Of a stretch of DNA of 64,000 nt, positions 1 to 64,000 are shown one piece after another (within the stretch, counting starts at the first letter, position 1; the number at the start of each line of letters is the position of its first letter). The translations under genes were made by a program, and so were the position numbers. Under the pieces are notes generated by a model, which was given only the letters and a program-made list of their open reading frames with translations, was not told the DNA's origin and ran no database searches. The stretch is from IMG/VR virus record IMGVR_UViG_3300032294_002823; one strand, written 5' to 3'. This DNA is from a virus.

Positions 1-2
1 GT

Positions 3-497
3 CCACAAGTTCCAGAATACATAGGCGACTGCTTCATTAAAATTGCCAATCATTTAGCCTATAAAAATAATTTCATTAATTACAGTTTCCGTGAGGATAT
101 GATTTTAGATGCCATTGAAAATTGTCTCACATACATGGACAACTTCGATCCCGCGAAATCAAGCAATCCCTTTGCCTACTTCACACAAATTACCTATTAT
201 GCCTTTGTGCGAAGAATTCAAAAAGAGAAGAAGCATCTACAAACCAAATATAAGTATATTGCTTCGTTAGATGTGGATAACATCATTCGTCAAGCTCATG
301 ACGAAGGCACACATACAAATGAATTCATTCGGTACTTGCAAAAGCAAGCTGATGCCGCCAACCAAGAATTAAGTGCCGACAAAGAAACGAAAAAGATTAC
401 ACGTAAACCAAAATATCTACAGGCACTTGATGACGATGTGGTGATTATTGAATCTGAGTATATTGATGTTGAAGAAGTGGATGAATATGATGAGTGA
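3..497 (+). CDS. gp55: T4 gp55-like late-transcription sigma factor (5' truncated by window edge)
   Basis: Frame is open from position 3 (PQVPEYIGDCFIKIANHLAYKNNFINYSFREDM); motif NFDPAKSSNPFAYFTQITYYAFVRRIQKEKK; acidic C-tail; upstream of gp47/gp46. Confidence 0.93.
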   Translation, partial: PQVPEYIGDCFIKIANHLAYKNNFINYSFREDMILDAIENCLTYMDNFDPAKSSNPFAYFTQITYYAFVRRIQKEKKHLQTKYKYIASLDVDNIIRQAHDEGTHTNEFIRYLQKQADAANQELSADKETKKITRKPKYLQALDDDVVIIESEYIDVEEVDEYDE

Positions 498-500
498 AAC

Positions 501-529
501 TTGACAAATACCTAAATAGTCTGTAGATT
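501..529 (+). promoter_or_regulatory. sigma70-type promoter for the deazaguanine cluster
   Basis: TTGACA-17 nt-TAGATT. Confidence 0.7.
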
Positions 530-558
530 GTTATATAACTTTGTGATTGGAGTGTGAT

Positions 559-1464
559 ATGCGTATTCGTTACTCAGAAATCTTTTATTCATTTCAAGGT
601 GAAGCTGAATTGGCAGGAACGCCTGCCGTTTGGTTACGTTTCTTTGGTTGTAATTTAAATTGTAGTGGATTCGGACAAAAGAATCCCACAGACCCATCTA
701 CATATGAATTACCATTCGAAACATTCGATGTGGATTCTGTGAAGCATGTCAATGACCTTCCCGTGTGGAAGTTTGGGTGTGACTCATCCTATTCTTGGTC
801 ACAACGTTTCAAGCATCTAGCGCACGATGCTTCTCCCGAAGAAATTGCTGACCGTTTAGTTGAAGCTAACAAGAGCGAGCATAACCCACAAGGATTGTTC
901 ATTCATCCTGTAACACAACAACCCATCATGCTATGCTTCACGGGCGGTGAACCCATGATGCAACAAAAGGCGATGATGGAAATTCTTCGTGTATTGCGTG
1001 ACAGAAATAATGCACCACAACTTGTCACGGTGGAAACAAATGCCACACGCCCCTTGTCAGAAGAATTAAGAAAATTCATGTCATTTGAATTCCCATTCAT
1101 GGGAAATGGTAAGGCGCGTTGGCATTGGTCAATGAGTCCAAAATTGTTCACGGTATCAGGTGAAGATAATGTGGTGAGTGCAGAACACATTCATGAATAT
1201 TCACTTGCCAATGCCACATCCATTTTGAAATTTGTGTGTAACGGGACAAAAGAAAATTGGGATGAACTTGACAATCACCTAAATAGAATTAGATTACTAT
1301 GTGGGAGATACATGCCAGACGTATGGGTGATGCCTGTCGGCGCCACAAAGGATGCTCAAGAGGATCCGTATATTGGTGATTTGTGTATCGAAGCAATGAA
1401 TCGTGGTTATAAAGTTGCCACACGAAATCATTGTTATGTCTTTGGCAACGTCATTGGGAGATAA
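559..1464 (+). CDS. queE: 7-carboxy-7-deazaguanine synthase (radical SAM)
   Basis: SEIFYSFQGE, WLRFFGCNLNC...GCDS, FTGGEPMMQ, VETNAT, SMSPKL motifs; ATG 559 after GGAG. Confidence 0.92.
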   Translation: MRIRYSEIFYSFQGEAELAGTPAVWLRFFGCNLNCSGFGQKNPTDPSTYELPFETFDVDSVKHVNDLPVWKFGCDSSYSWSQRFKHLAHDASPEEIADRLVEANKSEHNPQGLFIHPVTQQPIMLCFTGGEPMMQQKAMMEILRVLRDRNNAPQLVTVETNATRPLSEELRKFMSFEFPFMGNGKARWHWSMSPKLFTVSGEDNVVSAEHIHEYSLANATSILKFVCNGTKENWDELDNHLNRIRLLCGRYMPDVWVMPVGATKDAQEDPYIGDLCIEAMNRGYKVATRNHCYVFGNVIGR

Positions 1465-1465
1465 T

Positions 1466-2167
1466 ATGAAGTCACAACATCGTTTTAACGCATCAGCTAT
1501 TCGTTCTGCCATGGGCAAGACTGATCCTGAATTGGGGTTACAGGTACATAAGCATCTTGTTGCTCAGGGTGTAGAGACACCTTTCATGCAGACGGAAGAA
1601 TATAGTGACAAGAAGATTAAGAAGATTGAAAAACATTTCACTGAAATCATGACAACTCTAGGTATGGATTTGACTGATGACAGTCTCCAAGATAGTCCTA
1701 AGCGTGTTGCCAAGATGTTTGTGAATGAACTATTTTGGGGATTAGATTATGCAGCATTCCCGAAGTGTACTGCCATTGAGAATAAGATGGGGTATGATGA
1801 GATGGTTCTTGAAAAGAACATCACGGTGACTTCGGCTTGTGAGCATCACTTTGTCACTATTTCAGGTGTGGCACATGTTGCCTACATCCCTAAAAATAAG
1901 GTGCTGGGGTTGAGTAAGTTGAATCGTGTTGTTGAATATTTCTCACGCCGTCCTCAGGTTCAAGAGCGCCTTGCAGAACAAATTTATCATGCTCTGTCAT
2001 TCATCCTTGACACGCCTGATGTAGCGGTTGTCATTGACGCCGAACATTTCTGTGTAAAGGCACGAGGTGTTGAGGATCCACATTCCAATACAATCACATC
2101 GAAGTTGGGTGGCGGATTCAAGGAGAATCCTGCCCTTCGTTCAGAATTCATGCATCTCATCAAGTAA
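1466..2167 (+). CDS. folE: GTP cyclohydrolase I
   Basis: SACEHHF, LGLSKLNR, RRPQVQERL, HFCVKARG motifs. Confidence 0.96.
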   Translation: MKSQHRFNASAIRSAMGKTDPELGLQVHKHLVAQGVETPFMQTEEYSDKKIKKIEKHFTEIMTTLGMDLTDDSLQDSPKRVAKMFVNELFWGLDYAAFPKCTAIENKMGYDEMVLEKNITVTSACEHHFVTISGVAHVAYIPKNKVLGLSKLNRVVEYFSRRPQVQERLAEQIYHALSFILDTPDVAVVIDAEHFCVKARGVEDPHSNTITSKLGGGFKENPALRSEFMHLIK

Positions 2168-2171
2168 TATC

Positions 2172-2687
2172 ATGTCAAGTGATATCAATGTAATGATTGA
2201 CTTGGAAACCATGAGTACCGAGTCAAACGCAGCAATCGCCTCTATTGGTGCGGTAAAATTTTCTATCGAAGCAGGTGTGATAGATACATTTTACTGCACG
2301 GTAGATGTGGCTGACTGTAAATTACAGGGATTACACATTTCTGCTGATACTGTGAAATGGTGGAGTAAGCAACCCAAGGAAGTATTAGAAATGCTTCGTG
2401 AAAATAATCTATCTCTGCGCGAAGCTCTTACAAAGTTTTCTCAATGGTATGGAACAGTACAATATCCTACATGGGGGTGTGGTTCTGATTTTGATAATGT
2501 CATTATGGAAAATGCCTATAAGGTAGTAAGTATGGTACGTCCTTGGAACGCCTGGAGAAACAGGTGCTATCGCACAATACGCGAAGTAATTAAATTACCA
2601 GAAGCTGAACGAACAGGCACATATCACAATGCACTTGATGATGCGTTACATCAGACACATCATCTACTTAAAATCTTTGGGAGCTAA
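2172..2687 (+). CDS. DEDDh 3'-5' exonuclease (phage exonuclease / RNase AS-like)
   Basis: MIDLETM, GSDFDNVI, YHNALDDA motifs. Confidence 0.85.
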   Translation: MSSDINVMIDLETMSTESNAAIASIGAVKFSIEAGVIDTFYCTVDVADCKLQGLHISADTVKWWSKQPKEVLEMLRENNLSLREALTKFSQWYGTVQYPTWGCGSDFDNVIMENAYKVVSMVRPWNAWRNRCYRTIREVIKLPEAERTGTYHNALDDALHQTHHLLKIFGS

Positions 2688-2689
2688 TA

Positions 2690-3949
2690 ATGTTTGAATA
2701 TGTTGCTTCTGGGTTATCCTTTCTGCGTTGCAACTTTAAGGATACACATACAGGATATCTATTGGGTGAATTGAATAAAATGTGGGGACATATTCGTGGT
2801 AAATATGACCACGAATTTTCATTCCTGTATAACGCCTATATTGAAAAGCATTTCGGTGAGGTGTTTTATGGTGCCTATCGTGGTAAAGGTATTAACCAGG
2901 TGTATGCCGACTCAGGCGGTCTACAAATTGTCACACAGGGATTGACCATCACGCCTACATTAAAACAGAAGGTGTACGAGAGTCAAGCCATGTACTCTGA
3001 TTGCGCCATGAGTTTTGATGAAATTCCTGTGAGCATTATTGGCACAAAGGCGGTACGTTCAGATATTAACAGTAAATATTTTGATAGAAATAAATTTGAA
3101 TGGTGTGCGCGTGAATCAGGCAGAAATGTGAAGAACCAAATTGACACATTCATCGCCATGAAATCTGATGCCAAGCCCATGTTCATTGTACAAGGCGGTG
3201 ACCTTGACACATACATCAAATGGTGTGAGTTGGCACTGGAAGAAATTCCTAAGGAATATCATGAACGCATTGGCGGTGTCGCCATGGGTTCAGGTGGTAT
3301 CGGTAACGGGATGTTTGAAGATTGTAAGCGAGCATTTTATTACACACAAACACCCTTGTTTGAAATGAACAATCATCTCCATTTGTTAGGTATTGGTGCA
3401 GTATCACGTATGGTACCTACATTGGCAATGATTGAAAGTGGCTTATACACAAACAAACATATTAGTTATGATAGTACAACCCATACATCGGGTGTACAAA
3501 TGGGAAGATACTATGGTCCTGATTTCTCTTGGATTACCCCCGGCAAACATTTCATCAATGAAAATGGTCCTCAGTATTCCATTATCAATGCCGACATCAA
3601 GAAAAATGTTCCGTTCTATGATGTAACAGATGAAGTATTCCATGAGGTCATGAACATCAGTGTTCGAAAGTATCAGGCAAAAACAAATGATCCTAATCCG
3701 CCTATTCTTGCATTTAACGCATACTTCACTTCATCAGTCATTAACTTTCTACGTCACTTAGATACCATGAGAAAGGATTTTTCACAGATTCATACATTGA
3801 TGAGTGACGATGAATACAATGCCATGATGGCGTTTAGTCGAGTTAAAAACAGAGTGGATTTTGAAAAGTGGGAAAATGAAATGGGACGATATCTCCCAAG
3901 TCAAGCTGTTCGTGATGGCATACCTGCAACATTACCTGAGGACTTTTAA
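2690..3949 (+). CDS. dpdA: DNA 7-deazaguanine transglycosylase (TGT-fold, DpdA family)
   Basis: YADSGGLQ, SFDEIP, FIVQG, HLHLLGIG, SYDSTT motifs of the TGT/DpdA family; inside the queE/folE/queD cluster. Confidence 0.82.
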   Translation: MFEYVASGLSFLRCNFKDTHTGYLLGELNKMWGHIRGKYDHEFSFLYNAYIEKHFGEVFYGAYRGKGINQVYADSGGLQIVTQGLTITPTLKQKVYESQAMYSDCAMSFDEIPVSIIGTKAVRSDINSKYFDRNKFEWCARESGRNVKNQIDTFIAMKSDAKPMFIVQGGDLDTYIKWCELALEEIPKEYHERIGGVAMGSGGIGNGMFEDCKRAFYYTQTPLFEMNNHLHLLGIGAVSRMVPTLAMIESGLYTNKHISYDSTTHTSGVQMGRYYGPDFSWITPGKHFINENGPQYSIINADIKKNVPFYDVTDEVFHEVMNISVRKYQAKTNDPNPPILAFNAYFTSSVINFLRHLDTMRKDFSQIHTLMSDDEYNAMMAFSRVKNRVDFEKWENEMGRYLPSQAVRDGIPATLPEDF

Positions 3950-3951
3950 TC

Positions 3952-4323
3952 ATGATAAAGCGTTACATTGAAGTGACATTTCAGAAAGAAGGTATTCACA
4001 AATATCCCGCAGCATTGACTGACCCGAAATTGAAAGATGTAGAATTTTTAGGATATCCTCATAGACATATGTTTCATTTCCGTGTTCGTGTATCGGTGAC
4101 ACACAATGACCGAGATATTGAATTCATCTTATTCAAGCGTGAACTTGAACATCTATATCAAGGCACGTTGCATGTTGATTATAAGAGTTGTGAAATGTTG
4201 GCAGAAGATTTAATAGAGTACATTACTAATGTTTATCCGGGCAGAGAAGTTGAAGTAGGTGTGAGTGAAGATGGTGAGAACGGTGCAATCATTCAATATC
4301 AACCAATGGGGAGTTTGACATGA
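3952..4323 (+). CDS. dpdL: QueD-paralog T-fold protein, DpdL-like (putative CDG decarboxylase)
   Basis: LGYPHRHMF matches LxxxHRHxF; also DIEFI, SCEMLA, VSEDGENGA; lacks the QueD CxxxHG motif. Confidence 0.65.
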   Translation: MIKRYIEVTFQKEGIHKYPAALTDPKLKDVEFLGYPHRHMFHFRVRVSVTHNDRDIEFILFKRELEHLYQGTLHVDYKSCEMLAEDLIEYITNVYPGREVEVGVSEDGENGAIIQYQPMGSLT

Positions 4324-5483
4324 AGATTTTCTATATGGGATTGGAATCATATGAATCACGATATACATTGCAATTAACTAAGTGGGCAACTACCACTATG
4401 GATCGTCGTGGTGTTGAATATGTGATTGTTCCTGGCAAGACCATTGATAACAGTCAGGCAATTTCTGTGGGGCAGGTTCTTGATGCACATGGAAGAAGTT
4501 ATTTCGCCATGTCACAAATGATGAATCTTGTGCAGATGATGAAAGATGGAACAGTCACAGGTGAAGATGCCATCTTTTTTGAAGATATGTTTCAACCCGG
4601 CATTGAATCGCTTCCTTACATCATGAATCAAATCCCTGAACAGGATCGACCGAAGGTGTGGGTACGTTGTCTTGCACAAAGCATTGATCCTGATGACTTT
4701 GTTCATGTGTGGGGTATGGCACCTTGGATGAGTAAGTATGAACACATGGTGAATGATTTTGTTACGGGTGTTCTTGCGTCAAATGAAGAAATGGTGGCAC
4801 ACATGAAGATTGCCGGTTGGACAGCACCTCTCTACAACATTTCAGGCTTGACGTTTGACCGCGATGAGGTGAGAAGTCGAGTATCGCATATTCCAGAATT
4901 CTCATCTAGAAAGATGCGTGTTGTATTTGCTGCTCGGTTTGACCAAGAAAAGCAACCCAACTTCTTCATGGATATTGCTGAACAAGTTGCAGAAACATAT
5001 AACATTGAATTTGCCATAGTATCGGGCGGTCCATTACGGAGTAACAATCCGGTATATTTGGAACGTGCTCGTAAATTAGAAAAGAGTGGGCTTTTAAAGA
5101 TTTATGATAATCTTTCTAAGAATGAGTATTATGAGATTGTTGCCAATAGTCGTGTATTGTTTAATTGTGCATTACAAGATTGGGTAAGTAACACGGTGTC
5201 TGAGGCAGATGCACTTGAATGTAATGTGTTGTATCCTGCCTATCGGTCATTCCCAGAAACGTTTGCCAATGATGCTGAACGTTTATATGTACCTTGGTCA
5301 CAACAAGATGCCATTAACAAGTTGTTCAGGCACTTGAATGAACCTCATAGAAACATGGGGAAGATTTCAGCTTGGACATCACAGACAATGGATAGAATTC
5401 TAGATGTGATGTTGGGTCAAGGTGAAGCATGGCGCCGGGATGATAATCGTTATCGTGACTACACTTCTACAAACAAATACTGA
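4320..5483 (+). CDS. GT-B fold glycosyltransferase (GT4-like), putative DNA-modifying
   Basis: C-terminal Rossmann domain: VVFAARFDQEKQP, LSKNEYYEIV, ALQDWVSNTVSEA, YPAYRSFPE; overlaps stop of the DpdL-like gene. Confidence 0.8.
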   Translation: MKIFYMGLESYESRYTLQLTKWATTTMDRRGVEYVIVPGKTIDNSQAISVGQVLDAHGRSYFAMSQMMNLVQMMKDGTVTGEDAIFFEDMFQPGIESLPYIMNQIPEQDRPKVWVRCLAQSIDPDDFVHVWGMAPWMSKYEHMVNDFVTGVLASNEEMVAHMKIAGWTAPLYNISGLTFDRDEVRSRVSHIPEFSSRKMRVVFAARFDQEKQPNFFMDIAEQVAETYNIEFAIVSGGPLRSNNPVYLERARKLEKSGLLKIYDNLSKNEYYEIVANSRVLFNCALQDWVSNTVSEADALECNVLYPAYRSFPETFANDAERLYVPWSQQDAINKLFRHLNEPHRNMGKISAWTSQTMDRILDVMLGQGEAWRRDDNRYRDYTSTNKY

Positions 5484-5493
5484 GGAGATGACA

Positions 5494-5937
5494 ATGAAAT
5501 TCTATTCAACGAAAACATTTGGTAATGAGCGTGGTTTGAGCTGTGCATTTCGTCAATGGCGAGCAAAATCACATTGCAATCAAATTCATGGTTATAGTTT
5601 AGGATTTCGTTTCATCTTTGAGGCAGATGTCCTAGATGAAAGAAACTGGGTATATGACTTTGGTGATACCAAGTGGATTAAGGAATATTTAGATGTTGCC
5701 TTTGACCACACAACGGCAGTTGCCAAGGATGATCCTTTGCTTCCCTTGTTCAAACAAATGGATAAGGAAGGCGGATGCACATTGCGTATTTTTGATAGTG
5801 TTGGTTGTGAAGCCTTTGCTCATATGGTATATGTTGACATTGCCCCCGGTGTTGTACACAAGACGAATGGGCGAGTTCGCCTTAAGAGTGTGGAAGTATT
5901 TGAACATGGGAGCAACTCTGCCCTGTACGAGGGATAA
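5494..5937 (+). CDS. queD: 6-carboxy-5,6,7,8-tetrahydropterin synthase
   Basis: SHCNQIHGY, WVYDFG, FDHT, GCEAFA, VFEHGSNSA motifs. Confidence 0.92.
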   Translation: MKFYSTKTFGNERGLSCAFRQWRAKSHCNQIHGYSLGFRFIFEADVLDERNWVYDFGDTKWIKEYLDVAFDHTTAVAKDDPLLPLFKQMDKEGGCTLRIFDSVGCEAFAHMVYVDIAPGVVHKTNGRVRLKSVEVFEHGSNSALYEG

Positions 5938-6981
5938 ATGAAAGTTGCCATAATCACAGATACACATTTTGGTGCGCGAAATGATTCACAACATTTTGAC
6001 GCCTATTTCCGAAAATTTTATGATGAAGTATTTTTCCCATATCTAGATGAAACGGGAATCAAAACTCTTTTGCATTTAGGGGATGTATTCGATAGAAGAA
6101 AGTACATCAACTTCAATACACTACGTTCATGTAAGGAATATTTTTTCGAGCAACTAAAGATACGTGGTATTGACATGAAGGTGATTCCTGGCAATCATGA
6201 TACATATTATAAGAATACAAATGAAGTGAATAGTTTAGATTTATTGTTACGGGAATATCATAACATTGAAATCATTGAAGACCCAACCATCACACAATTA
6301 GATGGTCGCACAGTATCTTTTATTCCTTGGATGTGTGCAGAGAACTATGATGCCTGTATGAAAGTCATTCAACAACCTGCTGAGTTATGTTTTGGGCATT
6401 TTGAAATTGCCGGATTTGATATGTTTCGTGGGGCAAAGAATGATGGAGGTATGGATAGACAGGTTCTGAAAAACTATTCAATGGTACTCACAGGACATTT
6501 CCATCATCGTAGCACTGATGACAATGTATATTACTTAGGAAGTCCCTATGGGTTCACATGGAGTGACTATGATGATAAACGAGGATTCCATGTATTGGAT
6601 TTAGATACATTGGACCTACAATTAATAGAAAATCCATTTGAAATTTTTCATAAGATTTATTATGATGACCGCGAGAAAACCATTGATGCATCCAAGTATG
6701 CAAAGGCATGTGTGAAATTGATTGTTGTCCATAAAAATGATTATCAAAAATTTGACAAACTGCTTGATGCGTTGTATATTAATGAAGTGATTGAATTAAC
6801 TATCCACGAAGATTTTTCAGAATTTGAGTCTGAGGCATTGGATAGTGAGACGGTGAATATTGAAGATACAATGACACTTCTTTCTGAATATATTGATTCC
6901 GTTGAATCAGCCAAAGACAAGAATAAATTGAAAACGTTGCTGAAAACCTTATACGTTGAGGCACAGAATCTTGAACTATGA
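5938..6981 (+). CDS. gp47: Recombination endonuclease subunit (Mre11/SbcD-like)
   Basis: ITDTHFG, HLGDVFDRR, PGNHD, GHFE, GHFHH phosphoesterase motifs; upstream of gp46. Confidence 0.95.
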   Translation: MKVAIITDTHFGARNDSQHFDAYFRKFYDEVFFPYLDETGIKTLLHLGDVFDRRKYINFNTLRSCKEYFFEQLKIRGIDMKVIPGNHDTYYKNTNEVNSLDLLLREYHNIEIIEDPTITQLDGRTVSFIPWMCAENYDACMKVIQQPAELCFGHFEIAGFDMFRGAKNDGGMDRQVLKNYSMVLTGHFHHRSTDDNVYYLGSPYGFTWSDYDDKRGFHVLDLDTLDLQLIENPFEIFHKIYYDDREKTIDASKYAKACVKLIVVHKNDYQKFDKLLDALYINEVIELTIHEDFSEFESEALDSETVNIEDTMTLLSEYIDSVESAKDKNKLKTLLKTLYVEAQNLEL

Positions 6982-8690
6982 TACATTTTAAAACCGTTCG
7001 ATGGAAAAACTTTCTCTCAACAGGGAATGCATTTACTGAAATAGAACTTAATAGACGCCCCACAACTCTTGTTGTGGGTGAGAATGGTAGTGGCAAAAGT
7101 ACGATGCTTGATGCCATTTGTTTTGCTTTGTTTGGTAAACCTTATCGTAACATTAATAAGCCACAACTTGTCAACACCATTAATGGCAAGCATTGTTTGG
7201 TTGAGATTGAATTTTCTATTGGCGGGAAAAACTATAAAATCAATCGAGGTATCAAGCCTGGTATTTTTGAAATCTGGGTGAATGGTACACTTCTCAATCA
7301 AGATGCTGCATCACGGGACTATCAGAAATATCTTGAAGATAACATTTTGAAATTGAATTTTAAATCATTCACACAAATTGTTATTCTGGGTTCAGCATCA
7401 TTTACTCCCTTCATGCAATTGCCCGCGGCATCTCGGCGTGAGGTGATTGAAGATATTTTGGATATCAAGATATTCACATCCATGAATATTGTGTTGAAGG
7501 ATAAAATCACAGAGTTGAAGAATAAATTACATGATGTCGAAGGAAAAATTTCTGTGGCGAAGTCAAAGGCTGAAATTCAACAAGAGTATATCAAAACGTT
7601 GGAACAAGACCGTGATGCACGAATAGAAGAATTGAACGCTAAGATTCAGGAGGCACTACATGAAATTTCTGAAAAACGTATTTTATGCGATGGTATTGAT
7701 GCTCGAAGAAATGATTATCTTAATAGCATTGGGGACCTATCTAGTATCACAGAAAATCTCCGAGAAGCTGTTCAACAAATCAATGAATATGAAGTAGGTT
7801 CAACAAAACTGGAAAAAGAAATTTCATTCTATCATAACAATGATACATGTCCCAAGTGTAAGCAGGGTATCGGACATGATTTCAAGAATGAAGTAATTCA
7901 AGAACATCAAGGCGAACTCTCACAGATTCATGCACACATCAATGCCATTGAGAACACTAAGAAGGAGTTGGAAGTTCGCTTAAAAGAAATTGGTAACGTC
8001 AATAAAGAAATTTCAAAGCTCACTGATGAAGTGAACACCTTTAAGAATGAAATTAATTCAAGTGAACGATTCATTCAACGCCTAGAGTTGGAAAAGGCGG
8101 ATGTCTCACAGAAAGTTGGAAACATTGAAGTAGAAAAAATGAAGTTGAAAGATTTGGCAAAAGACACCATGGCGATTGTCAAAGACCGATTAGAACTCAA
8201 TGAACAATCTGATTATTATGACATCGCCTCAGTCTTATTGAAAGACTCAGGTATTAAAACAAAAATTATTCGTCAATATTTACCTGCGATAAATAAACTT
8301 GTGAATAAGTTCTTAACGTCTATGGACTTCTTCGTACAGTTTACTTTAGATGAGAAATTTGATGAAGTTATTAAATCGCGCTATCGGGATGATTTTAGTT
8401 ATGAAAGCTTTAGTGAAGGCGAGAAACAAAGAATTGACTTGGCGCTTCTTTTTACGTGGCGTACAATCGCCAAGCTCAAGAATTCTGCTAGTACTAATCT
8501 CCTTATCCTTGATGAAGTATTTGATAGCAGTTTAGATACAACTGCAACCGAATATGTCATGCAACTATTAAACACGTTGGGTGATGGGACAAACGTATGG
8601 GTCATCTCTCATAAAGGCGACCAATTGTTTGATAAGTTCACGCATGTCGTGAAATTTACAAAGAAACAAAACTTTTCTGTTATTGTATAA
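6978..8690 (+). CDS. gp46: Recombination ATPase subunit (Rad50/SbcC-like)
   Basis: Walker A GENGSGKS, CPKC zinc hook, FSEGEKQR signature, LILDEVFD, ISHK. Confidence 0.96.
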   Translation: MIHFKTVRWKNFLSTGNAFTEIELNRRPTTLVVGENGSGKSTMLDAICFALFGKPYRNINKPQLVNTINGKHCLVEIEFSIGGKNYKINRGIKPGIFEIWVNGTLLNQDAASRDYQKYLEDNILKLNFKSFTQIVILGSASFTPFMQLPAASRREVIEDILDIKIFTSMNIVLKDKITELKNKLHDVEGKISVAKSKAEIQQEYIKTLEQDRDARIEELNAKIQEALHEISEKRILCDGIDARRNDYLNSIGDLSSITENLREAVQQINEYEVGSTKLEKEISFYHNNDTCPKCKQGIGHDFKNEVIQEHQGELSQIHAHINAIENTKKELEVRLKEIGNVNKEISKLTDEVNTFKNEINSSERFIQRLELEKADVSQKVGNIEVEKMKLKDLAKDTMAIVKDRLELNEQSDYYDIASVLLKDSGIKTKIIRQYLPAINKLVNKFLTSMDFFVQFTLDEKFDEVIKSRYRDDFSYESFSEGEKQRIDLALLFTWRTIAKLKNSASTNLLILDEVFDSSLDTTATEYVMQLLNTLGDGTNVWVISHKGDQLFDKFTHVVKFTKKQNFSVIV

Positions 8691-8699
8691 CGAGGACCT

Positions 8700-9236
8700 A
8701 TGACTTTGAAACTTGAAGATTTGCAATTAATTCATTTTGCTGACCCACGTATGACCACAAAGCCCCCTGAGTTTGATTTCCAGAAGGATGGCGATATTGC
8801 AGAGGAGTTGGCAACGATACTCCATAAGCGAATGTTACAGTTGGGAGGATTAGGATTATCAGCCAATCAAGTGGGCTTACCTTATCGTGTGTTTGTGTTT
8901 GGCAATGCCGAACAGCGATATGCCTTATTCAATCCCATTGTGATTGGTGTAAGTAAGGAACAGACCACGATGGAAGAAGGATGCCTGTCATTCCCAGGAT
9001 TCATGTTGACATTACAGCGTCCATCTGAAGTTACCGTGGAATATCAAGATGTGTCTGGCACAACTCAACGCATGTCATTTAAGAATATTGCTGCGCGTGT
9101 GGTGTTACATGAATATGACCACATGGAAGGATTAAACTTCACACATCATGCATCAAACTTTAAGTTGCGTTGGGAACTAAATAAATTAAAGAAGAAGAAC
9201 AAGAAACTTCAACGCAGGATGAAACATGGCAAGTAA
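8700..9236 (+). CDS. def: Peptide deformylase
   Basis: GLGLSANQVG, EGCLS and HEYDH motifs. Confidence 0.95.
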   Translation: MTLKLEDLQLIHFADPRMTTKPPEFDFQKDGDIAEELATILHKRMLQLGGLGLSANQVGLPYRVFVFGNAEQRYALFNPIVIGVSKEQTTMEEGCLSFPGFMLTLQRPSEVTVEYQDVSGTTQRMSFKNIAARVVLHEYDHMEGLNFTHHASNFKLRWELNKLKKKNKKLQRRMKHGK

Positions 9237-9609
9237 TGATTTTGATTTTGGCTTTACATTCGCAGACGATGAATTTTCTTCATCCGCCACATCGTCAGGC
9301 ACACCTCAACCTGCCATTGTTGACCCAGAATTTAAAGATGAACTTTTTCTAAAGATTCAAAAATTAGAGCAACAAATTGAAGCTCTAACTGAAGGTGATA
9401 CAAATGATTTGATTGAACAGCATAAACAATTACTAACAAAAGAAATACGTGGCAAGTTACAAGAAGTTGAACAATTGATCCTCCCGCTTCTTTACAATCT
9501 GCAAAAGAATCCTGACAAGGAATATATTCATTGGCCGAATCGTAAAGACATTATTCAAAAACAAATTGAACGTATTCAACAGGTGACGAGACATTATGGA
9601 CAAGACTGA
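9226..9609 (+). CDS. Conserved phage hypothetical protein
   Basis: ORF coupled to neighbours; DFDFGF N-terminus and PLLYNLQKNPDKEYIHWPNR C-terminus. Confidence 0.7.
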   Translation: MASNDFDFGFTFADDEFSSSATSSGTPQPAIVDPEFKDELFLKIQKLEQQIEALTEGDTNDLIEQHKQLLTKEIRGKLQEVEQLILPLLYNLQKNPDKEYIHWPNRKDIIQKQIERIQQVTRHYGQD

Positions 9610-10219
9610 AATTATGGCAGGTAATAATATTACCGCTTTTACCGACCGCCCTATCTCAAAGGTGCACAAATTCTATTTGTCGGGAGATATTAAATCACCC
9701 GCTGAATATGTACAATGGTTTGAAACCATTAGAAATTCAAGTGAGAATGATGTGATTGTCGTTCACATTAATAGTTATGGTGGCGACTTATTTACGGCAA
9801 TTCAATTTATGCGTGTATTTGCTGAATCAAAGGCAAATGTTGTGGCATCAGTTGAAGGTGCATGTATGAGTGCTGCTACAATCATTTTCCTTTCTGCCAA
9901 GCATTGGGAGATTAGTAATCATTCCATGTTCATGTTTCATAACTATACCAGCGCAACCATTGGCAAGGGCGGCGAAATGTATGACAACATAATCCATGAA
10001 CGCAAGTGGAGTGAAAAACTTTGGCAGGATATCTACAGTGGGTTTTTAACAGCAAATGAAATTAAATCAATTCTTGATAGCAAAGATATTTGGATGTCAG
10101 GTGAAGAGGTTTCGAAGCGGTTACAAGAAAAATTTGCACCGAAATCTCTGAGAACGCCTAAGAAAACCCCTAAAAAAGTCACGAAAACAGTAAAAACCAA
10201 GAAGAAATCAGTTTCGTAA
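9596..10219 (+). CDS. clpP: ClpP-like serine protease (S14)
   Basis: HINSYGG, GACMSAATII (Ser), FMFHN (His), KDIWM. Confidence 0.85.
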   Translation: MDKTEIMAGNNITAFTDRPISKVHKFYLSGDIKSPAEYVQWFETIRNSSENDVIVVHINSYGGDLFTAIQFMRVFAESKANVVASVEGACMSAATIIFLSAKHWEISNHSMFMFHNYTSATIGKGGEMYDNIIHERKWSEKLWQDIYSGFLTANEIKSILDSKDIWMSGEEVSKRLQEKFAPKSLRTPKKTPKKVTKTVKTKKKSVS

Positions 10220-10279
10220 GTGCTTATTTTTCAATAACTTACGTCAGGGCTTGACAAACGGCTTATCGGGTGCTAGATT
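10217..10279 (+). promoter_or_regulatory. Early promoter with upstream 25-bp element (inverted copy)
   Basis: taagtgcttatttttcaataactta at 10217-10241; TTGACA 10251, 17 nt spacer, TAGATT 10274. Confidence 0.8.
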
Positions 10280-10322
10280 ACTAGTATCCGATAAGCCTTC
10301 GTGACCTTCAAAGAGGTATACT

Positions 10323-12584
10323 ATGTCGAACGTCCTAGACAACACAAAGTCAACCCTAGGCAAGCTCCTAGCGGCAGAAAATATTCGCATCGAGCATCGG
10401 CAGGTTCGAGGCCCCAGCTTCGATGTTAAGAACCGAGTTCTGGTTCTCCCCATCTGGAAGGAAATTGACGCTGACCTGTATGACCTCATGATTGGTCACG
10501 AGGTTGGTCATGCTCTCTACACACCTACCGATGGTTGGATGGATCGGGTACAGGAGCACGGAAAGAATTTCAAGGGTATTCTTAATGTTGTTGAGGATGC
10601 TCGTATTGAAAAGCTCATGAAGCGTAAGTTTCCGGGTCTGCGGAAGCCCATGTATAATGGATACACCCAGCTTGTGGAGCGCGGGTTCTTCGGTGTCGGT
10701 CTGGATGATATGAAGCATCTCCCGTTTGCTGACCGTGTGAACGTGCATTTCAAGCTCGGTCCTCGCGCAGGTATTACATTTACGGATGCTGAGCAAAATC
10801 TTGTTTCTCGTATTGAGAATGCCGAGACATGGGATGAGGTGATGTCCTTGTCTGAGGAGCTGTTTGCGGCAGCGGATGGTGAGTTCAATGATATTTCCGA
10901 TGACATTTTCGACAACCTCGATGCTCTGTCTGACGCCATTGACAACATGGATGAAGGCGGCGAGGGCGAGGGCACGGGCGAAGGGTATGGTGAATATTCC
11001 AGCGATACTCCAGGTAGTGGCAAGACGCTGCAGGATGTTATAGACCAGCTTCGCGCCGCAGGTAAGGATAATGCTGCCGACAAGCTGGAACGCATGTCTA
11101 AGAGCAATGCCTATCGTAGGATGATGACGGAATGGGCTGAGAATCAGGAAATGGGATCCATCACTGACGAGGCTCTTGAGGCTAATCAGGAAAAGCTCAT
11201 TGATGAGGATGCCTATCCTAATACATATATTTTCTGGCCTGAATTGAATCACAAGGATTATGTAATCCCTGCCCGTGTGGTGCATCAGCAGATGCGGTCT
11301 GAATACAAGCCGGAATATTTGGCGAAGGAGAATGACCTATACAACACCTTCATGAGCACCAATCGTAATTACATTAAGTATTTGGTTAAGGAGTTTGAGC
11401 TAAAGCGAAATGCCAAGCAGTTCGCCAAGGCGCGTGTTAGCAAGACGGGTAAGCTGAACACAGAAAAACTTTGGCGCTATCAGATTTCAGAGGATCTGTT
11501 CCTACAGTCAACCGAAATTCCCAATGGGAAGAATCATGGAATGCTTATGGTTATTGATTTGTCAAGTTCCATGACTGAAAACATGGCAGGTACCATTGAG
11601 CAAATCATTAATCTTTCCATGTTTTGCCGAAAGGTGAATATCCCCTTCGATGTGTATGGGTTCATTGAGACCTCAGCTGAAAAGGATTTCATGTTGTCGG
11701 GTATTACACGCTCTGAGAGCAAGCATCCAATTTTCGGTACGATGTATCGCACATGTCCTAACGACAATCGTGACCGATCCATTCAAATTAACAATGTTGA
11801 TTTTCGCTTGAAGCAGTTGCTCCATTACAACATGGGTGCTGCAGAATTTAACGTGTCGGTGAAAAATCTTCTTCTCTTGGCGAACGCCTATAAGCGTTCA
11901 GCAAACTATTACTATTATTCTTCAAGCTACCACCATGTTCCCCCTTCGATGCATTTGGGTGGGACTCCATTGAACGAAGCTGTTTTGGTTCTTCGCTCGC
12001 TTGCTGAGGAATTCAAGAAAAACACCCGTGTGGAAATTCTAAACACGGTACTGCTTACTGACGGTGATGCATCATATGGATTGCCGTTCAAGGATGGTGA
12101 GCAGATGGGTAACGCCGGTGGAATGTACCGGGGTCGGATTGTGATTGAGGATCGCAAGACAAAGAAGCAGGTCATGGTGTCGAAGTGTGGTAACATCACG
12201 TTGGCACTTCTTGAAATGTATCGGCAGCATACAGGTTCGCGGGTGGTGGGTTTCTATCTGATGTCAGGTCGCAACTATCGCAGTCAGGTGATGGGAACCT
12301 TGACGCGAAATAATCCTGAATTCAATCAGGAAGTGTTCGATAAGCAGTATGCCGATGAATTCGCAAAGTACAAGTATTTCGGTATGAAGCTCGCCGGGTA
12401 TGATGTATACTACATGGTGCCAGGTGATGAACTAGAAGTTGAAGATGTGGATATGGATACAGTCCTCAAGAGCTACAAGGATGGCTCAAAGAAGGGGTCT
12501 CTGCTCAAGGCATTTAAGAAAATGCAAAATACGAAAATGATTTCGCGGGTATTCTTAAATAGGTTCATTGAACAGATGGCGTAA
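10323..12584 (+). CDS. CobT-like protein: N-terminal HExxH metallopeptidase-like domain, acidic linker, C-terminal VWA domain
   Basis: HEVGHALYT, NVVEDARIE, VIDLSSSM (MIDAS), GGTPL, LLTDGD; partner of the downstream AAA+. Confidence 0.85.
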   Translation: MSNVLDNTKSTLGKLLAAENIRIEHRQVRGPSFDVKNRVLVLPIWKEIDADLYDLMIGHEVGHALYTPTDGWMDRVQEHGKNFKGILNVVEDARIEKLMKRKFPGLRKPMYNGYTQLVERGFFGVGLDDMKHLPFADRVNVHFKLGPRAGITFTDAEQNLVSRIENAETWDEVMSLSEELFAAADGEFNDISDDIFDNLDALSDAIDNMDEGGEGEGTGEGYGEYSSDTPGSGKTLQDVIDQLRAAGKDNAADKLERMSKSNAYRRMMTEWAENQEMGSITDEALEANQEKLIDEDAYPNTYIFWPELNHKDYVIPARVVHQQMRSEYKPEYLAKENDLYNTFMSTNRNYIKYLVKEFELKRNAKQFAKARVSKTGKLNTEKLWRYQISEDLFLQSTEIPNGKNHGMLMVIDLSSSMTENMAGTIEQIINLSMFCRKVNIPFDVYGFIETSAEKDFMLSGITRSESKHPIFGTMYRTCPNDNRDRSIQINNVDFRLKQLLHYNMGAAEFNVSVKNLLLLANAYKRSANYYYYSSSYHHVPPSMHLGGTPLNEAVLVLRSLAEEFKKNTRVEILNTVLLTDGDASYGLPFKDGEQMGNAGGMYRGRIVIEDRKTKKQVMVSKCGNITLALLEMYRQHTGSRVVGFYLMSGRNYRSQVMGTLTRNNPEFNQEVFDKQYADEFAKYKYFGMKLAGYDVYYMVPGDELEVEDVDMDTVLKSYKDGSKKGSLLKAFKKMQNTKMISRVFLNRFIEQMA

Positions 12585-12591
12585 TACTGTG

Positions 12592-12663
12592 AAGCCCTAC
12601 GTAAGTTGTTGAAAAATAAGCACTTACGTAGGGCTTGACAGACGAGAGAAATGGTGTTATATT
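12592..12663 (+). promoter_or_regulatory. Early promoter with 25-bp element inside a 15-bp inverted repeat
   Basis: aagccctacgtaagt 12592-12606 / acttacgtagggctt 12622-12636; TTGACA 12635, 17 nt spacer, TATATT 12658. Confidence 0.82.
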
Positions 12664-12715
12664 TATAGTATAATCTGAGATGTACACTTCATCATTCAAG
12701 CACACAGGAGTAAAC

Positions 12716-13846
12716 ATGACCCGACTCATTGATGCCCTTCGCGCTACTGGTAAGACCGAGTTTTCTCGTCCTGATGTTCTCACGGTCGCCCGTGAGGTGG
12801 GTGAAAGTCCCAATGTGTTTTTGAATGACCCAGCATACAAGGTTCGGCGTGGCGTCTATGCCATCACGCCTACAAGCACTGGAAACTATACGCCTATTCA
12901 GGCAGAGGCACCTATTGTGAGTAATGCATCTACAATGTATCTATCGCAGCCGAAGCTCAAGATTGAGGTGGACAACCTTGTACCAAACAAGGATAGCACT
13001 TATGTACCTTTCGGGTTTCATAAGGATCTCATGACCATCATCGCCTCCAAGCAATTCTATCCCGTGTTCATTACAGGATTGTCTGGTAATGGTAAGACCA
13101 CCATGGTGGAGCAGGTGTGTGCCGCATTGAAGCGTGAGTGTATCCGCGTCAACGTCACCATTGAAACTGACGAGGATGACCTCATTGGAGGTAATACTCT
13201 TGTGGATGGCAACGTGGTGTATCGTGAAGGTCCCGTGACCATTGGGATGAAGCGCGGCGCTGTGGTCATTCTGGACGAGAGCGACCGCGGCAGTAACAAG
13301 CTGATGTGCCTACAGGCAATCCTTGAAGGAAAGCCGTATTTCAATAAAAAGACGGGCGAGATTATTCACCCTGCCCCAGGTTTCAATATCGTGGCAACGG
13401 GTAACACCAAGGGTCAGGGCTCTGACGATGGTAAGTACATGTCCGCACAGATTCTGGACGATGCACTCCTCGAGCGTTTCGCCGTGACCATCGAACAGGA
13501 GTATCCTAACTCCCGGGTGGAGAAGAAGATTATCATGAAGAAGATGGAGCGTGTGGAGAAGGTGGACGAGGATTTCGCCGACAAGCTGGTGGCATGGGCA
13601 GAAATCATTCGTAAGACGTTCATGGAGGGTGCTGTGGATGAACTCATCTCCACGCGGCGTCTGGAGCATATCGTGAACGCCTACGCTATGTTTGGTGACC
13701 GTCTCAAGGCAATCAACCTCTGTATTGCCCGATTCAATTCTGAGACCAAGGCGAGCTTTCTCGACCTCTACACAAAGGTGGATGCAGGTGTCACGATGAC
13801 CCCAGCCGAACAGGCTGAGGGTTATCCCGATGATATTCCCTTCTAA
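12716..13846 (+). CDS. CobS/MoxR-like AAA+ ATPase
   Basis: GLSGNGKT, VILDESD, ATGNTKGQG, ALLERF, ISTRRL; ATG 12716 after AGGAG. Confidence 0.9.
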   Translation: MTRLIDALRATGKTEFSRPDVLTVAREVGESPNVFLNDPAYKVRRGVYAITPTSTGNYTPIQAEAPIVSNASTMYLSQPKLKIEVDNLVPNKDSTYVPFGFHKDLMTIIASKQFYPVFITGLSGNGKTTMVEQVCAALKRECIRVNVTIETDEDDLIGGNTLVDGNVVYREGPVTIGMKRGAVVILDESDRGSNKLMCLQAILEGKPYFNKKTGEIIHPAPGFNIVATGNTKGQGSDDGKYMSAQILDDALLERFAVTIEQEYPNSRVEKKIIMKKMERVEKVDEDFADKLVAWAEIIRKTFMEGAVDELISTRRLEHIVNAYAMFGDRLKAINLCIARFNSETKASFLDLYTKVDAGVTMTPAEQAEGYPDDIPF

Positions 13847-13856
13847 TAGGTGATAT

Positions 13857-14165
13857 ATGGAAAACCCGTGGAAGGACAAGTATCTCGCTGAAGCCGCGAA
13901 GCACGACGAGACGGTGCGGAAACTTGCAGCACTGACTTCACACCTGAACCAAGTGCATGAGGAACTAGGCGGCACCGACACTGTTCTGACGCTGGAAGCC
14001 GCGCAGCTCGTCATGGTCCGCCTCGCCGCGTGTGAGCGGGTGGTGAAGGCGGCACGGGCTGTCGTGTTGGACGCACGAGCGCAGCACGGATACGACCAGT
14101 ACGCTGTCGGTACTGCGACCATTGATGCCCTCCGCGCCGCCGTCACCGCCGAGACACAGGAGTAA
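13857..14165 (+). CDS. Hypothetical protein, GC-rich, probably recently acquired
   Basis: Visibly GC-rich 102-aa ORF flanked by a 12-bp direct repeat tatggaaaaccc. Confidence 0.65.
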   Translation: MENPWKDKYLAEAAKHDETVRKLAALTSHLNQVHEELGGTDTVLTLEAAQLVMVRLAACERVVKAARAVVLDARAQHGYDQYAVGTATIDALRAAVTAETQE

Positions 14166-14167
14166 GT

Positions 14168-14779
14168 ATGGAAAACCCAATGGTGAATTATTCTAAAATC
14201 ATCGCTGAAACAAATAGTAAAATGTATAATGTTCGGGATGAATATAAGAATAATAGTGTTGAAGAAAACATTGCCATTTGCAATAAGGAACACTTGAAGT
14301 TCTCGGTGGGGTGTATTAACATTACAGGAGAACTCAACATTGGGATGATGATTCGGTCAGCGTGTCTATTGGGTGCAGAGAATTTCTATATCTTTGGGCG
14401 TAATAAGTTTGACAGACGCAGCACAGTTGGTGCTGAGAATTATATTAACATCGTTCAATATAGTTATGACGACCCGATACACGCCGACGCCGAAATCAAT
14501 GAACGATTGGAATATATGTTGAAGTGGAACACTGTGGTGTTGTGTGAACAGGGCGGCGATGAAATTGGATCACGAAAAATGGCGTTGAAATATTCGGAAG
14601 AAATAATAAATCCGTTGTTCGTATTCGGTTCAGAGAGTCATGGTATTCCTCCGCTGATAACTACTAATGAACACTTTTATAAAGTGAGTATTCCTCAACG
14701 TGGAGTCCTTCGTTCGTTTAACGTGAGTGCTGCCATGAATATCATTGTGTGGGATTACATCAAGGAAATGCATCTATGA
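14168..14779 (+). CDS. SpoU/TrmH-family RNA 2'-O-methyltransferase
   Basis: NIGMMIRSA, VFGSESHG, IPQRGVLRSFNVSAA SPOUT motifs. Confidence 0.9.
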   Translation: MENPMVNYSKIIAETNSKMYNVRDEYKNNSVEENIAICNKEHLKFSVGCINITGELNIGMMIRSACLLGAENFYIFGRNKFDRRSTVGAENYINIVQYSYDDPIHADAEINERLEYMLKWNTVVLCEQGGDEIGSRKMALKYSEEIINPLFVFGSESHGIPPLITTNEHFYKVSIPQRGVLRSFNVSAAMNIIVWDYIKEMHL

Positions 14780-15048
14780 ACTTGACAAAACTTAAAGAAG
14801 CGGGTGTACTATTTTTAATTCAGCTCTTGAATTATTCCATATGGTGTATTAACTTTCGTGCAGTTGCCGATACACATTATCATACCGCAGCAGCCAGTGA
14901 TTTTATGCTCGCGTCTATACAATTTTTTGTGATTCGAAAAATTGCTCAGGGTCAAGATAAGTGGCATCAATGGTTGGGATATGCCTTGGGTAGTGTGGGT
15001 GGTAGTTACTTAGGTATTTGGATTTCTGCAACATTCTTTAATGGTTAA
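14776..15048 (+). CDS. Small membrane protein
   Basis: Hydrophobic helices; YALGSVGGSYLGIWI. Confidence 0.65.
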   Translation: MNLTKLKEAGVLFLIQLLNYSIWCINFRAVADTHYHTAAASDFMLASIQFFVIRKIAQGQDKWHQWLGYALGSVGGSYLGIWISATFFNG

Positions 15049-15059
15049 GAGGAGCTTTA

Positions 15060-15329
15060 ATGATTTGCCCAATCTGTAAAGAACAAGATATGAAAAGTCA
15101 TGTTTTCATCATCAATACAAGTTCAGAAAATACAGGAGAGGTATTTCAATACTTTGACGAGGAAGGGAAGTGGCATAATCATATAGACATGATTACAATT
15201 ATTAAATACAGGTGCCACAATTATCATTATTTTCAAAAGATTGAAAAACCAAAATGTTGGTGTATGTCACAAGAAGGTGTAATAGAAATATTACCATACG
15301 AACCTACAGAAGAAGAACGAAAAAAATAA
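15060..15329 (+). CDS. Hypothetical Cys/His-rich protein
   Basis: CPIC...C.N.H...CWC; RBS GAGGAG. Confidence 0.65.
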   Translation: MICPICKEQDMKSHVFIINTSSENTGEVFQYFDEEGKWHNHIDMITIIKYRCHNYHYFQKIEKPKCWCMSQEGVIEILPYEPTEEERKK

Positions 15330-15342
15330 TCGGAGAAGATGT

Positions 15343-15510
15343 ATGGTCTTGACAAAGGACGAACTACTTGTTATGTTAAAGAAGGCCTATTTACGAGGCG
15401 TGTGGGAACACGCAGAACAAAAAGTAAAGTCGCGTGTTGATATGAAGGGTCCATACCGGATGTTAACTATTCCGGATTCTGTTGTTGAAGATTTAATTGA
15501 GGAGAAATAA
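15343..15510 (+). CDS. Small hypothetical protein (55 aa, below ORF-track cutoff)
   Basis: MVLTKDELLVMLKKAYLRGVWEHAE...IEEK*, GGAG upstream, fills the intergenic gap. Confidence 0.55.
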   Translation: MVLTKDELLVMLKKAYLRGVWEHAEQKVKSRVDMKGPYRMLTIPDSVVEDLIEEK

Positions 15511-15512
15511 TT

Positions 15513-15875
15513 ATGGCTAAGGCAGCATCACCGAGGTATCCCACGTTTGTTGTGTATGAAGGATATGACAGGGCTCTTGCTCTAGAGTCAGTGGGAAAGG
15601 GTTGGGCATCACTCATCAATGAAGTATTTGATTTCATTGAACAGCAAAAGATTACGAACATTCGTATTATCCAAGTGAAGGAGAAGTGGGGCGGACTTCG
15701 CATCTACACCGACCTGATTCATGATGTTTTGGATGAAAAAATTCGTGACGCTGAACGGCGTAGCTTTACAATTTGTGAAGTCTCAGGCGCACCGGGCAAG
15801 CTCCGTAACTGCAATGGATGGTATCGCACGTTGTCTGATGTTGAAGGTGGACAATATCCTGTGGTACAGGCATAA
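15513..15875 (+). CDS. Conserved phage hypothetical protein
   Basis: GWASLI...QVKEKWGGLRIY...CEVSG family pattern. Confidence 0.75.
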   Translation: MAKAASPRYPTFVVYEGYDRALALESVGKGWASLINEVFDFIEQQKITNIRIIQVKEKWGGLRIYTDLIHDVLDEKIRDAERRSFTICEVSGAPGKLRNCNGWYRTLSDVEGGQYPVVQA

Positions 15876-16207
15876 TGCAGACAACCATTCCCGTTACAAA
15901 AATATCAGGAACACTGAAGATGCACAATTATCGCTATTCTGAGGATAGAATTCTTCAGGAAATTCAGGCATACATTAATAAGACCTACACCCAACATTAT
16001 TCACGAAACAAGTTTCAAGCATCTGAATTCATTTTTGATAATGGTCACGGTGTTGGGTTTACTGTAGGTAACATCATGAAGTATGCTCAACGATATGGAA
16101 AAAAGAATGGACATAATCGTGATGACATCTTGAAAATCATTCACTACGCTATTATGTTACTATACGTACATGACACTTACATTGAGGAGAAACAACATGA
16201 AGATTAG
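15875..16207 (+). CDS. DUF3310-like protein
   Basis: QHY...GFTVGNIMKYAQRYGKKNG...DILKIIHYA. Confidence 0.75.
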   Translation: MQTTIPVTKISGTLKMHNYRYSEDRILQEIQAYINKTYTQHYSRNKFQASEFIFDNGHGVGFTVGNIMKYAQRYGKKNGHNRDDILKIIHYAIMLLYVHDTYIEEKQHED

Positions 16208-16874
16208 TTCCAAGACGGTATCACTGCTACAGAGTTTCGCACAGATTAGTCCTAACCTTCTAGTGAAGGCGGGTAATAAGTTGGCAACTCGTAATGCAGT
16301 AAATAGTATTCAGGCACGGGCTGTGGTTGAGGAAACATTTCCTCAGCAGTTCGCTATTTACGATTTGACACAGCTTCTAACACTTCTATCACTGTCTCAG
16401 ACGCCCGATATTGAGTTTCATGAAAAACATCTTGAAATCAAACATGGCCAGTGGCATCACCGATTTAATTATGCAGATGAGAGTCTGGTAACGGCTCCTG
16501 CAGATAATCCGCCTCAACTTGAACATTTGTATTCATTTAAACTCACGGCATCTGACATTAACATGATTGTCAAGACGGCTTCGGTTGTATCTGCCACAAT
16601 GATGAACATCGTATCAAAGAATGGTAAGGTGACATTGTTTGTAAATGATCCGAAGAATTCAACGTCTCATTCATTAACTCAGCCCTTGGGAGAAAGTGAT
16701 GTGTCGTTTGATGTCAAGATGGCAATTGATACATTCAAGATTGTTCCTGGTGAGTATAAGGTGCATGTATCACACGCCATCGCCAAGGCAGGTAAGGTAT
16801 TGGTATTTTTCTTTGAATCTACAACTTCTGAACTAACATATTTGATTGCAGCCGACACTACATCAAAGGTGTAA
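16197..16874 (+). CDS. gp45: Sliding clamp
   Basis: MKISSKTVSLLQSFAQI, FAIYDL; directly upstream of gp44. Confidence 0.9.
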   Translation: MKISSKTVSLLQSFAQISPNLLVKAGNKLATRNAVNSIQARAVVEETFPQQFAIYDLTQLLTLLSLSQTPDIEFHEKHLEIKHGQWHHRFNYADESLVTAPADNPPQLEHLYSFKLTASDINMIVKTASVVSATMMNIVSKNGKVTLFVNDPKNSTSHSLTQPLGESDVSFDVKMAIDTFKIVPGEYKVHVSHAIAKAGKVLVFFFESTTSELTYLIAADTTSKV

Positions 16875-16880
16875 TATATT

Positions 16881-17822
16881 ATGGAAGCAAATCGTGAGCA
16901 GTTTCTTTGGGTTGAAAAGTATCGTCCGCGGAAAATTTCTGATTGTATTCTTCCGCAGACATTGAAGAACACGTTCCAAGAGTTTGTGGATAAGGATAAT
17001 ATTCCTAACATGCTCTTGGCGGGTACAGCAGGGACAGGTAAGACCACGATAGCCCGGGCTCTGTGTGAAGAATTAGGTTGTGAGTATATTATTATCAACG
17101 GATCTGAGGAATCAGGTATTGATGTACTCAGAACCAAGATTAAAGATTTTGCCAGTACAGTTTCTTTGGCTGGTAAAACAAAGGTCGTGATTCTTGATGA
17201 GGCAGATTATTTAAATCCTAATTCCACACAACCCGCACTTCGTGGTTTCATTGAGGAGTTTAGTAAGAATTGTCGGTTCATTTTCACTTGTAATTACAAG
17301 AATAGAATTATTCCTCCACTACACAGTAGAACCACCGTGGTGGATTTCAAACTCTCAAAGGATGATAAGCCTGCCATGGCGGCGAAATTCTTTAAGAGAG
17401 TATCAGACATCTTGAAGGAAGAACAAGTCACGTTTGATCCGAAAGCTGTTGCTGAGGTGTTAAACAAGCACTTCCCTGATTATCGGCGTGTATTAAATGA
17501 GTTGCAACGATATGCCTCATCGGGTAATATTGATGCAGGTATTCTTACGAACATCAGTGATGCAAACATGAAGGAACTTCTCACGGCTCTCCGTGAAAAG
17601 GATTTCAAGAAGATGCGCGGTTGGGTTGTGAACAACATGGACAACGATCCGAACATGCTCTTTCGAAAGTTGTATGATACGTTACTCACTGAGGTGGTTC
17701 AAGTTCCTCAGTTGGTATTGCTATTGGCTGATTATCAATACAAGGCGGCGTTCGTTGCCGATGCTGAAATTAATTTAGTAGCATGTCTGACAGAAATCAT
17801 GGCAGCATGTGAGATGAAGTAA
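16881..17822 (+). CDS. gp44: Clamp loader large subunit
   Basis: LWVEKYRP, GTAGTGKT, ILDEADYL, PLHSR. Confidence 0.96.
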   Translation: MEANREQFLWVEKYRPRKISDCILPQTLKNTFQEFVDKDNIPNMLLAGTAGTGKTTIARALCEELGCEYIIINGSEESGIDVLRTKIKDFASTVSLAGKTKVVILDEADYLNPNSTQPALRGFIEEFSKNCRFIFTCNYKNRIIPPLHSRTTVVDFKLSKDDKPAMAAKFFKRVSDILKEEQVTFDPKAVAEVLNKHFPDYRRVLNELQRYASSGNIDAGILTNISDANMKELLTALREKDFKKMRGWVVNNMDNDPNMLFRKLYDTLLTEVVQVPQLVLLLADYQYKAAFVADAEINLVACLTEIMAACEMK

Positions 17823-17834
17823 TAGGAGAATACT

Positions 17835-18326
17835 ATGAATCTTATTCCCAGTTCTTATTCGACATTTGTGACTGACCATGAAAAAGGACAAATCACACAA
17901 CTAATGGCTAAGACATATTTCATTTATCGAGGTTGGGAGACATCAACTCCTGAGAATCCATGCTCTCCATATGATTTATTGATTCGTCATCCCCGAACAG
18001 GAAAGTCTTTACTGGTACAAGTAAAGTCATTAACTAGTAAAAATAGAAGTGTTGAAACATATGCTAAAGGAAATGGTAGGGACAAGGGCTCAAAAAGAAA
18101 AAAGACAGATTATGCCAAATGTGGTATTGATTTTCTTCTTGGGGTTGATGTTGACACTTCAAATGTCTATCTGTATCCGTTAGATTTCTATCGGGGAAAG
18201 AGTACTATCAATGTAGATAAAAATCCTTCGTTTGATGTTGAATTCATCACAGAACGAGGGTATAGAAACTTTAAGATGCACGAAGAAATTTCCACATTAG
18301 ACCTACTGGCACATGATAAATCTTGA
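17835..18326 (+). mobile_element. Free-standing PD-(D/E)XK endonuclease, probable homing endonuclease
   Basis: KG....L, PYDLLI, LVQVKS, DY...IDFLLGV...VYLYP pattern; inserted between gp44 and gp62. Confidence 0.7.
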
Positions 18327-18762
18327 TGGCGAAGAAATCGTAGAAGAAAAAATTGAGGAATATAAAACTCCGAAAATTAGTCCTTTCGATTTCGTGAATG
18401 CCATTCATTACTCTAAGGATGCACTCATTGTGGATGAGTGGAGTGAGAAACAGTATAATCCCTATCTTGTAAACAAGAGTTTAAGTTTCGGGGCAGACAC
18501 AGTAATTGCTGCCAATGAAATGAATAGTCGTCCCCACCTGGAGAAACGCCTCCAGTTTGATTTTCTTATAAATATAGTGAGACCTCGAAAGAGATTCAAC
18601 AAGTGGTTGAAGGCTGAAAAAGTCGAAGATATTGATGTGGTTAAACAGTATTATAAATACAATACTGAGAAAGCATTTCAGGCTCTTGCTCTTTTGACGC
18701 CAGAACAAATTCTCACAATTAAAGAAAAATTGAACACAGGTGGATTGACAAATGGCGCATGA
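18313..18762 (+). CDS. gp62: Clamp loader small subunit
   Basis: SPFDFVNAI, YNPYLVNKSLS, ANEMN, RPRKRFNKW; synteny gp44-gp62-regA. Confidence 0.92.
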   Translation: MINLDGEEIVEEKIEEYKTPKISPFDFVNAIHYSKDALIVDEWSEKQYNPYLVNKSLSFGADTVIAANEMNSRPHLEKRLQFDFLINIVRPRKRFNKWLKAEKVEDIDVVKQYYKYNTEKAFQALALLTPEQILTIKEKLNTGGLTNGA

Positions 18763-19171
18763 TTTAATAAATATACCCGCAATTCCTGGGTATGAACCAT
18801 TAGAAGTTAAATTGGTGAATCCGGATGACTTCTTGAAGGTTCGGGAAACATTAACACGTATTGGTGTTGCCTCACGAAAGGATCAAACACTATACCAAAG
18901 CTGTCACATCTTACATAAGCAAGGCAGATATTTCATTGTTCACTTTAAGGAACTTTTTGCCCTTGACGGTAAGCATGCTGATTTATCAGATAACGATTTA
19001 CACAGACGTAATACAGTTGCTCATCTTCTTGAAGATTGGGGATTGGTTGACATTGTGAACCCAGACCTATGTGAAGATACCGCACCGTTATCACAAATCA
19101 AAGTACTTGCATTTGGTGAAAAGAACAATTGGAATTTAGTAGCAAAATATAATATTGGAAAAAAGAAATAA
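18752..19171 (+). CDS. regA: Translational repressor RegA
   Basis: DDFLKVRETLTRIGVAS, LYQSCHILHKQGRYFIVHFKELFALDG. Confidence 0.97.
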   Translation: MAHDLINIPAIPGYEPLEVKLVNPDDFLKVRETLTRIGVASRKDQTLYQSCHILHKQGRYFIVHFKELFALDGKHADLSDNDLHRRNTVAHLLEDWGLVDIVNPDLCEDTAPLSQIKVLAFGEKNNWNLVAKYNIGKKK

Positions 19172-19722
19172 GACTTGACTGTAGGGGTGTTAGGAGTTAA
19201 CTTAACCTTAGATACGCCGAAAGGGTATCACTAACACATTCGCTCAAAGGAGGAATTATGACACGTACCTTTACTTTTAACTCTGCTTCTCTTAATACAC
19301 CATGGGCTATTGGCTTTGATAGTCTCTGGGACCGTTTTCATACCATTGAATCGGTTAATAGTGCAAGCAATTATCCCCCATACAACATCGTTAAGCATGA
19401 TGCTGAGCATTGGAGCATCGAACTTGCCGTGGCAGGTTTCAAGCGGAATGAACTTGATGTTGAATTGGCTGAGGGAGTTCTTACCATTTCAGCAAAGACA
19501 GAAACTTCAGAAACCGAAGTGGAATATGTCCATCGCGGTTTGGCAAAGCGTGCGTTCACTCGCAAGTGGACACTCGCTGATGATGTAGTTGTTCGTGATG
19601 CGTCACTTGTTGATGGTGTTCTCACCATTGATTTGGAACGCATCGTCCCCGAGGATAAGAAGCCTCGGAAGATTGACATTTTGTAATTAAATAATCCTCC
19701 TAACACCCTTACAGTTGAGTTT
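19171..19722 (+). repeat. 26-nt inverted repeat flanking hsp20 (arms 19171-19196 and 19697-19722)
   Basis: agacttgactgtaggggtgttaggag pairs with ctcctaacacccttacagttgagttt: 22 Watson-Crick + 4 G-U pairs, no other mismatch. Confidence 0.8.
19258..19686 (+). CDS. Small heat-shock protein Hsp20 (IbpA-like)
   Basis: NYPPYNIV, ELAVAGF, YVHRGLAKRAF, GVLTIDLERIVPE. Confidence 0.95.
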   Translation: MTRTFTFNSASLNTPWAIGFDSLWDRFHTIESVNSASNYPPYNIVKHDAEHWSIELAVAGFKRNELDVELAEGVLTISAKTETSETEVEYVHRGLAKRAFTRKWTLADDVVVRDASLVDGVLTIDLERIVPEDKKPRKIDIL

Positions 19723-19725
19723 ATA

Positions 19726-20022
19726 ATGATTAAATGCATCAAGTTAGTTACAGGCGAAGATTTGATTGGTGACGTTGAAGTACAAGGTGATTCACTCACC
19801 ATCGAAACGCCGTGTGCGGTTGTGCTCATCCCAACCCAAGAACATCAATACTCTGTTGGTCTTGCACCATTTCTTCCGTTTGCTGCCTCCAAGAAGTTTT
19901 CATATTCCCGTGAACATGTTGTGCTGGTATATGAAGCAGCCGACCAATTGAAGAATGAATACAATAGGATTACAGGCAAGGGTATTGTTCTTCCTGAACG
20001 CCCAAAGTTAGAACTAGTCTAA
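19726..20022 (+). CDS. Conserved T4-like hypothetical protein
   Basis: IKLVTGEDLIG N-terminus; typical hsp20-gp43 intergenic gene. Confidence 0.75.
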   Translation: MIKCIKLVTGEDLIGDVEVQGDSLTIETPCAVVLIPTQEHQYSVGLAPFLPFAASKKFSYSREHVVLVYEAADQLKNEYNRITGKGIVLPERPKLELV

Positions 20023-20028
20023 TACATT

Positions 20029-20054
20029 GAAACCTCTCGGAGACGGGAGGTTTC
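20029..20054 (+). terminator. Stem-loop (probable terminator) upstream of the gp43 promoter
   Basis: gaaacctctcg-GAGA-cgggaggtttc. Confidence 0.6.
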
Positions 20055-20062
20055 CTGCCTAC

Positions 20063-20090
20063 TTGACAAAGTGTGGCATCATGTTATATT
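20063..20090 (+). promoter_or_regulatory. sigma70-type promoter of DNA polymerase
   Basis: TTGACA-16 nt-TATATT with TGT just upstream of the -10. Confidence 0.65.
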
Positions 20091-20132
20091 TCATACATAT
20101 CTTAAAAACATTCAAGACCCGGGAGAGGTTGA

Positions 20133-22643
20133 ATGAAGAATTTCTACACGAACGTATTACAATATGGTAATAGAATTCTTGTCCGTGAAATTAAAAACGG
20201 CAAGCGTGACAACCACAAGGTGGAATTCCGCCCCACGATGTTCATTAAGGCGCAGACTGAAACAAAACATAAAAGTTTGTTTGGTGATAATCTAGAGCCT
20301 ATTCAATTTGGTGACATCAACGAAGCAAAAGAATTCATGAAGAAATATAAGGAAGTAGAAAACTTCCCCATCTTCGGTAACACTTCTTTTGCCTATCAGT
20401 ACATCACAGAGAAGTATCCTACTGAGGTTGATTATGATATTAGTCAGCTCACCATCTTCTCACTCGACATTGAGACAGCCTCAGAGAATGGCTTTCCGAG
20501 TATTGACAATCCCATTGAGGAAGTCTTGCTCATCACAGTACAAGATAACAACACAAAGAAGATTACAACCTTTGGCGCAAAAAAGTTTGACATTGAAAAC
20601 ATCAAGCATATTTCCAATAAGAACAATTTCGAATATGTGAAGTGTCGTGACGAAGCAGATTTGCTCAGCACATTTCTTCGTTTCTGGCAAGCCACAACTC
20701 CTGATGTTGTGACAGGATGGAACACACAGCTATTCGATATGCCTTATCTTCTGGTTCGTATCAAGAGAGTTTTGGGTGAAGATAAAGTTAAGGATTTGTC
20801 GCCATGGCGTATTGTTAATGAACGATACATCACGATGAATGGTCGTGAATTTCTCACTGCTGATATTTTTGGTGTGAGTAGCTTAGATTATTTGGACTTG
20901 TACAAGAAGTTTACATACTCGGCACAAGAAAGTTATAAGCTCGATTATATCGCACAGCAGGAATTGGGAAGAAAGAAACTAGAAACGGAATATGAAACAT
21001 TCAAGGATCATTATACAAATGATTGGCAATCGTTTGTGGAATATAACGTTGTTGACGTAGAACTGGTTGACGCCTTAGAAGATAAGATGAAGTTGATTGA
21101 ATTGGTTATCACGATGGCATATGATGCCAAGTGTAACTTCAATGACATCTTCTCGGCGGTGCGAACCTGGGATTGTATTCTTCACAATCATTTGTGGGCA
21201 AAGAATATTATTGTTCATCAAAAGGAACATCATGAAGGTAGAACAATTGCCGGTGCCTATGTGAAAGAACCCGTGCCGGGTAAGTATGATTGGGTCGTGA
21301 GCTTCGACGCGGCATCACTATATCCTAGCATCATCATGCAGTATAACATGAGTCCTGAAACAATGGTGGCGGGTGCATCACTAGACATCACTCCTGAAAA
21401 ACTTTTGGCAGGACATACGGAACACGTTGGTCAACTCCATGACAAGAATGTGGCAATGGCAGCAAATGGCTATTGTTATACACAAACACACCAAGGATTG
21501 TTCCCAGAAATTGTTGAAAAGATTTTCAGTGAACGTGTGTTCTACAAGAAGAAGATGATTGAGGCACAGAAGGAATATGAAAAGACAAAGGATGTTGAAC
21601 AGGTAAAGTTGATTTCCAAATATAACAACATTCAAATGGCTCGTAAGATTCAGTTGAATAGTTTATATGGTGCCTGGGCAAATCAATACTTTCGTTTCTA
21701 TGATGATAGGATTGCCGAAGGTATCACGTTGACAGGACAATACATTATTCAACATATTGGTCGAGCATTGAATGATTATCTGAACAAGACATGTGGAACC
21801 ACTGATGTGGAGTATACTTTCTATTCCGATACTGATAGTTGTTACATCACATTGGATAAGTTGGTTGAACAACATTTCTCACAGTTGGATAAGAACAAGA
21901 TTGTGGATGTGATTGACAAGTTTTGTAAGGATAAAATTAGTAAGGTGTTATCTCGCGCCTGTGAAGAAATCATGGATGTGACACATGGATACGTGTCGAA
22001 GATGGAGTTCAAACGTGAGGTGATTGCTGATAAGGCAATCTGGGTGGCGAAGAAGCGATATGCCTTGAACGTCTATGATAGTGAAGGTGTTCGATACAAG
22101 GAACCCAAGCTGAAGGTACAGGGGCTTGAAATTGTTCGTAGTTCAACGCCTGGGAGTGTCCGTGAATATCTTCGAAACACAGTGAAGATGGCACTGACAA
22201 AAACACAAGATGAGATTCAAGAGTATATTGCTGACCTTGAACAGAAATTCATGCAGATGACACCTGAGGAGATTGCATTTCCGCGAAGTGCCAACAATCT
22301 CTCCAAGTATCATTCACAGGCAACCATATATCAGAAGGCGACACCTATGCATGTTCGAGGTGCACTGTTATACAATCATCACATTAAGTTGAAGAAGTTG
22401 GAAAGAAAGTATGAGCTAATTAAAGAAGGTGATAAAATCAAGTATTTGTATTTGAAGGAACCCAATCCCATCAAGGAAAACAGCATTGCATTTGTGACAT
22501 CGTTACCAAAAGAACTTGACATACATAAGTATGTTGATTATAATACAATGTTCGAAAAGAGTTTTCTAGAACCTATGCGAACCATTCTTGATTGTATGGG
22601 TTGGTCAACACGAAAAATTGCCACACTGGATGATTTATTCTAA
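20133..22643 (+). CDS. gp43: Family B DNA polymerase
   Basis: LDIET, GWNTQLFD, YNVVD exonuclease motifs; SFDAASLYPS, KIQLNSLYG, YSDTDS, KKRYA. Confidence 0.98.
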   Translation: MKNFYTNVLQYGNRILVREIKNGKRDNHKVEFRPTMFIKAQTETKHKSLFGDNLEPIQFGDINEAKEFMKKYKEVENFPIFGNTSFAYQYITEKYPTEVDYDISQLTIFSLDIETASENGFPSIDNPIEEVLLITVQDNNTKKITTFGAKKFDIENIKHISNKNNFEYVKCRDEADLLSTFLRFWQATTPDVVTGWNTQLFDMPYLLVRIKRVLGEDKVKDLSPWRIVNERYITMNGREFLTADIFGVSSLDYLDLYKKFTYSAQESYKLDYIAQQELGRKKLETEYETFKDHYTNDWQSFVEYNVVDVELVDALEDKMKLIELVITMAYDAKCNFNDIFSAVRTWDCILHNHLWAKNIIVHQKEHHEGRTIAGAYVKEPVPGKYDWVVSFDAASLYPSIIMQYNMSPETMVAGASLDITPEKLLAGHTEHVGQLHDKNVAMAANGYCYTQTHQGLFPEIVEKIFSERVFYKKKMIEAQKEYEKTKDVEQVKLISKYNNIQMARKIQLNSLYGAWANQYFRFYDDRIAEGITLTGQYIIQHIGRALNDYLNKTCGTTDVEYTFYSDTDSCYITLDKLVEQHFSQLDKNKIVDVIDKFCKDKISKVLSRACEEIMDVTHGYVSKMEFKREVIADKAIWVAKKRYALNVYDSEGVRYKEPKLKVQGLEIVRSSTPGSVREYLRNTVKMALTKTQDEIQEYIADLEQKFMQMTPEEIAFPRSANNLSKYHSQATIYQKATPMHVRGALLYNHHIKLKKLERKYELIKEGDKIKYLYLKEPNPIKENSIAFVTSLPKELDIHKYVDYNTMFEKSFLEPMRTILDCMGWSTRKIATLDDLF

Positions 22644-22652
22644 GGAGATGCT

Positions 22653-23702
22653 ATGTCATTAATTAACAAGTTACGAAAAAATTCCACAATTCGTGAAACA
22701 GAAATCCTAACTGAAAGTAAATTCTTTTCAGCAAAGGACATGATTCAAACCCCTGTCCCGATGATTAATGTTGCTCTATCGGGTCGTCTTGATGGTGGTC
22801 TTACGCCTGGTTTAACAGTGTTCGCAGGTCCCTCTAAACACTTTAAGACAGCGTTCGCCATGCTTCTTGCGAAGTCATATTTGGAGAAATATGAGGATGC
22901 AGCCATTCTGTTCTATGATTCAGAGTTTGGCGCACCCGCGGGATACTTCAAGAGCTTCGGTATTGATACCGACCGCGTGATCCACACACCGATTACCGAT
23001 ATTGAGCAACTCAAACATGATATGATGTCACAGATTAACAACATTGAACGTGGTGAGCATGTCATCATCATTGTTGATTCTGTTGGTAACTTGGCGTCAA
23101 AGAAAGAAGTTGAAGATGCACTGGAAGGAAAGAGTGTGGCAGACATGACCAGAGCCAAGCAGCTCAAGAGTCTGTTCCGCATGTGTACACCCCACTTAAC
23201 CATCAAGGACATTCCCATGGTGGTTGTGAATCACACATACAAGGAAATTGGTATGTTCCCGAAGGACATTGTATCAGGCGGTACAGGCATCTATTACTCA
23301 GCCGATAACATCTTCATCATTGGTCGTCAGCAAGAGAAGGATGCCGATGGTCTCACAGGATATAACTTCATCATCAATGTTGAGAAGTCTCGCTTTGTTC
23401 GTGAAAAGAGTAAGATTCCTGTTGAGGTATCATTTGAAGGAGGTATTAGCACATGGTCAGGATTGTTGGATGTGGCACTTGAATCCGGACATGTTGTGAA
23501 GCCCGCAAATGGTTGGTATCAAAAGAAGGGAGAAGAAAAGAAGCATCGCTTAAATGACACATACACCCGGGAATTCTGGATGTCTATTCTTTCGGATAGC
23601 ACGTTCAGAGATTGGATTAAAACACATTATGCCATCTCCAACTCGTCCCTAGTGGCAGAATTTACTGATGAACTCATTCAAGAGGAATACGATAATGTCT
23701 AG
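22653..23702 (+). CDS. uvsX: RecA-like recombinase UvsX
   Basis: AGPSKHFKT, FYDSEFG, DMTRAK, VNHTY, SGGTG. Confidence 0.96.
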   Translation: MSLINKLRKNSTIRETEILTESKFFSAKDMIQTPVPMINVALSGRLDGGLTPGLTVFAGPSKHFKTAFAMLLAKSYLEKYEDAAILFYDSEFGAPAGYFKSFGIDTDRVIHTPITDIEQLKHDMMSQINNIERGEHVIIIVDSVGNLASKKEVEDALEGKSVADMTRAKQLKSLFRMCTPHLTIKDIPMVVVNHTYKEIGMFPKDIVSGGTGIYYSADNIFIIGRQQEKDADGLTGYNFIINVEKSRFVREKSKIPVEVSFEGGISTWSGLLDVALESGHVVKPANGWYQKKGEEKKHRLNDTYTREFWMSILSDSTFRDWIKTHYAISNSSLVAEFTDELIQEEYDNV

Positions 23703-24039
23703 TTTTATTGTAAAGGAAAACACAGAATACACGGAAGTAAATACCGCAACCCATTATATTGAAATTGATAGTGGCCCTTTAAACGGACTATGTTTTATAT
23801 TTGGTCCGGTAGAATTCATGGGTGAGGATGAAGAAGGGAATGGAAAGATTAATTTCGATTATCACTTGATTCATGTCCCAGAAACAATTACGTTTCAAGA
23901 ACGACGAGATGAAATTGAAGGTAACATTGGCAAAATTCTACAAATCATTATTGAACAGCAAGTTGCCCAAGAACGAGATAATCAAGAGGTCGTAAATGAA
24001 ACTGGAACAGGTGATACTGAACAATCTACTGAAGGATGA
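23695..24039 (+). CDS. Hypothetical protein (at the T4 gp40 position)
   Basis: Acidic ORF overlapping uvsX and gp41. Confidence 0.65.
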   Translation: MSSFIVKENTEYTEVNTATHYIEIDSGPLNGLCFIFGPVEFMGEDEEGNGKINFDYHLIHVPETITFQERRDEIEGNIGKILQIIIEQQVAQERDNQEVVNETGTGDTEQSTEG

Positions 24040-25390
24040 AACATATCTTCGTAAAGTCATTCCTTTTTTAAAGGATGAGTATTTCATAGATGCAACTGAA
24101 AAGAAGGTGTTTCAAACGATTAATTCTTTTGTGGGGGAGTATAACGCTTCCCCCACAATTGAAGCCGTACACATCTCATTACAGAATGACAAAACAATTC
24201 GTGAAGATGAGTATGAGAGAATTGTAGAACTTGTCAATTCATTTCAAAGTGATGCTGAGAAGAATAAAGAATGGTTATTGAATGAGACAGAAACGTTTTG
24301 TAAGGACAAGGCGGTGTATAACGCCATTGTTCAATCCATTCAAATCATTGATGGTAAGAATGATAAACTGACATCTGATGCCATTCCTGAAATTCTCAAG
24401 GATGCCTTAGCCATTAGTTTTGATAATAGTGTGGGACATGATTATCTTGATGATAGTGAAACTCGGTATGATTTCTATCATCGTGTGGAAGAAAAGATTC
24501 CTTTCGACTTGGATTTCTTCAACAAGATTACAAAGGGTGGATTGTCCAACAAGACATTGAACATTGCACTGGCAGGTACAGGTGTAGGTAAGAGTTTGTT
24601 CATGTGTCACGTTGCAGCAGGCGCCTTGAGTCAAGGGAAAAATGTTCTGTACATCACGATGGAAATGGCAGAAGAAAAGATTGCAGAACGTATTGACGCT
24701 AATTTGATGAATGTCACAATGGATGATTTGAAGAATCTTCCGAAGCAAATGTTTGATGACAGAATTAGTCGTATCAAAAACAAGACGGAAGGAAAACTCA
24801 TCATTAAGGAATATCCCACAGCCTCAGCACATGCAGGACATTTTCGAGCATTGTTGAATGAGTTGAGTTTAAAGAAGGATTTTCGTCCGGATTTGATTTT
24901 CATTGATTACTTGAACATTTGTGCTAGTAGTCGTTTCAAAATGTCTGGGAGCGTGAACAGTTACATTTACATCAAGGGTATTGCAGAAGAACTTCGTGGA
25001 TTGGCTGTGGAATTCAATGTACCTATCGTATCGGCAACTCAAACAACACGAACGGGATATTCCAATAGTGATGTGGAATTGACTGACACATCAGAATCAT
25101 TTGGATTGCCGGCAACAGCCGACTTCATGTTCGCCTTGATTTCCACAGAAGATTTGCAGAAGTTGGATCAAATCATGATAAAACAATTGAAGAACAGATA
25201 TGCCGATCCCAATCATCATAAGCGATTTGTGATTGGCGTTGACCGCGCTAAAATGAAGTTGTTCGATTTGGACATGTCAGCACAAAAAATGGTTTTGAAA
25301 AATGACACACCCTCATCAAGTCAGGAGTCAAAGCCCAATTTTGTCACATCGAAAACGTTCTCACGAAACTTTGAAAGTATTAAAATATAA
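23996..25390 (+). CDS. gp41: Replicative helicase
   Basis: AGTGVGKS, ITMEMAE, IIKEYPT, IDYLNIC, SESFGLP. Confidence 0.97.
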   Translation: MKLEQVILNNLLKDETYLRKVIPFLKDEYFIDATEKKVFQTINSFVGEYNASPTIEAVHISLQNDKTIREDEYERIVELVNSFQSDAEKNKEWLLNETETFCKDKAVYNAIVQSIQIIDGKNDKLTSDAIPEILKDALAISFDNSVGHDYLDDSETRYDFYHRVEEKIPFDLDFFNKITKGGLSNKTLNIALAGTGVGKSLFMCHVAAGALSQGKNVLYITMEMAEEKIAERIDANLMNVTMDDLKNLPKQMFDDRISRIKNKTEGKLIIKEYPTASAHAGHFRALLNELSLKKDFRPDLIFIDYLNICASSRFKMSGSVNSYIYIKGIAEELRGLAVEFNVPIVSATQTTRTGYSNSDVELTDTSESFGLPATADFMFALISTEDLQKLDQIMIKQLKNRYADPNHHKRFVIGVDRAKMKLFDLDMSAQKMVLKNDTPSSSQESKPNFVTSKTFSRNFESIKI

Positions 25391-25393
25391 ATA
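25386..25393 (+). promoter_or_regulatory. gp55-dependent late promoter
   Basis: TATAAATA 30 nt upstream of ORF 25423. Confidence 0.65.
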
Positions 25394-25422
25394 GAGAGTG
25401 GTGTCTTAACCCAGGGGGAATT

Positions 25423-26106
25423 ATGTATCTGGCTAGTAAGCTACACAAAGAAATAAATACTCATTTTTCACCCGATGAGATTATTGGTAGTGAGCTGACG
25501 TATGCGCAGATAAGTAGAAGAATGAATAAAATTCTTCGCCCTCTGGGTGCCAAAGGAAAAGTGGTTCGAGATGACAATTTAAAGAGTAAGTCTAACTCCC
25601 GTCAATACTATTCCTTTTCGGGATACTATGACACAGAGGCGACAGGTATTCCCATTGTGATTAATGTTCACTTTGCGTCGAATAGAAAAACCTTTTCGTT
25701 TACTCGGGCGCGGTACAATGGATTCATGTTCATGTTGTCACAGATTATTCAACATGAATTCATCCATAAGAGTCAATATGAGTTTCGTCCAGAACACTCG
25801 GAACGTTTAGTGAAGGTGTATCACTCAGATAAGTTGTCGAAAAAGCGGTTAAAGCAAATAGAATATTTAAGTTCATGGTGTGAGATTGAGGCGTATGCCC
25901 ATGACATCGCTATGGAAATTAATCAATATTATCCAACGTCGAATCCGTCAACCATTTTGAAGCATATTGATGGACATAGAAAATTGTATAGTTACAAGTT
26001 CTATAAAGATGCCTTCAAGGGAACAGACTGGGATAGACTGAAAAAATCATTAATGCGGAAAATCTGGCGTTGGCTCCCCTCAGCACAGGGGTTTCAAGCC
26101 GTGTAA
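25423..26106 (+). CDS. Hypothetical protein with HExxH zincin-like motif
   Basis: QHEFIHKSQ...EIEAYA. Confidence 0.65.
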   Translation: MYLASKLHKEINTHFSPDEIIGSELTYAQISRRMNKILRPLGAKGKVVRDDNLKSKSNSRQYYSFSGYYDTEATGIPIVINVHFASNRKTFSFTRARYNGFMFMLSQIIQHEFIHKSQYEFRPEHSERLVKVYHSDKLSKKRLKQIEYLSSWCEIEAYAHDIAMEINQYYPTSNPSTILKHIDGHRKLYSYKFYKDAFKGTDWDRLKKSLMRKIWRWLPSAQGFQAV

Positions 26107-26166
26107 GTTGTTGTAAAATAAGCACTTAGCGGAGGGCTTGACAAATCCCCCAAATGGTGTTATATT
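26104..26166 (+). promoter_or_regulatory. Early promoter with upstream 25-bp element
   Basis: taagttgttgtaaaataagcactta 26104-26128; TTGACA 26138, 17 nt spacer, TATATT 26161. Confidence 0.82.
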
Positions 26167-26206
26167 TAAAGAGTAAGACATTCAAAACTAAACCGAGGGT
26201 TCGACA

Positions 26207-26383
26207 ATGACGCAAAATGTGCAGGACCCTGAGGATGAGGCGGTTACAGTAACCGGACGATTCTGGGCAGAAGTGGATTTAGATGAGCAAGAATATCTAG
26301 ACCGGCTGGCCAGTTTCGGAGAAGGATACTATGACTTTTCCACATTTTCAGGAGAAGGAAGTGGTGAAATGAGTTTAGCATAG
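26207..26383 (+). CDS. Small acidic early protein (58 aa, below ORF-track cutoff)
   Basis: MTQNVQDPEDEAVTVTGRFWAEVDLDEQEYLDRL...MSLA*, RBS GAGG, first ORF after the promoter. Confidence 0.6.
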   Translation: MTQNVQDPEDEAVTVTGRFWAEVDLDEQEYLDRLASFGEGYYDFSTFSGEGSGEMSLA

Positions 26384-26385
26384 GC

Positions 26386-26414
26386 TTGACAAACGGTACT
26401 ACTTGTAGTATATT
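26386..26414 (+). promoter_or_regulatory. sigma70-type early promoter
   Basis: TTGACA-17 nt-TATATT. Confidence 0.8.
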
Positions 26415-26457
26415 TAAGTTGTAGGTGAAAACTCTAACTTTCTCAGGAGGCTACATT

Positions 26458-26781
26458 ATGCGTAATTCAGACAAGGTCAACTTCGTTGGTTTCTCTACTG
26501 GTGGCAAGGGCTGCAACGGCACGAAGGTTCGCTTCGCGGTCGAGAAGGTTCGTCGCAGCAAGGTGCTTCAGAAGATTGGCGCAACTAACATCATTTGGCA
26601 TGCTCTTCCCGAGGCGATGACGAAGGCGGATGCTGTCAACTATCTTCAGAATCAGACCACTTCGCTCAGCCTCGACCAGGTACAGCAGGAGGCGGTGGCA
26701 CGTGCCACCAATCGTCTGATCCCTAAGACCAAGACGGCGCCTGCGCCTAAGGCGGCTTCGAAGGCGAAGCGTAGCAAGTAA
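26458..26781 (+). CDS. Basic protein with Lys/Ala-rich tail (putative DNA binding)
   Basis: RBS AGGAGG; C-terminus PKTKTAPAPKAASKAKRSK; G/C-ending codon bias. Confidence 0.75.
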   Translation: MRNSDKVNFVGFSTGGKGCNGTKVRFAVEKVRRSKVLQKIGATNIIWHALPEAMTKADAVNYLQNQTTSLSLDQVQQEAVARATNRLIPKTKTAPAPKAASKAKRSK

Positions 26782-26833
26782 AGTATAAAAAGGTTTACGG
26801 TTATCCTAATTGAAAACCGTATTTCATTATATG

Positions 26834-26880
26834 ATTGTTAGATGCACCGCCACAATCTAACAATTCTTGACTTGTGTGGC
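26834..26880 (+). promoter_or_regulatory. H-type RNA pseudoknot abutting the RBS of the HTH gene
   Basis: Stem 1 attgttagat/atctaacaat (26834-43/26855-64); stem 2 gccaca/tgtggc (26849-54/26875-80). Confidence 0.6.
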
Positions 26881-26895
26881 AATAGGAGATTTACC

Positions 26896-27138
26896 ATGAC
26901 TCAGAATGAACGTCTTATCCAGTATCTTTCAACCGGTCGTACCCTCACCGCAGCTCAGGCTCGTAGCCGTTTCGGCGTCCGTAACCTTCGTGCTCGCGTG
27001 AACGACCTTCGTAACGATGGCTTCTGCGTGTACACCAATCGCAACAGCAACGGTGTCACCTATCGCATGGGAACCCCATCCCGCGCCATCGTCGCCGCAG
27101 CCTATAACAAGGCTGGCAGCGCTCTCTTTTCCCGCTAA
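26896..27138 (+). CDS. Small winged-HTH protein
   Basis: TQNERLIQYL..G..LTAAQARSRFGVRNLRARVNDLR..G..VY; RBS AGGAG. Confidence 0.8.
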   Translation: MTQNERLIQYLSTGRTLTAAQARSRFGVRNLRARVNDLRNDGFCVYTNRNSNGVTYRMGTPSRAIVAAAYNKAGSALFSR

Positions 27139-27151
27139 GGAAAAGTAGAAC

Positions 27152-27484
27152 ATGGACACGGTGAAGAGCATTATGGGTAATTGGTATCACATTCCTACGG
27201 CAATGGCCTTTACATACATGATGCTCTCACCGGCCAAGTTCTTTAAACAGGTGGACACTGTGGTTCTGCAAGAACCCGATAAAGATGATGTTATTGACTG
27301 CCCCTCAGAAATTATTTGTCAAGGAGATTCTATGGAAGACATTCTGCGCGACGAACGGGTATTGAACAACATCAACATGATGATTTCTAACGCTACAAAT
27401 CCTGATGTAAAACAACTTTGGGAAGTGAAGAAGGCGGAGTTTGAACGGGCACTACGTTGGAAGCGTCAGACCCGATATAACTAA
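27152..27484 (+). CDS. Hypothetical protein
   Basis: ORF in operon context. Confidence 0.6.
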   Translation: MDTVKSIMGNWYHIPTAMAFTYMMLSPAKFFKQVDTVVLQEPDKDDVIDCPSEIICQGDSMEDILRDERVLNNINMMISNATNPDVKQLWEVKKAEFERALRWKRQTRYN

Positions 27485-27488
27485 AAAT

Positions 27489-27776
27489 ATGATTAAGAAA
27501 AATCTAGACTTCGTGAAGTCTGTCGGCGAAAGTATGGCGAATGAATATTCCATTAATTGGGAAAGTTGGACAGAAGAAGAAACGAAGCGAATTGAAAAAG
27601 AAGCAAACATTTCCATGAAGTTTTATGAAAAGCTGTTCAGAGAATTCAATATAGATAACGAAGAACATACCGTTGAAATGTTTGAAGATATACTTGAAAA
27701 TCTTGTATCAGGATATGTTTTACTATCCATTATCAATAGAAAAAAGGCGGTAGATGAGCTATTGTCTAGTGTGTGA
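27489..27776 (+). CDS. Hypothetical protein
   Basis: ORF in operon context; probable ATG 27489. Confidence 0.6.
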   Translation: MIKKNLDFVKSVGESMANEYSINWESWTEEETKRIEKEANISMKFYEKLFREFNIDNEEHTVEMFEDILENLVSGYVLLSIINRKKAVDELLSSV

Positions 27777-27777
27777 G

Positions 27778-27785
27778 TATAAATA
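27778..27785 (+). promoter_or_regulatory. gp55-dependent late promoter
   Basis: Intergenic TATAAATA. Confidence 0.7.
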
Positions 27786-27819
27786 GTAGTGTCTTTATAC
27801 TCAGAGATGGTTGAAACTT

Positions 27820-29604
27820 ATGGTTAGTAAACAAAATAAGCATTTAGAACACCTCGAAGATGATATCATCAACTTAGGTTATAAAGGCGCCCAACAATCC
27901 ATAGCGTTTGTTGAGGCGCTTTTGCAGCTGTTTCAGGGAGCTGCCAATACAGGGGTTAACGTCACAGTGAAATGGGACGGAGCCCCTGCTGTTGTTGCGG
28001 GACGAGACCCAGAAACAGGCTTATTTTTCGTTGCTACAAAACACGGTGCCTTTGCCAAAACACCCAAACTCTGCTTCTCAGAAACCATGGTGGACATGTA
28101 TCATGAAGGGGGTTTGGCAGACACGTTGAAAACATGTTTCCGAGAACTACAACCCTTGAATATGAAAGATGTTCTACAAGGGGATGTCATGTTTACGCCC
28201 GCCACAAAAAAGATGCAGGTCATTGATGGTGAAGAATACATCACATTCAAGCCTAACACCATTGTGTATGCTATACCCACCCAGGATCCTTTGTCTGAAA
28301 AGATACGAAATAGCAATCTTGGAATTGTCTTTCATACTAAATATTTAGGTACGGGACCGGTAAATACTTTATCTGCCTCGTTTGGTGTTGACACAAGCCG
28401 GCTAAAATCTAGAACCGCCTGGATTGAGGATGCGACATACAAGGACTTGTCCGGAAAAATGACGCTGACGGCACAGGAAACTCGTACGGTTAGTACAAAA
28501 TTAGCCTCCGCCAAAACCAACGCCATATCAGTACGAAAATTTCTTGACGAACTCTCAACACAAAACACTGACCTCACGGTTGGTTACATGTTTAAGATAT
28601 TCGTTAATCGTTTGGTTCGCGCCAACACCCCTATAACACGGAAAAGTCTTTCTGGGTTAGAACCTTTTGTTATCAGTAGAATTACTGAAAAAGAAGCAGG
28701 GGTGAAAACAAGTGCAGCAAAAATGCGTTATGCGGGATTACGTAAAGAGATTCAGGAATATTTACGGGTGAATAGTTCAAATCTTCGAACTATGTTTTCA
28801 TTATACGAAGATTTATTGATGATGAAAAATATTCTTGTTAAGAAGTTGAATGGAGCACAAGGCATTCCTACGTTTATTGAAACAGAGAAAGGATTTAAGG
28901 TGACAGATCCTGAAGGATATGTTGCCATTGATAAAAAAGGAAATGCTGTAAAGTTAGTGAATAGAATGGAGTTTTCAGCAGCAAATTTCAATGCAGTAAA
29001 AGATTGGACAGGACCTGCTCCTGTTGCTCCTGAATTGAATACGCCATTGAAAACTATGGTGTTTGCTTTTGGAAGAATGAATCCTCCAACTATAGGTCAT
29101 GAAAAACTTATAAAGAAAGTGTTGGAGACGGCACGAACAGAAAAAGGTGAGTATGTCATCGTGCTTTCAAAAACTCAGAAATCACCTAAGGATCCATTGG
29201 ACCCAGAAACAAAATTGAAGTTTGCGAAAAAGATGTTTCCTCGTGTCAATCTTGAATTGGCAACTCAACAAATGCCCACAATGTTTGGGTGGTTGAAAAA
29301 GTTTTACGAAGAACAATATGATAAAGTCATCATGATAGGTGGGTCTGATAGAGTGCGGGAATATCAAGAACTCCTTAATAAGTATAATGGAAAAGCTGAC
29401 CAATATACCTTTAAAGTTCTTGAAGTAATATCCGCCGGCGAACGTGACCCTGATGCTGATGGAGCATCAGGTATGTCGGCAAGTAAAATGCGTGAGTATG
29501 CTAAAAATGATGACTTTAAAAATTTCAAGCGAGGGCTTCCATCAACGTTACGTGAAGCCGAAGCAAAACAACTCATGGACGCCGTACAGGCAGGTATGGA
29601 ATAA
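27820..29604 (+). CDS. Fusion of a conserved T4-like domain (DUF6267-like) and a C-terminal HxGH nucleotidyltransferase (cytidylyltransferase-like)
   Basis: N-term HLEHLED, TVKWDGAPA, PEGYVA, KLVNRMEFS; C-term FGRMNPPTIGH, GSDRV, SAGERDPD, MSASKMR. Confidence 0.8.
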   Translation: MVSKQNKHLEHLEDDIINLGYKGAQQSIAFVEALLQLFQGAANTGVNVTVKWDGAPAVVAGRDPETGLFFVATKHGAFAKTPKLCFSETMVDMYHEGGLADTLKTCFRELQPLNMKDVLQGDVMFTPATKKMQVIDGEEYITFKPNTIVYAIPTQDPLSEKIRNSNLGIVFHTKYLGTGPVNTLSASFGVDTSRLKSRTAWIEDATYKDLSGKMTLTAQETRTVSTKLASAKTNAISVRKFLDELSTQNTDLTVGYMFKIFVNRLVRANTPITRKSLSGLEPFVISRITEKEAGVKTSAAKMRYAGLRKEIQEYLRVNSSNLRTMFSLYEDLLMMKNILVKKLNGAQGIPTFIETEKGFKVTDPEGYVAIDKKGNAVKLVNRMEFSAANFNAVKDWTGPAPVAPELNTPLKTMVFAFGRMNPPTIGHEKLIKKVLETARTEKGEYVIVLSKTQKSPKDPLDPETKLKFAKKMFPRVNLELATQQMPTMFGWLKKFYEEQYDKVIMIGGSDRVREYQELLNKYNGKADQYTFKVLEVISAGERDPDADGASGMSASKMREYAKNDDFKNFKRGLPSTLREAEAKQLMDAVQAGME

Positions 29605-30998
29605 TGGCACAATATATTAAGCCGCAAGATGTACAAGATGGAGAACAACGCTATGAAGTTGTCATGCTTGCAGCAGGCAAGGATGGTAGTGTGGTCGAAG
29701 CCACGAATCCCTTACCTGTTACAGGCGGTTATGGCAATAACAATTCATTACTAGTATCTCTGGGCGGCACAAACCTCGATGCGTTTGGTCGCCTTCGTAT
29801 CTCTGAACCACATACACTTGCTGATTATAGTCATACCTACGGAGAAGAAGTTGAACTCTTAACCGCATCAAGTGGATCAGGAACAAAAACTCTCCGAGCC
29901 AATGAAGCATCAGTTCGTTTAACTGTGGGCACAGGCGATGGTGATTTCGTAGTGCATCAAAGTAGAATGCATCATCACTACATGCCAGGAAAAAGTCAAT
30001 TGGCATTGATGAGTTTCATGTTCGGTAACGCCCGAGCCAATACAGTAAAGCGTGTGGGATTATTCGGAGAAGAAGATGGCGTATATTTTCAACAAGCTGG
30101 TAATGGCACTTTACAATTTGTGAAGCGCACAAGTATTAGCGGATCTGTGGTTGATGAAACACCCATCAATCAAGCAAACTGGAACGTAGATAAGTGTGAC
30201 GGAACAGGCGCATCAGGATTTGATTTAGAAATCACTGCTACTCAACTGTTTTTCTGTGATTATCAATGGCTAGGTGTGGGACGTTTGCGTGTAGGATTTG
30301 TGCATAACGGCGAGTTCATTGTGGCTCATGAATTCACACATAGTAATACCTTATCTACTGTATATTGGAGAAATCCTAACCTTCCCATTCGTTGTGAAAT
30401 TCGTAATATCGGTACAGCTGTTGGAACTGCCTTCATGGATCAAGTGTGTTCCACAGTGATGTCAGAAGGGGGATACATTGAATCAGGTGTAAACTTCAGT
30501 AATTATGCGGAAAACATTCTCCTATCAAAAGGATCTCCTGCCGCGGCAAAATGTTTAATGGCTATTCGCTTAACTGACACCTATCAATCTCTACCTAACA
30601 GAAGTGTTGTTCGCTTAACAGATATGAATATATTGTCTGATGGTGCATCCATTGTGTTTGAATTATGGCGCCTCCCCGGAGATGCCAACATCACGGGCGG
30701 TAGTTGGGTGGCGGCTAACAGCTCCTCTGTAGTAGAATACAACATCACGGCAGGCACTAGCTTCAATACTACAGGTGGTGAATTGTTTGCAAGTGGATTT
30801 GTTGCTGCCAACAATCCTTCAGGAAAACAAGCCTCTGGGGGCAATAGTATTGCCGATCCCATCAAGGCAAAACGTGCCTATATCAGTCAAAACATCACAT
30901 CAACAGAAAGTAATGTCTTTGCATTAGTTGCCAGAAACTTAAGCACTACTGCTGATACCAATGCCTTTGCATCAATGCAATGGCGCGAAACTCGTTAA
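29604..30998 (+). CDS. Probable virion structural protein (beta-rich)
   Basis: DAFGRLRIS, YMPGKSQ, WLGVGRLRVGF; late region. Confidence 0.65.
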   Translation: MAQYIKPQDVQDGEQRYEVVMLAAGKDGSVVEATNPLPVTGGYGNNNSLLVSLGGTNLDAFGRLRISEPHTLADYSHTYGEEVELLTASSGSGTKTLRANEASVRLTVGTGDGDFVVHQSRMHHHYMPGKSQLALMSFMFGNARANTVKRVGLFGEEDGVYFQQAGNGTLQFVKRTSISGSVVDETPINQANWNVDKCDGTGASGFDLEITATQLFFCDYQWLGVGRLRVGFVHNGEFIVAHEFTHSNTLSTVYWRNPNLPIRCEIRNIGTAVGTAFMDQVCSTVMSEGGYIESGVNFSNYAENILLSKGSPAAAKCLMAIRLTDTYQSLPNRSVVRLTDMNILSDGASIVFELWRLPGDANITGGSWVAANSSSVVEYNITAGTSFNTTGGELFASGFVAANNPSGKQASGGNSIADPIKAKRAYISQNITSTESNVFALVARNLSTTADTNAFASMQWRETR

Positions 30999-31017
30999 CT
31001 CTAACCGGAACAAATAA

Positions 31018-31617
31018 ATGGATATTCAAAAGCTCAAGGGACATGTTCCCGATACTGTAATCGCACAAATTCCAGAAGTCATGGAAAAGTTTCAAATCAA
31101 TACCCCACTTCGTTTATGCCACTTCTTGTCACAATGTGGACATGAATCAGGCAACTTCAAGGCAGTCAATGAAAATTTGAACTATGGCGCCAAGGGATTG
31201 TTGGGATTGTTCAAGAAGTATTTCCCAACCGAAGCCAAGGCATTGGAATACGAACGTAAGCCTGAAAAGATTGCCAATCTTATTTACGGCGGTCGTATGG
31301 GTAATGGTCCAGAAGCCTCAGGTGAAGGATACAAGTATCGTGGTCGTGGCTACATTCAATTGACAGGTAAGGATAACTATGGTGCCTTTGATAAGGTGGT
31401 ACCAGAAAACATTCTTGAAACACCTGATTTGGTTGCCACCAAGTATCCCCTTCTTTCAGCCGCTTGGTTCTGGAACTCACGTGGATTGAATGCCTTGTCA
31501 GACAAGGGTGCTACAGATGCCGATGTCACAGCCATCACAAAGAAAGTAAACGGTGGTACTATTGGCTTGGCAGATAGAATCAAGCACTTCAAAGAATTCT
31601 ACGCTTTGTTGAAGTAA
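31018..31617 (+). CDS. Glycoside hydrolase family 19 endolysin
   Basis: HFLSQCGHESG, ENLNY, YRGRGYIQLTGKDNY, SAAWFW, ITKKVNGG. Confidence 0.93.
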   Translation: MDIQKLKGHVPDTVIAQIPEVMEKFQINTPLRLCHFLSQCGHESGNFKAVNENLNYGAKGLLGLFKKYFPTEAKALEYERKPEKIANLIYGGRMGNGPEASGEGYKYRGRGYIQLTGKDNYGAFDKVVPENILETPDLVATKYPLLSAAWFWNSRGLNALSDKGATDADVTAITKKVNGGTIGLADRIKHFKEFYALLK

Positions 31618-31643
31618 TAAATAATTAAAAAGAGGACCTTTCC

Positions 31644-32270
31644 ATGTTGACAAAGAATTTAAAATATATGATTGCAATATCCATATCATTATGGGTCATC
31701 TTTGTCTACATGGATGGTCGTAGTAAAGATAAAATGCAGGAGTATATTGATAACTACAAGATATTCCAAGCACAAGCAGATTCAGCAGTAAAGTTTGCTG
31801 ATAGTTTGAAAACACAAATCATCATTGAAGAAACTGAAGCAAAACTTGCACAAGACAAAGCCAGTGAATATGCCCAAGATGTACTAGAATTACGAAACAC
31901 AACGTCTATATTACAAAGTAGACGAGCTGCTTTATTGAAAGAAACCGAAATGCCGCAGACTGTCACGGATTCTTTATCGCACATGACATCAATCATCTCG
32001 CTTCAAGATTCAATCATTGAACAACAAGAAAATACAATAGATACACAAGATGCACAAATTGGACAATTAAACAAAGCTCTACAAAATAAAGACAACGCAA
32101 TATTCTTACTTACAACGTCCCGTGACAGTCTGCAAAAGGTTGTATTAAACATTCCCCCAGCACCGAAAAATCCCAACAAGATGTTTGGCATTCCTTTACC
32201 CAGTAGAAAGGTAATGGCCGTTACAGGATTTATAGCAGGTGCCATAACTACTTCGGTACTACTAAAATGA
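31644..32270 (+). CDS. Membrane-anchored coiled-coil protein, spanin-like candidate
   Basis: N-terminal TM helix, long coiled coil, C-terminal hydrophobic segment; directly after the endolysin. Confidence 0.55.
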   Translation: MLTKNLKYMIAISISLWVIFVYMDGRSKDKMQEYIDNYKIFQAQADSAVKFADSLKTQIIIEETEAKLAQDKASEYAQDVLELRNTTSILQSRRAALLKETEMPQTVTDSLSHMTSIISLQDSIIEQQENTIDTQDAQIGQLNKALQNKDNAIFLLTTSRDSLQKVVLNIPPAPKNPNKMFGIPLPSRKVMAVTGFIAGAITTSVLLK

Positions 32271-32494
32271 AAAAAATGAAAAATCCCTGTTGGAAAGGAT
32301 ATCAATCAATTGGTACAAAAATGAAGAACGGCAAAGAAGTTCCTAACTGCGTTCCCATGAAAGAACAAGTTGAAGAAAAAATTTCGCTATTAACATTTAA
32401 AGATTTCTTGGCATGGGTGAAAGACTCATACAAGAACAATCCTGAGCCTAAGATTGATGATGCACACAGAACTAATCCCATGGGTACCGCATGA
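32267..32494 (+). CDS. Small conserved phage protein
   Basis: PCWKGY...KNGKEVPNCVP motif. Confidence 0.7.
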   Translation: MKKMKNPCWKGYQSIGTKMKNGKEVPNCVPMKEQVEEKISLLTFKDFLAWVKDSYKNNPEPKIDDAHRTNPMGTA

Positions 32495-33108
32495 AAAATG
32501 AATGGGGCACTCCGGAGCTAACACGCAAGTGGCTCAAACAAACACCCGGTCAACATCCCAAGAAAACAAAAACCTTTAAGGAATTTGTTGAAATTGAGAT
32601 GTGTGACACACTTGCCCCATATATGGATAATGAAATTGATTTATCCGATCCCTCTGATGATGAATTGTTACAAGAGTTAGAAGTCATGTATGATGAGATG
32701 TCAGAAGAAGAATGGGAAGACCTACTTCAAGATTATGAAATGGATGAAGAAGTATTGATGGAAAAGGGGTTGACACCCATGGGCAGAATTAAAAAACGCT
32801 TCTCTGCCATACGTTCTCGTCATAAAAGAAATCTATATAAGAACATGGCATTGAATCGTTCCGCCTCACCGCAACGTATTCAACAACGTGCAAAGTTGGC
32901 AGCGCGTAGAATGATGTATAAGAGAATTCTACGTAATCGTCCCAGAACATCATTGTCTCCTGCAGAAAAATCTCGTATTGAAACATTGATGAAGCGCGTA
33001 CCATTTCAGGCATTCATTGCGCGTCAAACTATCCGCTTACGCCCTAACTTACGAAAGATAGAAATGAAGCGCATTGCTAACAGAAGAACAAGAAAAAGAA
33101 AAAAATAA
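32491..33108 (+). CDS. Hypothetical protein, acidic N-half and basic C-half (possible internal head protein)
   Basis: EWGTPELT...TPGQ, KTFKEFVE; Arg/Lys-rich C-terminus. Confidence 0.7.
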   Translation: MKNEWGTPELTRKWLKQTPGQHPKKTKTFKEFVEIEMCDTLAPYMDNEIDLSDPSDDELLQELEVMYDEMSEEEWEDLLQDYEMDEEVLMEKGLTPMGRIKKRFSAIRSRHKRNLYKNMALNRSASPQRIQQRAKLAARRMMYKRILRNRPRTSLSPAEKSRIETLMKRVPFQAFIARQTIRLRPNLRKIEMKRIANRRTRKRKK

Positions 33109-33124
33109 ACTACAGGAACTAGAC

Positions 33125-33430
33125 ATGCTATCATTCAGAGAATTCATCACAGAAGCCGCTCCTGCCTGGCAACGAAAAGAAGGTAAAAGTGCGTCAGGCG
33201 GATTAAATAGAAAAGGCATTGCATCATATCGCCGTGAAAATCCCGGCAGTAAGTTGTCTATGGCTGTAACCACAAAACCCTCCAAATTGAAGGCGGGAAG
33301 TAAAGCAGCCAAACGGAGAAAGAGTTTCTGTGCCAGAATGGGCGGAATGAAGAAAAGATTAACTTCAGCCAAGACGGCCAGAGACCCAAATTCTCGTATC
33401 AACAAAGCACTTCGTAAATGGAATTGCTAA
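33125..33430 (+). CDS. Conserved basic phage protein (DUF6321-like)
   Basis: PAWQRKEGK..SGGLN..G..SY..ENPGSKL...SFCARM...DPNSRINKALRKWNC. Confidence 0.8.
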   Translation: MLSFREFITEAAPAWQRKEGKSASGGLNRKGIASYRRENPGSKLSMAVTTKPSKLKAGSKAAKRRKSFCARMGGMKKRLTSAKTARDPNSRINKALRKWNC

Positions 33431-33434
33431 TTCA

Positions 33435-33442
33435 TATAAATA
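33435..33442 (+). promoter_or_regulatory. gp55-dependent late promoter
   Basis: Intergenic TATAAATA. Confidence 0.7.
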
Positions 33443-33468
33443 GTCATATAATTTTTTAGGAAGTGCAT

Positions 33469-34053
33469 ATGCAAACATTAGAACGTGAAAATCTTGAGGA
33501 GAACTTCGATTTATCCAAATTGGAACTTCTTGTTCGATTGGGATTGATGCCGTTACAAACACTCCCCATTTTACGTAGAGCATTATATAGAATTCAAAGT
33601 GGTACAATGTTAACTCCTGATGACCGTATGGTTATTGCAACACTTCTAAATAAGTTAATGAGTATGTCTTTTGATGATTCTGCAATATTTCAACGAATGC
33701 GTACCATAGTCACCCAAACACGGAACCCTGCCATGGAATCAATAGTTACTGAAAAAAGTGATGAAACGTTAAAGCGTATGCCAGAAGGAATGTTATCCAC
33801 CTTGGCTACCAATGTAAAGAGTAAAGAACGCGCAGGGGGTAAACTCTCTCCTGAAGATAAGCGCGTGGCAAGTCGTGCCAAAGCTGAACTTCGCCGCCGT
33901 CGTGATAATGCAAAAGGTATGAGAGAAAGCTACGAAAATGCATTTCTTTCAACCATGAAGGAATACGGCATCACGAATATTGCAGATTTGCCAAAAGAAA
34001 ATGTAAAAGAATTTTTCAATAAAGTCGAACACCTCTATAATTCAGGAGAATAA
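33469..34053 (+). CDS. Hypothetical late protein
   Basis: ORF after late promoter. Confidence 0.65.
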   Translation: MQTLERENLEENFDLSKLELLVRLGLMPLQTLPILRRALYRIQSGTMLTPDDRMVIATLLNKLMSMSFDDSAIFQRMRTIVTQTRNPAMESIVTEKSDETLKRMPEGMLSTLATNVKSKERAGGKLSPEDKRVASRAKAELRRRRDNAKGMRESYENAFLSTMKEYGITNIADLPKENVKEFFNKVEHLYNSGE

Positions 34054-34056
34054 CAT

Positions 34057-35592
34057 ATGTCAGGCTGGGGTAAAGCAGACGATAAAACATCGTCAGGTAC
34101 AATAACATTAACAGCACCTACCATCACATTCAACGGCGCTACTGCTCATGCCGCTGGTGTCATCACATCAAATAGTCATCCGTTTCAAACAGGCGATGCC
34201 GTAGTATATTCAAACGGTGGCGGCACATCAATTGTAGGACTCACATCAGGTTCAACATATTATGTTGTGAATCTTTCAACAAACACACTAGGATTAGCTG
34301 CAACTGAAGCAAACGCATTGCTCGGCAGCATTCTTGCCACAACTGATGGTGTTGGTGCATCACACACATTGACACATGCGCTATCATTTGGACGCGGTGT
34401 GATTACAGGTTCTTCAACAGCATTTGAAACAGAAGCAACAACAGGTGACTTCATTCGTGTAGGAGACCAAGAAATGGTTATCATTTCTATTGCTTCTGAC
34501 ACCTCATGCCAAGTCATCAATGCTAATCCGCAAATTGCTTTGACAACATTCAGTGGTGAAGGCTACACATTAAGTGAAAAGCCAACATCATTGCCAAGTG
34601 ATCCAAGCATCTTATCAACCGAAGTGTTCGGTGTTAATGCCACTGAAATTGGTGCAGGCGGCGACAATGTAGTTTCTGTTGCCGTAGTAAATGGTGGTAC
34701 ATTATATGTGGAAGCTCCTGCCGTATCATTCACAGGTGGTGGCGGTTCATCAGCAGCAGCTACAGCGACTATCTCAGGCGGTGCCGTCACAGCCATCGCA
34801 GTAACTAATACTGGTTCATCATACGAAACAGTTCCTACTGTTGTTATTCCTAAGGCGCGTGTAACAATCCCAACTTCAGGTGTTGCCACTGCCACTGAAC
34901 AAATTACATATGCAAGTCATGGATTGACTGCCACTAACGAAGTGAAATATTTTCACGGCGGCGGTACTGCCATCACGGGTTTAACAAATAATACATCATA
35001 CTTTATTTCAGCTCTTGGATTAACAGCAAATACATTCCGTCTAGCGACTTCTTCATCTGCTGCTTCTGGACGTGCCGCGCTTGCAGGTGTTGCTATCTCA
35101 GGTACAGCAGGCGAATTCACATGTACCGCAACTACTCTTGCCGTGGGTGACCACATCAAACTTGATGGCACCATCACTGGTACAGGTTCTATACAAAGTC
35201 ACACTGCTGGTAAAATCTATGAAGTTTCCGCTGTTACAGGAACGTCACCTAACGTAACTGGATTCACACTTACACAAGAAGATACTACTGCACTTGTTAC
35301 AACTACAGGTAACGGCACAGGATTAACATTCAATCCGTTTACCATCGTGTTAATTTCTGGCACAGGTAACAATCTTCAATACTTCGAAAAGGTGGCATCA
35401 ACAGCAGCGACAGCAGTAGCTGCCAAGGGTACAGGTGAAACAGGAACTTCAGCAGCACACACTGGTTGGGTAAAGAGAAAGGTGGGCGTGGGTCAACATG
35501 CAGGACGTATTCAATATGAAGTGCTTGTGGCATTGTCAAAGAATGGTATCACAAGTGATGCTGCTGATGACATCCAATTCCCAGACGCATAA
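34057..35592 (+). CDS. Virion fibre/appendage protein with internal repeats
   Basis: Thr/Gly/Ala-rich; repeated H...TGD.V.Y..GGGT.I.GLT...YY units; MSGWGK N-terminus, AHTGWV...GRIQYEVLVA C-terminus. Confidence 0.75.
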   Translation: MSGWGKADDKTSSGTITLTAPTITFNGATAHAAGVITSNSHPFQTGDAVVYSNGGGTSIVGLTSGSTYYVVNLSTNTLGLAATEANALLGSILATTDGVGASHTLTHALSFGRGVITGSSTAFETEATTGDFIRVGDQEMVIISIASDTSCQVINANPQIALTTFSGEGYTLSEKPTSLPSDPSILSTEVFGVNATEIGAGGDNVVSVAVVNGGTLYVEAPAVSFTGGGGSSAAATATISGGAVTAIAVTNTGSSYETVPTVVIPKARVTIPTSGVATATEQITYASHGLTATNEVKYFHGGGTAITGLTNNTSYFISALGLTANTFRLATSSSAASGRAALAGVAISGTAGEFTCTATTLAVGDHIKLDGTITGTGSIQSHTAGKIYEVSAVTGTSPNVTGFTLTQEDTTALVTTTGNGTGLTFNPFTIVLISGTGNNLQYFEKVASTAATAVAAKGTGETGTSAAHTGWVKRKVGVGQHAGRIQYEVLVALSKNGITSDAADDIQFPDA

Positions 35593-35604
35593 TCAGACTA
35601 ACTC

Positions 35605-36051
35605 ATGGCAGATAGCAAAGTAACAGATTTTAGTGCAGCTACGTCCGTCAATTCGGCGGACGTACTGTACCTTATTCAAGGAACTGCTGACAAGAAAATT
35701 TCAATTTCAACATTATTGGCTAATTTGCCCAATAGTTTAACGAAATTTTCTGGACTGATTGCTTTGGCCTTCAATGGTGCTCAAACACTTGCAGGATCGG
35801 GAACCATTCAAACAACACAAACGTTAACACTTATAAGTAATACTGGAACAACCAGTTCGCTGGGTATCAGTGATGGGCTGTATGAAGGACAAATTAAAGT
35901 CATCATGTGTACATCAGCATCGGCAAATTCTACTATTACAAGTAACATCAAGGCAACAAGTATCACGTTTAATTCAGCGGGAGATACAGCACTTCTTGTT
36001 TGGTACGGTAGTGATTGGTGGGTGTTGGGCGGCACAGCAACAGTGGTATAA
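35605..36051 (+). CDS. Probable virion structural protein
   Basis: MADSKVTDF..AT N-terminus; GQIKVI...ITF...GDTALLVWYGSDW. Confidence 0.7.
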   Translation: MADSKVTDFSAATSVNSADVLYLIQGTADKKISISTLLANLPNSLTKFSGLIALAFNGAQTLAGSGTIQTTQTLTLISNTGTTSSLGISDGLYEGQIKVIMCTSASANSTITSNIKATSITFNSAGDTALLVWYGSDWWVLGGTATVV

Positions 36052-36065
36052 ATGTAAATATTATT

Positions 36066-36437
36066 ATGTTAAATGATGAAAATTTTCTATTGTATGCAAT
36101 AAAACATTATAACAATCCTAGTTGTTCTGGGATGAAAGAATTTCAAGATGATGTGAAACGGTTTAAGTATATTAAACGTTTGCTACGTAAATATAACAAA
36201 ACCGGAGAAATCTCAGAAAAGTTAATTCTGAATCACATCATCTTGTTATACAATGTGTTTGGAAATTTTGTAGTACCGTCGCTGTTCTTTAAAATTGAAC
36301 ATGTACATTGGCCTCAAGTTAAAACATTTTTAGTATACTTGAACTACTTGCCGGACAATTATCATATCAATAAACAAATAAACGAAGCTGAAGTACCGCT
36401 AGACAATTTTCTTATAAATAAATTACGAAAGATATGA
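36066..36437 (+). CDS. Conserved T4-like hypothetical protein
   Basis: NFLLYAIKHYNNP.C...KRFKYIKRLLRKY...LILNHII.LYNVF. Confidence 0.8.
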   Translation: MLNDENFLLYAIKHYNNPSCSGMKEFQDDVKRFKYIKRLLRKYNKTGEISEKLILNHIILLYNVFGNFVVPSLFFKIEHVHWPQVKTFLVYLNYLPDNYHINKQINEAEVPLDNFLINKLRKI

Positions 36438-36586
36438 AATCATTTAAATTGTTTATCGAAGAATTGACGGGAGTACCTGTCAATAACATTGCACACTCTG
36501 GGCAAACACAAATTGCCAAGTATGATCCGTTGTTAAAGCTAAAAATGTTTCGTCGTAAACCTAAAAAGACATCAAACAAAAAATAA
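36434..36586 (+). CDS. Small protein with capsid-targeting-like N-terminus (50 aa, below ORF-track cutoff)
   Basis: MKSFKLFIEE...RRKPKKTSNKK*; TATAAATA at 36413-36420. Confidence 0.6.
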   Translation: MKSFKLFIEELTGVPVNNIAHSGQTQIAKYDPLLKLKMFRRKPKKTSNKK

Positions 36587-36598
36587 AGGAGAAATATT

Positions 36599-36904
36599 AT
36601 GTTTTGGATTATTTTGATAAGTGGTCTTGCACTTGCAACATTCTTTGCGTGGAAAAATACAAAGTCCGCTCCTGTGTCTGGATTGAAGTTGAAGATTAAG
36701 GATGGCGCTGATAAAGCCATCTCAACTGCCAAAGACATTGCCGATGTTAACAATGACGGCAAAGTTGATTTTGCCGATGCTGTTGCCGCCGTTAAAAATG
36801 TAGAAGCTGAAACAAAGCGTGTTGTGAAAAGTGCCAAGGCACAAGCAGGCAAGGCAAAGAAGAAGTATGGTGGTAAGGTGAAGAAGCAAAAGCCTGAAGC
36901 CTAA
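36599..36904 (+). CDS. Membrane-anchored protein with EF-hand-like loop and basic tail
   Basis: N-terminal TM; DVNNDGKVDFAD; RBS AGGAG. Confidence 0.7.
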   Translation: MFWIILISGLALATFFAWKNTKSAPVSGLKLKIKDGADKAISTAKDIADVNNDGKVDFADAVAAVKNVEAETKRVVKSAKAQAGKAKKKYGGKVKKQKPEA

Positions 36905-36910
36905 TAGGAA

Positions 36911-37399
36911 ATGGATTTAGAAACCAAGGTTGCTCTTTTGGAAAGCGATGTCAACAGAACGACATCGCTTTTTCAAAAAATGGATACCGCCATTGAGAAG
37001 ATGGGGGATGTATCCAACAGTATTGCGCGGATGTTGGCTGTTCATGAAGAACGGTTAAACAAACAGGACGATATAGACGAGGAGCTTTTCACTTTGGTGG
37101 AAAAACGCCGGCAGGAAATTCAAGGTGATATTAAAGAATTACATTCACGCATCACAACTGTTAGCCGTGAATTGTCTGATGATATCAATGAAACAGAACA
37201 ACGATTAATGACTGCCATGACGTATGGAATGGCAGACATCAAGAAGTGCATCACCGAAGAAACCAAAACTAACACAGACCTAAGCAAAGATTTGGAAAAA
37301 CGCATAGGTGAATTGGAACGTTGGAAATGGTTGATGATGGGTGGTAGCATCGCCCTAGGTACCTTCGCTCACGAAATTGTCGCCAGAATAATTAAATAA
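36911..37399 (+). CDS. Coiled-coil protein with C-terminal TM helix
   Basis: MLAVHEERL, RIGELERWKW followed by a hydrophobic tail. Confidence 0.7.
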   Translation: MDLETKVALLESDVNRTTSLFQKMDTAIEKMGDVSNSIARMLAVHEERLNKQDDIDEELFTLVEKRRQEIQGDIKELHSRITTVSRELSDDINETEQRLMTAMTYGMADIKKCITEETKTNTDLSKDLEKRIGELERWKWLMMGGSIALGTFAHEIVARIIK

Positions 37400-37405
37400 C
37401 ACGTA

Positions 37406-37463
37406 TTGACAACCGAGACATTGTGTTATATCTTTCTGTATAGGAGGATAACGCACAATGTCT
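37406..37463 (+). promoter_or_regulatory. Primase promoter overlapping an RBS-sequestering hairpin
   Basis: TTGACA 37406, TATCTT 37429; agacattgtg/cacaatgtct and tatctttct/aggaggata stems. Confidence 0.65.
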
Positions 37464-38474
37464 TATTTTATTGATACCAAATATTTGAACTTGATTGGAC
37501 ATCGGTTACCGTTGTTCAAGAAAAAGAAAACTGATTTGTGGAACTGCCGGTGCATTGTGTGTGGTGATTCTCGCACCAATAAAAACAAGGCACGGGGTTA
37601 TTTTTATCGTCAACGAAATGACTTGTACTACAAGTGTCATAATTGTTTGGCAAGCCAACACTTCGGCACATTTCTAAAGAATATAGATAGTATACTCTAC
37701 CAACAGTACGTGTTTGAACGTTATGCTACAGGTGAGAATGGGCCCAAAGCGCATACCAAAGCTGAAGAATTTGTCTATCAATATGAAAAGGTGGAGTTTA
37801 AACCTAAACCTTTAATAGAAACAGTCGCACAAAAATTATCAGAACTACCTGATGATAACGAGGCGGTCCAGTATTGCTTGACGCGCGGCATTCCGCGTAG
37901 TAAATTTACCGAGTTGTACTATATCAATTCAGTACGAAAAATACAAGAGATAGCGCCTGAATATACAAGTATCAAGACAGAAGAACCTCGCTTACTTCTT
38001 CCTTTTTATAATGAAGCGGGTGAACTCACAGGTGTAACGATGCGAGCCCTGCGCGGGGAACATCTTCGCTATATAATGATAAAGCTGAAAGATGATGAAC
38101 CTTTAATTTTCGGGATGAATAATGTTAACAAAGAAATTCCCATCACAATTGTTGAAGGGCCTATTGATAGCCTGTTTGTTGACAATTGTGTGGCGGTTGC
38201 TGGTACGGGATTCTCAAAAATTGAATCTTTGGGATTGAACAAAGAACTCATTACAATAGTGTTTGACAATCAACCTAGAAATATTGAGGTATGTCGTCTT
38301 GTTGAAAAATATATTAACCTTAATTATAAAGTATTCATCTGGCCTTGTGGCATTCCTGAAAAGGATATTAACGACTATGTGGCAGGCCGAGGTGAAATCC
38401 AACAACTTATTCGTGAGAACACCTACCAAGGACTCATGGCCCAACTCAAATTTACAGAATGGAGAAACTGCTAA
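37458..38474 (+). CDS. gp61: DNA primase
   Basis: CIVCGDS...CHNC zinc finger; VEGPIDSLF; VFDNQPRN; KDIND TOPRIM motifs. Confidence 0.96.
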   Translation: MSYFIDTKYLNLIGHRLPLFKKKKTDLWNCRCIVCGDSRTNKNKARGYFYRQRNDLYYKCHNCLASQHFGTFLKNIDSILYQQYVFERYATGENGPKAHTKAEEFVYQYEKVEFKPKPLIETVAQKLSELPDDNEAVQYCLTRGIPRSKFTELYYINSVRKIQEIAPEYTSIKTEEPRLLLPFYNEAGELTGVTMRALRGEHLRYIMIKLKDDEPLIFGMNNVNKEIPITIVEGPIDSLFVDNCVAVAGTGFSKIESLGLNKELITIVFDNQPRNIEVCRLVEKYINLNYKVFIWPCGIPEKDINDYVAGRGEIQQLIRENTYQGLMAQLKFTEWRNC

Positions 38475-39151
38475 TGAACGTGAGACTCGTATCACACACG
38501 ATTGCATGTGATGATTTTGATTTTATCGCCACGCCCACTGAGCTTGTGGCGTTTTGCGCCCGAGTGAGTAATCCCAATAATCAAAATAACACAGAGTCAT
38601 CAGAAAAACTCATCAACTATCTCATCAAATATAAGCATTGGAGTCCGTTTGAGATGGTGAACATGACATTGGAAATTGACACAACCCGTGATATTGCACG
38701 ACAAATTCTTCGGCATCGGAGTTTCACATTTCAAGAATTTTCACAGCGATATGCGTCAGTTGATTCGTTGGATATGGAACCACAGATTCGTGAGGCACGT
38801 TTACAAGATTTAAAGAATCGGCAAAATTCCATTGAAACACAAGATGAAAATTTGCAAATGTTGTGGGAGGCAAGGCAACGTGCTGTGTGGGAAACAGCTA
38901 TTGAACAATATCAATGGGCTCTTGATAATGGAATTGCAAAAGAAGTTGCACGCGCTGTCCTGCCTGAAGGTCTTACAAAGTCACGTATGTATGTGAATGG
39001 CACCTTGAGAAGCTGGATTCACTATATAGATATACGTTCTGAGGCGGCAACTCAGAAAGAACACCGTGAGATTGCTGTTGCCTGTGCCAAGGCAATCGCT
39101 GAAATCTTCCCAATGATAAATAACTTTTCACACAATGAGGACGTAAAATGA
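38474..39151 (+). CDS. thyX: Flavin-dependent thymidylate synthase
   Basis: HWSPFE, RQILRHRSFTFQEFSQRY, EVARAVLP, TQKEHR. Confidence 0.96.
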   Translation: MNVRLVSHTIACDDFDFIATPTELVAFCARVSNPNNQNNTESSEKLINYLIKYKHWSPFEMVNMTLEIDTTRDIARQILRHRSFTFQEFSQRYASVDSLDMEPQIREARLQDLKNRQNSIETQDENLQMLWEARQRAVWETAIEQYQWALDNGIAKEVARAVLPEGLTKSRMYVNGTLRSWIHYIDIRSEAATQKEHREIAVACAKAIAEIFPMINNFSHNEDVK

Positions 39152-39537
39152 GAGAGCAAACTGACGTAGGAATTTTCATGGAAGCATGTGGACAAGAAGT
39201 ATTACGTCAACCTAGTTTTCTAAATGCAAATCTTCCGCAAGCAGATTTGTATATGGAATTGATCCGGGAAGAATTTGAAGAATTAAAAGAAGGATATGAA
39301 AATTCTGACATCACCGAAGTGGCAGATGCATGCGGTGATTTAATCTGGGTTATTTTAGGATTGGCGAATAGTTTAGGAATTCCAATGCATCAAGTGTGGC
39401 ATGAAATTTCTGCATCCAATATGAGTAAGACAGTAGAAGGCAAGGTTATCAAGCGCGAAGATGGCAAGATTCTCAAGCCCGATACATATTTTCCACCAAA
39501 CATTCAACGAGCACTAGGACTAACTACAGATGACTAA
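39148..39537 (+). CDS. MazG-like all-alpha NTP pyrophosphohydrolase
   Basis: LIREEFEEL, EVADACGDL, SNMSK, REDGKILKP. Confidence 0.88.
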   Translation: MREQTDVGIFMEACGQEVLRQPSFLNANLPQADLYMELIREEFEELKEGYENSDITEVADACGDLIWVILGLANSLGIPMHQVWHEISASNMSKTVEGKVIKREDGKILKPDTYFPPNIQRALGLTTDD

Positions 39538-41389
39538 GATGGAATTACCCGCAAAGATTTTGTCAGACATTACAACTTTCATGAAGTATGCAAAGTTTGA
39601 CCCAACAAAGAATCGTCGTGAGAACTGGGTTGAATTGGTTGATAGAAACAAGCAAATGCACTTGGAAAAGTTTCCACAGTTACAGGATGAAATTGAAGCT
39701 GCCTATAAGTTTGTCTATGACAAGAAGGTGCTCCCTTCAATGCGTTCATTACAATTTGCTGGCAAGCCCATCGCCATTAATAACGCACGTTTGTATAATT
39801 GCTGTTTCTTACCAATTGACCATGTTGATGCCTTTAGTGAAGTTATGTTCCTATTGCTTTCAGGCACAGGTGTAGGGTATTCAGTACAACGTCATCACAT
39901 TGAAAAGCTCCCAGAAATTAACAAGCCCGTTAAGAATCGTCGTTATTTGATTGGTGATAGTATTGAAGGATGGGCGGATGCCATCAAGGTGCTCATGACA
40001 GCATACATGAAGGGAAAGGCCTACCCTGTATTCGACTTCAGTGATATTCGTCCCAAGGGCGCACAACTCATTACATCAGGCGGCAAGGCACCTGGTCCAG
40101 AACCTTTAAAGGATTGCTTACATAATGTTCAGAAAATTCTTGATAGAAAAGAAAACGGCGAAAAACTTTCAACATTGGAAGTCCACGATATTCTATGCTA
40201 CATTGCTGACGCTGTTCTTGCTGGTGGAATTCGTCGTTCCGCTATGATTTCATTGTTCAACATTGATGATGAAGAAATGTTGACATGTAAGTTTGGTAAT
40301 TGGTGGGAAACAGCTCCTCAACGTGGTCGCGCCAATAACTCTGCTGTGATTGTTCGCCACATGGTGGAAGAGGAAGTGTTCATGGATTTATGGAAGAAGA
40401 TTGAAGCATCAGGCTCAGGTGAACCTGGGTTCTTCTTCACGAATGACAAGGATTGGGGCATGAACCCATGTGCAGAAATTTCTCTCCGTCCTTTCCAGTT
40501 CTGTAACTTAACAACCATTCACGCAGGTGATGTTGAATCACAAAATGATTTAAATGAACGTGCCAAGGCGGCAGCATTCATTGGCACATTACAGGCAAGT
40601 TACACTGACTTTCACTATTTGAGGGATATATGGAAGAGAACAACAGAGAAGGAAGCCTTGATTGGAGTATCAATGACAGGAATTGCTTCTGGCGGAGTCC
40701 TGAAGTTAGACCTCAAGGAATCAGCCAATCTGGTGAAGGAAGAGAATCAACGTGTCGCAGCTTTAATTGGTACGAACCCAGCGGCACGATGCACAACGGT
40801 GAAGCCTGAAGGTACATCATCCCTAGTACTAGGCACATCATCTGGCATTCATGCATGGCATAATGAACATTACATTCGCCGTATTCGTGTGGGCAAGAAT
40901 GAAAGCATCTACACCTACTTAAACATCAATCACCCTGAACTTGTGAAGGATGAATTCTTCAAGCCCACCATTCAGGCTGTAATTGAAGTGCCTCAGAAGG
41001 CACCGGCAGGGGCAGTCACACGCCAAGAAAGTGCTCTTGATTTATTGAAGCGCGTATCTAAGGTGTGGAAGGAATGGGTGAAGCCAGGACATCGTAAGGG
41101 ATCCAATAAGAATAATGTTTCAACCACTGTAACTATCAAGCCTGATGAATGGCAAGAAGTGGGTGAATGGATGTGGGCAAATCGTGATAGTTTCACAGCT
41201 CTCTCAGTTCTTCCTCACAGCGACCATACATATATTCAAGCACCCTTTGAAGATATCACACAGGAGCAATACGAAGAAATGATTACATCACTACATGCCA
41301 TTAATTTAGATGATGTTGTTGAATTAGCCGACAGTACTTCATTACAAGGTGAAGTTGCATGTGGCGGCGGCGCATGTGAGGTTGTATGA
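39530..41389 (+). CDS. nrdJ: Class II (B12-dependent) ribonucleotide reductase
   Basis: LPSMR, YNCCF, GGIRRSA, NPCAEI, FCNL, TVKPEGT, C-terminal ACGGGACEV. Confidence 0.94.
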   Translation: MTKMELPAKILSDITTFMKYAKFDPTKNRRENWVELVDRNKQMHLEKFPQLQDEIEAAYKFVYDKKVLPSMRSLQFAGKPIAINNARLYNCCFLPIDHVDAFSEVMFLLLSGTGVGYSVQRHHIEKLPEINKPVKNRRYLIGDSIEGWADAIKVLMTAYMKGKAYPVFDFSDIRPKGAQLITSGGKAPGPEPLKDCLHNVQKILDRKENGEKLSTLEVHDILCYIADAVLAGGIRRSAMISLFNIDDEEMLTCKFGNWWETAPQRGRANNSAVIVRHMVEEEVFMDLWKKIEASGSGEPGFFFTNDKDWGMNPCAEISLRPFQFCNLTTIHAGDVESQNDLNERAKAAAFIGTLQASYTDFHYLRDIWKRTTEKEALIGVSMTGIASGGVLKLDLKESANLVKEENQRVAALIGTNPAARCTTVKPEGTSSLVLGTSSGIHAWHNEHYIRRIRVGKNESIYTYLNINHPELVKDEFFKPTIQAVIEVPQKAPAGAVTRQESALDLLKRVSKVWKEWVKPGHRKGSNKNNVSTTVTIKPDEWQEVGEWMWANRDSFTALSVLPHSDHTYIQAPFEDITQEQYEEMITSLHAINLDDVVELADSTSLQGEVACGGGACEVV

Positions 41390-41655
41390 TTACCGTTAAG
41401 AGATTTACAGCACCTTGGTGTGCTCCGTGCAGAATGCTAGCCCCTGTGTTATCGGGGCTAGCAACTGAGTATCCTGATGTTGTGTTTGAAACTGTAGATG
41501 TTGATGCACAACCAGAAGTTGCACAGCAATATGATATTCGTTCCGTACCCACTGTTATCATTTTCAAGAATGATGAAATTGTTACTAGTATTGTGGGTGC
41601 AAACGCAAAACAAAAATACGTGGATGCCATTGAAATTGTTAAAGGTGCCGCATGA
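41386..41655 (+). CDS. trxA: Thioredoxin
   Basis: APWCAPC, IRSVPT. Confidence 0.93.
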   Translation: MITVKRFTAPWCAPCRMLAPVLSGLATEYPDVVFETVDVDAQPEVAQQYDIRSVPTVIIFKNDEIVTSIVGANAKQKYVDAIEIVKGAA

Positions 41656-42329
41656 GTGACGAACCTATTTTTAATGACAATGCCGAAGATGTCATTATAG
41701 GTAATCAAAACTATCGTGTTCGAAACATTGAAATACGAAAGCGCGGCACTACCACATGGTTCAATAGTTCAGAATTACCCATTGTCATTATTGACCAAAC
41801 AGGAACTATTACAAATTTAGGTAATACAACAACGACGGGTGTTGTGTCAGGGGCATCAGGTGTGTTCGTTGCAAACATGACATCGGCAAGTGTCATCACA
41901 GGTCCCGTTGGTTGTACAACTGTGACAGCAGCAACGTCGGTACAGGCGCCGTTAGGTATCTTTGCATCATTGGCGGCGCCATATAAATTATTCGATATTA
42001 AACACCCAGACGCAACAAAAGAACATCAACGATTACGTCACGGTAGTTTAGAAGGTCCTGAATTGGCGGTGTATGTTCGGGGCAAGACTTCAAGTGATGT
42101 CATTGTTCTTCCTGAGTATTGGCAACATTTGGTGAATAAAGAAAGTATCACAGTACATTTAACAGCAACACACCCTGACCAATTCTTACACGTACTACAA
42201 ACCAGTGACACAGAAATTTCAGTTGGGGGAAACAATCATGTATCATATCATTATTACATTGTTGCTGAACGAAAAGATGTGCCTAAGTTAGAAGTAGAAG
42301 TTGATTCACAACACGATTACGGATTTTAA
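41652..42329 (+). CDS. Hypothetical protein with a C-terminal domain typical of phage tail proteins
   Basis: FDIKHP...LRHGSLEGPE.AVYVRG...LPEYW...ITVHLT...AERKD. Confidence 0.65.
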   Translation: MSDEPIFNDNAEDVIIGNQNYRVRNIEIRKRGTTTWFNSSELPIVIIDQTGTITNLGNTTTTGVVSGASGVFVANMTSASVITGPVGCTTVTAATSVQAPLGIFASLAAPYKLFDIKHPDATKEHQRLRHGSLEGPELAVYVRGKTSSDVIVLPEYWQHLVNKESITVHLTATHPDQFLHVLQTSDTEISVGGNNHVSYHYYIVAERKDVPKLEVEVDSQHDYGF

Positions 42330-42331
42330 AA

Positions 42332-42487
42332 ATGCATAAAGTTTTCTGTTGCCTTTCATGCGAGGCGGAATTTTCAATTAAGCATGACATGGATGATTAT
42401 CATTACACCATTCAGTTTTGTCCATTCTGTGGTGAAACACTAGATGAAGATGAAACGTTTGAGTTTGATGATGAGGATGAGGAATGA
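42332..42487 (+). CDS. Small zinc-ribbon protein (51 aa, below ORF-track cutoff)
   Basis: CLSC...FCPFCG plus acidic tail; stop overlaps next ATG. Confidence 0.7.
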   Translation: MHKVFCCLSCEAEFSIKHDMDDYHYTIQFCPFCGETLDEDETFEFDDEDEE

Positions 42488-43191
42488 AGAATTTACTCAC
42501 CATTGTTATCCCCTGTAAAAATGAAGAAAATTATATTGTACCTTTATTAGAAGATTTGTTACAGCAGCATGGTATTGAAGATGTTCGCATTATTATTGCA
42601 GACGCCGACAGTACCGATGCTACTGTTCCTCTCATCAAAACCTTCAAAGATGAACTCAATGTTGAGATTGTCAAAGGAGGTCCCGTTTCTGTAGGTAGAA
42701 ATAACGGAGCAAAATTAGTCACTACACCTTACATCCTTTTCCTAGACGCCGATGTTCGCCTTTTCAATCATCATGCTATTTCTGATGCTGTCAAATGCAT
42801 CCACGAAGAAAAATTAGATTTAATAACAGCCAATATTAAAAATTATGGGAAAGATTTAAGAGCATCATTCTTCTTTTGGGGATTCAATGTTATCAACAAG
42901 ATAATGACCAAGAACACGCCATTTGCCATAGGTGCATTCTTCTTGACTCGTCGGAATAAGTTTGAAGAACTTGAAGGGTTCCCAAACAAATACGATACAT
43001 CCGAAGATTATATTCTTAGTAAGAAATATGATGCCAAGAAGTTTAAAATCATTCATCACCATTTTGGTCAAGATGAACGAAGATTCAAGAAGTTGGGTTA
43101 CTGGGGTATGTTAAAATACATGGCTGTTAATTTTTGGAATAGAAATAATTTAAAGCATTTCGAAAAAGCAACAGTAAATTACTGGGACTAA
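42484..43191 (+). CDS. GT2-family glycosyltransferase
   Basis: IVIPCKNEE, DADSTDAT, GRNNGA, LFLDAD, SED. Confidence 0.92.
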   Translation: MKNLLTIVIPCKNEENYIVPLLEDLLQQHGIEDVRIIIADADSTDATVPLIKTFKDELNVEIVKGGPVSVGRNNGAKLVTTPYILFLDADVRLFNHHAISDAVKCIHEEKLDLITANIKNYGKDLRASFFFWGFNVINKIMTKNTPFAIGAFFLTRRNKFEELEGFPNKYDTSEDYILSKKYDAKKFKIIHHHFGQDERRFKKLGYWGMLKYMAVNFWNRNNLKHFEKATVNYWD

Positions 43192-43192
43192 C

Positions 43193-43924
43193 ATGAAACA
43201 TCATAAGGCAATCATCATCTCTGATGTTCATTTGGGCACCGAAGCCTGTAAAGCCACTGAACTCCTTGAATTTTTAAATCAGAATCACACTGACATTCTG
43301 ATTATCAATGGTGACTTTGTGGATGGGTGGGCGCTCGCAAAAGGATACAAGTGGCGAGCAAAACACACTAAGGTGATATCGAAGATATTAGACATTTCCA
43401 GAAAGATACCTGTAGTTTGGATTCGAGGTAATCATGATGAATTTCTACATGAATTCATGCACATGCATCTCGGCAAACTTCAAGTCGAAGAAAATTACAT
43501 TCTTGATTTAGGTGAAGGAAAGAGATATTTCATTTTTCATGGTGACATTCTCGACGTATTCGTAGCCAAGTGGAAATGGATTGCCAAGTTAGGATCAACA
43601 GGATATGAAATTGCACTACGTATTAACACTCTGTATAACAAGTGGCGTGCCTGGCGTAACCTCCCGTACTATTCCATCTCCAAGGACATTAAGGCAGGTG
43701 TGAAGGCAGCAGTGAATTACATCACAGACTTTGAAGTTAGTGCCACAAAACTGGCACGCCAACATAATTGTTCAGGTGTTATCTGCGGGCATATTCACGT
43801 TCCTGAGAACAGACAAATTGATGGTATTCATTATATAAATTCAGGTGACTGGGTGGAAAACATGACTGCCATCTTGATTGATTACGATAATCACATTACA
43901 ATAAAAGACTTTCAACACCTCTAA
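43193..43924 (+). CDS. Metallophosphoesterase, PlcP/LpxH2-like (putative phospholipase C)
   Basis: ISDVHLG, GDFVDGW, GNHDE, HGDILD, ICGHIH, NSGDWVE. Confidence 0.85.
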   Translation: MKHHKAIIISDVHLGTEACKATELLEFLNQNHTDILIINGDFVDGWALAKGYKWRAKHTKVISKILDISRKIPVVWIRGNHDEFLHEFMHMHLGKLQVEENYILDLGEGKRYFIFHGDILDVFVAKWKWIAKLGSTGYEIALRINTLYNKWRAWRNLPYYSISKDIKAGVKAAVNYITDFEVSATKLARQHNCSGVICGHIHVPENRQIDGIHYINSGDWVENMTAILIDYDNHITIKDFQHL

Positions 43925-43959
43925 TAAATAGTGTAGTATCTCATGATTGAGGCTAGACT

Positions 43960-44355
43960 ATGTGGTTATATGAAAGTGTTGAATTCAATGAAGTGCCTGA
44001 TGATATTATAGGATTTGTCTATCGTATCACTAACCTTAAAACAGGGCGAGAATATATTGGAAAAAAGTTATTCACTTCAGCCCGAAGAAAAGTTGTCAAA
44101 GGAAAGCGAAAGAAATTACGGGTTGAATCCGATTGGCGAGAATACTACGGAAGCAATAAAGAACTGTTACACGATGTTACTACCCATGGACACGATGCTT
44201 TCCGCCGTGAGATATTGCGTTTGTGTAAAACTAAAGGACAATGTAGTTATTTTGAAGCAAAGTTACAATTTGAGTATGGTGTCCTAGAACATCCTGAAAA
44301 ATTCTATAACACATGGATCATGTGTAGAATACATCAGAAACATTTAAAGCTATGA
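43960..44355 (+). CDS. GIY-YIG nuclease-domain protein
   Basis: GFVYRITNLKTGREYIGKK, YYGS, FRREIL, YN. Confidence 0.8.
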   Translation: MWLYESVEFNEVPDDIIGFVYRITNLKTGREYIGKKLFTSARRKVVKGKRKKLRVESDWREYYGSNKELLHDVTTHGHDAFRREILRLCKTKGQCSYFEAKLQFEYGVLEHPEKFYNTWIMCRIHQKHLKL

Positions 44356-45209
44356 TAATCATCACATTACTCTCAGCTCTATTCATTAGTTCAGTTGCCG
44401 CGTGGTTTTCCATTGCGGGGTTGATTGCCATCTTTCCAGGCGCACCCATTGCTGTAGGTATCATGGGATCCGCGTTGGAACTAGGAAAGTTGGTTGCTGC
44501 TTCATGGATATATCGTTTTTGGAGTAAGACAAATATCCTCATGCGAAGTTATTTCATTTCAGCCATTGTTGTGTTAAGTTTCATCACAAGCATTGGAGTG
44601 TTCGGATATCTTACCCGTGCCTATGCTGAAGGCACAGAAGGATTGGATGCCAACTCGGAACAAATTGCTTTGTTGGATGCACAAATTGCCATTGAACAAG
44701 ACAACGTGAGTGTGTCACGCATCACGTTACAACAATTAGATAAAGCCGTCAGTAATTTAAATGATAGTTCACGGGTGGAACGCGCCATTCAAGTGCGTAA
44801 TTCACAACGCCGTGAACGTACAGATTTAAATTCCACAATTGCCGCAAGCAATCAAAAGATTGGTGAACTAAAGAAACAAAAAGCAGAATTGAATCTGGGT
44901 CAAAGAAAATTGGAAACAGAAGTGGGACCCATTAAATATGTGGCACAATTGGTGTATGGCGCAGATGACACTAACACCATTGACAAGGCAGTTCGTTTGC
45001 TTGTGCTTCTACTAATATTTGTGTTTGACCCATTGGCAATTCTCATGGTGATTGCCGCGAACATATCCGCGAAAAAAGATGCCATCTCCATCAATATTCC
45101 TCCCACCAACAACTTTGCCGAAACGGTAAATAATAAAGCAAATACCACAAAAATGGATACGGAATGGAATCCTGGGAGTTGGTTCAAGATGGTGAAGAAG
45201 CCTAAGTGA
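44352..45209 (+). CDS. Multi-pass membrane protein with coiled coil
   Basis: Three N-terminal TMs (LELGKLVAASW), coiled coil, EVGPIKY, IFVFDPLA. Confidence 0.8.
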   Translation: MIIITLLSALFISSVAAWFSIAGLIAIFPGAPIAVGIMGSALELGKLVAASWIYRFWSKTNILMRSYFISAIVVLSFITSIGVFGYLTRAYAEGTEGLDANSEQIALLDAQIAIEQDNVSVSRITLQQLDKAVSNLNDSSRVERAIQVRNSQRRERTDLNSTIAASNQKIGELKKQKAELNLGQRKLETEVGPIKYVAQLVYGADDTNTIDKAVRLLVLLLIFVFDPLAILMVIAANISAKKDAISINIPPTNNFAETVNNKANTTKMDTEWNPGSWFKMVKKPK

Positions 45210-45264
45210 TTGAAAAATAAGCACTTACGAGGCACTTGACAAATAGCCCCTAGAGTGTTATATT
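45203..45264 (+). promoter_or_regulatory. Early promoter with upstream 25-bp element
   Basis: taagtgattgaaaaataagcactta 45203-45227; TTGACA 45236, 17 nt spacer, TATATT 45259. Confidence 0.82.
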
Positions 45265-45292
45265 TAAGTATACTCTAAAATATGGAGGCTCT

Positions 45293-45559
45293 ATGAGCAC
45301 TGTAGTATTGGATGATGTGACGCGGGAAGGCATCCGAAACATTCTGCGAGCATCGGTCATTAGCATCACGTTCACCAAGTCGGATGGGTCGTCTCGGATT
45401 ATGAAGTGCACCTTGAATGAGGAGTTTCTCCCCAAGGTTGACAAGGATACAAACTCTGAAGGACGTAAGGTGAATCCTGATGTATGCCCAGTTTGGGACA
45501 TGGAGAATCAGGCATGGCGTTCGTTCCGGTGGGACTCCATCACTAAGATTGAGGTCTAA
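45293..45559 (+). CDS. SH3-fold WYL_2/DUF2693-like protein
   Basis: FTKSDGSSR.M.CTL...VWD....WRSFR. Confidence 0.8.
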   Translation: MSTVVLDDVTREGIRNILRASVISITFTKSDGSSRIMKCTLNEEFLPKVDKDTNSEGRKVNPDVCPVWDMENQAWRSFRWDSITKIEV

Positions 45560-45560
45560 C

Positions 45561-46673
45561 ATGACGTTGCACACGGTATTGCCTCCAGCTTCCGACGCTA
45601 AGTTTATTGGTGACGAACCCACGTGGCTTGATGTGGATGTGGCTGAGGATCAGTATAACAAGGAAATTCTGCGCGCCTTGAATTGGCATAACTATTGTGC
45701 CGGTGATAAGGATTATATGAAGTATGTTGAGGCATGGATTAAGGAACATCGTCCGAAAACGGCAAAGCAGGATATTGCAGCATGGCGCGATACGAGTCGC
45801 ATTGACAAAACTCTATGTGCCATGGCACGTATTCAGATGCAAGGATTTCCTTTGGCTGAAAAGCACATAATGCAACTTGAAGATTATGTGGAAAATATTG
45901 TGAAGCCAGCAAAGCGCACGCGCTCTGCCACGACAGTGACGCCTACGGTTCAGCGCCCGACCATTCAGGACAGAATCAAGCAGCAAGTGGCAGGTACCAT
46001 TTCCAACTTAGATGTCCGCGTGGATGATGCCTTTGAAGATAATTTGGCTACGCCCGAGGACATTTCGGGAGATATTCTGTCACAAAATTTCAAGGGTCCG
46101 CAGCTCAAGCTCATTCAGGATTATTTGAATCGCAATTTGATTGAATGGATTCAGGCATATTCTGGTGACGATGAACAGCTTGCCCAGGGATACAAGTATA
46201 TCGGAAGGCGTAATCTCAAAAAGATTATTGATACTTTCACTCAGGTCATGGATACCATTTCACAGCAATCCACACGGATCAAGACGCAGCGTATTCGCAA
46301 GAAGAAGCCTGTGGACAAGAAGAAGATGGCAAGCAAGCTTCGCTTCATGAAGGATTTCCCAGAACTGAACATTCAGAGTTTGAATCCGGTTGATATCATC
46401 GGCGCCAATATGATTTGGGTCTATGATACCAAGAAGCGCCGACTTGGATACTATGAGGCAGAATTGAAGAACAGTTTGTTTGTGAAGGGCACAAAGATTG
46501 AGGGATTCAAGGTGACCTGCGAGAAAATTCTACGTAAGCCCGAGGAGCAAATTCCCGAAATCATGAAGCTCCGAAAGAATCAGACTGTCAATTGGTTTGA
46601 TGGCATTCGTGCAAAGTGTAAGGACATGACTGGACGTACTAATACTAATCTCATTCTGTTGAGGATTGACTAA
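45561..46673 (+). CDS. Conserved T4-like hypothetical protein
   Basis: GDEP, ALNWHNY, TIQDRI, IIGA..WVYDTKKR, LRKPEE, GRTN; RBS GAGG. Confidence 0.8.
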   Translation: MTLHTVLPPASDAKFIGDEPTWLDVDVAEDQYNKEILRALNWHNYCAGDKDYMKYVEAWIKEHRPKTAKQDIAAWRDTSRIDKTLCAMARIQMQGFPLAEKHIMQLEDYVENIVKPAKRTRSATTVTPTVQRPTIQDRIKQQVAGTISNLDVRVDDAFEDNLATPEDISGDILSQNFKGPQLKLIQDYLNRNLIEWIQAYSGDDEQLAQGYKYIGRRNLKKIIDTFTQVMDTISQQSTRIKTQRIRKKKPVDKKKMASKLRFMKDFPELNIQSLNPVDIIGANMIWVYDTKKRRLGYYEAELKNSLFVKGTKIEGFKVTCEKILRKPEEQIPEIMKLRKNQTVNWFDGIRAKCKDMTGRTNTNLILLRID

Positions 46674-46933
46674 TGATTACACGATTTGATTTGGAAGATA
46701 TGTTGATGAAGTGCTGGCATGTGACTGACGACATTGACCTCGTGGTCACGATGGTAGGAAACATGGATATCAACGCACGGGATAAGGATCGACTCTTGAA
46801 CATTCTTATTGGATTGAAGGAGTTGTATAACGCTCGCCATAGTGCAACGTTCGCTGTATTTGAAGACCTTGTGGGTCGAGGTGTCTTTCCAAAACCCCAT
46901 TGGGACCAGTCCTCATTTAATCCCCCTGTTTGA
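46673..46933 (+). CDS. Hypothetical protein
   Basis: RFDLE...CW.VTDD...N.LIGL..LY. Confidence 0.7.
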   Translation: MITRFDLEDMLMKCWHVTDDIDLVVTMVGNMDINARDKDRLLNILIGLKELYNARHSATFAVFEDLVGRGVFPKPHWDQSSFNPPV

Positions 46934-46944
46934 TTAGAGGTAAT

Positions 46945-47832
46945 ATGATTATTGTAGATTATAGCCAGACGGCAATTAGCACTCTCATGGCAGAGCTTCG
47001 TGGGCGGACTGACGCAGAAATCAGTACGCCACTTATTCGCCATATGATTATTAACGCACTACGCAGCTATAAGCTGAAGTATGGAAAAGAGTTTGGGGAA
47101 ATTGTTATTGCCTGTGATAATAAACATTACTGGCGCAAGAAGATGTTCCCATATTACAAGGCAAATAGAAAGAAGGCGCGAGATGATTCTGGTTTCGACT
47201 GGCATGCCATTTTCGAGGCGTTGAATCAAATCAAGCAGGAACTTGCCGAGCATTTCCCCTATCCTGTTGTTGAGGCGGAAACGGCAGAAGCCGATGACAT
47301 CATTGCATCACTGGTAATTTGGTCACAGGATCATGACCTTGTTCAAGAAGGTCTTGATATGGTCCCGCAACCTGTGTTGATCCTATCAGGCGACCATGAC
47401 TTCACACAGCTTCAGCGTTACAAGAACGTGAAGCAGTATAGCCCCATCCACAAGAAGTGGGTGAAGGCGGAAGAAAGCATTGATAAGATTGTCATGGAAC
47501 ATATTCTATTGGGTGACAAGGGTGACGGTGTACCTAACTTTCTTTCACCGGACGATGTGTTTGTAAGTGGTGGTCGGCAGAAGCCTATTCGTAAAAAGGA
47601 TTTGGAAGAATGGAAGAAGCTACCCATCTCACATTGGGATGGTACACCCCATGAGGCAAACATTCGTCGTAATGCCAATTTGGTGGACTTGCGAAATATC
47701 CCAGAGGAGATTGGCCAAACTATTATAAATAACTTCACATCTCAAAAGGATGTTCGGGATAAATCACAATTGCTAAATTATTTTATTGCTCACAAGATGA
47801 AGAATCTCATGGAGCACATCACGGAGTTCTGA
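46945..47832 (+). CDS. rnh: T4-type RNase H (5'-3' exonuclease)
   Basis: IVDYSQ, YWRK..FPYYKANRK, EADDII, SGDHDFTQL, GDKGDGVPN. Confidence 0.95.
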   Translation: MIIVDYSQTAISTLMAELRGRTDAEISTPLIRHMIINALRSYKLKYGKEFGEIVIACDNKHYWRKKMFPYYKANRKKARDDSGFDWHAIFEALNQIKQELAEHFPYPVVEAETAEADDIIASLVIWSQDHDLVQEGLDMVPQPVLILSGDHDFTQLQRYKNVKQYSPIHKKWVKAEESIDKIVMEHILLGDKGDGVPNFLSPDDVFVSGGRQKPIRKKDLEEWKKLPISHWDGTPHEANIRRNANLVDLRNIPEEIGQTIINNFTSQKDVRDKSQLLNYFIAHKMKNLMEHITEF

Positions 47833-47833
47833 T

Positions 47834-48331
47834 ATGAAAGCAACAGCGGTCATGTTGTTAAATGAAAAACTAGATTATATTGCTAAAGGTGAGACACTTG
47901 AAATTCAAGTAAATCGTGCCAGAGAAATTGCACGTTTGGATGTTACATTTGCTCCCTTGATGCGTATGGCAGTTATTGCTGAAGAAAAACTATCAGGGTT
48001 ACCTGACGGTATGCCTGATACATATAAGCCTGAAACAGCCATTCCTGACGGTATTTCTCATACCACAGCACGTCAGGAATTTCGTAGAATAAAAAACTTT
48101 CTACCTAAAGGTTCCATGCAACAAATACCTACACACAAAAGAGAGCTTAGTTGGTTACAAATGCTCGAAGGAATGCACTGGAAGGAAGCCAATGTCATGG
48201 TCCACATTAAGGATCAAACATTACTTCAAGTGTACCCAAACATGCGTGAGGTCTTGACAACCTTAGGTGCAAAGATTAATATCAAAGAAGTAGCACAAGA
48301 AACAAAAAAGAAAAAGCCCAAAAAGACGTAA
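47834..48331 (+). CDS. Conserved T4-like hypothetical protein
   Basis: LPDG.P, KRE..W.Q.LEG.H..EA....IKD; common neighbour of rnh. Confidence 0.75.
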   Translation: MKATAVMLLNEKLDYIAKGETLEIQVNRAREIARLDVTFAPLMRMAVIAEEKLSGLPDGMPDTYKPETAIPDGISHTTARQEFRRIKNFLPKGSMQQIPTHKRELSWLQMLEGMHWKEANVMVHIKDQTLLQVYPNMREVLTTLGAKINIKEVAQETKKKKPKKT

Positions 48332-48350
48332 AGTGTAATCTACATCTACG

Positions 48351-48390
48351 TACCCTGGGGCTTGACAAATGAGTCCCAGGGTATTATATT
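48351..48390 (+). terminator. Terminator-like hairpin fused with the first tRNA-array promoter
   Basis: taccctggggcttg-acaaa-tgagtcccagggta then TTATATTT; contains TTGACA 48362 and TATATT 48385. Confidence 0.65.
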
Positions 48391-48431
48391 TAAGTATAGT
48401 GAAAAACAACAAAAAAGTTTCAAAGTAGGGC

Positions 48432-48459
48432 TTGACAAACGAAGGAACTGTGTTAGATT
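48432..48459 (+). promoter_or_regulatory. Second (tandem) tRNA-array promoter
   Basis: TTGACA-16 nt-TAGATT with an A-rich upstream tract. Confidence 0.7.
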
Positions 48460-48496
48460 ACATATGTGTTCGCTAATTGACAACTACAGTACTTAC

Positions 48497-48568
48497 GCCG
48501 CGTTCGTCTATCGGTTAGGACGCTAGACTTTCACTCTGGTAAGATGGGTTCGATTCCCATACGCGGTA
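48497..48568 (+). tRNA. tRNA-Glu(TTC)
   Basis: Cloverleaf, anticodon loop ctTTCac. Confidence 0.92.
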
Positions 48569-48571
48569 CTT

Positions 48572-48746
48572 CTCGTCAACTTTGTAGGGTGATTTGACGT
48601 TAAATGCAGAACTCTACCGCTATTCATATTCGGCGCAGGAATATGGGCTTGGCAACGTGTCGGATGTTGCAAAAGGTGAGGGGGAAGTAGGCGCGACTAC
48701 TGACCACCTTGGGTAACTAGAAACTACCCGAACATACTCCCCCTCT
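48572..48746 (+). ncRNA. Candidate structured ncRNA with two pseudoknots
   Basis: Eight predicted helices in ~175 nt between tRNA-Glu and tRNA-Gln; no credible ORF. Confidence 0.6.
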
Positions 48747-48748
48747 AC

Positions 48749-48819
48749 TGCCCTCTCGTATAATGGCAATACAGTTGACTTTGGATCAACGAATCGTGGT
48801 TCGATTCCATGGAGGGCAA
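48749..48819 (+). tRNA. tRNA-Gln(TTG)
   Basis: Cloverleaf, loop ctTTGga. Confidence 0.92.
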
Positions 48820-48858
48820 TGTAGTACCCGTCAATAAAAAACAAACAAAGGAGATAAT

Positions 48859-49029
48859 ATGCGTAATATGATTTTTGCAGTAGCACTTGTTGGTCTTGCC
48901 GCTTGTGGTAGCAAGGAAGAAACCGCAGTTGATACCACAGTTGCCGCCCCTGCTGATACGGCAGCTGCTGTAACGGTTCCTGACAGTGCAGTAACCAGCG
49001 CACCACTTGACACAGTGGTAGCCAAGTAA
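48859..49029 (+). CDS. Small lipoprotein (56 aa, below ORF-track cutoff)
   Basis: MRNMIFAVALVGLAA-C lipobox; Ala/Thr/Asp/Pro-rich body; RBS AGGAG. Confidence 0.8.
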   Translation: MRNMIFAVALVGLAACGSKEETAVDTTVAAPADTAAAVTVPDSAVTSAPLDTVVAK

Positions 49030-49032
49030 TAA

Positions 49033-49054
49033 AGTAGGTCCTTCGGGACCTACT
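49033..49054 (+). terminator. Stable cUUCGg hairpin after the lipoprotein gene
   Basis: agtaggtcc-TTCG-ggacctact; no U-tract, so may be a stabiliser or processing signal. Confidence 0.55.
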
Positions 49055-49057
49055 CAC

Positions 49058-49130
49058 GGGTCCATAGCTCAGCTGGGAGAGCGTCCGCTTTGCAAGCGAA
49101 AGGTCGTCGGTTCGATCCCGACTGGATCCA
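49058..49130 (+). tRNA. tRNA-Ala(TGC)
   Basis: Cloverleaf, G3:U70, loop ttTGCaa. Confidence 0.93.
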
Positions 49131-49134
49131 TATT

Positions 49135-49208
49135 GGGTGGTTAGCTCAGTTGGTTAGAGCATCTCGTTTACACCGAGAGGGTCGGGGGTTCGAGTCCCTC
49201 ACTACCCA
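49135..49208 (+). tRNA. tRNA-Val(TAC)
   Basis: Cloverleaf, loop ttTACac. Confidence 0.94.
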
Positions 49209-49222
49209 TAACAAGGAGAAAC

Positions 49223-49438
49223 ATGAATACAGTTACCATACATGCTCATGTAAAGACACTTGACAATTGTATATGGATTGTGCATATTAATGATGTGCGA
49301 CATGAGGCAACTGATGTCATCATCAATTGTAAATCATACACAACAAGAAAATCAGAAAAAGATAAAATAGGTATGTGGAGAATCATATGTCACCCTGAAC
49401 GGGTGTCATGGCAAGACAAAACATGTATTCTTGATTAG
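49223..49438 (+). CDS. Hypothetical protein
   Basis: RBS AGGAG; fills gap between tRNAs. Confidence 0.6.
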   Translation: MNTVTIHAHVKTLDNCIWIVHINDVRHEATDVIINCKSYTTRKSEKDKIGMWRIICHPERVSWQDKTCILD

Positions 49439-49521
49439 GCTCTGGTGGCGGAATGGTATACGCGGCGGTCTCAAAAACCGCTTCCCACCCGGGATTGCGA
49501 GTTCGAGTCTCGCCCGGAGCA
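49439..49521 (+). tRNA. tRNA-Leu(CAA)
   Basis: Class II cloverleaf, loop ctCAAaa. Confidence 0.92.
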
Positions 49522-49524
49522 TAA

Positions 49525-49609
49525 GGACAGTTGGCAGAGTGGTCTATTGCAGCGGTCTTGAAAACCGCCGTACTGAAAGGTACCGAGAGTTCGAATCCCT
49601 CACTGTCCG
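49525..49609 (+). tRNA. tRNA-Ser(TGA)
   Basis: Class II cloverleaf, loop ctTGAaa, G discriminator. Confidence 0.92.
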
Positions 49610-49630
49610 TGACTTTATCATGAGGTACTG

Positions 49631-50005
49631 ATGCCTTATAAAATTACAAATTCTGAAAAGAAGGATGTATCTGATAAAACCTATTGGATGAAAACGCTAC
49701 ACAATGGGAAAAAGATATATCTGGAAGATGAAATATGGTATCGGTCGGGTGAGGTGATTGTTGAAGATGACCCCCGTGAGAATGGTTGGAAAGAAGGTGA
49801 ACCATTAGTTGCAGGTGATTTTAACATCACAGACCATAACTTAAATGATGGATGTTGGTCAGATAGGTATGGGGTGGAAGAGTTATCGAAAAAAGAACAG
49901 AAACTTCTTGAAGAAGTAATGTTCTTGGATGAGGCAGGTTGGGAAGCATATGACTCAGAGATTACATTCTACGGTCCTGTAGAAATTGAAGAAGTAGATG
50001 AATGA
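49631..50005 (+). CDS. Hypothetical acidic protein
   Basis: RBS GAGG; ORF between tRNAs. Confidence 0.7.
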   Translation: MPYKITNSEKKDVSDKTYWMKTLHNGKKIYLEDEIWYRSGEVIVEDDPRENGWKEGEPLVAGDFNITDHNLNDGCWSDRYGVEELSKKEQKLLEEVMFLDEAGWEAYDSEITFYGPVEIEEVDE

Positions 50006-50078
50006 GCGTCGGTAGCTCAATTGGTAGAGCACTGGTCTCCAAAACCAGGGGTTGGGGGTTCGATTCCCTCCCGGCGTG
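50006..50078 (+). tRNA. tRNA-Trp(CCA)
   Basis: Cloverleaf, loop ctCCAaa. Confidence 0.92.
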
Positions 50079-50081
50079 TGC

Positions 50082-50164
50082 GCGCTCATGGCGGAACTGG
50101 CAGACGCACCAGACTTAGGATCTGGCGGTGAAGAACCGTGGGGGTTCAACTCCCTCTGGGCGCA
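50082..50164 (+). tRNA. tRNA-Leu(TAG)
   Basis: Class II cloverleaf, loop ctTAGga. Confidence 0.92.
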
Positions 50165-50172
50165 TGAAGGGC

Positions 50173-50201
50173 TTGACAAATGAAGTACACTGTAGTATAT
50201 T
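50173..50201 (+). promoter_or_regulatory. Internal tRNA-array promoter
   Basis: TTGACA-17 nt-TATATT. Confidence 0.78.
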
Positions 50202-50242
50202 ACATATGTTAATTGAAAATGAATGAATGGCAGTAATGAAAT

Positions 50243-50325
50243 GCTCCGATGGTGAAATCGGTAAACACAGGAGACTTAAAATCTCCCGCCCCAAAGGCTT
50301 GTCGGTTCGATTCCGACTCGGAGCA
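50243..50325 (+). tRNA. tRNA-Leu(TAA)
   Basis: Class II cloverleaf, loop ctTAAaa. Confidence 0.93.
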
Positions 50326-50336
50326 CTGTAGTAAAA

Positions 50337-50440
50337 TAGTTGGCAGTGAAGCACACCCACTTCACGTTAGCTCCCTCAATGACGGTATGAACTGGTCGTA
50401 ACACTGGTGCGTAGGGCTCCTACGGGTTCCGTCCCAACTA
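50337..50440 (+). ncRNA. Candidate structured small RNA (multi-stem junction)
   Basis: Closing stem tagttgg/ccaacta enclosing the hairpins gtgaag/cttcac, atgac/gtcgt and cgtagg/cctacg. Confidence 0.45.
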
Positions 50441-50457
50441 AGTATTAATACAGTAAT

Positions 50458-50531
50458 GCACCCCTAGTGTCAGCGGTTAGCACAAGAGACTTTTAATCTT
50501 TTAGGGCTGGGTTCGAATCCCAGGGGGTGCA
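50458..50531 (+). tRNA. tRNA-Lys(TTT)
   Basis: Cloverleaf, loop ctTTTaa. Confidence 0.9.
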
Positions 50532-50589
50532 CTTGTAGGACGATGAGCAACGGAAACCAATCAGACCTTAAGTCCACTGGTAATACATT

Positions 50590-50662
50590 CCGCCTGTAGC
50601 TCATCGGTTAGAGTGGCCGTCTTATAAACGGTTGGTAGATGGTTCAATTCCATCCAGGCGGA
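50590..50662 (+). tRNA. tRNA-Ile(TAT)
   Basis: Cloverleaf, gccgt-ctTATaa-acggt. Confidence 0.85.
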
Positions 50663-50686
50663 TTACATTATGGTACGGAGAGATAT

Positions 50687-50896
50687 ATGAAACAAAGAAT
50701 TATCAATATGCTTCGCACACAGGCCGAAGCAGAACGTGAGAAGGCGCTACTTTCATTGGAGTTATTGATGAATCATCCGGTAGGTATCGGTGACCACTCA
50801 ACAGGTGATTTTTATAAGAATGCAGAAGAAGCATTACAGATGCTTGTTGATGCCGAAGATAAGTTGGAAACATTGAATAAGTATTTTTCTGAATAA
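50687..50896 (+). CDS. Conserved small phage protein
   Basis: HPVGIGDHS motif; RBS GGAG. Confidence 0.75.
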   Translation: MKQRIINMLRTQAEAEREKALLSLELLMNHPVGIGDHSTGDFYKNAEEALQMLVDAEDKLETLNKYFSE

Positions 50897-50903
50897 AGTA
50901 GTT

Positions 50904-50975
50904 GCACGTGTCATATAACGGCTATTATCCTAGCCTTCCAAGCTAGAGACATGGGTTCGACTCCCATCACGTGCT
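50904..50975 (+). tRNA. tRNA-Gly(TCC)
   Basis: Cloverleaf, loop ctTCCaa, U discriminator. Confidence 0.92.
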
Positions 50976-50994
50976 TGTCATAAATAAGTTTATT

Positions 50995-51078
50995 GCTCCT
51001 GTCGCATAACGGTTGATTGCACTGGTTTTGTAAACCAGCACATAAGAAACATTGTGGGTTCGAATCCCACCGGGAGCT
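50995..51078 (+). tRNA. tRNA-Thr(TGT) with an unusually long variable region
   Basis: ctggt-ttTGTaa-accag; 15-nt variable region 51039-51053. Confidence 0.75.
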
Positions 51079-51091
51079 CTTAGTAGAAAAG

Positions 51092-51125
51092 TACGACCTT
51101 ATAAATAGATATATAGGAGGTCGTA
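51092..51125 (+). promoter_or_regulatory. Late promoter inside an RBS-occluding hairpin
   Basis: tacgacct/aggtcgta stem enclosing TATAAATA (51100-51107) and covering part of GGAGG and the A of ATG. Confidence 0.75.
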
Positions 51126-51514
51126 TGAATTGTAAAAATTGCAATAGTTCTATTTCAAAAATCAAATTATTTTGTGATAACAAATGTCAGCAAGCCTTTC
51201 AATATAAGAAGTCATTAGATGAATGGTTAGGTGGAAAAAATTTTATCAGAAAAGGCGGCGTATCTGTGCCTGTTTGGATGAGAAGATATTTGTTAGATGA
51301 AACAAAGCATCAATGTGTTGAATGCGGATGGGGTAAAGAAAATCAGTATACAAAAACTGTACCTCTAGACATAGACCACATTGACGGAGATGCATATAAT
51401 AATTTGAGGGAGAATCTAAGAGTCTTGTGTCCTAATTGTCATTCATTGAAAAAGACTTTTAAAAACACAGGTCGCAGAAAATCTACAAGAAACAGAAAGA
51501 ATCTGCATCCTTAG
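51125..51514 (+). mobile_element. HNH homing endonuclease in the tRNA array
   Basis: CKNC..FCDNKC zinc finger; CVECG, DIDHIDGD..NN..ENL.VLCPNCH. Confidence 0.88.
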
Positions 51515-51577
51515 CTCAATTGGCAGAGCATGTGACTCTTAATCACCAGGTTGTAGGTTCGATTCCTACAGGATGCA
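51505..51577 (+). tRNA. tRNA-Lys(CTT)
   Basis: Cloverleaf, loop ctCTTaa. Confidence 0.92.
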
Positions 51578-51580
51578 TTT

Positions 51581-51653
51581 GCGGGTGTAGCTCAGTTGGT
51601 AGAGCGCAACCTTGCCAAGGTTGATGTCGTGGGTTCGAGTCCCATCTCCCGCT
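51581..51653 (+). tRNA. tRNA-Gly(GCC)
   Basis: Cloverleaf, loop ttGCCaa. Confidence 0.93.
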
Positions 51654-51662
51654 CTTTGAATC

Positions 51663-51735
51663 GCCTCTGTAGCTCAGTTGGTAGAGCGCCAGCCTGAAGA
51701 GCTGGGCGTCGGCGGTTCGACTCCGTCCGGAGGCA
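51663..51735 (+). tRNA. tRNA-Phe(GAA)
   Basis: Cloverleaf, loop ctGAAga. Confidence 0.94.
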
Positions 51736-51750
51736 CTGTAGTACAACCAT

Positions 51751-51823
51751 TCCCAGATAGCTCAGTCGGTAGAGCAGGTGACTGTTAATCACCGGGTCGG
51801 GGGTTCAAGTCCCTCTCTGGGAG
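51751..51823 (+). tRNA. tRNA-Asn(GTT)
   Basis: Cloverleaf, loop ctGTTaa. Confidence 0.94.
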
Positions 51824-51846
51824 CTAATTTAACTTAATGAGATATT

Positions 51847-52122
51847 ATGAAAGACATTTTATTTGCAAAACCCAGAACGTTAACAGAAACAGAAGAACAC
51901 ATTATTGTGAAACGCAAGTGGTGGGCGGTGGTACTGCTGATTATTGGCGGTGTTATTCTTGCGGGTAGATTACCTGTACCTCTGTTTATTCCCTATGTGT
52001 TTTTCTTTTTTGGTCATGGAGGCATGTTACATAGCTTCTATAAGAAGCATGATTATCCCATGGTTATTGTCAATGCCGTTTGGCTACTCATTGATATGAT
52101 TGGTATGATTCGCTGGTTTTAA
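51847..52122 (+). CDS. Small membrane protein
   Basis: Three hydrophobic segments. Confidence 0.7.
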   Translation: MKDILFAKPRTLTETEEHIIVKRKWWAVVLLIIGGVILAGRLPVPLFIPYVFFFFGHGGMLHSFYKKHDYPMVIVNAVWLLIDMIGMIRWF

Positions 52123-52123
52123 T

Positions 52124-52519
52124 ATGAAAGTTTCCATTGGTCGCTATCCAAAAGATCCAAACAAAGAACGGAAGATTTCTGTGAAAATTGATCCATGGGA
52201 TACGTGGAGTATGGATGTGACATTGGCGCATATCATTCTTCCTATGCTCAAGCAATTGAAGGAAACAAAACAGGGCGCGCCATATGTTGATGACGAAGAT
52301 GTACCTGAACACCTCCGCAAATCAGCAGCTCCACCAACTGAAAATGAGTGGGATACGGATGACAATCATTTCAAACGGTGGGATTATGTTCTTGATGAAA
52401 TGATTTTTGCGTTTGAAAGTAAACAAAATTGTACTTGGGTGGAAAAATATGTAAACCAAGTACGTATCATTAATGGACTTCGATTGTTTGGAAAATATTA
52501 CGAAAGTTTATGGGACTAA
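52124..52519 (+). CDS. Conserved phage hypothetical protein
   Basis: DTWSMD.TLA.II.PML..LK....GAP...RWDYVLDEMI.AF...GL.LFGKYY..LWD. Confidence 0.8.
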   Translation: MKVSIGRYPKDPNKERKISVKIDPWDTWSMDVTLAHIILPMLKQLKETKQGAPYVDDEDVPEHLRKSAAPPTENEWDTDDNHFKRWDYVLDEMIFAFESKQNCTWVEKYVNQVRIINGLRLFGKYYESLWD

Positions 52520-52522
52520 ATC

Positions 52523-52792
52523 ATGTATAAAAAATATGAATATGAAAAGACCACACTCACCGCTCAGAGTTACAACAACAAGATTTCAGTAGAACTTCCT
52601 GCTGACATCACGTTGAATGAATTTCTTGATGCATGCCGTGTACTGGCTATTGGATTAACCTTTTGTCCTGACTCTTGGAAAGAGACCATCATTAATTTGG
52701 CTGATGAATATCGTGAACTTGATGAATATCGTGAAAAAAAATTCACACTCGGCAGTTCTGTATCTAGCACTGATGATGAATTTTTTCTATGA
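52523..52792 (+). CDS. Hypothetical protein
   Basis: ORF in operon context. Confidence 0.6.
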   Translation: MYKKYEYEKTTLTAQSYNNKISVELPADITLNEFLDACRVLAIGLTFCPDSWKETIINLADEYRELDEYREKKFTLGSSVSSTDDEFFL

Positions 52793-53148
52793 GATTTCTC
52801 ACACGAAAGCTCGTACAACCCGGTGATTTAAATGCGGGCAGCACCTTGTTTGGAGGAAGATGTTTGGCGTGGATTGACGAAGAAGCCGCAATCTACGCCA
52901 GTATTGAATTACGTCATCGTAGAGTTGTTACCAAAAGCATCTCCGCCATCAACTTCATTGCTCCTGCCTTTCAAGGAGACATTGTTGAAATTGGCGTTGC
53001 ACTAAAGAAAGTAGGCAAGACGAGCATCACGCTTGAGGTTCAGGTACGGGACTTGACAACTCAGCGTGTTATTGTTAATATTGATGAAATGATTTTTGTT
53101 GCTGTTGATGAAAATGGGAGACCGGTGAAACATGGACTCTGTAAATAA
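52789..53148 (+). CDS. Hotdog-fold acyl-CoA thioesterase (YciA-like)
   Basis: PGDLN..TLFGG..LAWIDEEA, F.AP...GDIV, VGKTSI, FVAVDENGRP. Confidence 0.9.
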   Translation: MRFLTRKLVQPGDLNAGSTLFGGRCLAWIDEEAAIYASIELRHRRVVTKSISAINFIAPAFQGDIVEIGVALKKVGKTSITLEVQVRDLTTQRVIVNIDEMIFVAVDENGRPVKHGLCK

Positions 53149-53485
53149 GTTTGTCGTTGCCACAGGTGTATGGATCATTCTCACTCTTGTTGTGTATAAA
53201 CACATAGGATGGGAAAAGGTTCGTGAATGTTATTTGTTATGGACGAAACGAGAATATTGGACCAATTATAACATTGTTGAAGCCTTGAGCTGGTTTGCCA
53301 AGGCTATTATCATTGTTCCTGGATTAATCTTCAATGTTAGTATCTGGTGGTTATATTTCTTCACGCTGTTCACAAGTTTAACCTTAATTTGGGCAAGTAA
53401 TAAAAAACTTCTCCCCACCCTAGTAGGATTCAATACATTATGGGCATGGATTAGTTGTATGGTACTTGCAAAACACATACTATGA
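53132..53485 (+). CDS. Membrane protein
   Basis: Multiple hydrophobic helices; KKLLPTLVGFN. Confidence 0.7.
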   Translation: MDSVNKFVVATGVWIILTLVVYKHIGWEKVRECYLLWTKREYWTNYNIVEALSWFAKAIIIVPGLIFNVSIWWLYFFTLFTSLTLIWASNKKLLPTLVGFNTLWAWISCMVLAKHIL

Positions 53486-55032
53486 TTCCTGATAATTATA
53501 AATTTGTTGTTGTAGGCGGCGGGACTGCTGGTTGGTTGTCAGCTCTATTTCTGAAAAAGAATATCCCCAAGGCACACATCACGGTGATTGAAAGTAGTGA
53601 TATCGGTATTCTAGGTGCGGGCGAAGGCACTGTTTGGAATTTCATTGAATTCTTGCAGAGCATTGATATTTCTCCTGGTGATATTGTGTATCATGCCCAA
53701 GGCACATTTAAAAATGGGATTAAGTTCACTAATTGGAACGGCGACGGTGAACATTATTTTCATGGATTTGCCGATCCTAGCGAAGTTACCATTGAACATC
53801 CCAAGATGCCATTCTTTGATTTTTCTTTACCACACTTAGAAGCTCTAGCGGCAGGAAAAAATTTAGATGATGTGAATTTCAGTGCACAAGTTTCTTCTAA
53901 CAATGATGTCAAGTATAAGACAAACGGAAAGAAAACTAGTGATCCCTATGAACATTTCACACAGCTTGGGCATACAGCATTACACTTTGATGCTCGTTTA
54001 TTGGCGCAATATTTAAAGAATGTTGGTGTGTCCCGTGGTATTGAATTGATAGATGCAAAGGTGACATCAGTGGCAGAAGATGTTTCCCATAACATTTCTG
54101 ATATCCAATTAGACAACGGCACAGTACTGCATCCTGATTTCGTGTTCGATTGTTCTGGATTTCATAAATTAATTCTTGGAAAGCATTATCAAGAACAATG
54201 GGAATCATATGAAAACCATCTTCCTGTAAATCGCGCACTTCCATTTTTCTTACCTCGCACGGAAGAAAAAATTCCTCCATACACCGAGGCAATTGCCATG
54301 AAGTATGGCTGGATATGGAAAATCCCTGTGGGTGAACGTTATGGGTGTGGTTATGTGTTTAATGGACGATTAATTACCGATGAACAGGCAAAACAGGAAA
54401 TTGAGGAACTTGTTGGACATGAAATCACTTCACCGAAAACATTCTCCTTCACTCCTGGAGCATTCTATCGTCCTTGGCGACATAATGTTTTGGCGATGGG
54501 ATTGGCAGCAAACTTCATTGAACCTCTGGAAGCCACAAGTATTTGGGTAACAACCATGTCACTTCGTATGTTCGTGAAATATTTTCAAGGATATCTGACG
54601 AAGAATTTTTCACACGTGGATTCATACAACAATGAAGTGCGAAATATTAATCAAGAAATTTGTGCATTCATTTATTTTCATTATCTAACGAAGCGAGATG
54701 ATACAGATTTTTGGAGAAATTTCCGCGTGAATAATACGCCTCCTGAAAAATATCATCTCTTACACACTGAATTAACATCAGGAAGATTTGAACGAAAATA
54801 TTTTGGCGTTTCAAGTTATATGCAGGTGGGTGCGGGCATTAAATATTTTGAACCACTAGAAGCAAATCAAATGTATGAATATCAGCTAGGGATTTTTGGC
54901 GCCGATAAATATAAAAATGATAAGCTATTCAAAAATTTTGAAATGGAGAAGCTCACCACTGAATGTGTTGACCATGCCTTCATTACAGAGTATATCAAGA
55001 AGCGTCACCTTGAGGTGTTAAAAGAATCATGA
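53482..55032 (+). CDS. Flavin-dependent (tryptophan-halogenase-like) halogenase
   Basis: GGGTAGW, GAGEGT, TFKNGI (catalytic Lys position), HFDA, DCSGF, GWIWKIP, FIEPLEATS. Confidence 0.9.
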   Translation: MIPDNYKFVVVGGGTAGWLSALFLKKNIPKAHITVIESSDIGILGAGEGTVWNFIEFLQSIDISPGDIVYHAQGTFKNGIKFTNWNGDGEHYFHGFADPSEVTIEHPKMPFFDFSLPHLEALAAGKNLDDVNFSAQVSSNNDVKYKTNGKKTSDPYEHFTQLGHTALHFDARLLAQYLKNVGVSRGIELIDAKVTSVAEDVSHNISDIQLDNGTVLHPDFVFDCSGFHKLILGKHYQEQWESYENHLPVNRALPFFLPRTEEKIPPYTEAIAMKYGWIWKIPVGERYGCGYVFNGRLITDEQAKQEIEELVGHEITSPKTFSFTPGAFYRPWRHNVLAMGLAANFIEPLEATSIWVTTMSLRMFVKYFQGYLTKNFSHVDSYNNEVRNINQEICAFIYFHYLTKRDDTDFWRNFRVNNTPPEKYHLLHTELTSGRFERKYFGVSSYMQVGAGIKYFEPLEANQMYEYQLGIFGADKYKNDKLFKNFEMEKLTTECVDHAFITEYIKKRHLEVLKES

Positions 55033-55625
55033 AAGTAGAACATGTATTCAACAGAAAAATTGTTCGTTTTCAATGTGATGAAGTGGAGTTTTACACCAAT
55101 GAAAATTTTCTTAATAATTTAAATAGATTGTTCAATCACCCATCAATGCGAGACAACGTTTCGAATGAACAGGTGGGCGATGCCCAAACAACAGTAGGAA
55201 AGAATTTTCTACTTCCTTTGAAGTTGCCCGGTGCGGAAAATCTAGAGCGTTGGATTCATGAACGATTAATGGAAGCAGCACCCCATTTCGTAGACTTCAC
55301 ACCCACCAGTATTCAATTTGTTCGCACATGGACAAATAAAATGTTTCGTGGGTGTGAAGGACAGACACACAATCACAAAGGCCCCAATCACGGCGTTGGT
55401 GTGTTTTATGTGAATATTCCAGAGAATGGAAGTGATTTAGTGTTTGTGCGCGATGGTGTGTACATGACAAAGATTTCAGATTATGCAATAGGTGATGTTG
55501 TATTTGCAGGAACGCGAACCGGTGAATTGGTATTACATGATACAGAAATTTCTCATGCTGTATCTGAACATGATAATGATGAACCAAGAATTTGTATCGT
55601 TGTGGAGTTCACATATATTCCATAA
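55029..55625 (+). CDS. Putative 2OG-Fe(II) oxygenase
   Basis: W.N...HNH...GVFYV...HAV......RI double-stranded beta-helix pattern. Confidence 0.7.
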   Translation: MKVEHVFNRKIVRFQCDEVEFYTNENFLNNLNRLFNHPSMRDNVSNEQVGDAQTTVGKNFLLPLKLPGAENLERWIHERLMEAAPHFVDFTPTSIQFVRTWTNKMFRGCEGQTHNHKGPNHGVGVFYVNIPENGSDLVFVRDGVYMTKISDYAIGDVVFAGTRTGELVLHDTEISHAVSEHDNDEPRICIVVEFTYIP

Positions 55626-55630
55626 CACTA

Positions 55631-55704
55631 GGGGTGGTAGCTCAGTTGGTTAGAGCATCCGACTGTCACTCGGAAGGTCGCGGGTTCGACCCCCGTCCAT
55701 CCCG
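55631..55704 (+). tRNA. tRNA-Asp(GTC)
   Basis: Cloverleaf, loop ctGTCac. Confidence 0.94.
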
Positions 55705-55705
55705 T

Positions 55706-55900
55706 ATGAAAAAAGTTAAAAGTCCTTGTGTCAAACAATGTAAACTCCAAGATGATTATTGTTTTGGTTGTTTCCGGCATATAGATGAAATTGTCAAATG
55801 GAGACACTTGACAAACGAAGAAAAAACTGTTATATTACAAGAGTTGGAACAAAGAAAAATGGCACGGTGGTCTGAACTGGCTGAGGCACCGCTCTCATAA
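55706..55900 (+). CDS. DUF1289-like small Cys-rich (Fe-S/Zn) protein
   Basis: SPCVKQC.....C.GCFR..DEI..W. Confidence 0.8.
   Translation: MKKVKSPCVKQCKLQDDYCFGCFRHIDEIVKWRHLTNEEKTVILQELEQRKMARWSELAEAPLS
55808..55836 (+). promoter_or_regulatory. Promoter for the second tRNA block (inside the DUF1289-like ORF)
   Basis: TTGACA-17 nt-TATATT, 25 nt before tRNA-Met. Confidence 0.72.
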
Positions 55901-55936
55901 GGCGGGTTTATGTGGGTTCAAGTCCCACCCGTGCTA
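55861..55936 (+). tRNA. tRNA-Met(CAT) (elongator; Ile2 not excluded)
   Basis: Cloverleaf, loop ctCATaa; lacks initiator features. Confidence 0.85.
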
Positions 55937-55944
55937 CTAACTTT

Positions 55945-56028
55945 GGGGGTGCCGCAGAGTTGGAGGACTGCAACAGACTGTAAATCTGTCGCCATTAGGC
56001 CTAGTAGGTTCGAATCCTTCCACCCCCA
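55945..56028 (+). tRNA. tRNA-Tyr(GTA)
   Basis: Class II cloverleaf, loop ctGTAaa. Confidence 0.9.
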
Positions 56029-56031
56029 TAC

Positions 56032-56105
56032 CGTCACTTAGCTCAGCTGGTTAGAGCATCCGTCTGATACACGGAAGGTCCGGGGTTCAACTCCCTGAGT
56101 GACGA
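56032..56105 (+). tRNA. tRNA-Ile(GAT)
   Basis: Cloverleaf, loop ctGATac. Confidence 0.92.
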
Positions 56106-56109
56106 CTTT

Positions 56110-56182
56110 GCCCTTGTAGCTCAATTGGAAGAGCAGGAGATTTCTACTCTCTTGGTTGTGGGTTCGAGTCCTGCCAGGGGCG
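56110..56182 (+). tRNA. tRNA-Arg(TCT)
   Basis: Cloverleaf, loop ttTCTac. Confidence 0.9.
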
Positions 56183-56187
56183 CTAAT

Positions 56188-56269
56188 GGAAGGTTCGCAT
56201 AATGGTATTGCAGCTGTCTACTAAACAGCCGACCGAAAGGTTATGTGGGTTCGAATCCCTCACCTTCCG
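56188..56269 (+). tRNA. tRNA-Ser(ACT)
   Basis: Class II body, G discriminator, gctgt-ctACTaa-acagc. Confidence 0.85.
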
Positions 56270-56294
56270 CTTTTTTCAATAGTTAGGAGATGTT

Positions 56295-56966
56295 ATGATT
56301 CTACTTCTTGGCGATATTCATGGTAACACAACACGCCTTCGTTCTGCAATTCAGAAGGCAGTGGAATGTGATGCAACCGCTCTCGTTCAAGTAGGCGATT
56401 TTGGGTTATTTCAAGGTAAACGAAATGAAGGAGAATTTTATGAAATGTGTAAAAATTCTTCAATACCTGTTTACTTCATTGAAGGAAATCATGATGATTG
56501 TAGCCGCTGGGTACGTTATGAAACAGTAACACGGGTATGGCATGATGCCAATTTGTTTTATATACCACGTGGCACGGTTATGGAAATAGATGGGCGCACT
56601 ATCGCCTTCATGGGTGGTGCTGCCAGTATTGATAAAGATATGCGTTTACGTGAAGGTTGGCATTGGGATAAAGAAGAAAATATTTCAGGGCATGAAGTAT
56701 TACGGTTATTTGAAAATGCTGAAGGAAAACAGATTGATGTATTGATTACCCATGATGTTCCTACATCTGTGTGTAAGACACATTTTGATGATAGTGGTAA
56801 ATTATATTTTGGTGTTGGCAAGGATTGGCATGATGTAAATATGGATGTGATTCAACGCATCTGGGACCGTGTGGGTAATCCCATGATTTACTCTGGGCAT
56901 ATGCATCGGTCAGTGATTGGTCCTAACTATCGTATTCTAAATATTGATGAACTATTGGCAATATGA
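56295..56966 (+). CDS. Calcineurin-like metallophosphoesterase
   Basis: GDIHG, VGDFG, EGNHD, GGAASID, ITHD, SGHMH. Confidence 0.9.
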   Translation: MILLLGDIHGNTTRLRSAIQKAVECDATALVQVGDFGLFQGKRNEGEFYEMCKNSSIPVYFIEGNHDDCSRWVRYETVTRVWHDANLFYIPRGTVMEIDGRTIAFMGGAASIDKDMRLREGWHWDKEENISGHEVLRLFENAEGKQIDVLITHDVPTSVCKTHFDDSGKLYFGVGKDWHDVNMDVIQRIWDRVGNPMIYSGHMHRSVIGPNYRILNIDELLAI

Positions 56967-57181
56967 AATTATCTGATGCCAATAATAATGAACAATTAGA
57001 AGTTATAGGATTGGAATCCAATGTGGAATATCTTGAACGATTACACTCATTGGGCATCATAGAGGGGTGTGCAATATGTCCTTTACGCAATCAAGATTCA
57101 ACAATGATTGTGGATGTTCGAGGATGTAGATATGCATTGGGAAAAGAAATTACGGAATGTATTCTTGTTAGGCGCTTATAG
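56963..57181 (+). CDS. FeoA-domain protein
   Basis: RL.SLGI..G.........V.VRG.RYALG...A/T..I.V pattern. Confidence 0.75.
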   Translation: MKLSDANNNEQLEVIGLESNVEYLERLHSLGIIEGCAICPLRNQDSTMIVDVRGCRYALGKEITECILVRRL

Positions 57182-57245
57182 CTCAACTGGATAGAGCATC
57201 TGACTACGGATCAGAAGGTTATAGGTTCGAATCCTTTTAGGCGCA
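57172..57245 (+). tRNA. tRNA-Arg(ACG)
   Basis: Cloverleaf, loop ctACGga. Confidence 0.93.
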
Positions 57246-57246
57246 T

Positions 57247-57429
57247 ATGAAAAAAACAACTGACCAAGAAATAGAGGAAATGCGTTTATCTCTGTTTCTG
57301 TTAAAATTAGAATTAGAAGGATATATTCGTGGTGATTGGTACTACGAATATCACATGACTATTGGTTATAATAAAAAATTTACCGGAAAAAAGATTCTTA
57401 GACTTGACAAAAGTGAAGAAACCGAGTAG
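57247..57429 (+). CDS. Hypothetical protein
   Basis: 60-aa ORF between tRNAs; no clear RBS. Confidence 0.4.
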   Translation: MKKTTDQEIEEMRLSLFLLKLELEGYIRGDWYYEYHMTIGYNKKFTGKKILRLDKSEETE

Positions 57430-57432
57430 ATT
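57404..57432 (+). promoter_or_regulatory. Promoter upstream of tRNA-Pro
   Basis: TTGACA-17 nt-TAGATT. Confidence 0.7.
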
Positions 57433-57441
57433 ACAATCATA

Positions 57442-57514
57442 CGGGATGTAGCTCAATTGGCAGAGCACTCGCTTTGGGAGCGAGGGGTTGCTGGTTCAAG
57501 TCCAGTCATCCCGA
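57442..57514 (+). tRNA. tRNA-Pro(TGG)
   Basis: Cloverleaf, loop ttTGGga. Confidence 0.94.
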
Positions 57515-57530
57515 CTTACAAGGAGAAAAC

Positions 57531-57692
57531 ATGAAAGAAAAAGACAGACTACCAGACATCATTGCAATAATAGCAACAATCATTTTCATTGTATTTGCAT
57601 TTGTCATTTCTGGATCCGTTGGCACCGGCAATGGTGTCAGCGAGTTACAAGGCGGAGACATTCAACACGCCATAGATACAAAACAATACTAA
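57531..57692 (+). CDS. Small single-TM protein
   Basis: RBS AGGAG; IIAIIATIIFIVFAFVI. Confidence 0.65.
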   Translation: MKEKDRLPDIIAIIATIIFIVFAFVISGSVGTGNGVSELQGGDIQHAIDTKQY

Positions 57693-57695
57693 GTT

Positions 57696-57770
57696 GGACG
57701 AGTGGCAGAGAGGCCCAATGCAAGAGTCTGCAAAACTCTAAAGCCGCCGGTTCGAATCCGGCCTCGTCCT
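57696..57770 (+). tRNA. tRNA-Cys(GCA)
   Basis: Cloverleaf, loop ctGCAaa, U discriminator. Confidence 0.92.
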
Positions 57771-57847
57771 TGCTGAACATGGTTCGGCGGTTACACAAGA
57801 TATAACACTCTGTTGTATCGAGAACTCATATATTAAAGGAGTATATA

Positions 57848-58999
57848 ATGAAGCGTATTTTGTTTACAGCAGTTGCAGCACTTTCACTCATGGCATGTCA
57901 GGATAATGTCACCGCCGTGCCCGCATTTGAACCTAAGGTCACAACCATTGTCGTGACGCCTACCGCTTCCCAAGTAGAGGCAGGACGTACTGTCACATTG
58001 ACAGCAGTTGTGAAGGATCAGCGTGATTCTGTCATGACCGGCAAGTCCGTGACCTGGGCATCAAACAACACCTCTGTTGCCACTGTTGCTGCTAATGTAA
58101 TCACGGCAGGAGCAACCACGGCAACTGTTACAGGTGTCACCAAGGGGACAGCAAGCATTGTCGCCTCTGTTGAAGGTAAGGTCACAACGGTTCCCGTATT
58201 CGTAGTTGATCCTACAGTAGCCACGGTCAGTGTCACCGCAACTGTCCCACCCACGTTTTTCGTTGGGCAGACATTACAGGCAACTTCTGTTGCACGGGAC
58301 AGTGGAAACAATGCCCTCACATCATTCACCACGACCTGGACATCAAGCACGCCCACCGTTGCCTCTGTATCTGCAACTGGATTGATTACGGCATTGTCAG
58401 CGGGTACTACTACCATTACAGCCACTACAGGTGGAAAGACAGGTACATTGAACGTTACTGTATCCCTAGTCCCTGTTGCCCGTGTACTTCTCACGTTACC
58501 TAAGCCTGCTCATGTGGGTCGCCCCGCTACACTTGTTGCTGAATTGCGTAACAGCTCAGGTACTGCACTAACTGCTGCGCAGCGTACATTTGGTTGGCAT
58601 AGTAGTGATGAGTCCATTGCCACGATTTCTTCAACAGGCGTACTTACAGGTCTCACCTATGGCACTACCATTGTTACTTGTGTTGTCGAGAACCGAGTCG
58701 GCACACTAGTAGTAAATGTCACGGAAGTGGGTATTGATTACATTGTTGTTTCACCTGATAGTTCAGACCTGAAGGTGGGCGCTACCCGTCAATACACAGC
58801 CACAGCATTTGATGCTGATAGTGTTCCTCTAAGTGTGGCAGCATTGAATGGTCGCCCGTTTGAGTGGACTACTACTAACAGTGCAACAGCACGAGTTTCT
58901 AACATTGGTCTTTTGTTGGGTATCGCCCCAGGAACGACATTCGTTTCAGCATCAATTGGAACAGTTTCCGATAATGCAAAAGTAGTTATTGTTCCATAA
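57848..58999 (+). CDS. Lipoprotein with four bacterial Ig-like (Big_2) domains
   Basis: Lipobox LMA-C; repeated V.W.S....VATV...G..T....G...I.A units. Confidence 0.88.
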   Translation: MKRILFTAVAALSLMACQDNVTAVPAFEPKVTTIVVTPTASQVEAGRTVTLTAVVKDQRDSVMTGKSVTWASNNTSVATVAANVITAGATTATVTGVTKGTASIVASVEGKVTTVPVFVVDPTVATVSVTATVPPTFFVGQTLQATSVARDSGNNALTSFTTTWTSSTPTVASVSATGLITALSAGTTTITATTGGKTGTLNVTVSLVPVARVLLTLPKPAHVGRPATLVAELRNSSGTALTAAQRTFGWHSSDESIATISSTGVLTGLTYGTTIVTCVVENRVGTLVVNVTEVGIDYIVVSPDSSDLKVGATRQYTATAFDADSVPLSVAALNGRPFEWTTTNSATARVSNIGLLLGIAPGTTFVSASIGTVSDNAKVVIVP

Positions 59000-59026
59000 C
59001 ATTTACAGCAGTTTTTAGGAGGAGTT

Positions 59027-59503
59027 ATGAGAAAGCCCATGGATATTGAACATATTATTGAATACATTAATAATCAACCCCCTGAAAGCTGCGTGTATCT
59101 GGGAGCCGACTCAGAACGCTACAACAAAAACGGTCGTTGGATGGCCGACTACACATTGGCTGTGGTCGTCCATCACGGCGGGCGTCATGGATGTAAGATT
59201 TTCGGTGAAGTACAGACTGAAAATGATTACGACCAAAGACAGGATCGTCCTGTTGTACGGCTCATGAATGAAGTATATAAAGTATCAGAATTATATCTGA
59301 AATTGGTTGATGCCCTAGTTGACAGACATGTTGAAATTCACTTGGATATCAATCCAGATGAAGAACATGCAAGTAATGTAGTCATTCAACAGGCCATTGG
59401 ATATATTCGTGGAGTATGTCAAATGACACCAAAAGTGAAGCCTGATGCTTTCGCGGCATCATTTGCCGCTGATAGATTGAAGGAAGTTCTTGTAAATTGT
59501 TAA
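59027..59503 (+). CDS. RNase H-like YkuK-family protein
   Basis: YLGADS, RLMNEV, EIHLDIN, KPDAFAASFAAD. Confidence 0.82.
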   Translation: MRKPMDIEHIIEYINNQPPESCVYLGADSERYNKNGRWMADYTLAVVVHHGGRHGCKIFGEVQTENDYDQRQDRPVVRLMNEVYKVSELYLKLVDALVDRHVEIHLDINPDEEHASNVVIQQAIGYIRGVCQMTPKVKPDAFAASFAADRLKEVLVNC

Positions 59504-59524
59504 ATTAGAACAACTTACGTCATA

Positions 59525-59553
59525 TTGACAAACAACCAGAAAGTGTGTATATT
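59525..59553 (+). promoter_or_regulatory. sigma70-type promoter
   Basis: TTGACA-17 nt-TATATT. Confidence 0.75.
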
Positions 59554-59578
59554 TAAGTAACCTAAAAAAGGAGAACAA

Positions 59579-60424
59579 ATGTACCGTTTCTGGTTGTTGT
59601 TGTTTATTCTAGGATGTTCAGGTGAACGAACGATACTGGCACCAGTATATCCCCTCCCACCGGCTCCCGCGCCCATTTCATATACACACCCGAAATTCAT
59701 CCGCGACACCGTGTGGAATGAGGGTAACGTTGGCATGACGTTGAACTATGAATCAGACCTTGCAACTAACGGTGCTTTTCGTAAATCTTGGACTTATACA
59801 GAAGTTACGGACACTATGGAAGCAGTCCGAAAAGGTTGGAAGGCTCAGCGATTTGAGACACGGGCAGGTGATTGTTATGGTACTGATTGCTCAAGAAATC
59901 CTGTGTTTGAAAGAAATGAGTTTGCTCAGGCACACAATGAGAATCTAGAAGGGGACGAATATTGGTATGCGTGGTCCTTCTACGTTCCTGCTAATATTCC
60001 ACAAGCAGACTGGGTGTACTATGGACAGTTTCAACAACATCATAATTATGATTCCATTTGGATGTTTATGAAACGTGCTGGACAACCTTTCTGTGCCGTC
60101 TTTGATTGGGCACGAAACAAAAATTGGAGTTGCACAAACAAAAATCATCAACTAATAGATGACTATTCATTTGCTGGGCGATGGCATGATATTCTAGTAC
60201 ATGCCAAATGGACTACAAAAAATGACGGATTTACACGGATTTATGTGGATGGAAATTTAGTTGTAGATTATACTGGGTATACTAGAACAGTAGAAAATAG
60301 TGGTGTGTATTTTAAATACGGGATTTATCGGCCTGGTTCTTCCGCTAATACAGTAGTATATTATGATGAAATTCGTCGCGGAAAAACGCGGGAAGCGGTA
60401 GATATTCGACTCTTAGAAAAATAA
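59579..60424 (+). CDS. Polysaccharide-lyase-like (jelly-roll) lipoprotein
   Basis: Lipobox ILG-C; RFE.R.GDC, ERNE, WY.WS.Y.P, GQF, G.W....W...G...YVDG, YFKYGIYR, VYYDE. Confidence 0.75.
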   Translation: MYRFWLLLFILGCSGERTILAPVYPLPPAPAPISYTHPKFIRDTVWNEGNVGMTLNYESDLATNGAFRKSWTYTEVTDTMEAVRKGWKAQRFETRAGDCYGTDCSRNPVFERNEFAQAHNENLEGDEYWYAWSFYVPANIPQADWVYYGQFQQHHNYDSIWMFMKRAGQPFCAVFDWARNKNWSCTNKNHQLIDDYSFAGRWHDILVHAKWTTKNDGFTRIYVDGNLVVDYTGYTRTVENSGVYFKYGIYRPGSSANTVVYYDEIRRGKTREAVDIRLLEK

Positions 60425-60427
60425 GGA

Positions 60428-60498
60428 TATAAATACTTCTGTAGTAAAATTGAACCCTGTGAGTAGTCTTTTTATATAATACTAAACTCACGGGGTTT
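60428..60498 (+). promoter_or_regulatory. Late promoter followed by a leader hairpin
   Basis: TATAAATA 60428-60435; gaaccctgtgagt/actcacggggttt 60452-60498. Confidence 0.55.
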
Positions 60499-60520
60499 CC
60501 CGTACCTATAGGAGAAGAAC

Positions 60521-61003
60521 GTGATGCCTACATTTTTGGGTGTCATTATGTCTGGTTTATTAGTAACATTACCTGTGAATCAACAAAAGGAAATCTTTGT
60601 TGAGAAAGTGGAAAATAAAGTACAAATTGGCGCCATTGCAGGCAACAGAAATTTAGAGTTTGGCGTCAAAAACATTCTAGAAGAAGTATTGTTGGAAAAG
60701 GAGTATGGATTGAATCCTAATGCTCCATTGAAAGTGAAAGTGGACATCATCTATTTGGATGTGTTGACCACAAAGAAAAACATCTCAGTATTTCATAAGA
60801 ATAGTGAAGAAGTCGTTATACGAATGAAAGGTGTATTGACACAAAACGGAAAAAAGATAAAGGAAGTTGTCGTAGAAGAAGGTTCTGCGGAAATCTCCAT
60901 GTCAACACTCATCATTGATAATGGCGGTAAGTTCAATCAAACGAGCTTGAGTAATGCCTTGAAGAAGGCCAGCGTTGCTCTCATCACTAAACTTACGGAG
61001 TAA
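60521..61003 (+). CDS. Secreted protein (CsgG/TolB-N-like alpha/beta candidate)
   Basis: Signal-like N-terminus; AGNRNLEFGVKNILEE...ALKKA. Confidence 0.6.
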   Translation: MMPTFLGVIMSGLLVTLPVNQQKEIFVEKVENKVQIGAIAGNRNLEFGVKNILEEVLLEKEYGLNPNAPLKVKVDIIYLDVLTTKKNISVFHKNSEEVVIRMKGVLTQNGKKIKEVVVEEGSAEISMSTLIIDNGGKFNQTSLSNALKKASVALITKLTE

Positions 61004-61004
61004 T

Positions 61005-62729
61005 ATGAGACACTTTTTAGCAGCAGTATTACTGCTTTCACCCATCTCACTCATGGCACAACCTGCCTTGTGGTGGGATCGTAACGTAATAACAACCGAT
61101 GTGAATGGTGGTCCCATCGCAAAAGATGACACCATTGCCGTTGAAGTGAAATTAAATCCCAATGGAACCACTATTCGTTCTGTATTCTTTGATTTTCAAC
61201 ATCAAATGAATGCCATATCATTGATTGATGTGCAACGAGATGTAGGTATTCCTGCCGCGGCAACATTTAGTTACACAAACAATTATTATCCCAATTGTCG
61301 TTTCAATCGTACCGCGAATAACACGACCAATAACGGGTGGAACAATTACATGAATGCCCAATATACATGTAATTCTACAACAGTTCCTCACCATGCCATT
61401 AATCGTATTCATGTAAGTGTGGCGAGTGCACAAAATCTTGCCCATGCCAGTTACATCAGAATGCGTTTCCGTGTCACCAACGTTGCTGCCGGATTCCCAT
61501 ACGATTCCATCTACATGAACTTTGCCATTGGGTACGATGCTGCCGGCGGCACCATGACCAATACAGTAAATACTCCTGATGGACACGGTGGGAAGGGTGT
61601 ATGGATACAACTTGCCCCAGGCGCCAATAATTTATTAACAGGTACAGTACGTCACGGTACCAATGTATCAACAGGATTACAAGGTATGATGCGTTTGTCC
61701 GTCACAGACACCGCAGCACAACCCACAGAAGTTACAAATGCAGTAGTAGGCGGTACGGGAAACTTTGGCTTTGGTCAGCAATTACAACCAACTACGTGGT
61801 ATAGAATGCGCTTGATGGTACCCGCGGATAGTATCGCGGCATTGAGTCGCGCCAGTGTCACGGTATCTGATTACACCGCTGCTGTGCAAGAATGGATTAC
61901 ACAAAATCTCGACAAGACATTTAAAAATCAAAATATTGACCGTGGTATCAAATATTGGGCAGCAGATGCCAATAATAACGGAGAATTTGATGGTGGCGAT
62001 TTGCAACGCATCTTCAATGCAGTGGCAGGGTTAGATACATTGTTGAAGGCGCCAGCAGGATGTTCAGGGACATGTATGGTGTCTGTCCCCACCATCCGCG
62101 GTGAAACCTATGACTCATTGGGATTTGCTTCATGGCGAACATTTACAAATCCTTCCTTCACACAACTCCAAACGAGTACAGTGGATCAAAACGTGACATT
62201 GAAATATGTGTTACGTGGTGATGTGAATTTATCACATTCATCACCCGCTGCGGCAGCACAACAAGCAGCATTTAGAATGGGTAATTTCATTGTCCCAGGG
62301 GCAAGTAGTATTGATGTCAACTTGAACAATGTCATTGTCACTGGCAATAAACTCAGTGTTCCATTCAATGTTGATACCAAGAATTTAAAATTGTCAGGAT
62401 TACAATTTGAAGTAAAATATGATCCTACAAAAGTAAAATTTGAAAAATTAGAAGTGAATACTCCAAGTTGGATTTCCTTCGTGAATGATGACAAGGGTGT
62501 GATTCGTTTTGGTGCACTTGACCGTGATTTTAAAAATTTCATGTCAGGCAATGCGTTGGTTCCCTTTAAATTGGAATTCAGTTCTGTGCAAGCAGGTGTG
62601 GATTTAAATTCAACTGTACAAATTCATCCCACGATGGATGCCGCAGACGATAAAGGTAAGCAAGTAGGAATCAATTTCAATACCACCACCATCAAGTTGA
62701 TTGGTGCCAACTTCTTTAAAAAGCCATGA
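61005..62729 (+). CDS. Secreted protein with cohesin-like and dockerin-like domains
   Basis: Signal peptide; ADANNNGEFDGGD and RGDVN Ca-binding loops; VPFNV...LSGLQFEVKYDP..V.F cohesin-like C-domain. Confidence 0.72.
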   Translation: MRHFLAAVLLLSPISLMAQPALWWDRNVITTDVNGGPIAKDDTIAVEVKLNPNGTTIRSVFFDFQHQMNAISLIDVQRDVGIPAAATFSYTNNYYPNCRFNRTANNTTNNGWNNYMNAQYTCNSTTVPHHAINRIHVSVASAQNLAHASYIRMRFRVTNVAAGFPYDSIYMNFAIGYDAAGGTMTNTVNTPDGHGGKGVWIQLAPGANNLLTGTVRHGTNVSTGLQGMMRLSVTDTAAQPTEVTNAVVGGTGNFGFGQQLQPTTWYRMRLMVPADSIAALSRASVTVSDYTAAVQEWITQNLDKTFKNQNIDRGIKYWAADANNNGEFDGGDLQRIFNAVAGLDTLLKAPAGCSGTCMVSVPTIRGETYDSLGFASWRTFTNPSFTQLQTSTVDQNVTLKYVLRGDVNLSHSSPAAAAQQAAFRMGNFIVPGASSIDVNLNNVIVTGNKLSVPFNVDTKNLKLSGLQFEVKYDPTKVKFEKLEVNTPSWISFVNDDKGVIRFGALDRDFKNFMSGNALVPFKLEFSSVQAGVDLNSTVQIHPTMDAADDKGKQVGINFNTTTIKLIGANFFKKP

Positions 62730-63118
62730 AAAAAATTCTCACGTATTCATTACTCGTAGCAACTGTTGGATGTAATCATACTGATTTCCCAACAACCCCC
62801 GTCGTCGTTGGCGGCGGGGAAACAGGATCAGAGGTTTCGTTGGGGGTTGCCTCAACCTTACTAAGTATATCCTCAATATCCAGTCCTGTCACACCTGGTC
62901 CGTTTACTATTGGAGTAAATGTCACCCCAGGCGCAACATATAGTTTTCAATTAACACACATCAATGGGGCAGTACTTCATAATCATGGCTTTACCGCAAC
63001 ACAAGCAAACATGAGTATTGCATTAGATTATTCTACAATTCCCGTAGGTGCCTATGATTTAATACTTATGGACAACACAGGTCGGTTATTGAAAGTAGCC
63101 GTTATCATTCAACGTTAA
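62726..63118 (+). CDS. Lipoprotein with small beta-sandwich domain
   Basis: Lipobox TVG-C; PVGAYDLIL.D..G. Confidence 0.68.
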   Translation: MKKILTYSLLVATVGCNHTDFPTTPVVVGGGETGSEVSLGVASTLLSISSISSPVTPGPFTIGVNVTPGATYSFQLTHINGAVLHNHGFTATQANMSIALDYSTIPVGAYDLILMDNTGRLLKVAVIIQR

Positions 63119-63130
63119 CTAGGAGAACAC

Positions 63131-63418
63131 ATGTCAGAAGAATCAGGTGGAAGTGGATTAAAGAATGCCATCATTGGTTTAGTTACTATCATTGTAACAG
63201 CCATTGCCGGCGTTATCGGTAAGAACATCATGGGTGGAGATGAAGCAGCCGCTCCTGCGCCTGCCGCAGCAGCAGCCCCTGTCATCAATCTCAACCTCGA
63301 AAACAACAACACAGTAAAGGGTGGATCAGCTGGTGGCGCATCAGCTCCTGCTGCAGCACCCGCACCAAAGCCAGCACCTAAGAAGGATGACTGGGCAAAA
63401 GCTGAACCTAAGTGGTAA
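63131..63418 (+). CDS. Single-TM Pro/Ala-rich protein
   Basis: TM helix; PAPAAAAAPVINLNLEN; RBS AGGAG. Confidence 0.72.
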   Translation: MSEESGGSGLKNAIIGLVTIIVTAIAGVIGKNIMGGDEAAAPAPAAAAAPVINLNLENNNTVKGGSAGGASAPAAAPAPKPAPKKDDWAKAEPKW

Positions 63419-63424
63419 TTGATT

Positions 63425-63742
63425 ATGAAATCTGAGGAAATTAATCAAGAAAGTAAGTTTAGTCAATTACTCAATCAAACCATGTCCCGTCGTTGGGGCA
63501 TCACAGCCATCGTATTAACAACATTTCTATTCATTGCCATTGGTATTGCCATGGCCATTGAAAGTAAGTCTGTATTGGATCAAGAATGGAAGGAAATTCT
63601 TCTTCTTATGTTGGGCGCCTTTATCGGTAGTTACGGCAAGATTATTGACTACTGGTTCTCAGACACCGACAAGGACAAGATGTTAGTACAAAAGATGGAT
63701 GAAGAAGATGGCACATCACTTTCAAACACATTAGGTGGATAA
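63425..63742 (+). CDS. Two-TM membrane protein
   Basis: RRWGITAIVL, WKEILLLMLGAFIGSYGKIIDYWF. Confidence 0.72.
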   Translation: MKSEEINQESKFSQLLNQTMSRRWGITAIVLTTFLFIAIGIAMAIESKSVLDQEWKEILLLMLGAFIGSYGKIIDYWFSDTDKDKMLVQKMDEEDGTSLSNTLGG

Positions 63743-63743
63743 C

Positions 63744-64000
63744 ATGGACGCCAAGAAAGTACAACAAACAATTTTCAGTAAGTTTGCTGAAATCTTTAAA
63801 GATAGTAATCATTTCAATGAAAAGACCATCATTGGTTTCATGGCGTTTGCTGTCATGACATTGTATTCTGCCACTGATATCATCACAGGTATCTGGGGTA
63901 TCAAGTTGGAAATTCATGAATTTGTGTATAACTCATTCATGTACATCACCTTAGGCTCATTTGGTATTGCTGGGTTAGAAAAGTTCTCTCCCTCAACTGT
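63744..64000 (+). CDS. Membrane protein, truncated by window edge
   Basis: MDAKK...IFKDSN.FNEKTIIGF.AFAVM...YNSF..ITLGSFGIAGLEKF, open to the end. Confidence 0.7.
   Translation, partial: MDAKKVQQTIFSKFAEIFKDSNHFNEKTIIGFMAFAVMTLYSATDIITGIWGIKLEIHEFVYNSFMYITLGSFGIAGLEKFSPST

What the first reader, a model, noticed from the sequence alone, without database searches (positions are those of the whole stretch)
48572..48746. ~175-nt double-pseudoknot RNA sandwiched between tRNA-Glu and tRNA-Gln
Seen, 5' pseudoknot: cgtcaa(48574-79)/ttgacg(48594-99), with loop gtagggt(48584-90) pairing to actctac(48611-17). Middle hairpins: catattc/gaatatg (48625-45) and gcaacgt/atgttgc (48652-70). 3' pseudoknot: aaggtg(48673-78)/cacctt(48705-10) enclosing agtag/ctact, with loop aggggga(48679-85) pairing to tccccct(48738-44) across a gggta/taccc hairpin. 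The segment is GC-richer than other spacers and has no RBS-led ORF. Processing of the flanking tRNAs would release it as a discrete RNA from the strongest promoters. It does not match tmRNA, RNase P, SRP or 6S hallmarks that I can recognise. Inference: an undescribed phage structured RNA (ribozyme, decoy or antitoxin-like).
Basis: partly seen in the sequence, partly recalled or inferred. Interest (0 to 1): 0.78.

Follow-up and report, generated by a model that had tools for sequence, protein, structure and literature searches.

The report
New pseudoknotted RNA beside phage tRNA-Gln
A roughly 176-nt RNA with eight conserved helices, two of them pseudoknots, lies just upstream of the glutamine tRNA gene in a group of uncultured T4-like phages; it matches no known RNA family and its function is unknown.

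Summary
I found 11 distinct full-length variants in about two dozen viral and metagenome contigs, and they keep these helices through compensatory changes: 87% of cells are paired against 37-47% in slid controls, 30 of 50 pairs change on both sides, and 0 of 500 shuffles reach this. Both pseudoknots are supported.

Rfam 15 gives nothing, even at E<=10. ARAGORN finds no tRNA, tRNA-like or tmRNA gene. The element is a single-copy cassette, always 3-8 nt 5' of tRNA-Gln(UUG). It is absent from many close relatives, from cultured phages and from bacterial genomes. Its 5' half, its 3' half and the tRNA-Gln recombine independently.

The 5' half shares the P1, loop-pseudoknot and A3-linker core of pistol ribozymes. 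The 3' half has the strand order of HDV-like ribozymes. Each fails defining features, so neither is a member.

My best reading is a stable non-coding RNA cut out of the tRNA precursor, with RNase P at tRNA-Gln making its 3' end. That would make it an unrelated analogue of T4 RNAs C and D. Its function is unknown, and self-cleavage is not excluded. No expression data could be obtained. The scan had already noted this same stretch in an overlapping window (e1-5742980).

The parts
48362..48459 (+). Two tandem sigma-70-like promoter matches upstream of tRNA-Glu: TTGACA-17-TATATT at 48362-48390 and TTGACA-16-TAGATT at 48432-48459.
   Evidence: Consensus scan. These are pattern matches only.
48497..48569 (+). 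tRNA-Glu(UUC), the upstream neighbour. No CCA is encoded.
48570..48573 (+). 5' tail UUCU. Its 'UC' is invariant. It is a candidate tertiary partner of the helix C loop RGAA (48719-48722).
   Evidence: The pairs are UA:5, CG:3 and UG:3 at the variable position, with no mismatch. 95.5% of cells are paired against 25-61% in slid controls, but 56 of 500 shuffles reach this, so it is tentative.
48574..48599 (+). P1 hairpin: CGUCAA 48574-79 pairs with UUGACG 48594-99. The loop carries the 5' strand of pseudoknot PK1 (48584-90).
   Evidence: helix 1: 95.5% paired. The CGUC/GACG core is invariant and the outer two pairs covary (AU, GC, UG).
48584..48617 (+). Pseudoknot PK1: GUAGGGU 48584-90 pairs with ACUCUAC 48611-17. 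The invariant linker UUAAA (48600-04) and GA (48609-10) lie between P1 and the 3' strand.
   Evidence: helix 2: 96.1% paired, 5 of 7 pairs with changes on both sides.
48625..48645 (+). Hairpin H2: CAUAUUC / GAAUAUG.
   Evidence: helix 3: 6 of 6 pairs with double changes. One search shows different stem sequences in 7 variant groups.
48652..48670 (+). Hairpin H3: GCAACGU / AUGUUGC.
   Evidence: The stem becomes GCAAUUC/GAAUUGC in L013 and GUAAUUC/GAAUUAC in L050.
48673..48710 (+). Helix A, the second pseudoknot: AAGGUG 48673-78 pairs with CACCUU 48705-10.
   Evidence: helix 7: 92.4% paired. AAGG/CCUU is invariant and the inner two pairs covary (UA/AU and UA/GC).
48679..48744 (+). Helix D: AGGGGGA 48679-85 pairs with UCCCCCU 48738-44. 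It encloses helices B and C and crosses helix A.
   Evidence: helix 8: 4 of 7 pairs with double changes. The register slips in some variants.
48686..48701 (+). Hairpin B: AGUAG / CUACU. In its 6-7 nt loop a C (48692) and a G (48695) are invariant.
   Evidence: AGUAG/CUACU, GCGG/CCGC, ACAG/CUGU, AACGG/CCGUU, AGCGG/CCGCU. It scores poorly (helix 9) only because of an alignment register shift.
48702..48737 (+). Positions of a further 3-bp helix E (48702-04 with 48735-37). It forms in 9 of 11 relatives, as GGU/ACC or GAC/GUC. In this window only the outer G-C pair can form.
   Evidence: 87.9% paired, 0 of 500 shuffles reach this. It rests on few independent lineages.
48711..48729 (+). Hairpin C: GGGUA / UACCC. 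The loop is conserved, with core YURGAAM and invariant U, G, A, A.
   Evidence: helix 10: 100% paired, 2 pairs with double changes.
48745..48748 (+). Linker of 3-4 nt to tRNA-Gln (3-8 nt in the relatives). The expected RNase P cut at 48748/48749 would make the 3' end of the element.
   Evidence: Tail lengths are. RNase P cleavage is inferred from general tRNA biology.
48749..48819 (+). tRNA-Gln(UUG), the downstream neighbour in every variant.

Best explanation
The stretch 48570-48748 encodes a previously undescribed, compactly folded non-coding RNA of about 176 nt on the + strand.

Shown:
- It has eight covariation-supported helices in two modules. The 5' module is an H-type pseudoknot (P1/PK1) with an A-rich linker, followed by hairpins H2 and H3. 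The 3' module is a pseudoknotted junction of helices A, D, B and C, with a ninth helix E in most relatives.
- It is a single-copy cassette in the tRNA operon of a clade of uncultured T4-like phages, always 3-8 nt upstream of tRNA-Gln(UUG).
- Its two modules and the tRNA-Gln recombine independently.

Inferred:
- It is transcribed with the tRNAs from the tandem promoters at 48362-48459.
- RNase P cleavage at the 5' end of tRNA-Gln makes its 3' end just past helix D.
- 3' processing of the upstream CCA-less tRNA-Glu makes its 5' end just before P1.
- Both ends are then held in pseudoknotted helices, so it should accumulate as a stable RNA, as T4 RNAs C and D do.
- The most likely role is a trans-acting protein-binding RNA (decoy or cofactor). 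The invariant single-stranded and tertiary elements would be the recognition surface, and the variable helices the scaffold. These elements are CGUC/GACG-UUAAA, CUU, AAGG/CCUUGG, the YURGAAM loop and an AA dinucleotide. The partner is unknown.
For: - Structure and covariation.
- Strand: G-U pairs are kept on the + strand (pair types), and the fold z-score is better on + (-2.15 against -1.03).
- Not coding: the internal ORFs are not conserved.
- No known family.
- Distribution: 11 full-length variants plus 2 truncated copies. None lies elsewhere in the window or in relatives whose Glu and Gln tRNAs are 2-8 nt apart. None is in cultured phages, in further IMG/VR pattern hits or in GTDB genomes.
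- Fixed position: the element is always directly 5' of tRNA-Gln, while the upstream neighbour varies. It is tRNA-Glu in 8 variants, a 30-aa basic ORF in 2, and a 65-nt spacer in 1.
- Block boundaries: the conserved block starts 4 nt before P1 and ends 3-8 nt before the tRNA.
- Processing context: none of the 26 tRNAs encodes CCA, so every 3' end in the operon must be processed.
- Modularity: window against L001 is 99% identical in the 5' module, 65% in the 3' module, and 100% in the flanks. L045 against L094 is 56% in the 5' module, 97% in the 3' module and 75% in tRNA-Gln.
- Precedent: T4 has two small RNAs of unknown role in its tRNA region (PMC3014915).
Against: - There are no expression data, so neither the ends nor the stability of the RNA have been observed.
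- The strict adjacency to tRNA-Gln in every genomic context could equally mean a cis role in tRNA-Gln maturation.
- The structural complexity (two to four pseudoknot-type contacts in under 180 nt) and the partial resemblances to pistol and HDV-like ribozymes are what one would expect of a catalytic or ligand-binding RNA rather than a simple decoy.
- No binding partner is identified.
- Most relatives lack the element, so it is dispensable.
Confidence: 0.5

Rival explanations
1. It is a cis-acting 5' leader of tRNA-Gln. The folded element stays attached long enough to control when or how efficiently RNase P matures tRNA-Gln. Alternatively, the element-tRNA-Gln chimera is itself the functional molecule.
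For: - In all 11 variants and the 2 truncated copies the element lies in the same position relative to tRNA-Gln(UUG), 3-8 nt away. This holds although gene order around it differs and although the 3' module and the tRNA recombine independently.
- Helix D ends only 3-8 nt from the RNase P site. From general knowledge of RNase P, leader contacts are made in that range.
Against: - Most related phages have tRNA-Glu and tRNA-Gln 2-8 nt apart with no such leader, so tRNA-Gln does not need it.
- Adjacency could be inherited from one ancestral insertion, because recombination between two parents that both carry the pair preserves it.
- No alternative pairing between the element and the tRNA is conserved. 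The CCCUCU similarity between helix D and the acceptor stem occurs only in some variants, judged by my own reading.
Confidence: 0.2
2. It is one or two self-cleaving ribozymes. The 3' module would be a divergent HDV-like ribozyme cutting 5' of A48673. Alternatively, or as well, the 5' module would be a divergent pistol-like ribozyme. Either would process the tRNA operon transcript without host RNases.
For: For the 3' module:
- The strand order P1(A)-P2(D)-P3(B)-P1'-P4(C)-P2' is that of the HDV nested double pseudoknot (description in PMC10879173).
- The B loop is 7 nt in 9 of 11 variants, with invariant C at position 3 and G at position 6. GG follows helix A. C48728 is invariant, and the string CCGA followed by an invariant AA resembles J4/2 of listed theta ribozymes.
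- Theta ribozymes show that HDV-like ribozymes do process phage tRNAs.

For the 5' module:
- It shares with pistol ribozymes a P1 hairpin whose loop forms a 6-7 bp pseudoknot, followed by GUUAAAU. In pistol this A3 tract docks in the P1 minor groove (PMC6101554).

For both:
- The modular shuffling fits self-contained units.
Against: Against HDV-like:
- The pair at the would-be cleavage site is an invariant A-U (AU:11). The G-U wobble there is described as essential (PMC8495972).
- 3-6 nt separate P3 from P1', and J4/2 is 6-11 nt long. These extras pair with each other in 9 of 11 variants.
- Position 48729 is U in 4 variants.
- A descriptor requiring G1, no J3/1 and a catalytic C finds nothing in the tRNA array.

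Against pistol:
- No consistent P2 helix or 2-nt GU junction exists, judged by my own reading.
- Only 6 nt lie between the A3 linker and the pseudoknot strand, where pistol has its P2 strand.

Against all known classes:
- No HDV, pistol, hatchet, twister or hammerhead model scores even at E<=10 on 187 nt.
- Cutting at 48672/73 has no obvious use in tRNA maturation.
Confidence: 0.13
3. It is a tRNA-derived relic or tRNA mimic. The 3' module would be a degenerate T-armless tRNA-like fold: helix D as a 7-bp acceptor-like stem, B as the D arm, and E plus C as an anticodon-like arm with a 7-nt YU-RGA-AM loop. It would serve as a decoy for a tRNA-directed enzyme or nuclease.
For: - The 3' module is 66-70 nt long and is closed by a 7-bp helix.
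- The helix C loop has the U33-like and purine-37-like pattern of anticodon loops.
- T4 RNA C contains a GGTTCGAATCC T-arm-like hairpin near its 3' end, by my reading.
Against: - ARAGORN finds nothing in standard, low-threshold or mitochondrial (T-armless or D-armless) modes, apart from one spurious call in 1 of 11 variants.
- The Rfam tRNA model gives no hit in the spacer at E<=10.
- There is no T arm.
- 9-13 nt, including a pseudoknot strand, lie between helices B and C, where tRNAs have 1 nt.
Confidence: 0.07

Closest known systems
T4 RNA C and RNA D (species 1 and 2 stable RNAs, rnaC/rnaD) in the T4 tRNA gene cluster
   Same: Both are non-tRNA RNA genes of 119-139 nt embedded in the tRNA operon of a T4-type phage. 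They lie on the same strand as the tRNAs and directly next to one. Their function has stayed unknown for decades (annotation; PMC3014915).
   Different: - There is no sequence or structure likeness. The covariance model R1 finds nothing in the T4 tRNA region.
- T4 RNA C carries a tRNA-type T arm, which the present RNA lacks.
- The T4 RNAs follow the last tRNA of the cluster, whereas this RNA sits between the first two tRNAs and always before tRNA-Gln.
HDV-like ribozymes, including the tRNA-associated theta ribozymes of gut phages (PMC10879173)
   Same: - Both occur in phage tRNA contexts.
- The 3' module has the same strand order as the nested double pseudoknot.
- It has a 7-nt L3-like loop with C at position 3 and G at position 6, GG after P1', and an invariant C and AA in the J4/2-like segment.
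   Different: - An invariant A-U replaces the essential G-U at the cleavage-site pair.
- Extra nucleotides after P3 and in J4/2 form their own helix in most variants.
- P3 is 4-6 bp rather than 3.
- Theta ribozymes lie directly 3' of a tRNA with their cleavage site at its end. This element has about 100 nt of other structure between tRNA-Glu and the would-be cleavage site.
- There is no covariance-model match.
Pistol self-cleaving ribozymes
   Same: The 5' module has a 5' hairpin P1 that begins C-G, G-C, U-A. Its loop forms a 6-7 bp pseudoknot downstream, and GUUAAAU follows P1 directly. The env25 pistol has the same sequence at that point, where the A3 tract makes A-minor contacts with P1. 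Pistol ribozymes are also phage-associated.
   Different: - The P1 loop is 13-14 nt rather than just the 6 pseudoknot nucleotides.
- There is no room for a P2 strand and no evidence of one.
- There is no 2-nt GU junction and no conserved purine-32 or G40 context.
- The Rfam Pistol model gives no hit.
MALAT1/mascRNA-type 3'-end formation by RNase P (from general knowledge; not tested here)
   Same: A downstream tRNA or tRNA-like structure provides an RNase P site that would create the 3' end of the upstream non-coding RNA, and that end is then buried in a protective higher-order structure.
   Different: That system is eukaryotic, uses a triple helix rather than a pseudoknot, and is an analogy of logic only. 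Here the downstream partner is a genuine tRNA.

Membership tests
HDV-like (delta/theta) ribozymes | Nested double pseudoknot with strand order P1-P2-P3-P3'-P1'-P4-P2'. | tested here: met
   Helices A, D, B and C occur in that order and are covariation-supported.
HDV-like (delta/theta) ribozymes | G at +1 forming a G-U wobble as the first pair of P1, at the cleavage site. | tested here: not met
   The first pair of helix A is A-U in 11 of 11 variants (columns 124/164). The wobble is described as essential in PMC8495972.
HDV-like (delta/theta) ribozymes | Catalytic C as the first nucleotide of J4/2. | tested here: inconclusive
   C48728 is invariant, but it is most simply read as paired with G48712 in helix C. 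Position 48729 is C in 7 variants and U in 4.
HDV-like (delta/theta) ribozymes | P1.1: 2 bp between L3 and the two nucleotides after P1'. | tested here: inconclusive
   L3 positions 2-3 (UC in most variants, GC in the window) could pair with the invariant GG 48711-12. Neither side varies informatively.
HDV-like (delta/theta) ribozymes | The P3 3' strand runs directly into the P1 3' strand, and J4/2 is short (4-5 nt). | tested here: not met
   There are 3-6 nt between B and A', and 6-11 nt between C and D'. These pair with each other in 9 of 11 variants.
HDV-like (delta/theta) ribozymes | Match to curated covariance models or a canonical descriptor. | tested here: not met
   Rfam gives no hit at E<=10. 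My own descriptor scan finds nothing in the tRNA array.
HDV-like (delta/theta) ribozymes | Mg2+-dependent self-scission. | not testable with these tools
   This needs in vitro transcription and a cleavage assay.
Pistol ribozymes | P1 hairpin whose loop forms a roughly 6-bp pseudoknot with a downstream junction. | tested here: met
   P1 and PK1 are 95.5% and 96.1% paired, and 5 of 7 PK1 pairs covary.
Pistol ribozymes | Conserved A3 tract in the linker just after P1. | tested here: met
   GACGUUAAA is invariant in all 11 variants. The pistol feature is as described in PMC6101554.
Pistol ribozymes | P2 and P3 helices, with a strictly 2-nt junction (GU) carrying the cleavage site. | tested here: not met
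   The candidate P2 (4 nt before PK1' with CUUG after H2) pairs in only about two thirds of cells. It shows no compensatory change, judged by reading. The junction dinucleotide is GG, UG or AG.
Pistol ribozymes | Match to the Rfam Pistol model. | tested here: not met
   No hit at E<=10 on 187 nt.
tRNA, tRNA-like or tmRNA | Cloverleaf with T arm, or a T- or D-armless variant, or a tmRNA tRNA-like domain plus tag. | tested here: not met
   ARAGORN was run in standard, -ps90, -mt, -mtx and -m modes. Nothing was found except one spurious call in 1 of 11 variants. The Rfam tRNA and tmRNA models give no hit in the spacer.
Stable non-tRNA RNAs of T4-type tRNA operons (T4 RNA C/D kind) | Gene inside the phage tRNA operon, on the same strand, abutting tRNAs. 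| tested here: met
   The phage is T4-like: its RNase H is 45-46% identical to those of T4-type phages.
Stable non-tRNA RNAs of T4-type tRNA operons (T4 RNA C/D kind) | Homology to T4 rnaC or rnaD. | tested here: not met
   Model R1 has no hit on the T4 tRNA region L127, and the sequences are unlike.
Stable non-tRNA RNAs of T4-type tRNA operons (T4 RNA C/D kind) | Accumulates as a discrete stable RNA after tRNA processing. | not testable with these tools

The most novel reading that the evidence does not exclude
The element is a new catalytic RNA. It would be either a new self-cleaving class or a tandem of highly divergent pistol-like and HDV-like modules that break the accepted rules of those families. 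Examples are A-U instead of G-U at the HDV cleavage site, and an extra helix closing the P2/P3 junction. It would give a T4-like phage host-independent processing inside its tRNA operon.
Probability: 0.12. Interest if true: 0.85.

Novelty: new variant of a known kind. Interest (0 to 1): 0.62.

Why it matters
Phage tRNA operons have been known since the 1970s to carry extra stable RNAs (T4 RNA C and D). No function has ever been assigned to them.

This element is an independent and much more intricately folded example, with a ready-made comparative data set: 11 natural variants and natural module swaps. Two to four pseudoknot-type contacts in under 180 nt is a level of complexity usually seen in ribozymes, riboswitches or specific RNP cores.

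The element combines local likenesses to two ribozyme classes without belonging to either. Its 3' module is replaced between otherwise identical genomes. This makes it a concrete, cheap target for self-cleavage assays, RNase P assays, probing and pull-downs. The results could reveal a new RNA function in phage-host conflict or in tRNA maturation.

If it proves to be only a stable by-product, it still adds a new RNA family for annotating T4-like metagenomic phages.

Tried and rejected
- Known RNA families. Rfam 15 was run at the gathering threshold on the whole window, and at E<=10 on 761 nt and on 187 nt. Only the two flanking tRNAs and noise came up.
- Pistol membership was rejected: no P2 helix or GU junction, and no covariance-model hit.
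- HDV-like/theta membership was rejected on the A-U first pair, the J3/1 insert and the long J4/2. A canonical descriptor scan of the window gave only scattered hits in coding DNA.
- Hatchet. Hatchet RNA contains the same 9-mer GACGUUAAA, but its architecture differs (P1 hairpin with no loop pseudoknot, P2-P4) and Rfam gives no hit.
- tRNA-like or tmRNA. All ARAGORN modes were negative.
- Coding. The 28-aa and 40-aa ORFs are not conserved.
- Homology to T4 rnaC/rnaD. None was found.
- Mobile element with target duplication. Empty sites show no duplication.
- Extra copies or domain-only relatives. None was found in the window, in relatives lacking the insert, in pattern hits from IMG/VR, JGI metagenomes and GTDB genomes, or in cultured phages. 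Low-scoring model hits of 10-23 bits in pattern-selected loci were treated as chance.
- Link to the 30-aa basic ORF. It abuts the element in two genomes but lies elsewhere or is absent in the others, including this window.
- Link to the ligase-like/nucleotidyltransferase gene at 27811-29604. Pfam gives only DUF6267 plus a weak cytidylyltransferase match.
- Published catalogue. The element may be among the 8,495 unnamed IMG/VR candidates of PMC10690425, but no supplement is held, so this could not be checked.
- L043 and several other pattern hits were chance matches.
Full report
**Context**

The window comes from an uncultured T4-like phage.
- Its RNase H (46930-47832) is at most 46% identical to those of cultured T4-type phages, namely Stenotrophomonas, Synechococcus and Methylophilales phages.
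- It carries 26 tRNA genes on the + strand between 48497 and 57770. None encodes CCA.
- The finding is the 179-nt spacer between the first two genes, tRNA-Glu(UUC) at 48497-48569 and tRNA-Gln(UUG) at 48749-48819.
- Two tandem sigma-70-like promoter matches lie just upstream, at 48362-48390 and 48432-48459.

**Check of the observation**

- Folding energy alone is weak evidence. The MFE is -55.3 kcal/mol with z = -2.15 on the + strand, against z = -1.03 on the - strand.
- GC is 0.49-0.51, against about 0.37-0.42 in neighbouring non-tRNA DNA.
- Rfam 15 gives no match in the spacer at the gathering threshold, at E<=10 on 761 nt, or at E<=10 on 187 nt.

**Relatives**

I collected relatives in four ways.
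- The nearest held record, G001, is 94% identical over 48400-48900.
- A search with the upstream 165-aa protein gave 35 loci.
- Pattern scans of IMG/VR and JGI metagenomes used conserved strings from both halves.
- One scan covered GTDB genomes.

After removing duplicates and chance hits there are 11 distinct full-length variants and two truncated copies, from about two dozen contigs. A covariance model (R1) scores them at 127-196 bits. It finds nothing else above about 23 bits:
- not elsewhere in the window;
- not in relatives without the insert;
- not in the T4 tRNA region;
- not in any pattern-selected locus.

Cultured phages have only tRNA-Glu matches.

**Covariation**

- 87.4% of cells form standard pairs, against 36.9-47.1% when the 3' partners are slid by 1-3 columns.
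- 30 of 50 pairs change on both sides, against 8-10 in the slid controls.
- None of 500 column shuffles reaches any of the five measures.
- PK1 has double changes in 5 of 7 pairs and H2 in 6 of 6.
- Helix A keeps an invariant AAGG/CCUU core, and its inner two pairs covary.
- Helix B looks poor in that table only because the alignment shifts its register.

An automatic stem finder recovers B in every variant with different sequences (AGUAG/CUACU, GCGG/CCGC, ACAG/CUGU, AACGG/CCGUU, AGCGG/CCGCU). It recovers all eight helices in all 11 variants. G-U pairs are kept on the + strand, so the RNA is read in the same direction as the tRNAs.

Two further contacts emerged.
- A 3-bp helix E (window positions 48702-04 with 48735-37) switches between GGU/ACC and GAC/GUC in 9 of 11 variants. 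In the window and in L013 only its outer pair can form. No shuffle in 500 reaches this, but it rests on few independent lineages.
- The 5' tail UUCY (48570-73) is complementary to RGAA in the helix C loop (48719-22). The pairs are UA:5, CG:3 and UG:3 with no mismatch. 56 of 500 shuffles do as well, so this contact is tentative.

**Anatomy**

The 5' module (48570-48672) is an H-type pseudoknot.
- P1 is CGUCAA/UUGACG with an invariant CGUC/GACG core.
- A 13-14 nt loop begins with an invariant CUU and carries the PK1 strand.
- An invariant UUAAA follows P1, then four variable nucleotides, then an invariant GA, then the PK1 partner.
- Two variable hairpins, H2 and H3, follow.

The 3' module (48673-48745) is helix D enclosing hairpin B and, through helix E in most variants, hairpin C. 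The strand between B and C pairs back to AAGG(UG) just 5' of helix D, forming helix A. Invariant unpaired positions in this module are:
- C48692 and G48695 in the B loop;
- U, G, A and A in the helix C loop (core YURGAAM);
- A48731 and A48732.

**Distribution and evolution**

- In most related phages tRNA-Glu and tRNA-Gln are 2-8 nt apart and the element is absent. This includes relatives whose upstream protein is 85% and 81% identical. Clades at 100%, 75% and 71% identity have it. Empty sites show no target duplication. It therefore behaves as a gene cassette that is gained or lost like the tRNA genes themselves.
- The downstream neighbour is always tRNA-Gln(UUG), 3-8 nt away.
- The upstream neighbour is tRNA-Glu in eight variants, a 65-nt spacer in one, and a 30-aa very basic ORF in two.
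- The modules are reshuffled. The window and G001 are identical in the flanks and 99% identical in the 5' module, but only 65% identical in the 3' module. L121 joins nearly the same 5' module (95%) to a third 3' type. L045 and L094 share a 97% identical 3' module, but have 56% identical 5' modules and 75% identical tRNA-Gln genes.
- The two halves are thus separable units with no variant-specific pairing between them.
- An HNH endonuclease gene inside the array (51017-51514) may promote such local exchange, as homing endonuclease genes in T4 tRNA regions do. This is inference; T4 segB is shown.

**Comparison with known RNAs**

1. T4 RNA C and RNA D are the closest known kind. They are small RNAs of unknown role encoded in the T4 tRNA region (PMC3014915). 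They share neither sequence nor structure with this element.
2. Pistol ribozymes share several features with the 5' module. These are a P1 hairpin beginning C-G, G-C, U-A, a loop pseudoknot, and the string GUUAAAU immediately after P1. In the env25 pistol the conserved A3 tract docks into the P1 minor groove (PMC6101554; PMC4604425). The rest of the pistol fold is missing: there is no supported P2, no strictly 2-nt GU junction, and no Pistol model hit.
3. HDV-like ribozymes, including the phage tRNA-associated theta ribozymes, share their strand order with the 3' module. They also share a 7-nt L3-like loop with C at position 3 and G at position 6, a following GG, and an invariant C and AA in the J4/2-like segment (PMC10879173). 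Against membership:
   - the pair at the would-be cleavage site is an invariant A-U, although the G-U wobble is described as essential (PMC8495972);
   - extra nucleotides after P3 and in J4/2 form helix E;
   - one candidate catalytic position is U in four variants;
   - no HDV-type model or canonical descriptor matches.
4. Hatchet ribozymes contain the same 9-mer GACGUUAAA but have a different architecture.
5. ARAGORN finds no tRNA-like or tmRNA gene in any mode.

**Interpretation**

What is shown is a real, conserved, multi-pseudoknotted RNA family that is new to Rfam and confined, as far as these collections go, to one clade of uncultured T4-like phages.

What is inferred is the following.
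- The RNA is co-transcribed with the tRNAs.
- RNase P at tRNA-Gln defines its 3' end a few nucleotides past helix D.
- 3' processing of the CCA-less tRNA-Glu defines its 5' end a few nucleotides before P1.
- With both ends locked into pseudoknotted helices it would persist as a stable RNA.

I put about 0.5 on this processed, trans-acting stable RNA reading, with a protein partner as the most likely target. I put 0.2 on a cis role as a leader controlling tRNA-Gln maturation, because of the invariable adjacency. I put about 0.13 on self-cleavage and 0.07 on a tRNA-mimic decoy. No expression data could be obtained, so the ends, the abundance and any cleavage remain to be measured.

**Novelty and score**

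The kind of element, an extra structured RNA in a T4-type tRNA operon, has been known for decades. This family, its fold and its modular evolution are new. A possible listing among the unnamed candidates of PMC10690425 could not be checked. The same stretch was noted earlier in this scan from an overlapping window, also with a pistol-like comment (e1-5742980). I had reached that lead independently (note), and on testing it I found it only partly met. Interest is 0.62.

Noticed in passing
L101:1384-1476 and L094:9192-9284 (also L109:3998-4087 and L121:27-113 on the - strand): A conserved 30-aa, extremely basic ORF (MPHPKKCGKGRRKVGSKKRRNRWKNRKRNH) lies inside the tRNA arrays of several related phages. 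In two of them its stop codon abuts the 5' end of the element. It is not present in this window. It could be an RNA-binding peptide.
   Followed up: partly
window 51017-51514 (+): An HNH endonuclease ORF (Pfam PF01844) sits between tRNA-Thr and tRNA-Lys(CUU). In relatives such as L004 these two tRNAs are 4 nt apart. It is a likely homing endonuclease in the tRNA array, like segB in T4.
   Followed up: partly
window 50995-51079 (+): tRNA-Thr(UGU) is 84-85 nt long, with about 12 extra nucleotides in the variable region. The closest relatives (L004) have an ordinary 74-nt tRNA-Thr of different sequence at the same place. L013 also has the long form.
   Followed up: partly
window 48497-57770: None of the 26 phage tRNA genes encodes the 3' CCA, so all depend on 3' trimming and CCA addition.
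   Followed up: yes
window 50327-50457 (+): This is a 131-nt non-tRNA gap between tRNA-Leu(UAA) and tRNA-Lys(UUU), which another reader flagged as a second structured RNA. Its fold energy is no better than that of shuffles (z = +0.22). The gap is 9 nt in L013. Covariation was not examined.
   Followed up: partly
window 48859-49055 (+): A 56-aa ORF with a lipoprotein-type signal (…LVGLAAC GS…) and its own ribosome-binding site lies between tRNA-Gln and tRNA-Ala. A GC-rich hairpin follows at 49032-49055. It is a protein gene embedded in the tRNA operon.
   Followed up: no
L050:4708-4895, L077:9578-9759 and L121:1490-1672 (type III 3' modules): The 3' strand region of helix D reads AUCACCUCC in L050. 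By my memory this is identical to nine nucleotides of the E. coli 16S rRNA 3' tail. It pairs with GGAGG, so the helix looks like a Shine-Dalgarno/anti-Shine-Dalgarno duplex. The likeness is absent from the other types and is probably coincidental.
   Followed up: no
window 27811-29604 (+): This 597-aa protein matches DUF6267 over residues 9-397 (E = 1.8e-104) and has a weak cytidylyltransferase-like match at its C-terminus. Another reader flagged it as a ligase-nucleotidyltransferase fusion. I found no link to the RNA element.
   Followed up: partly
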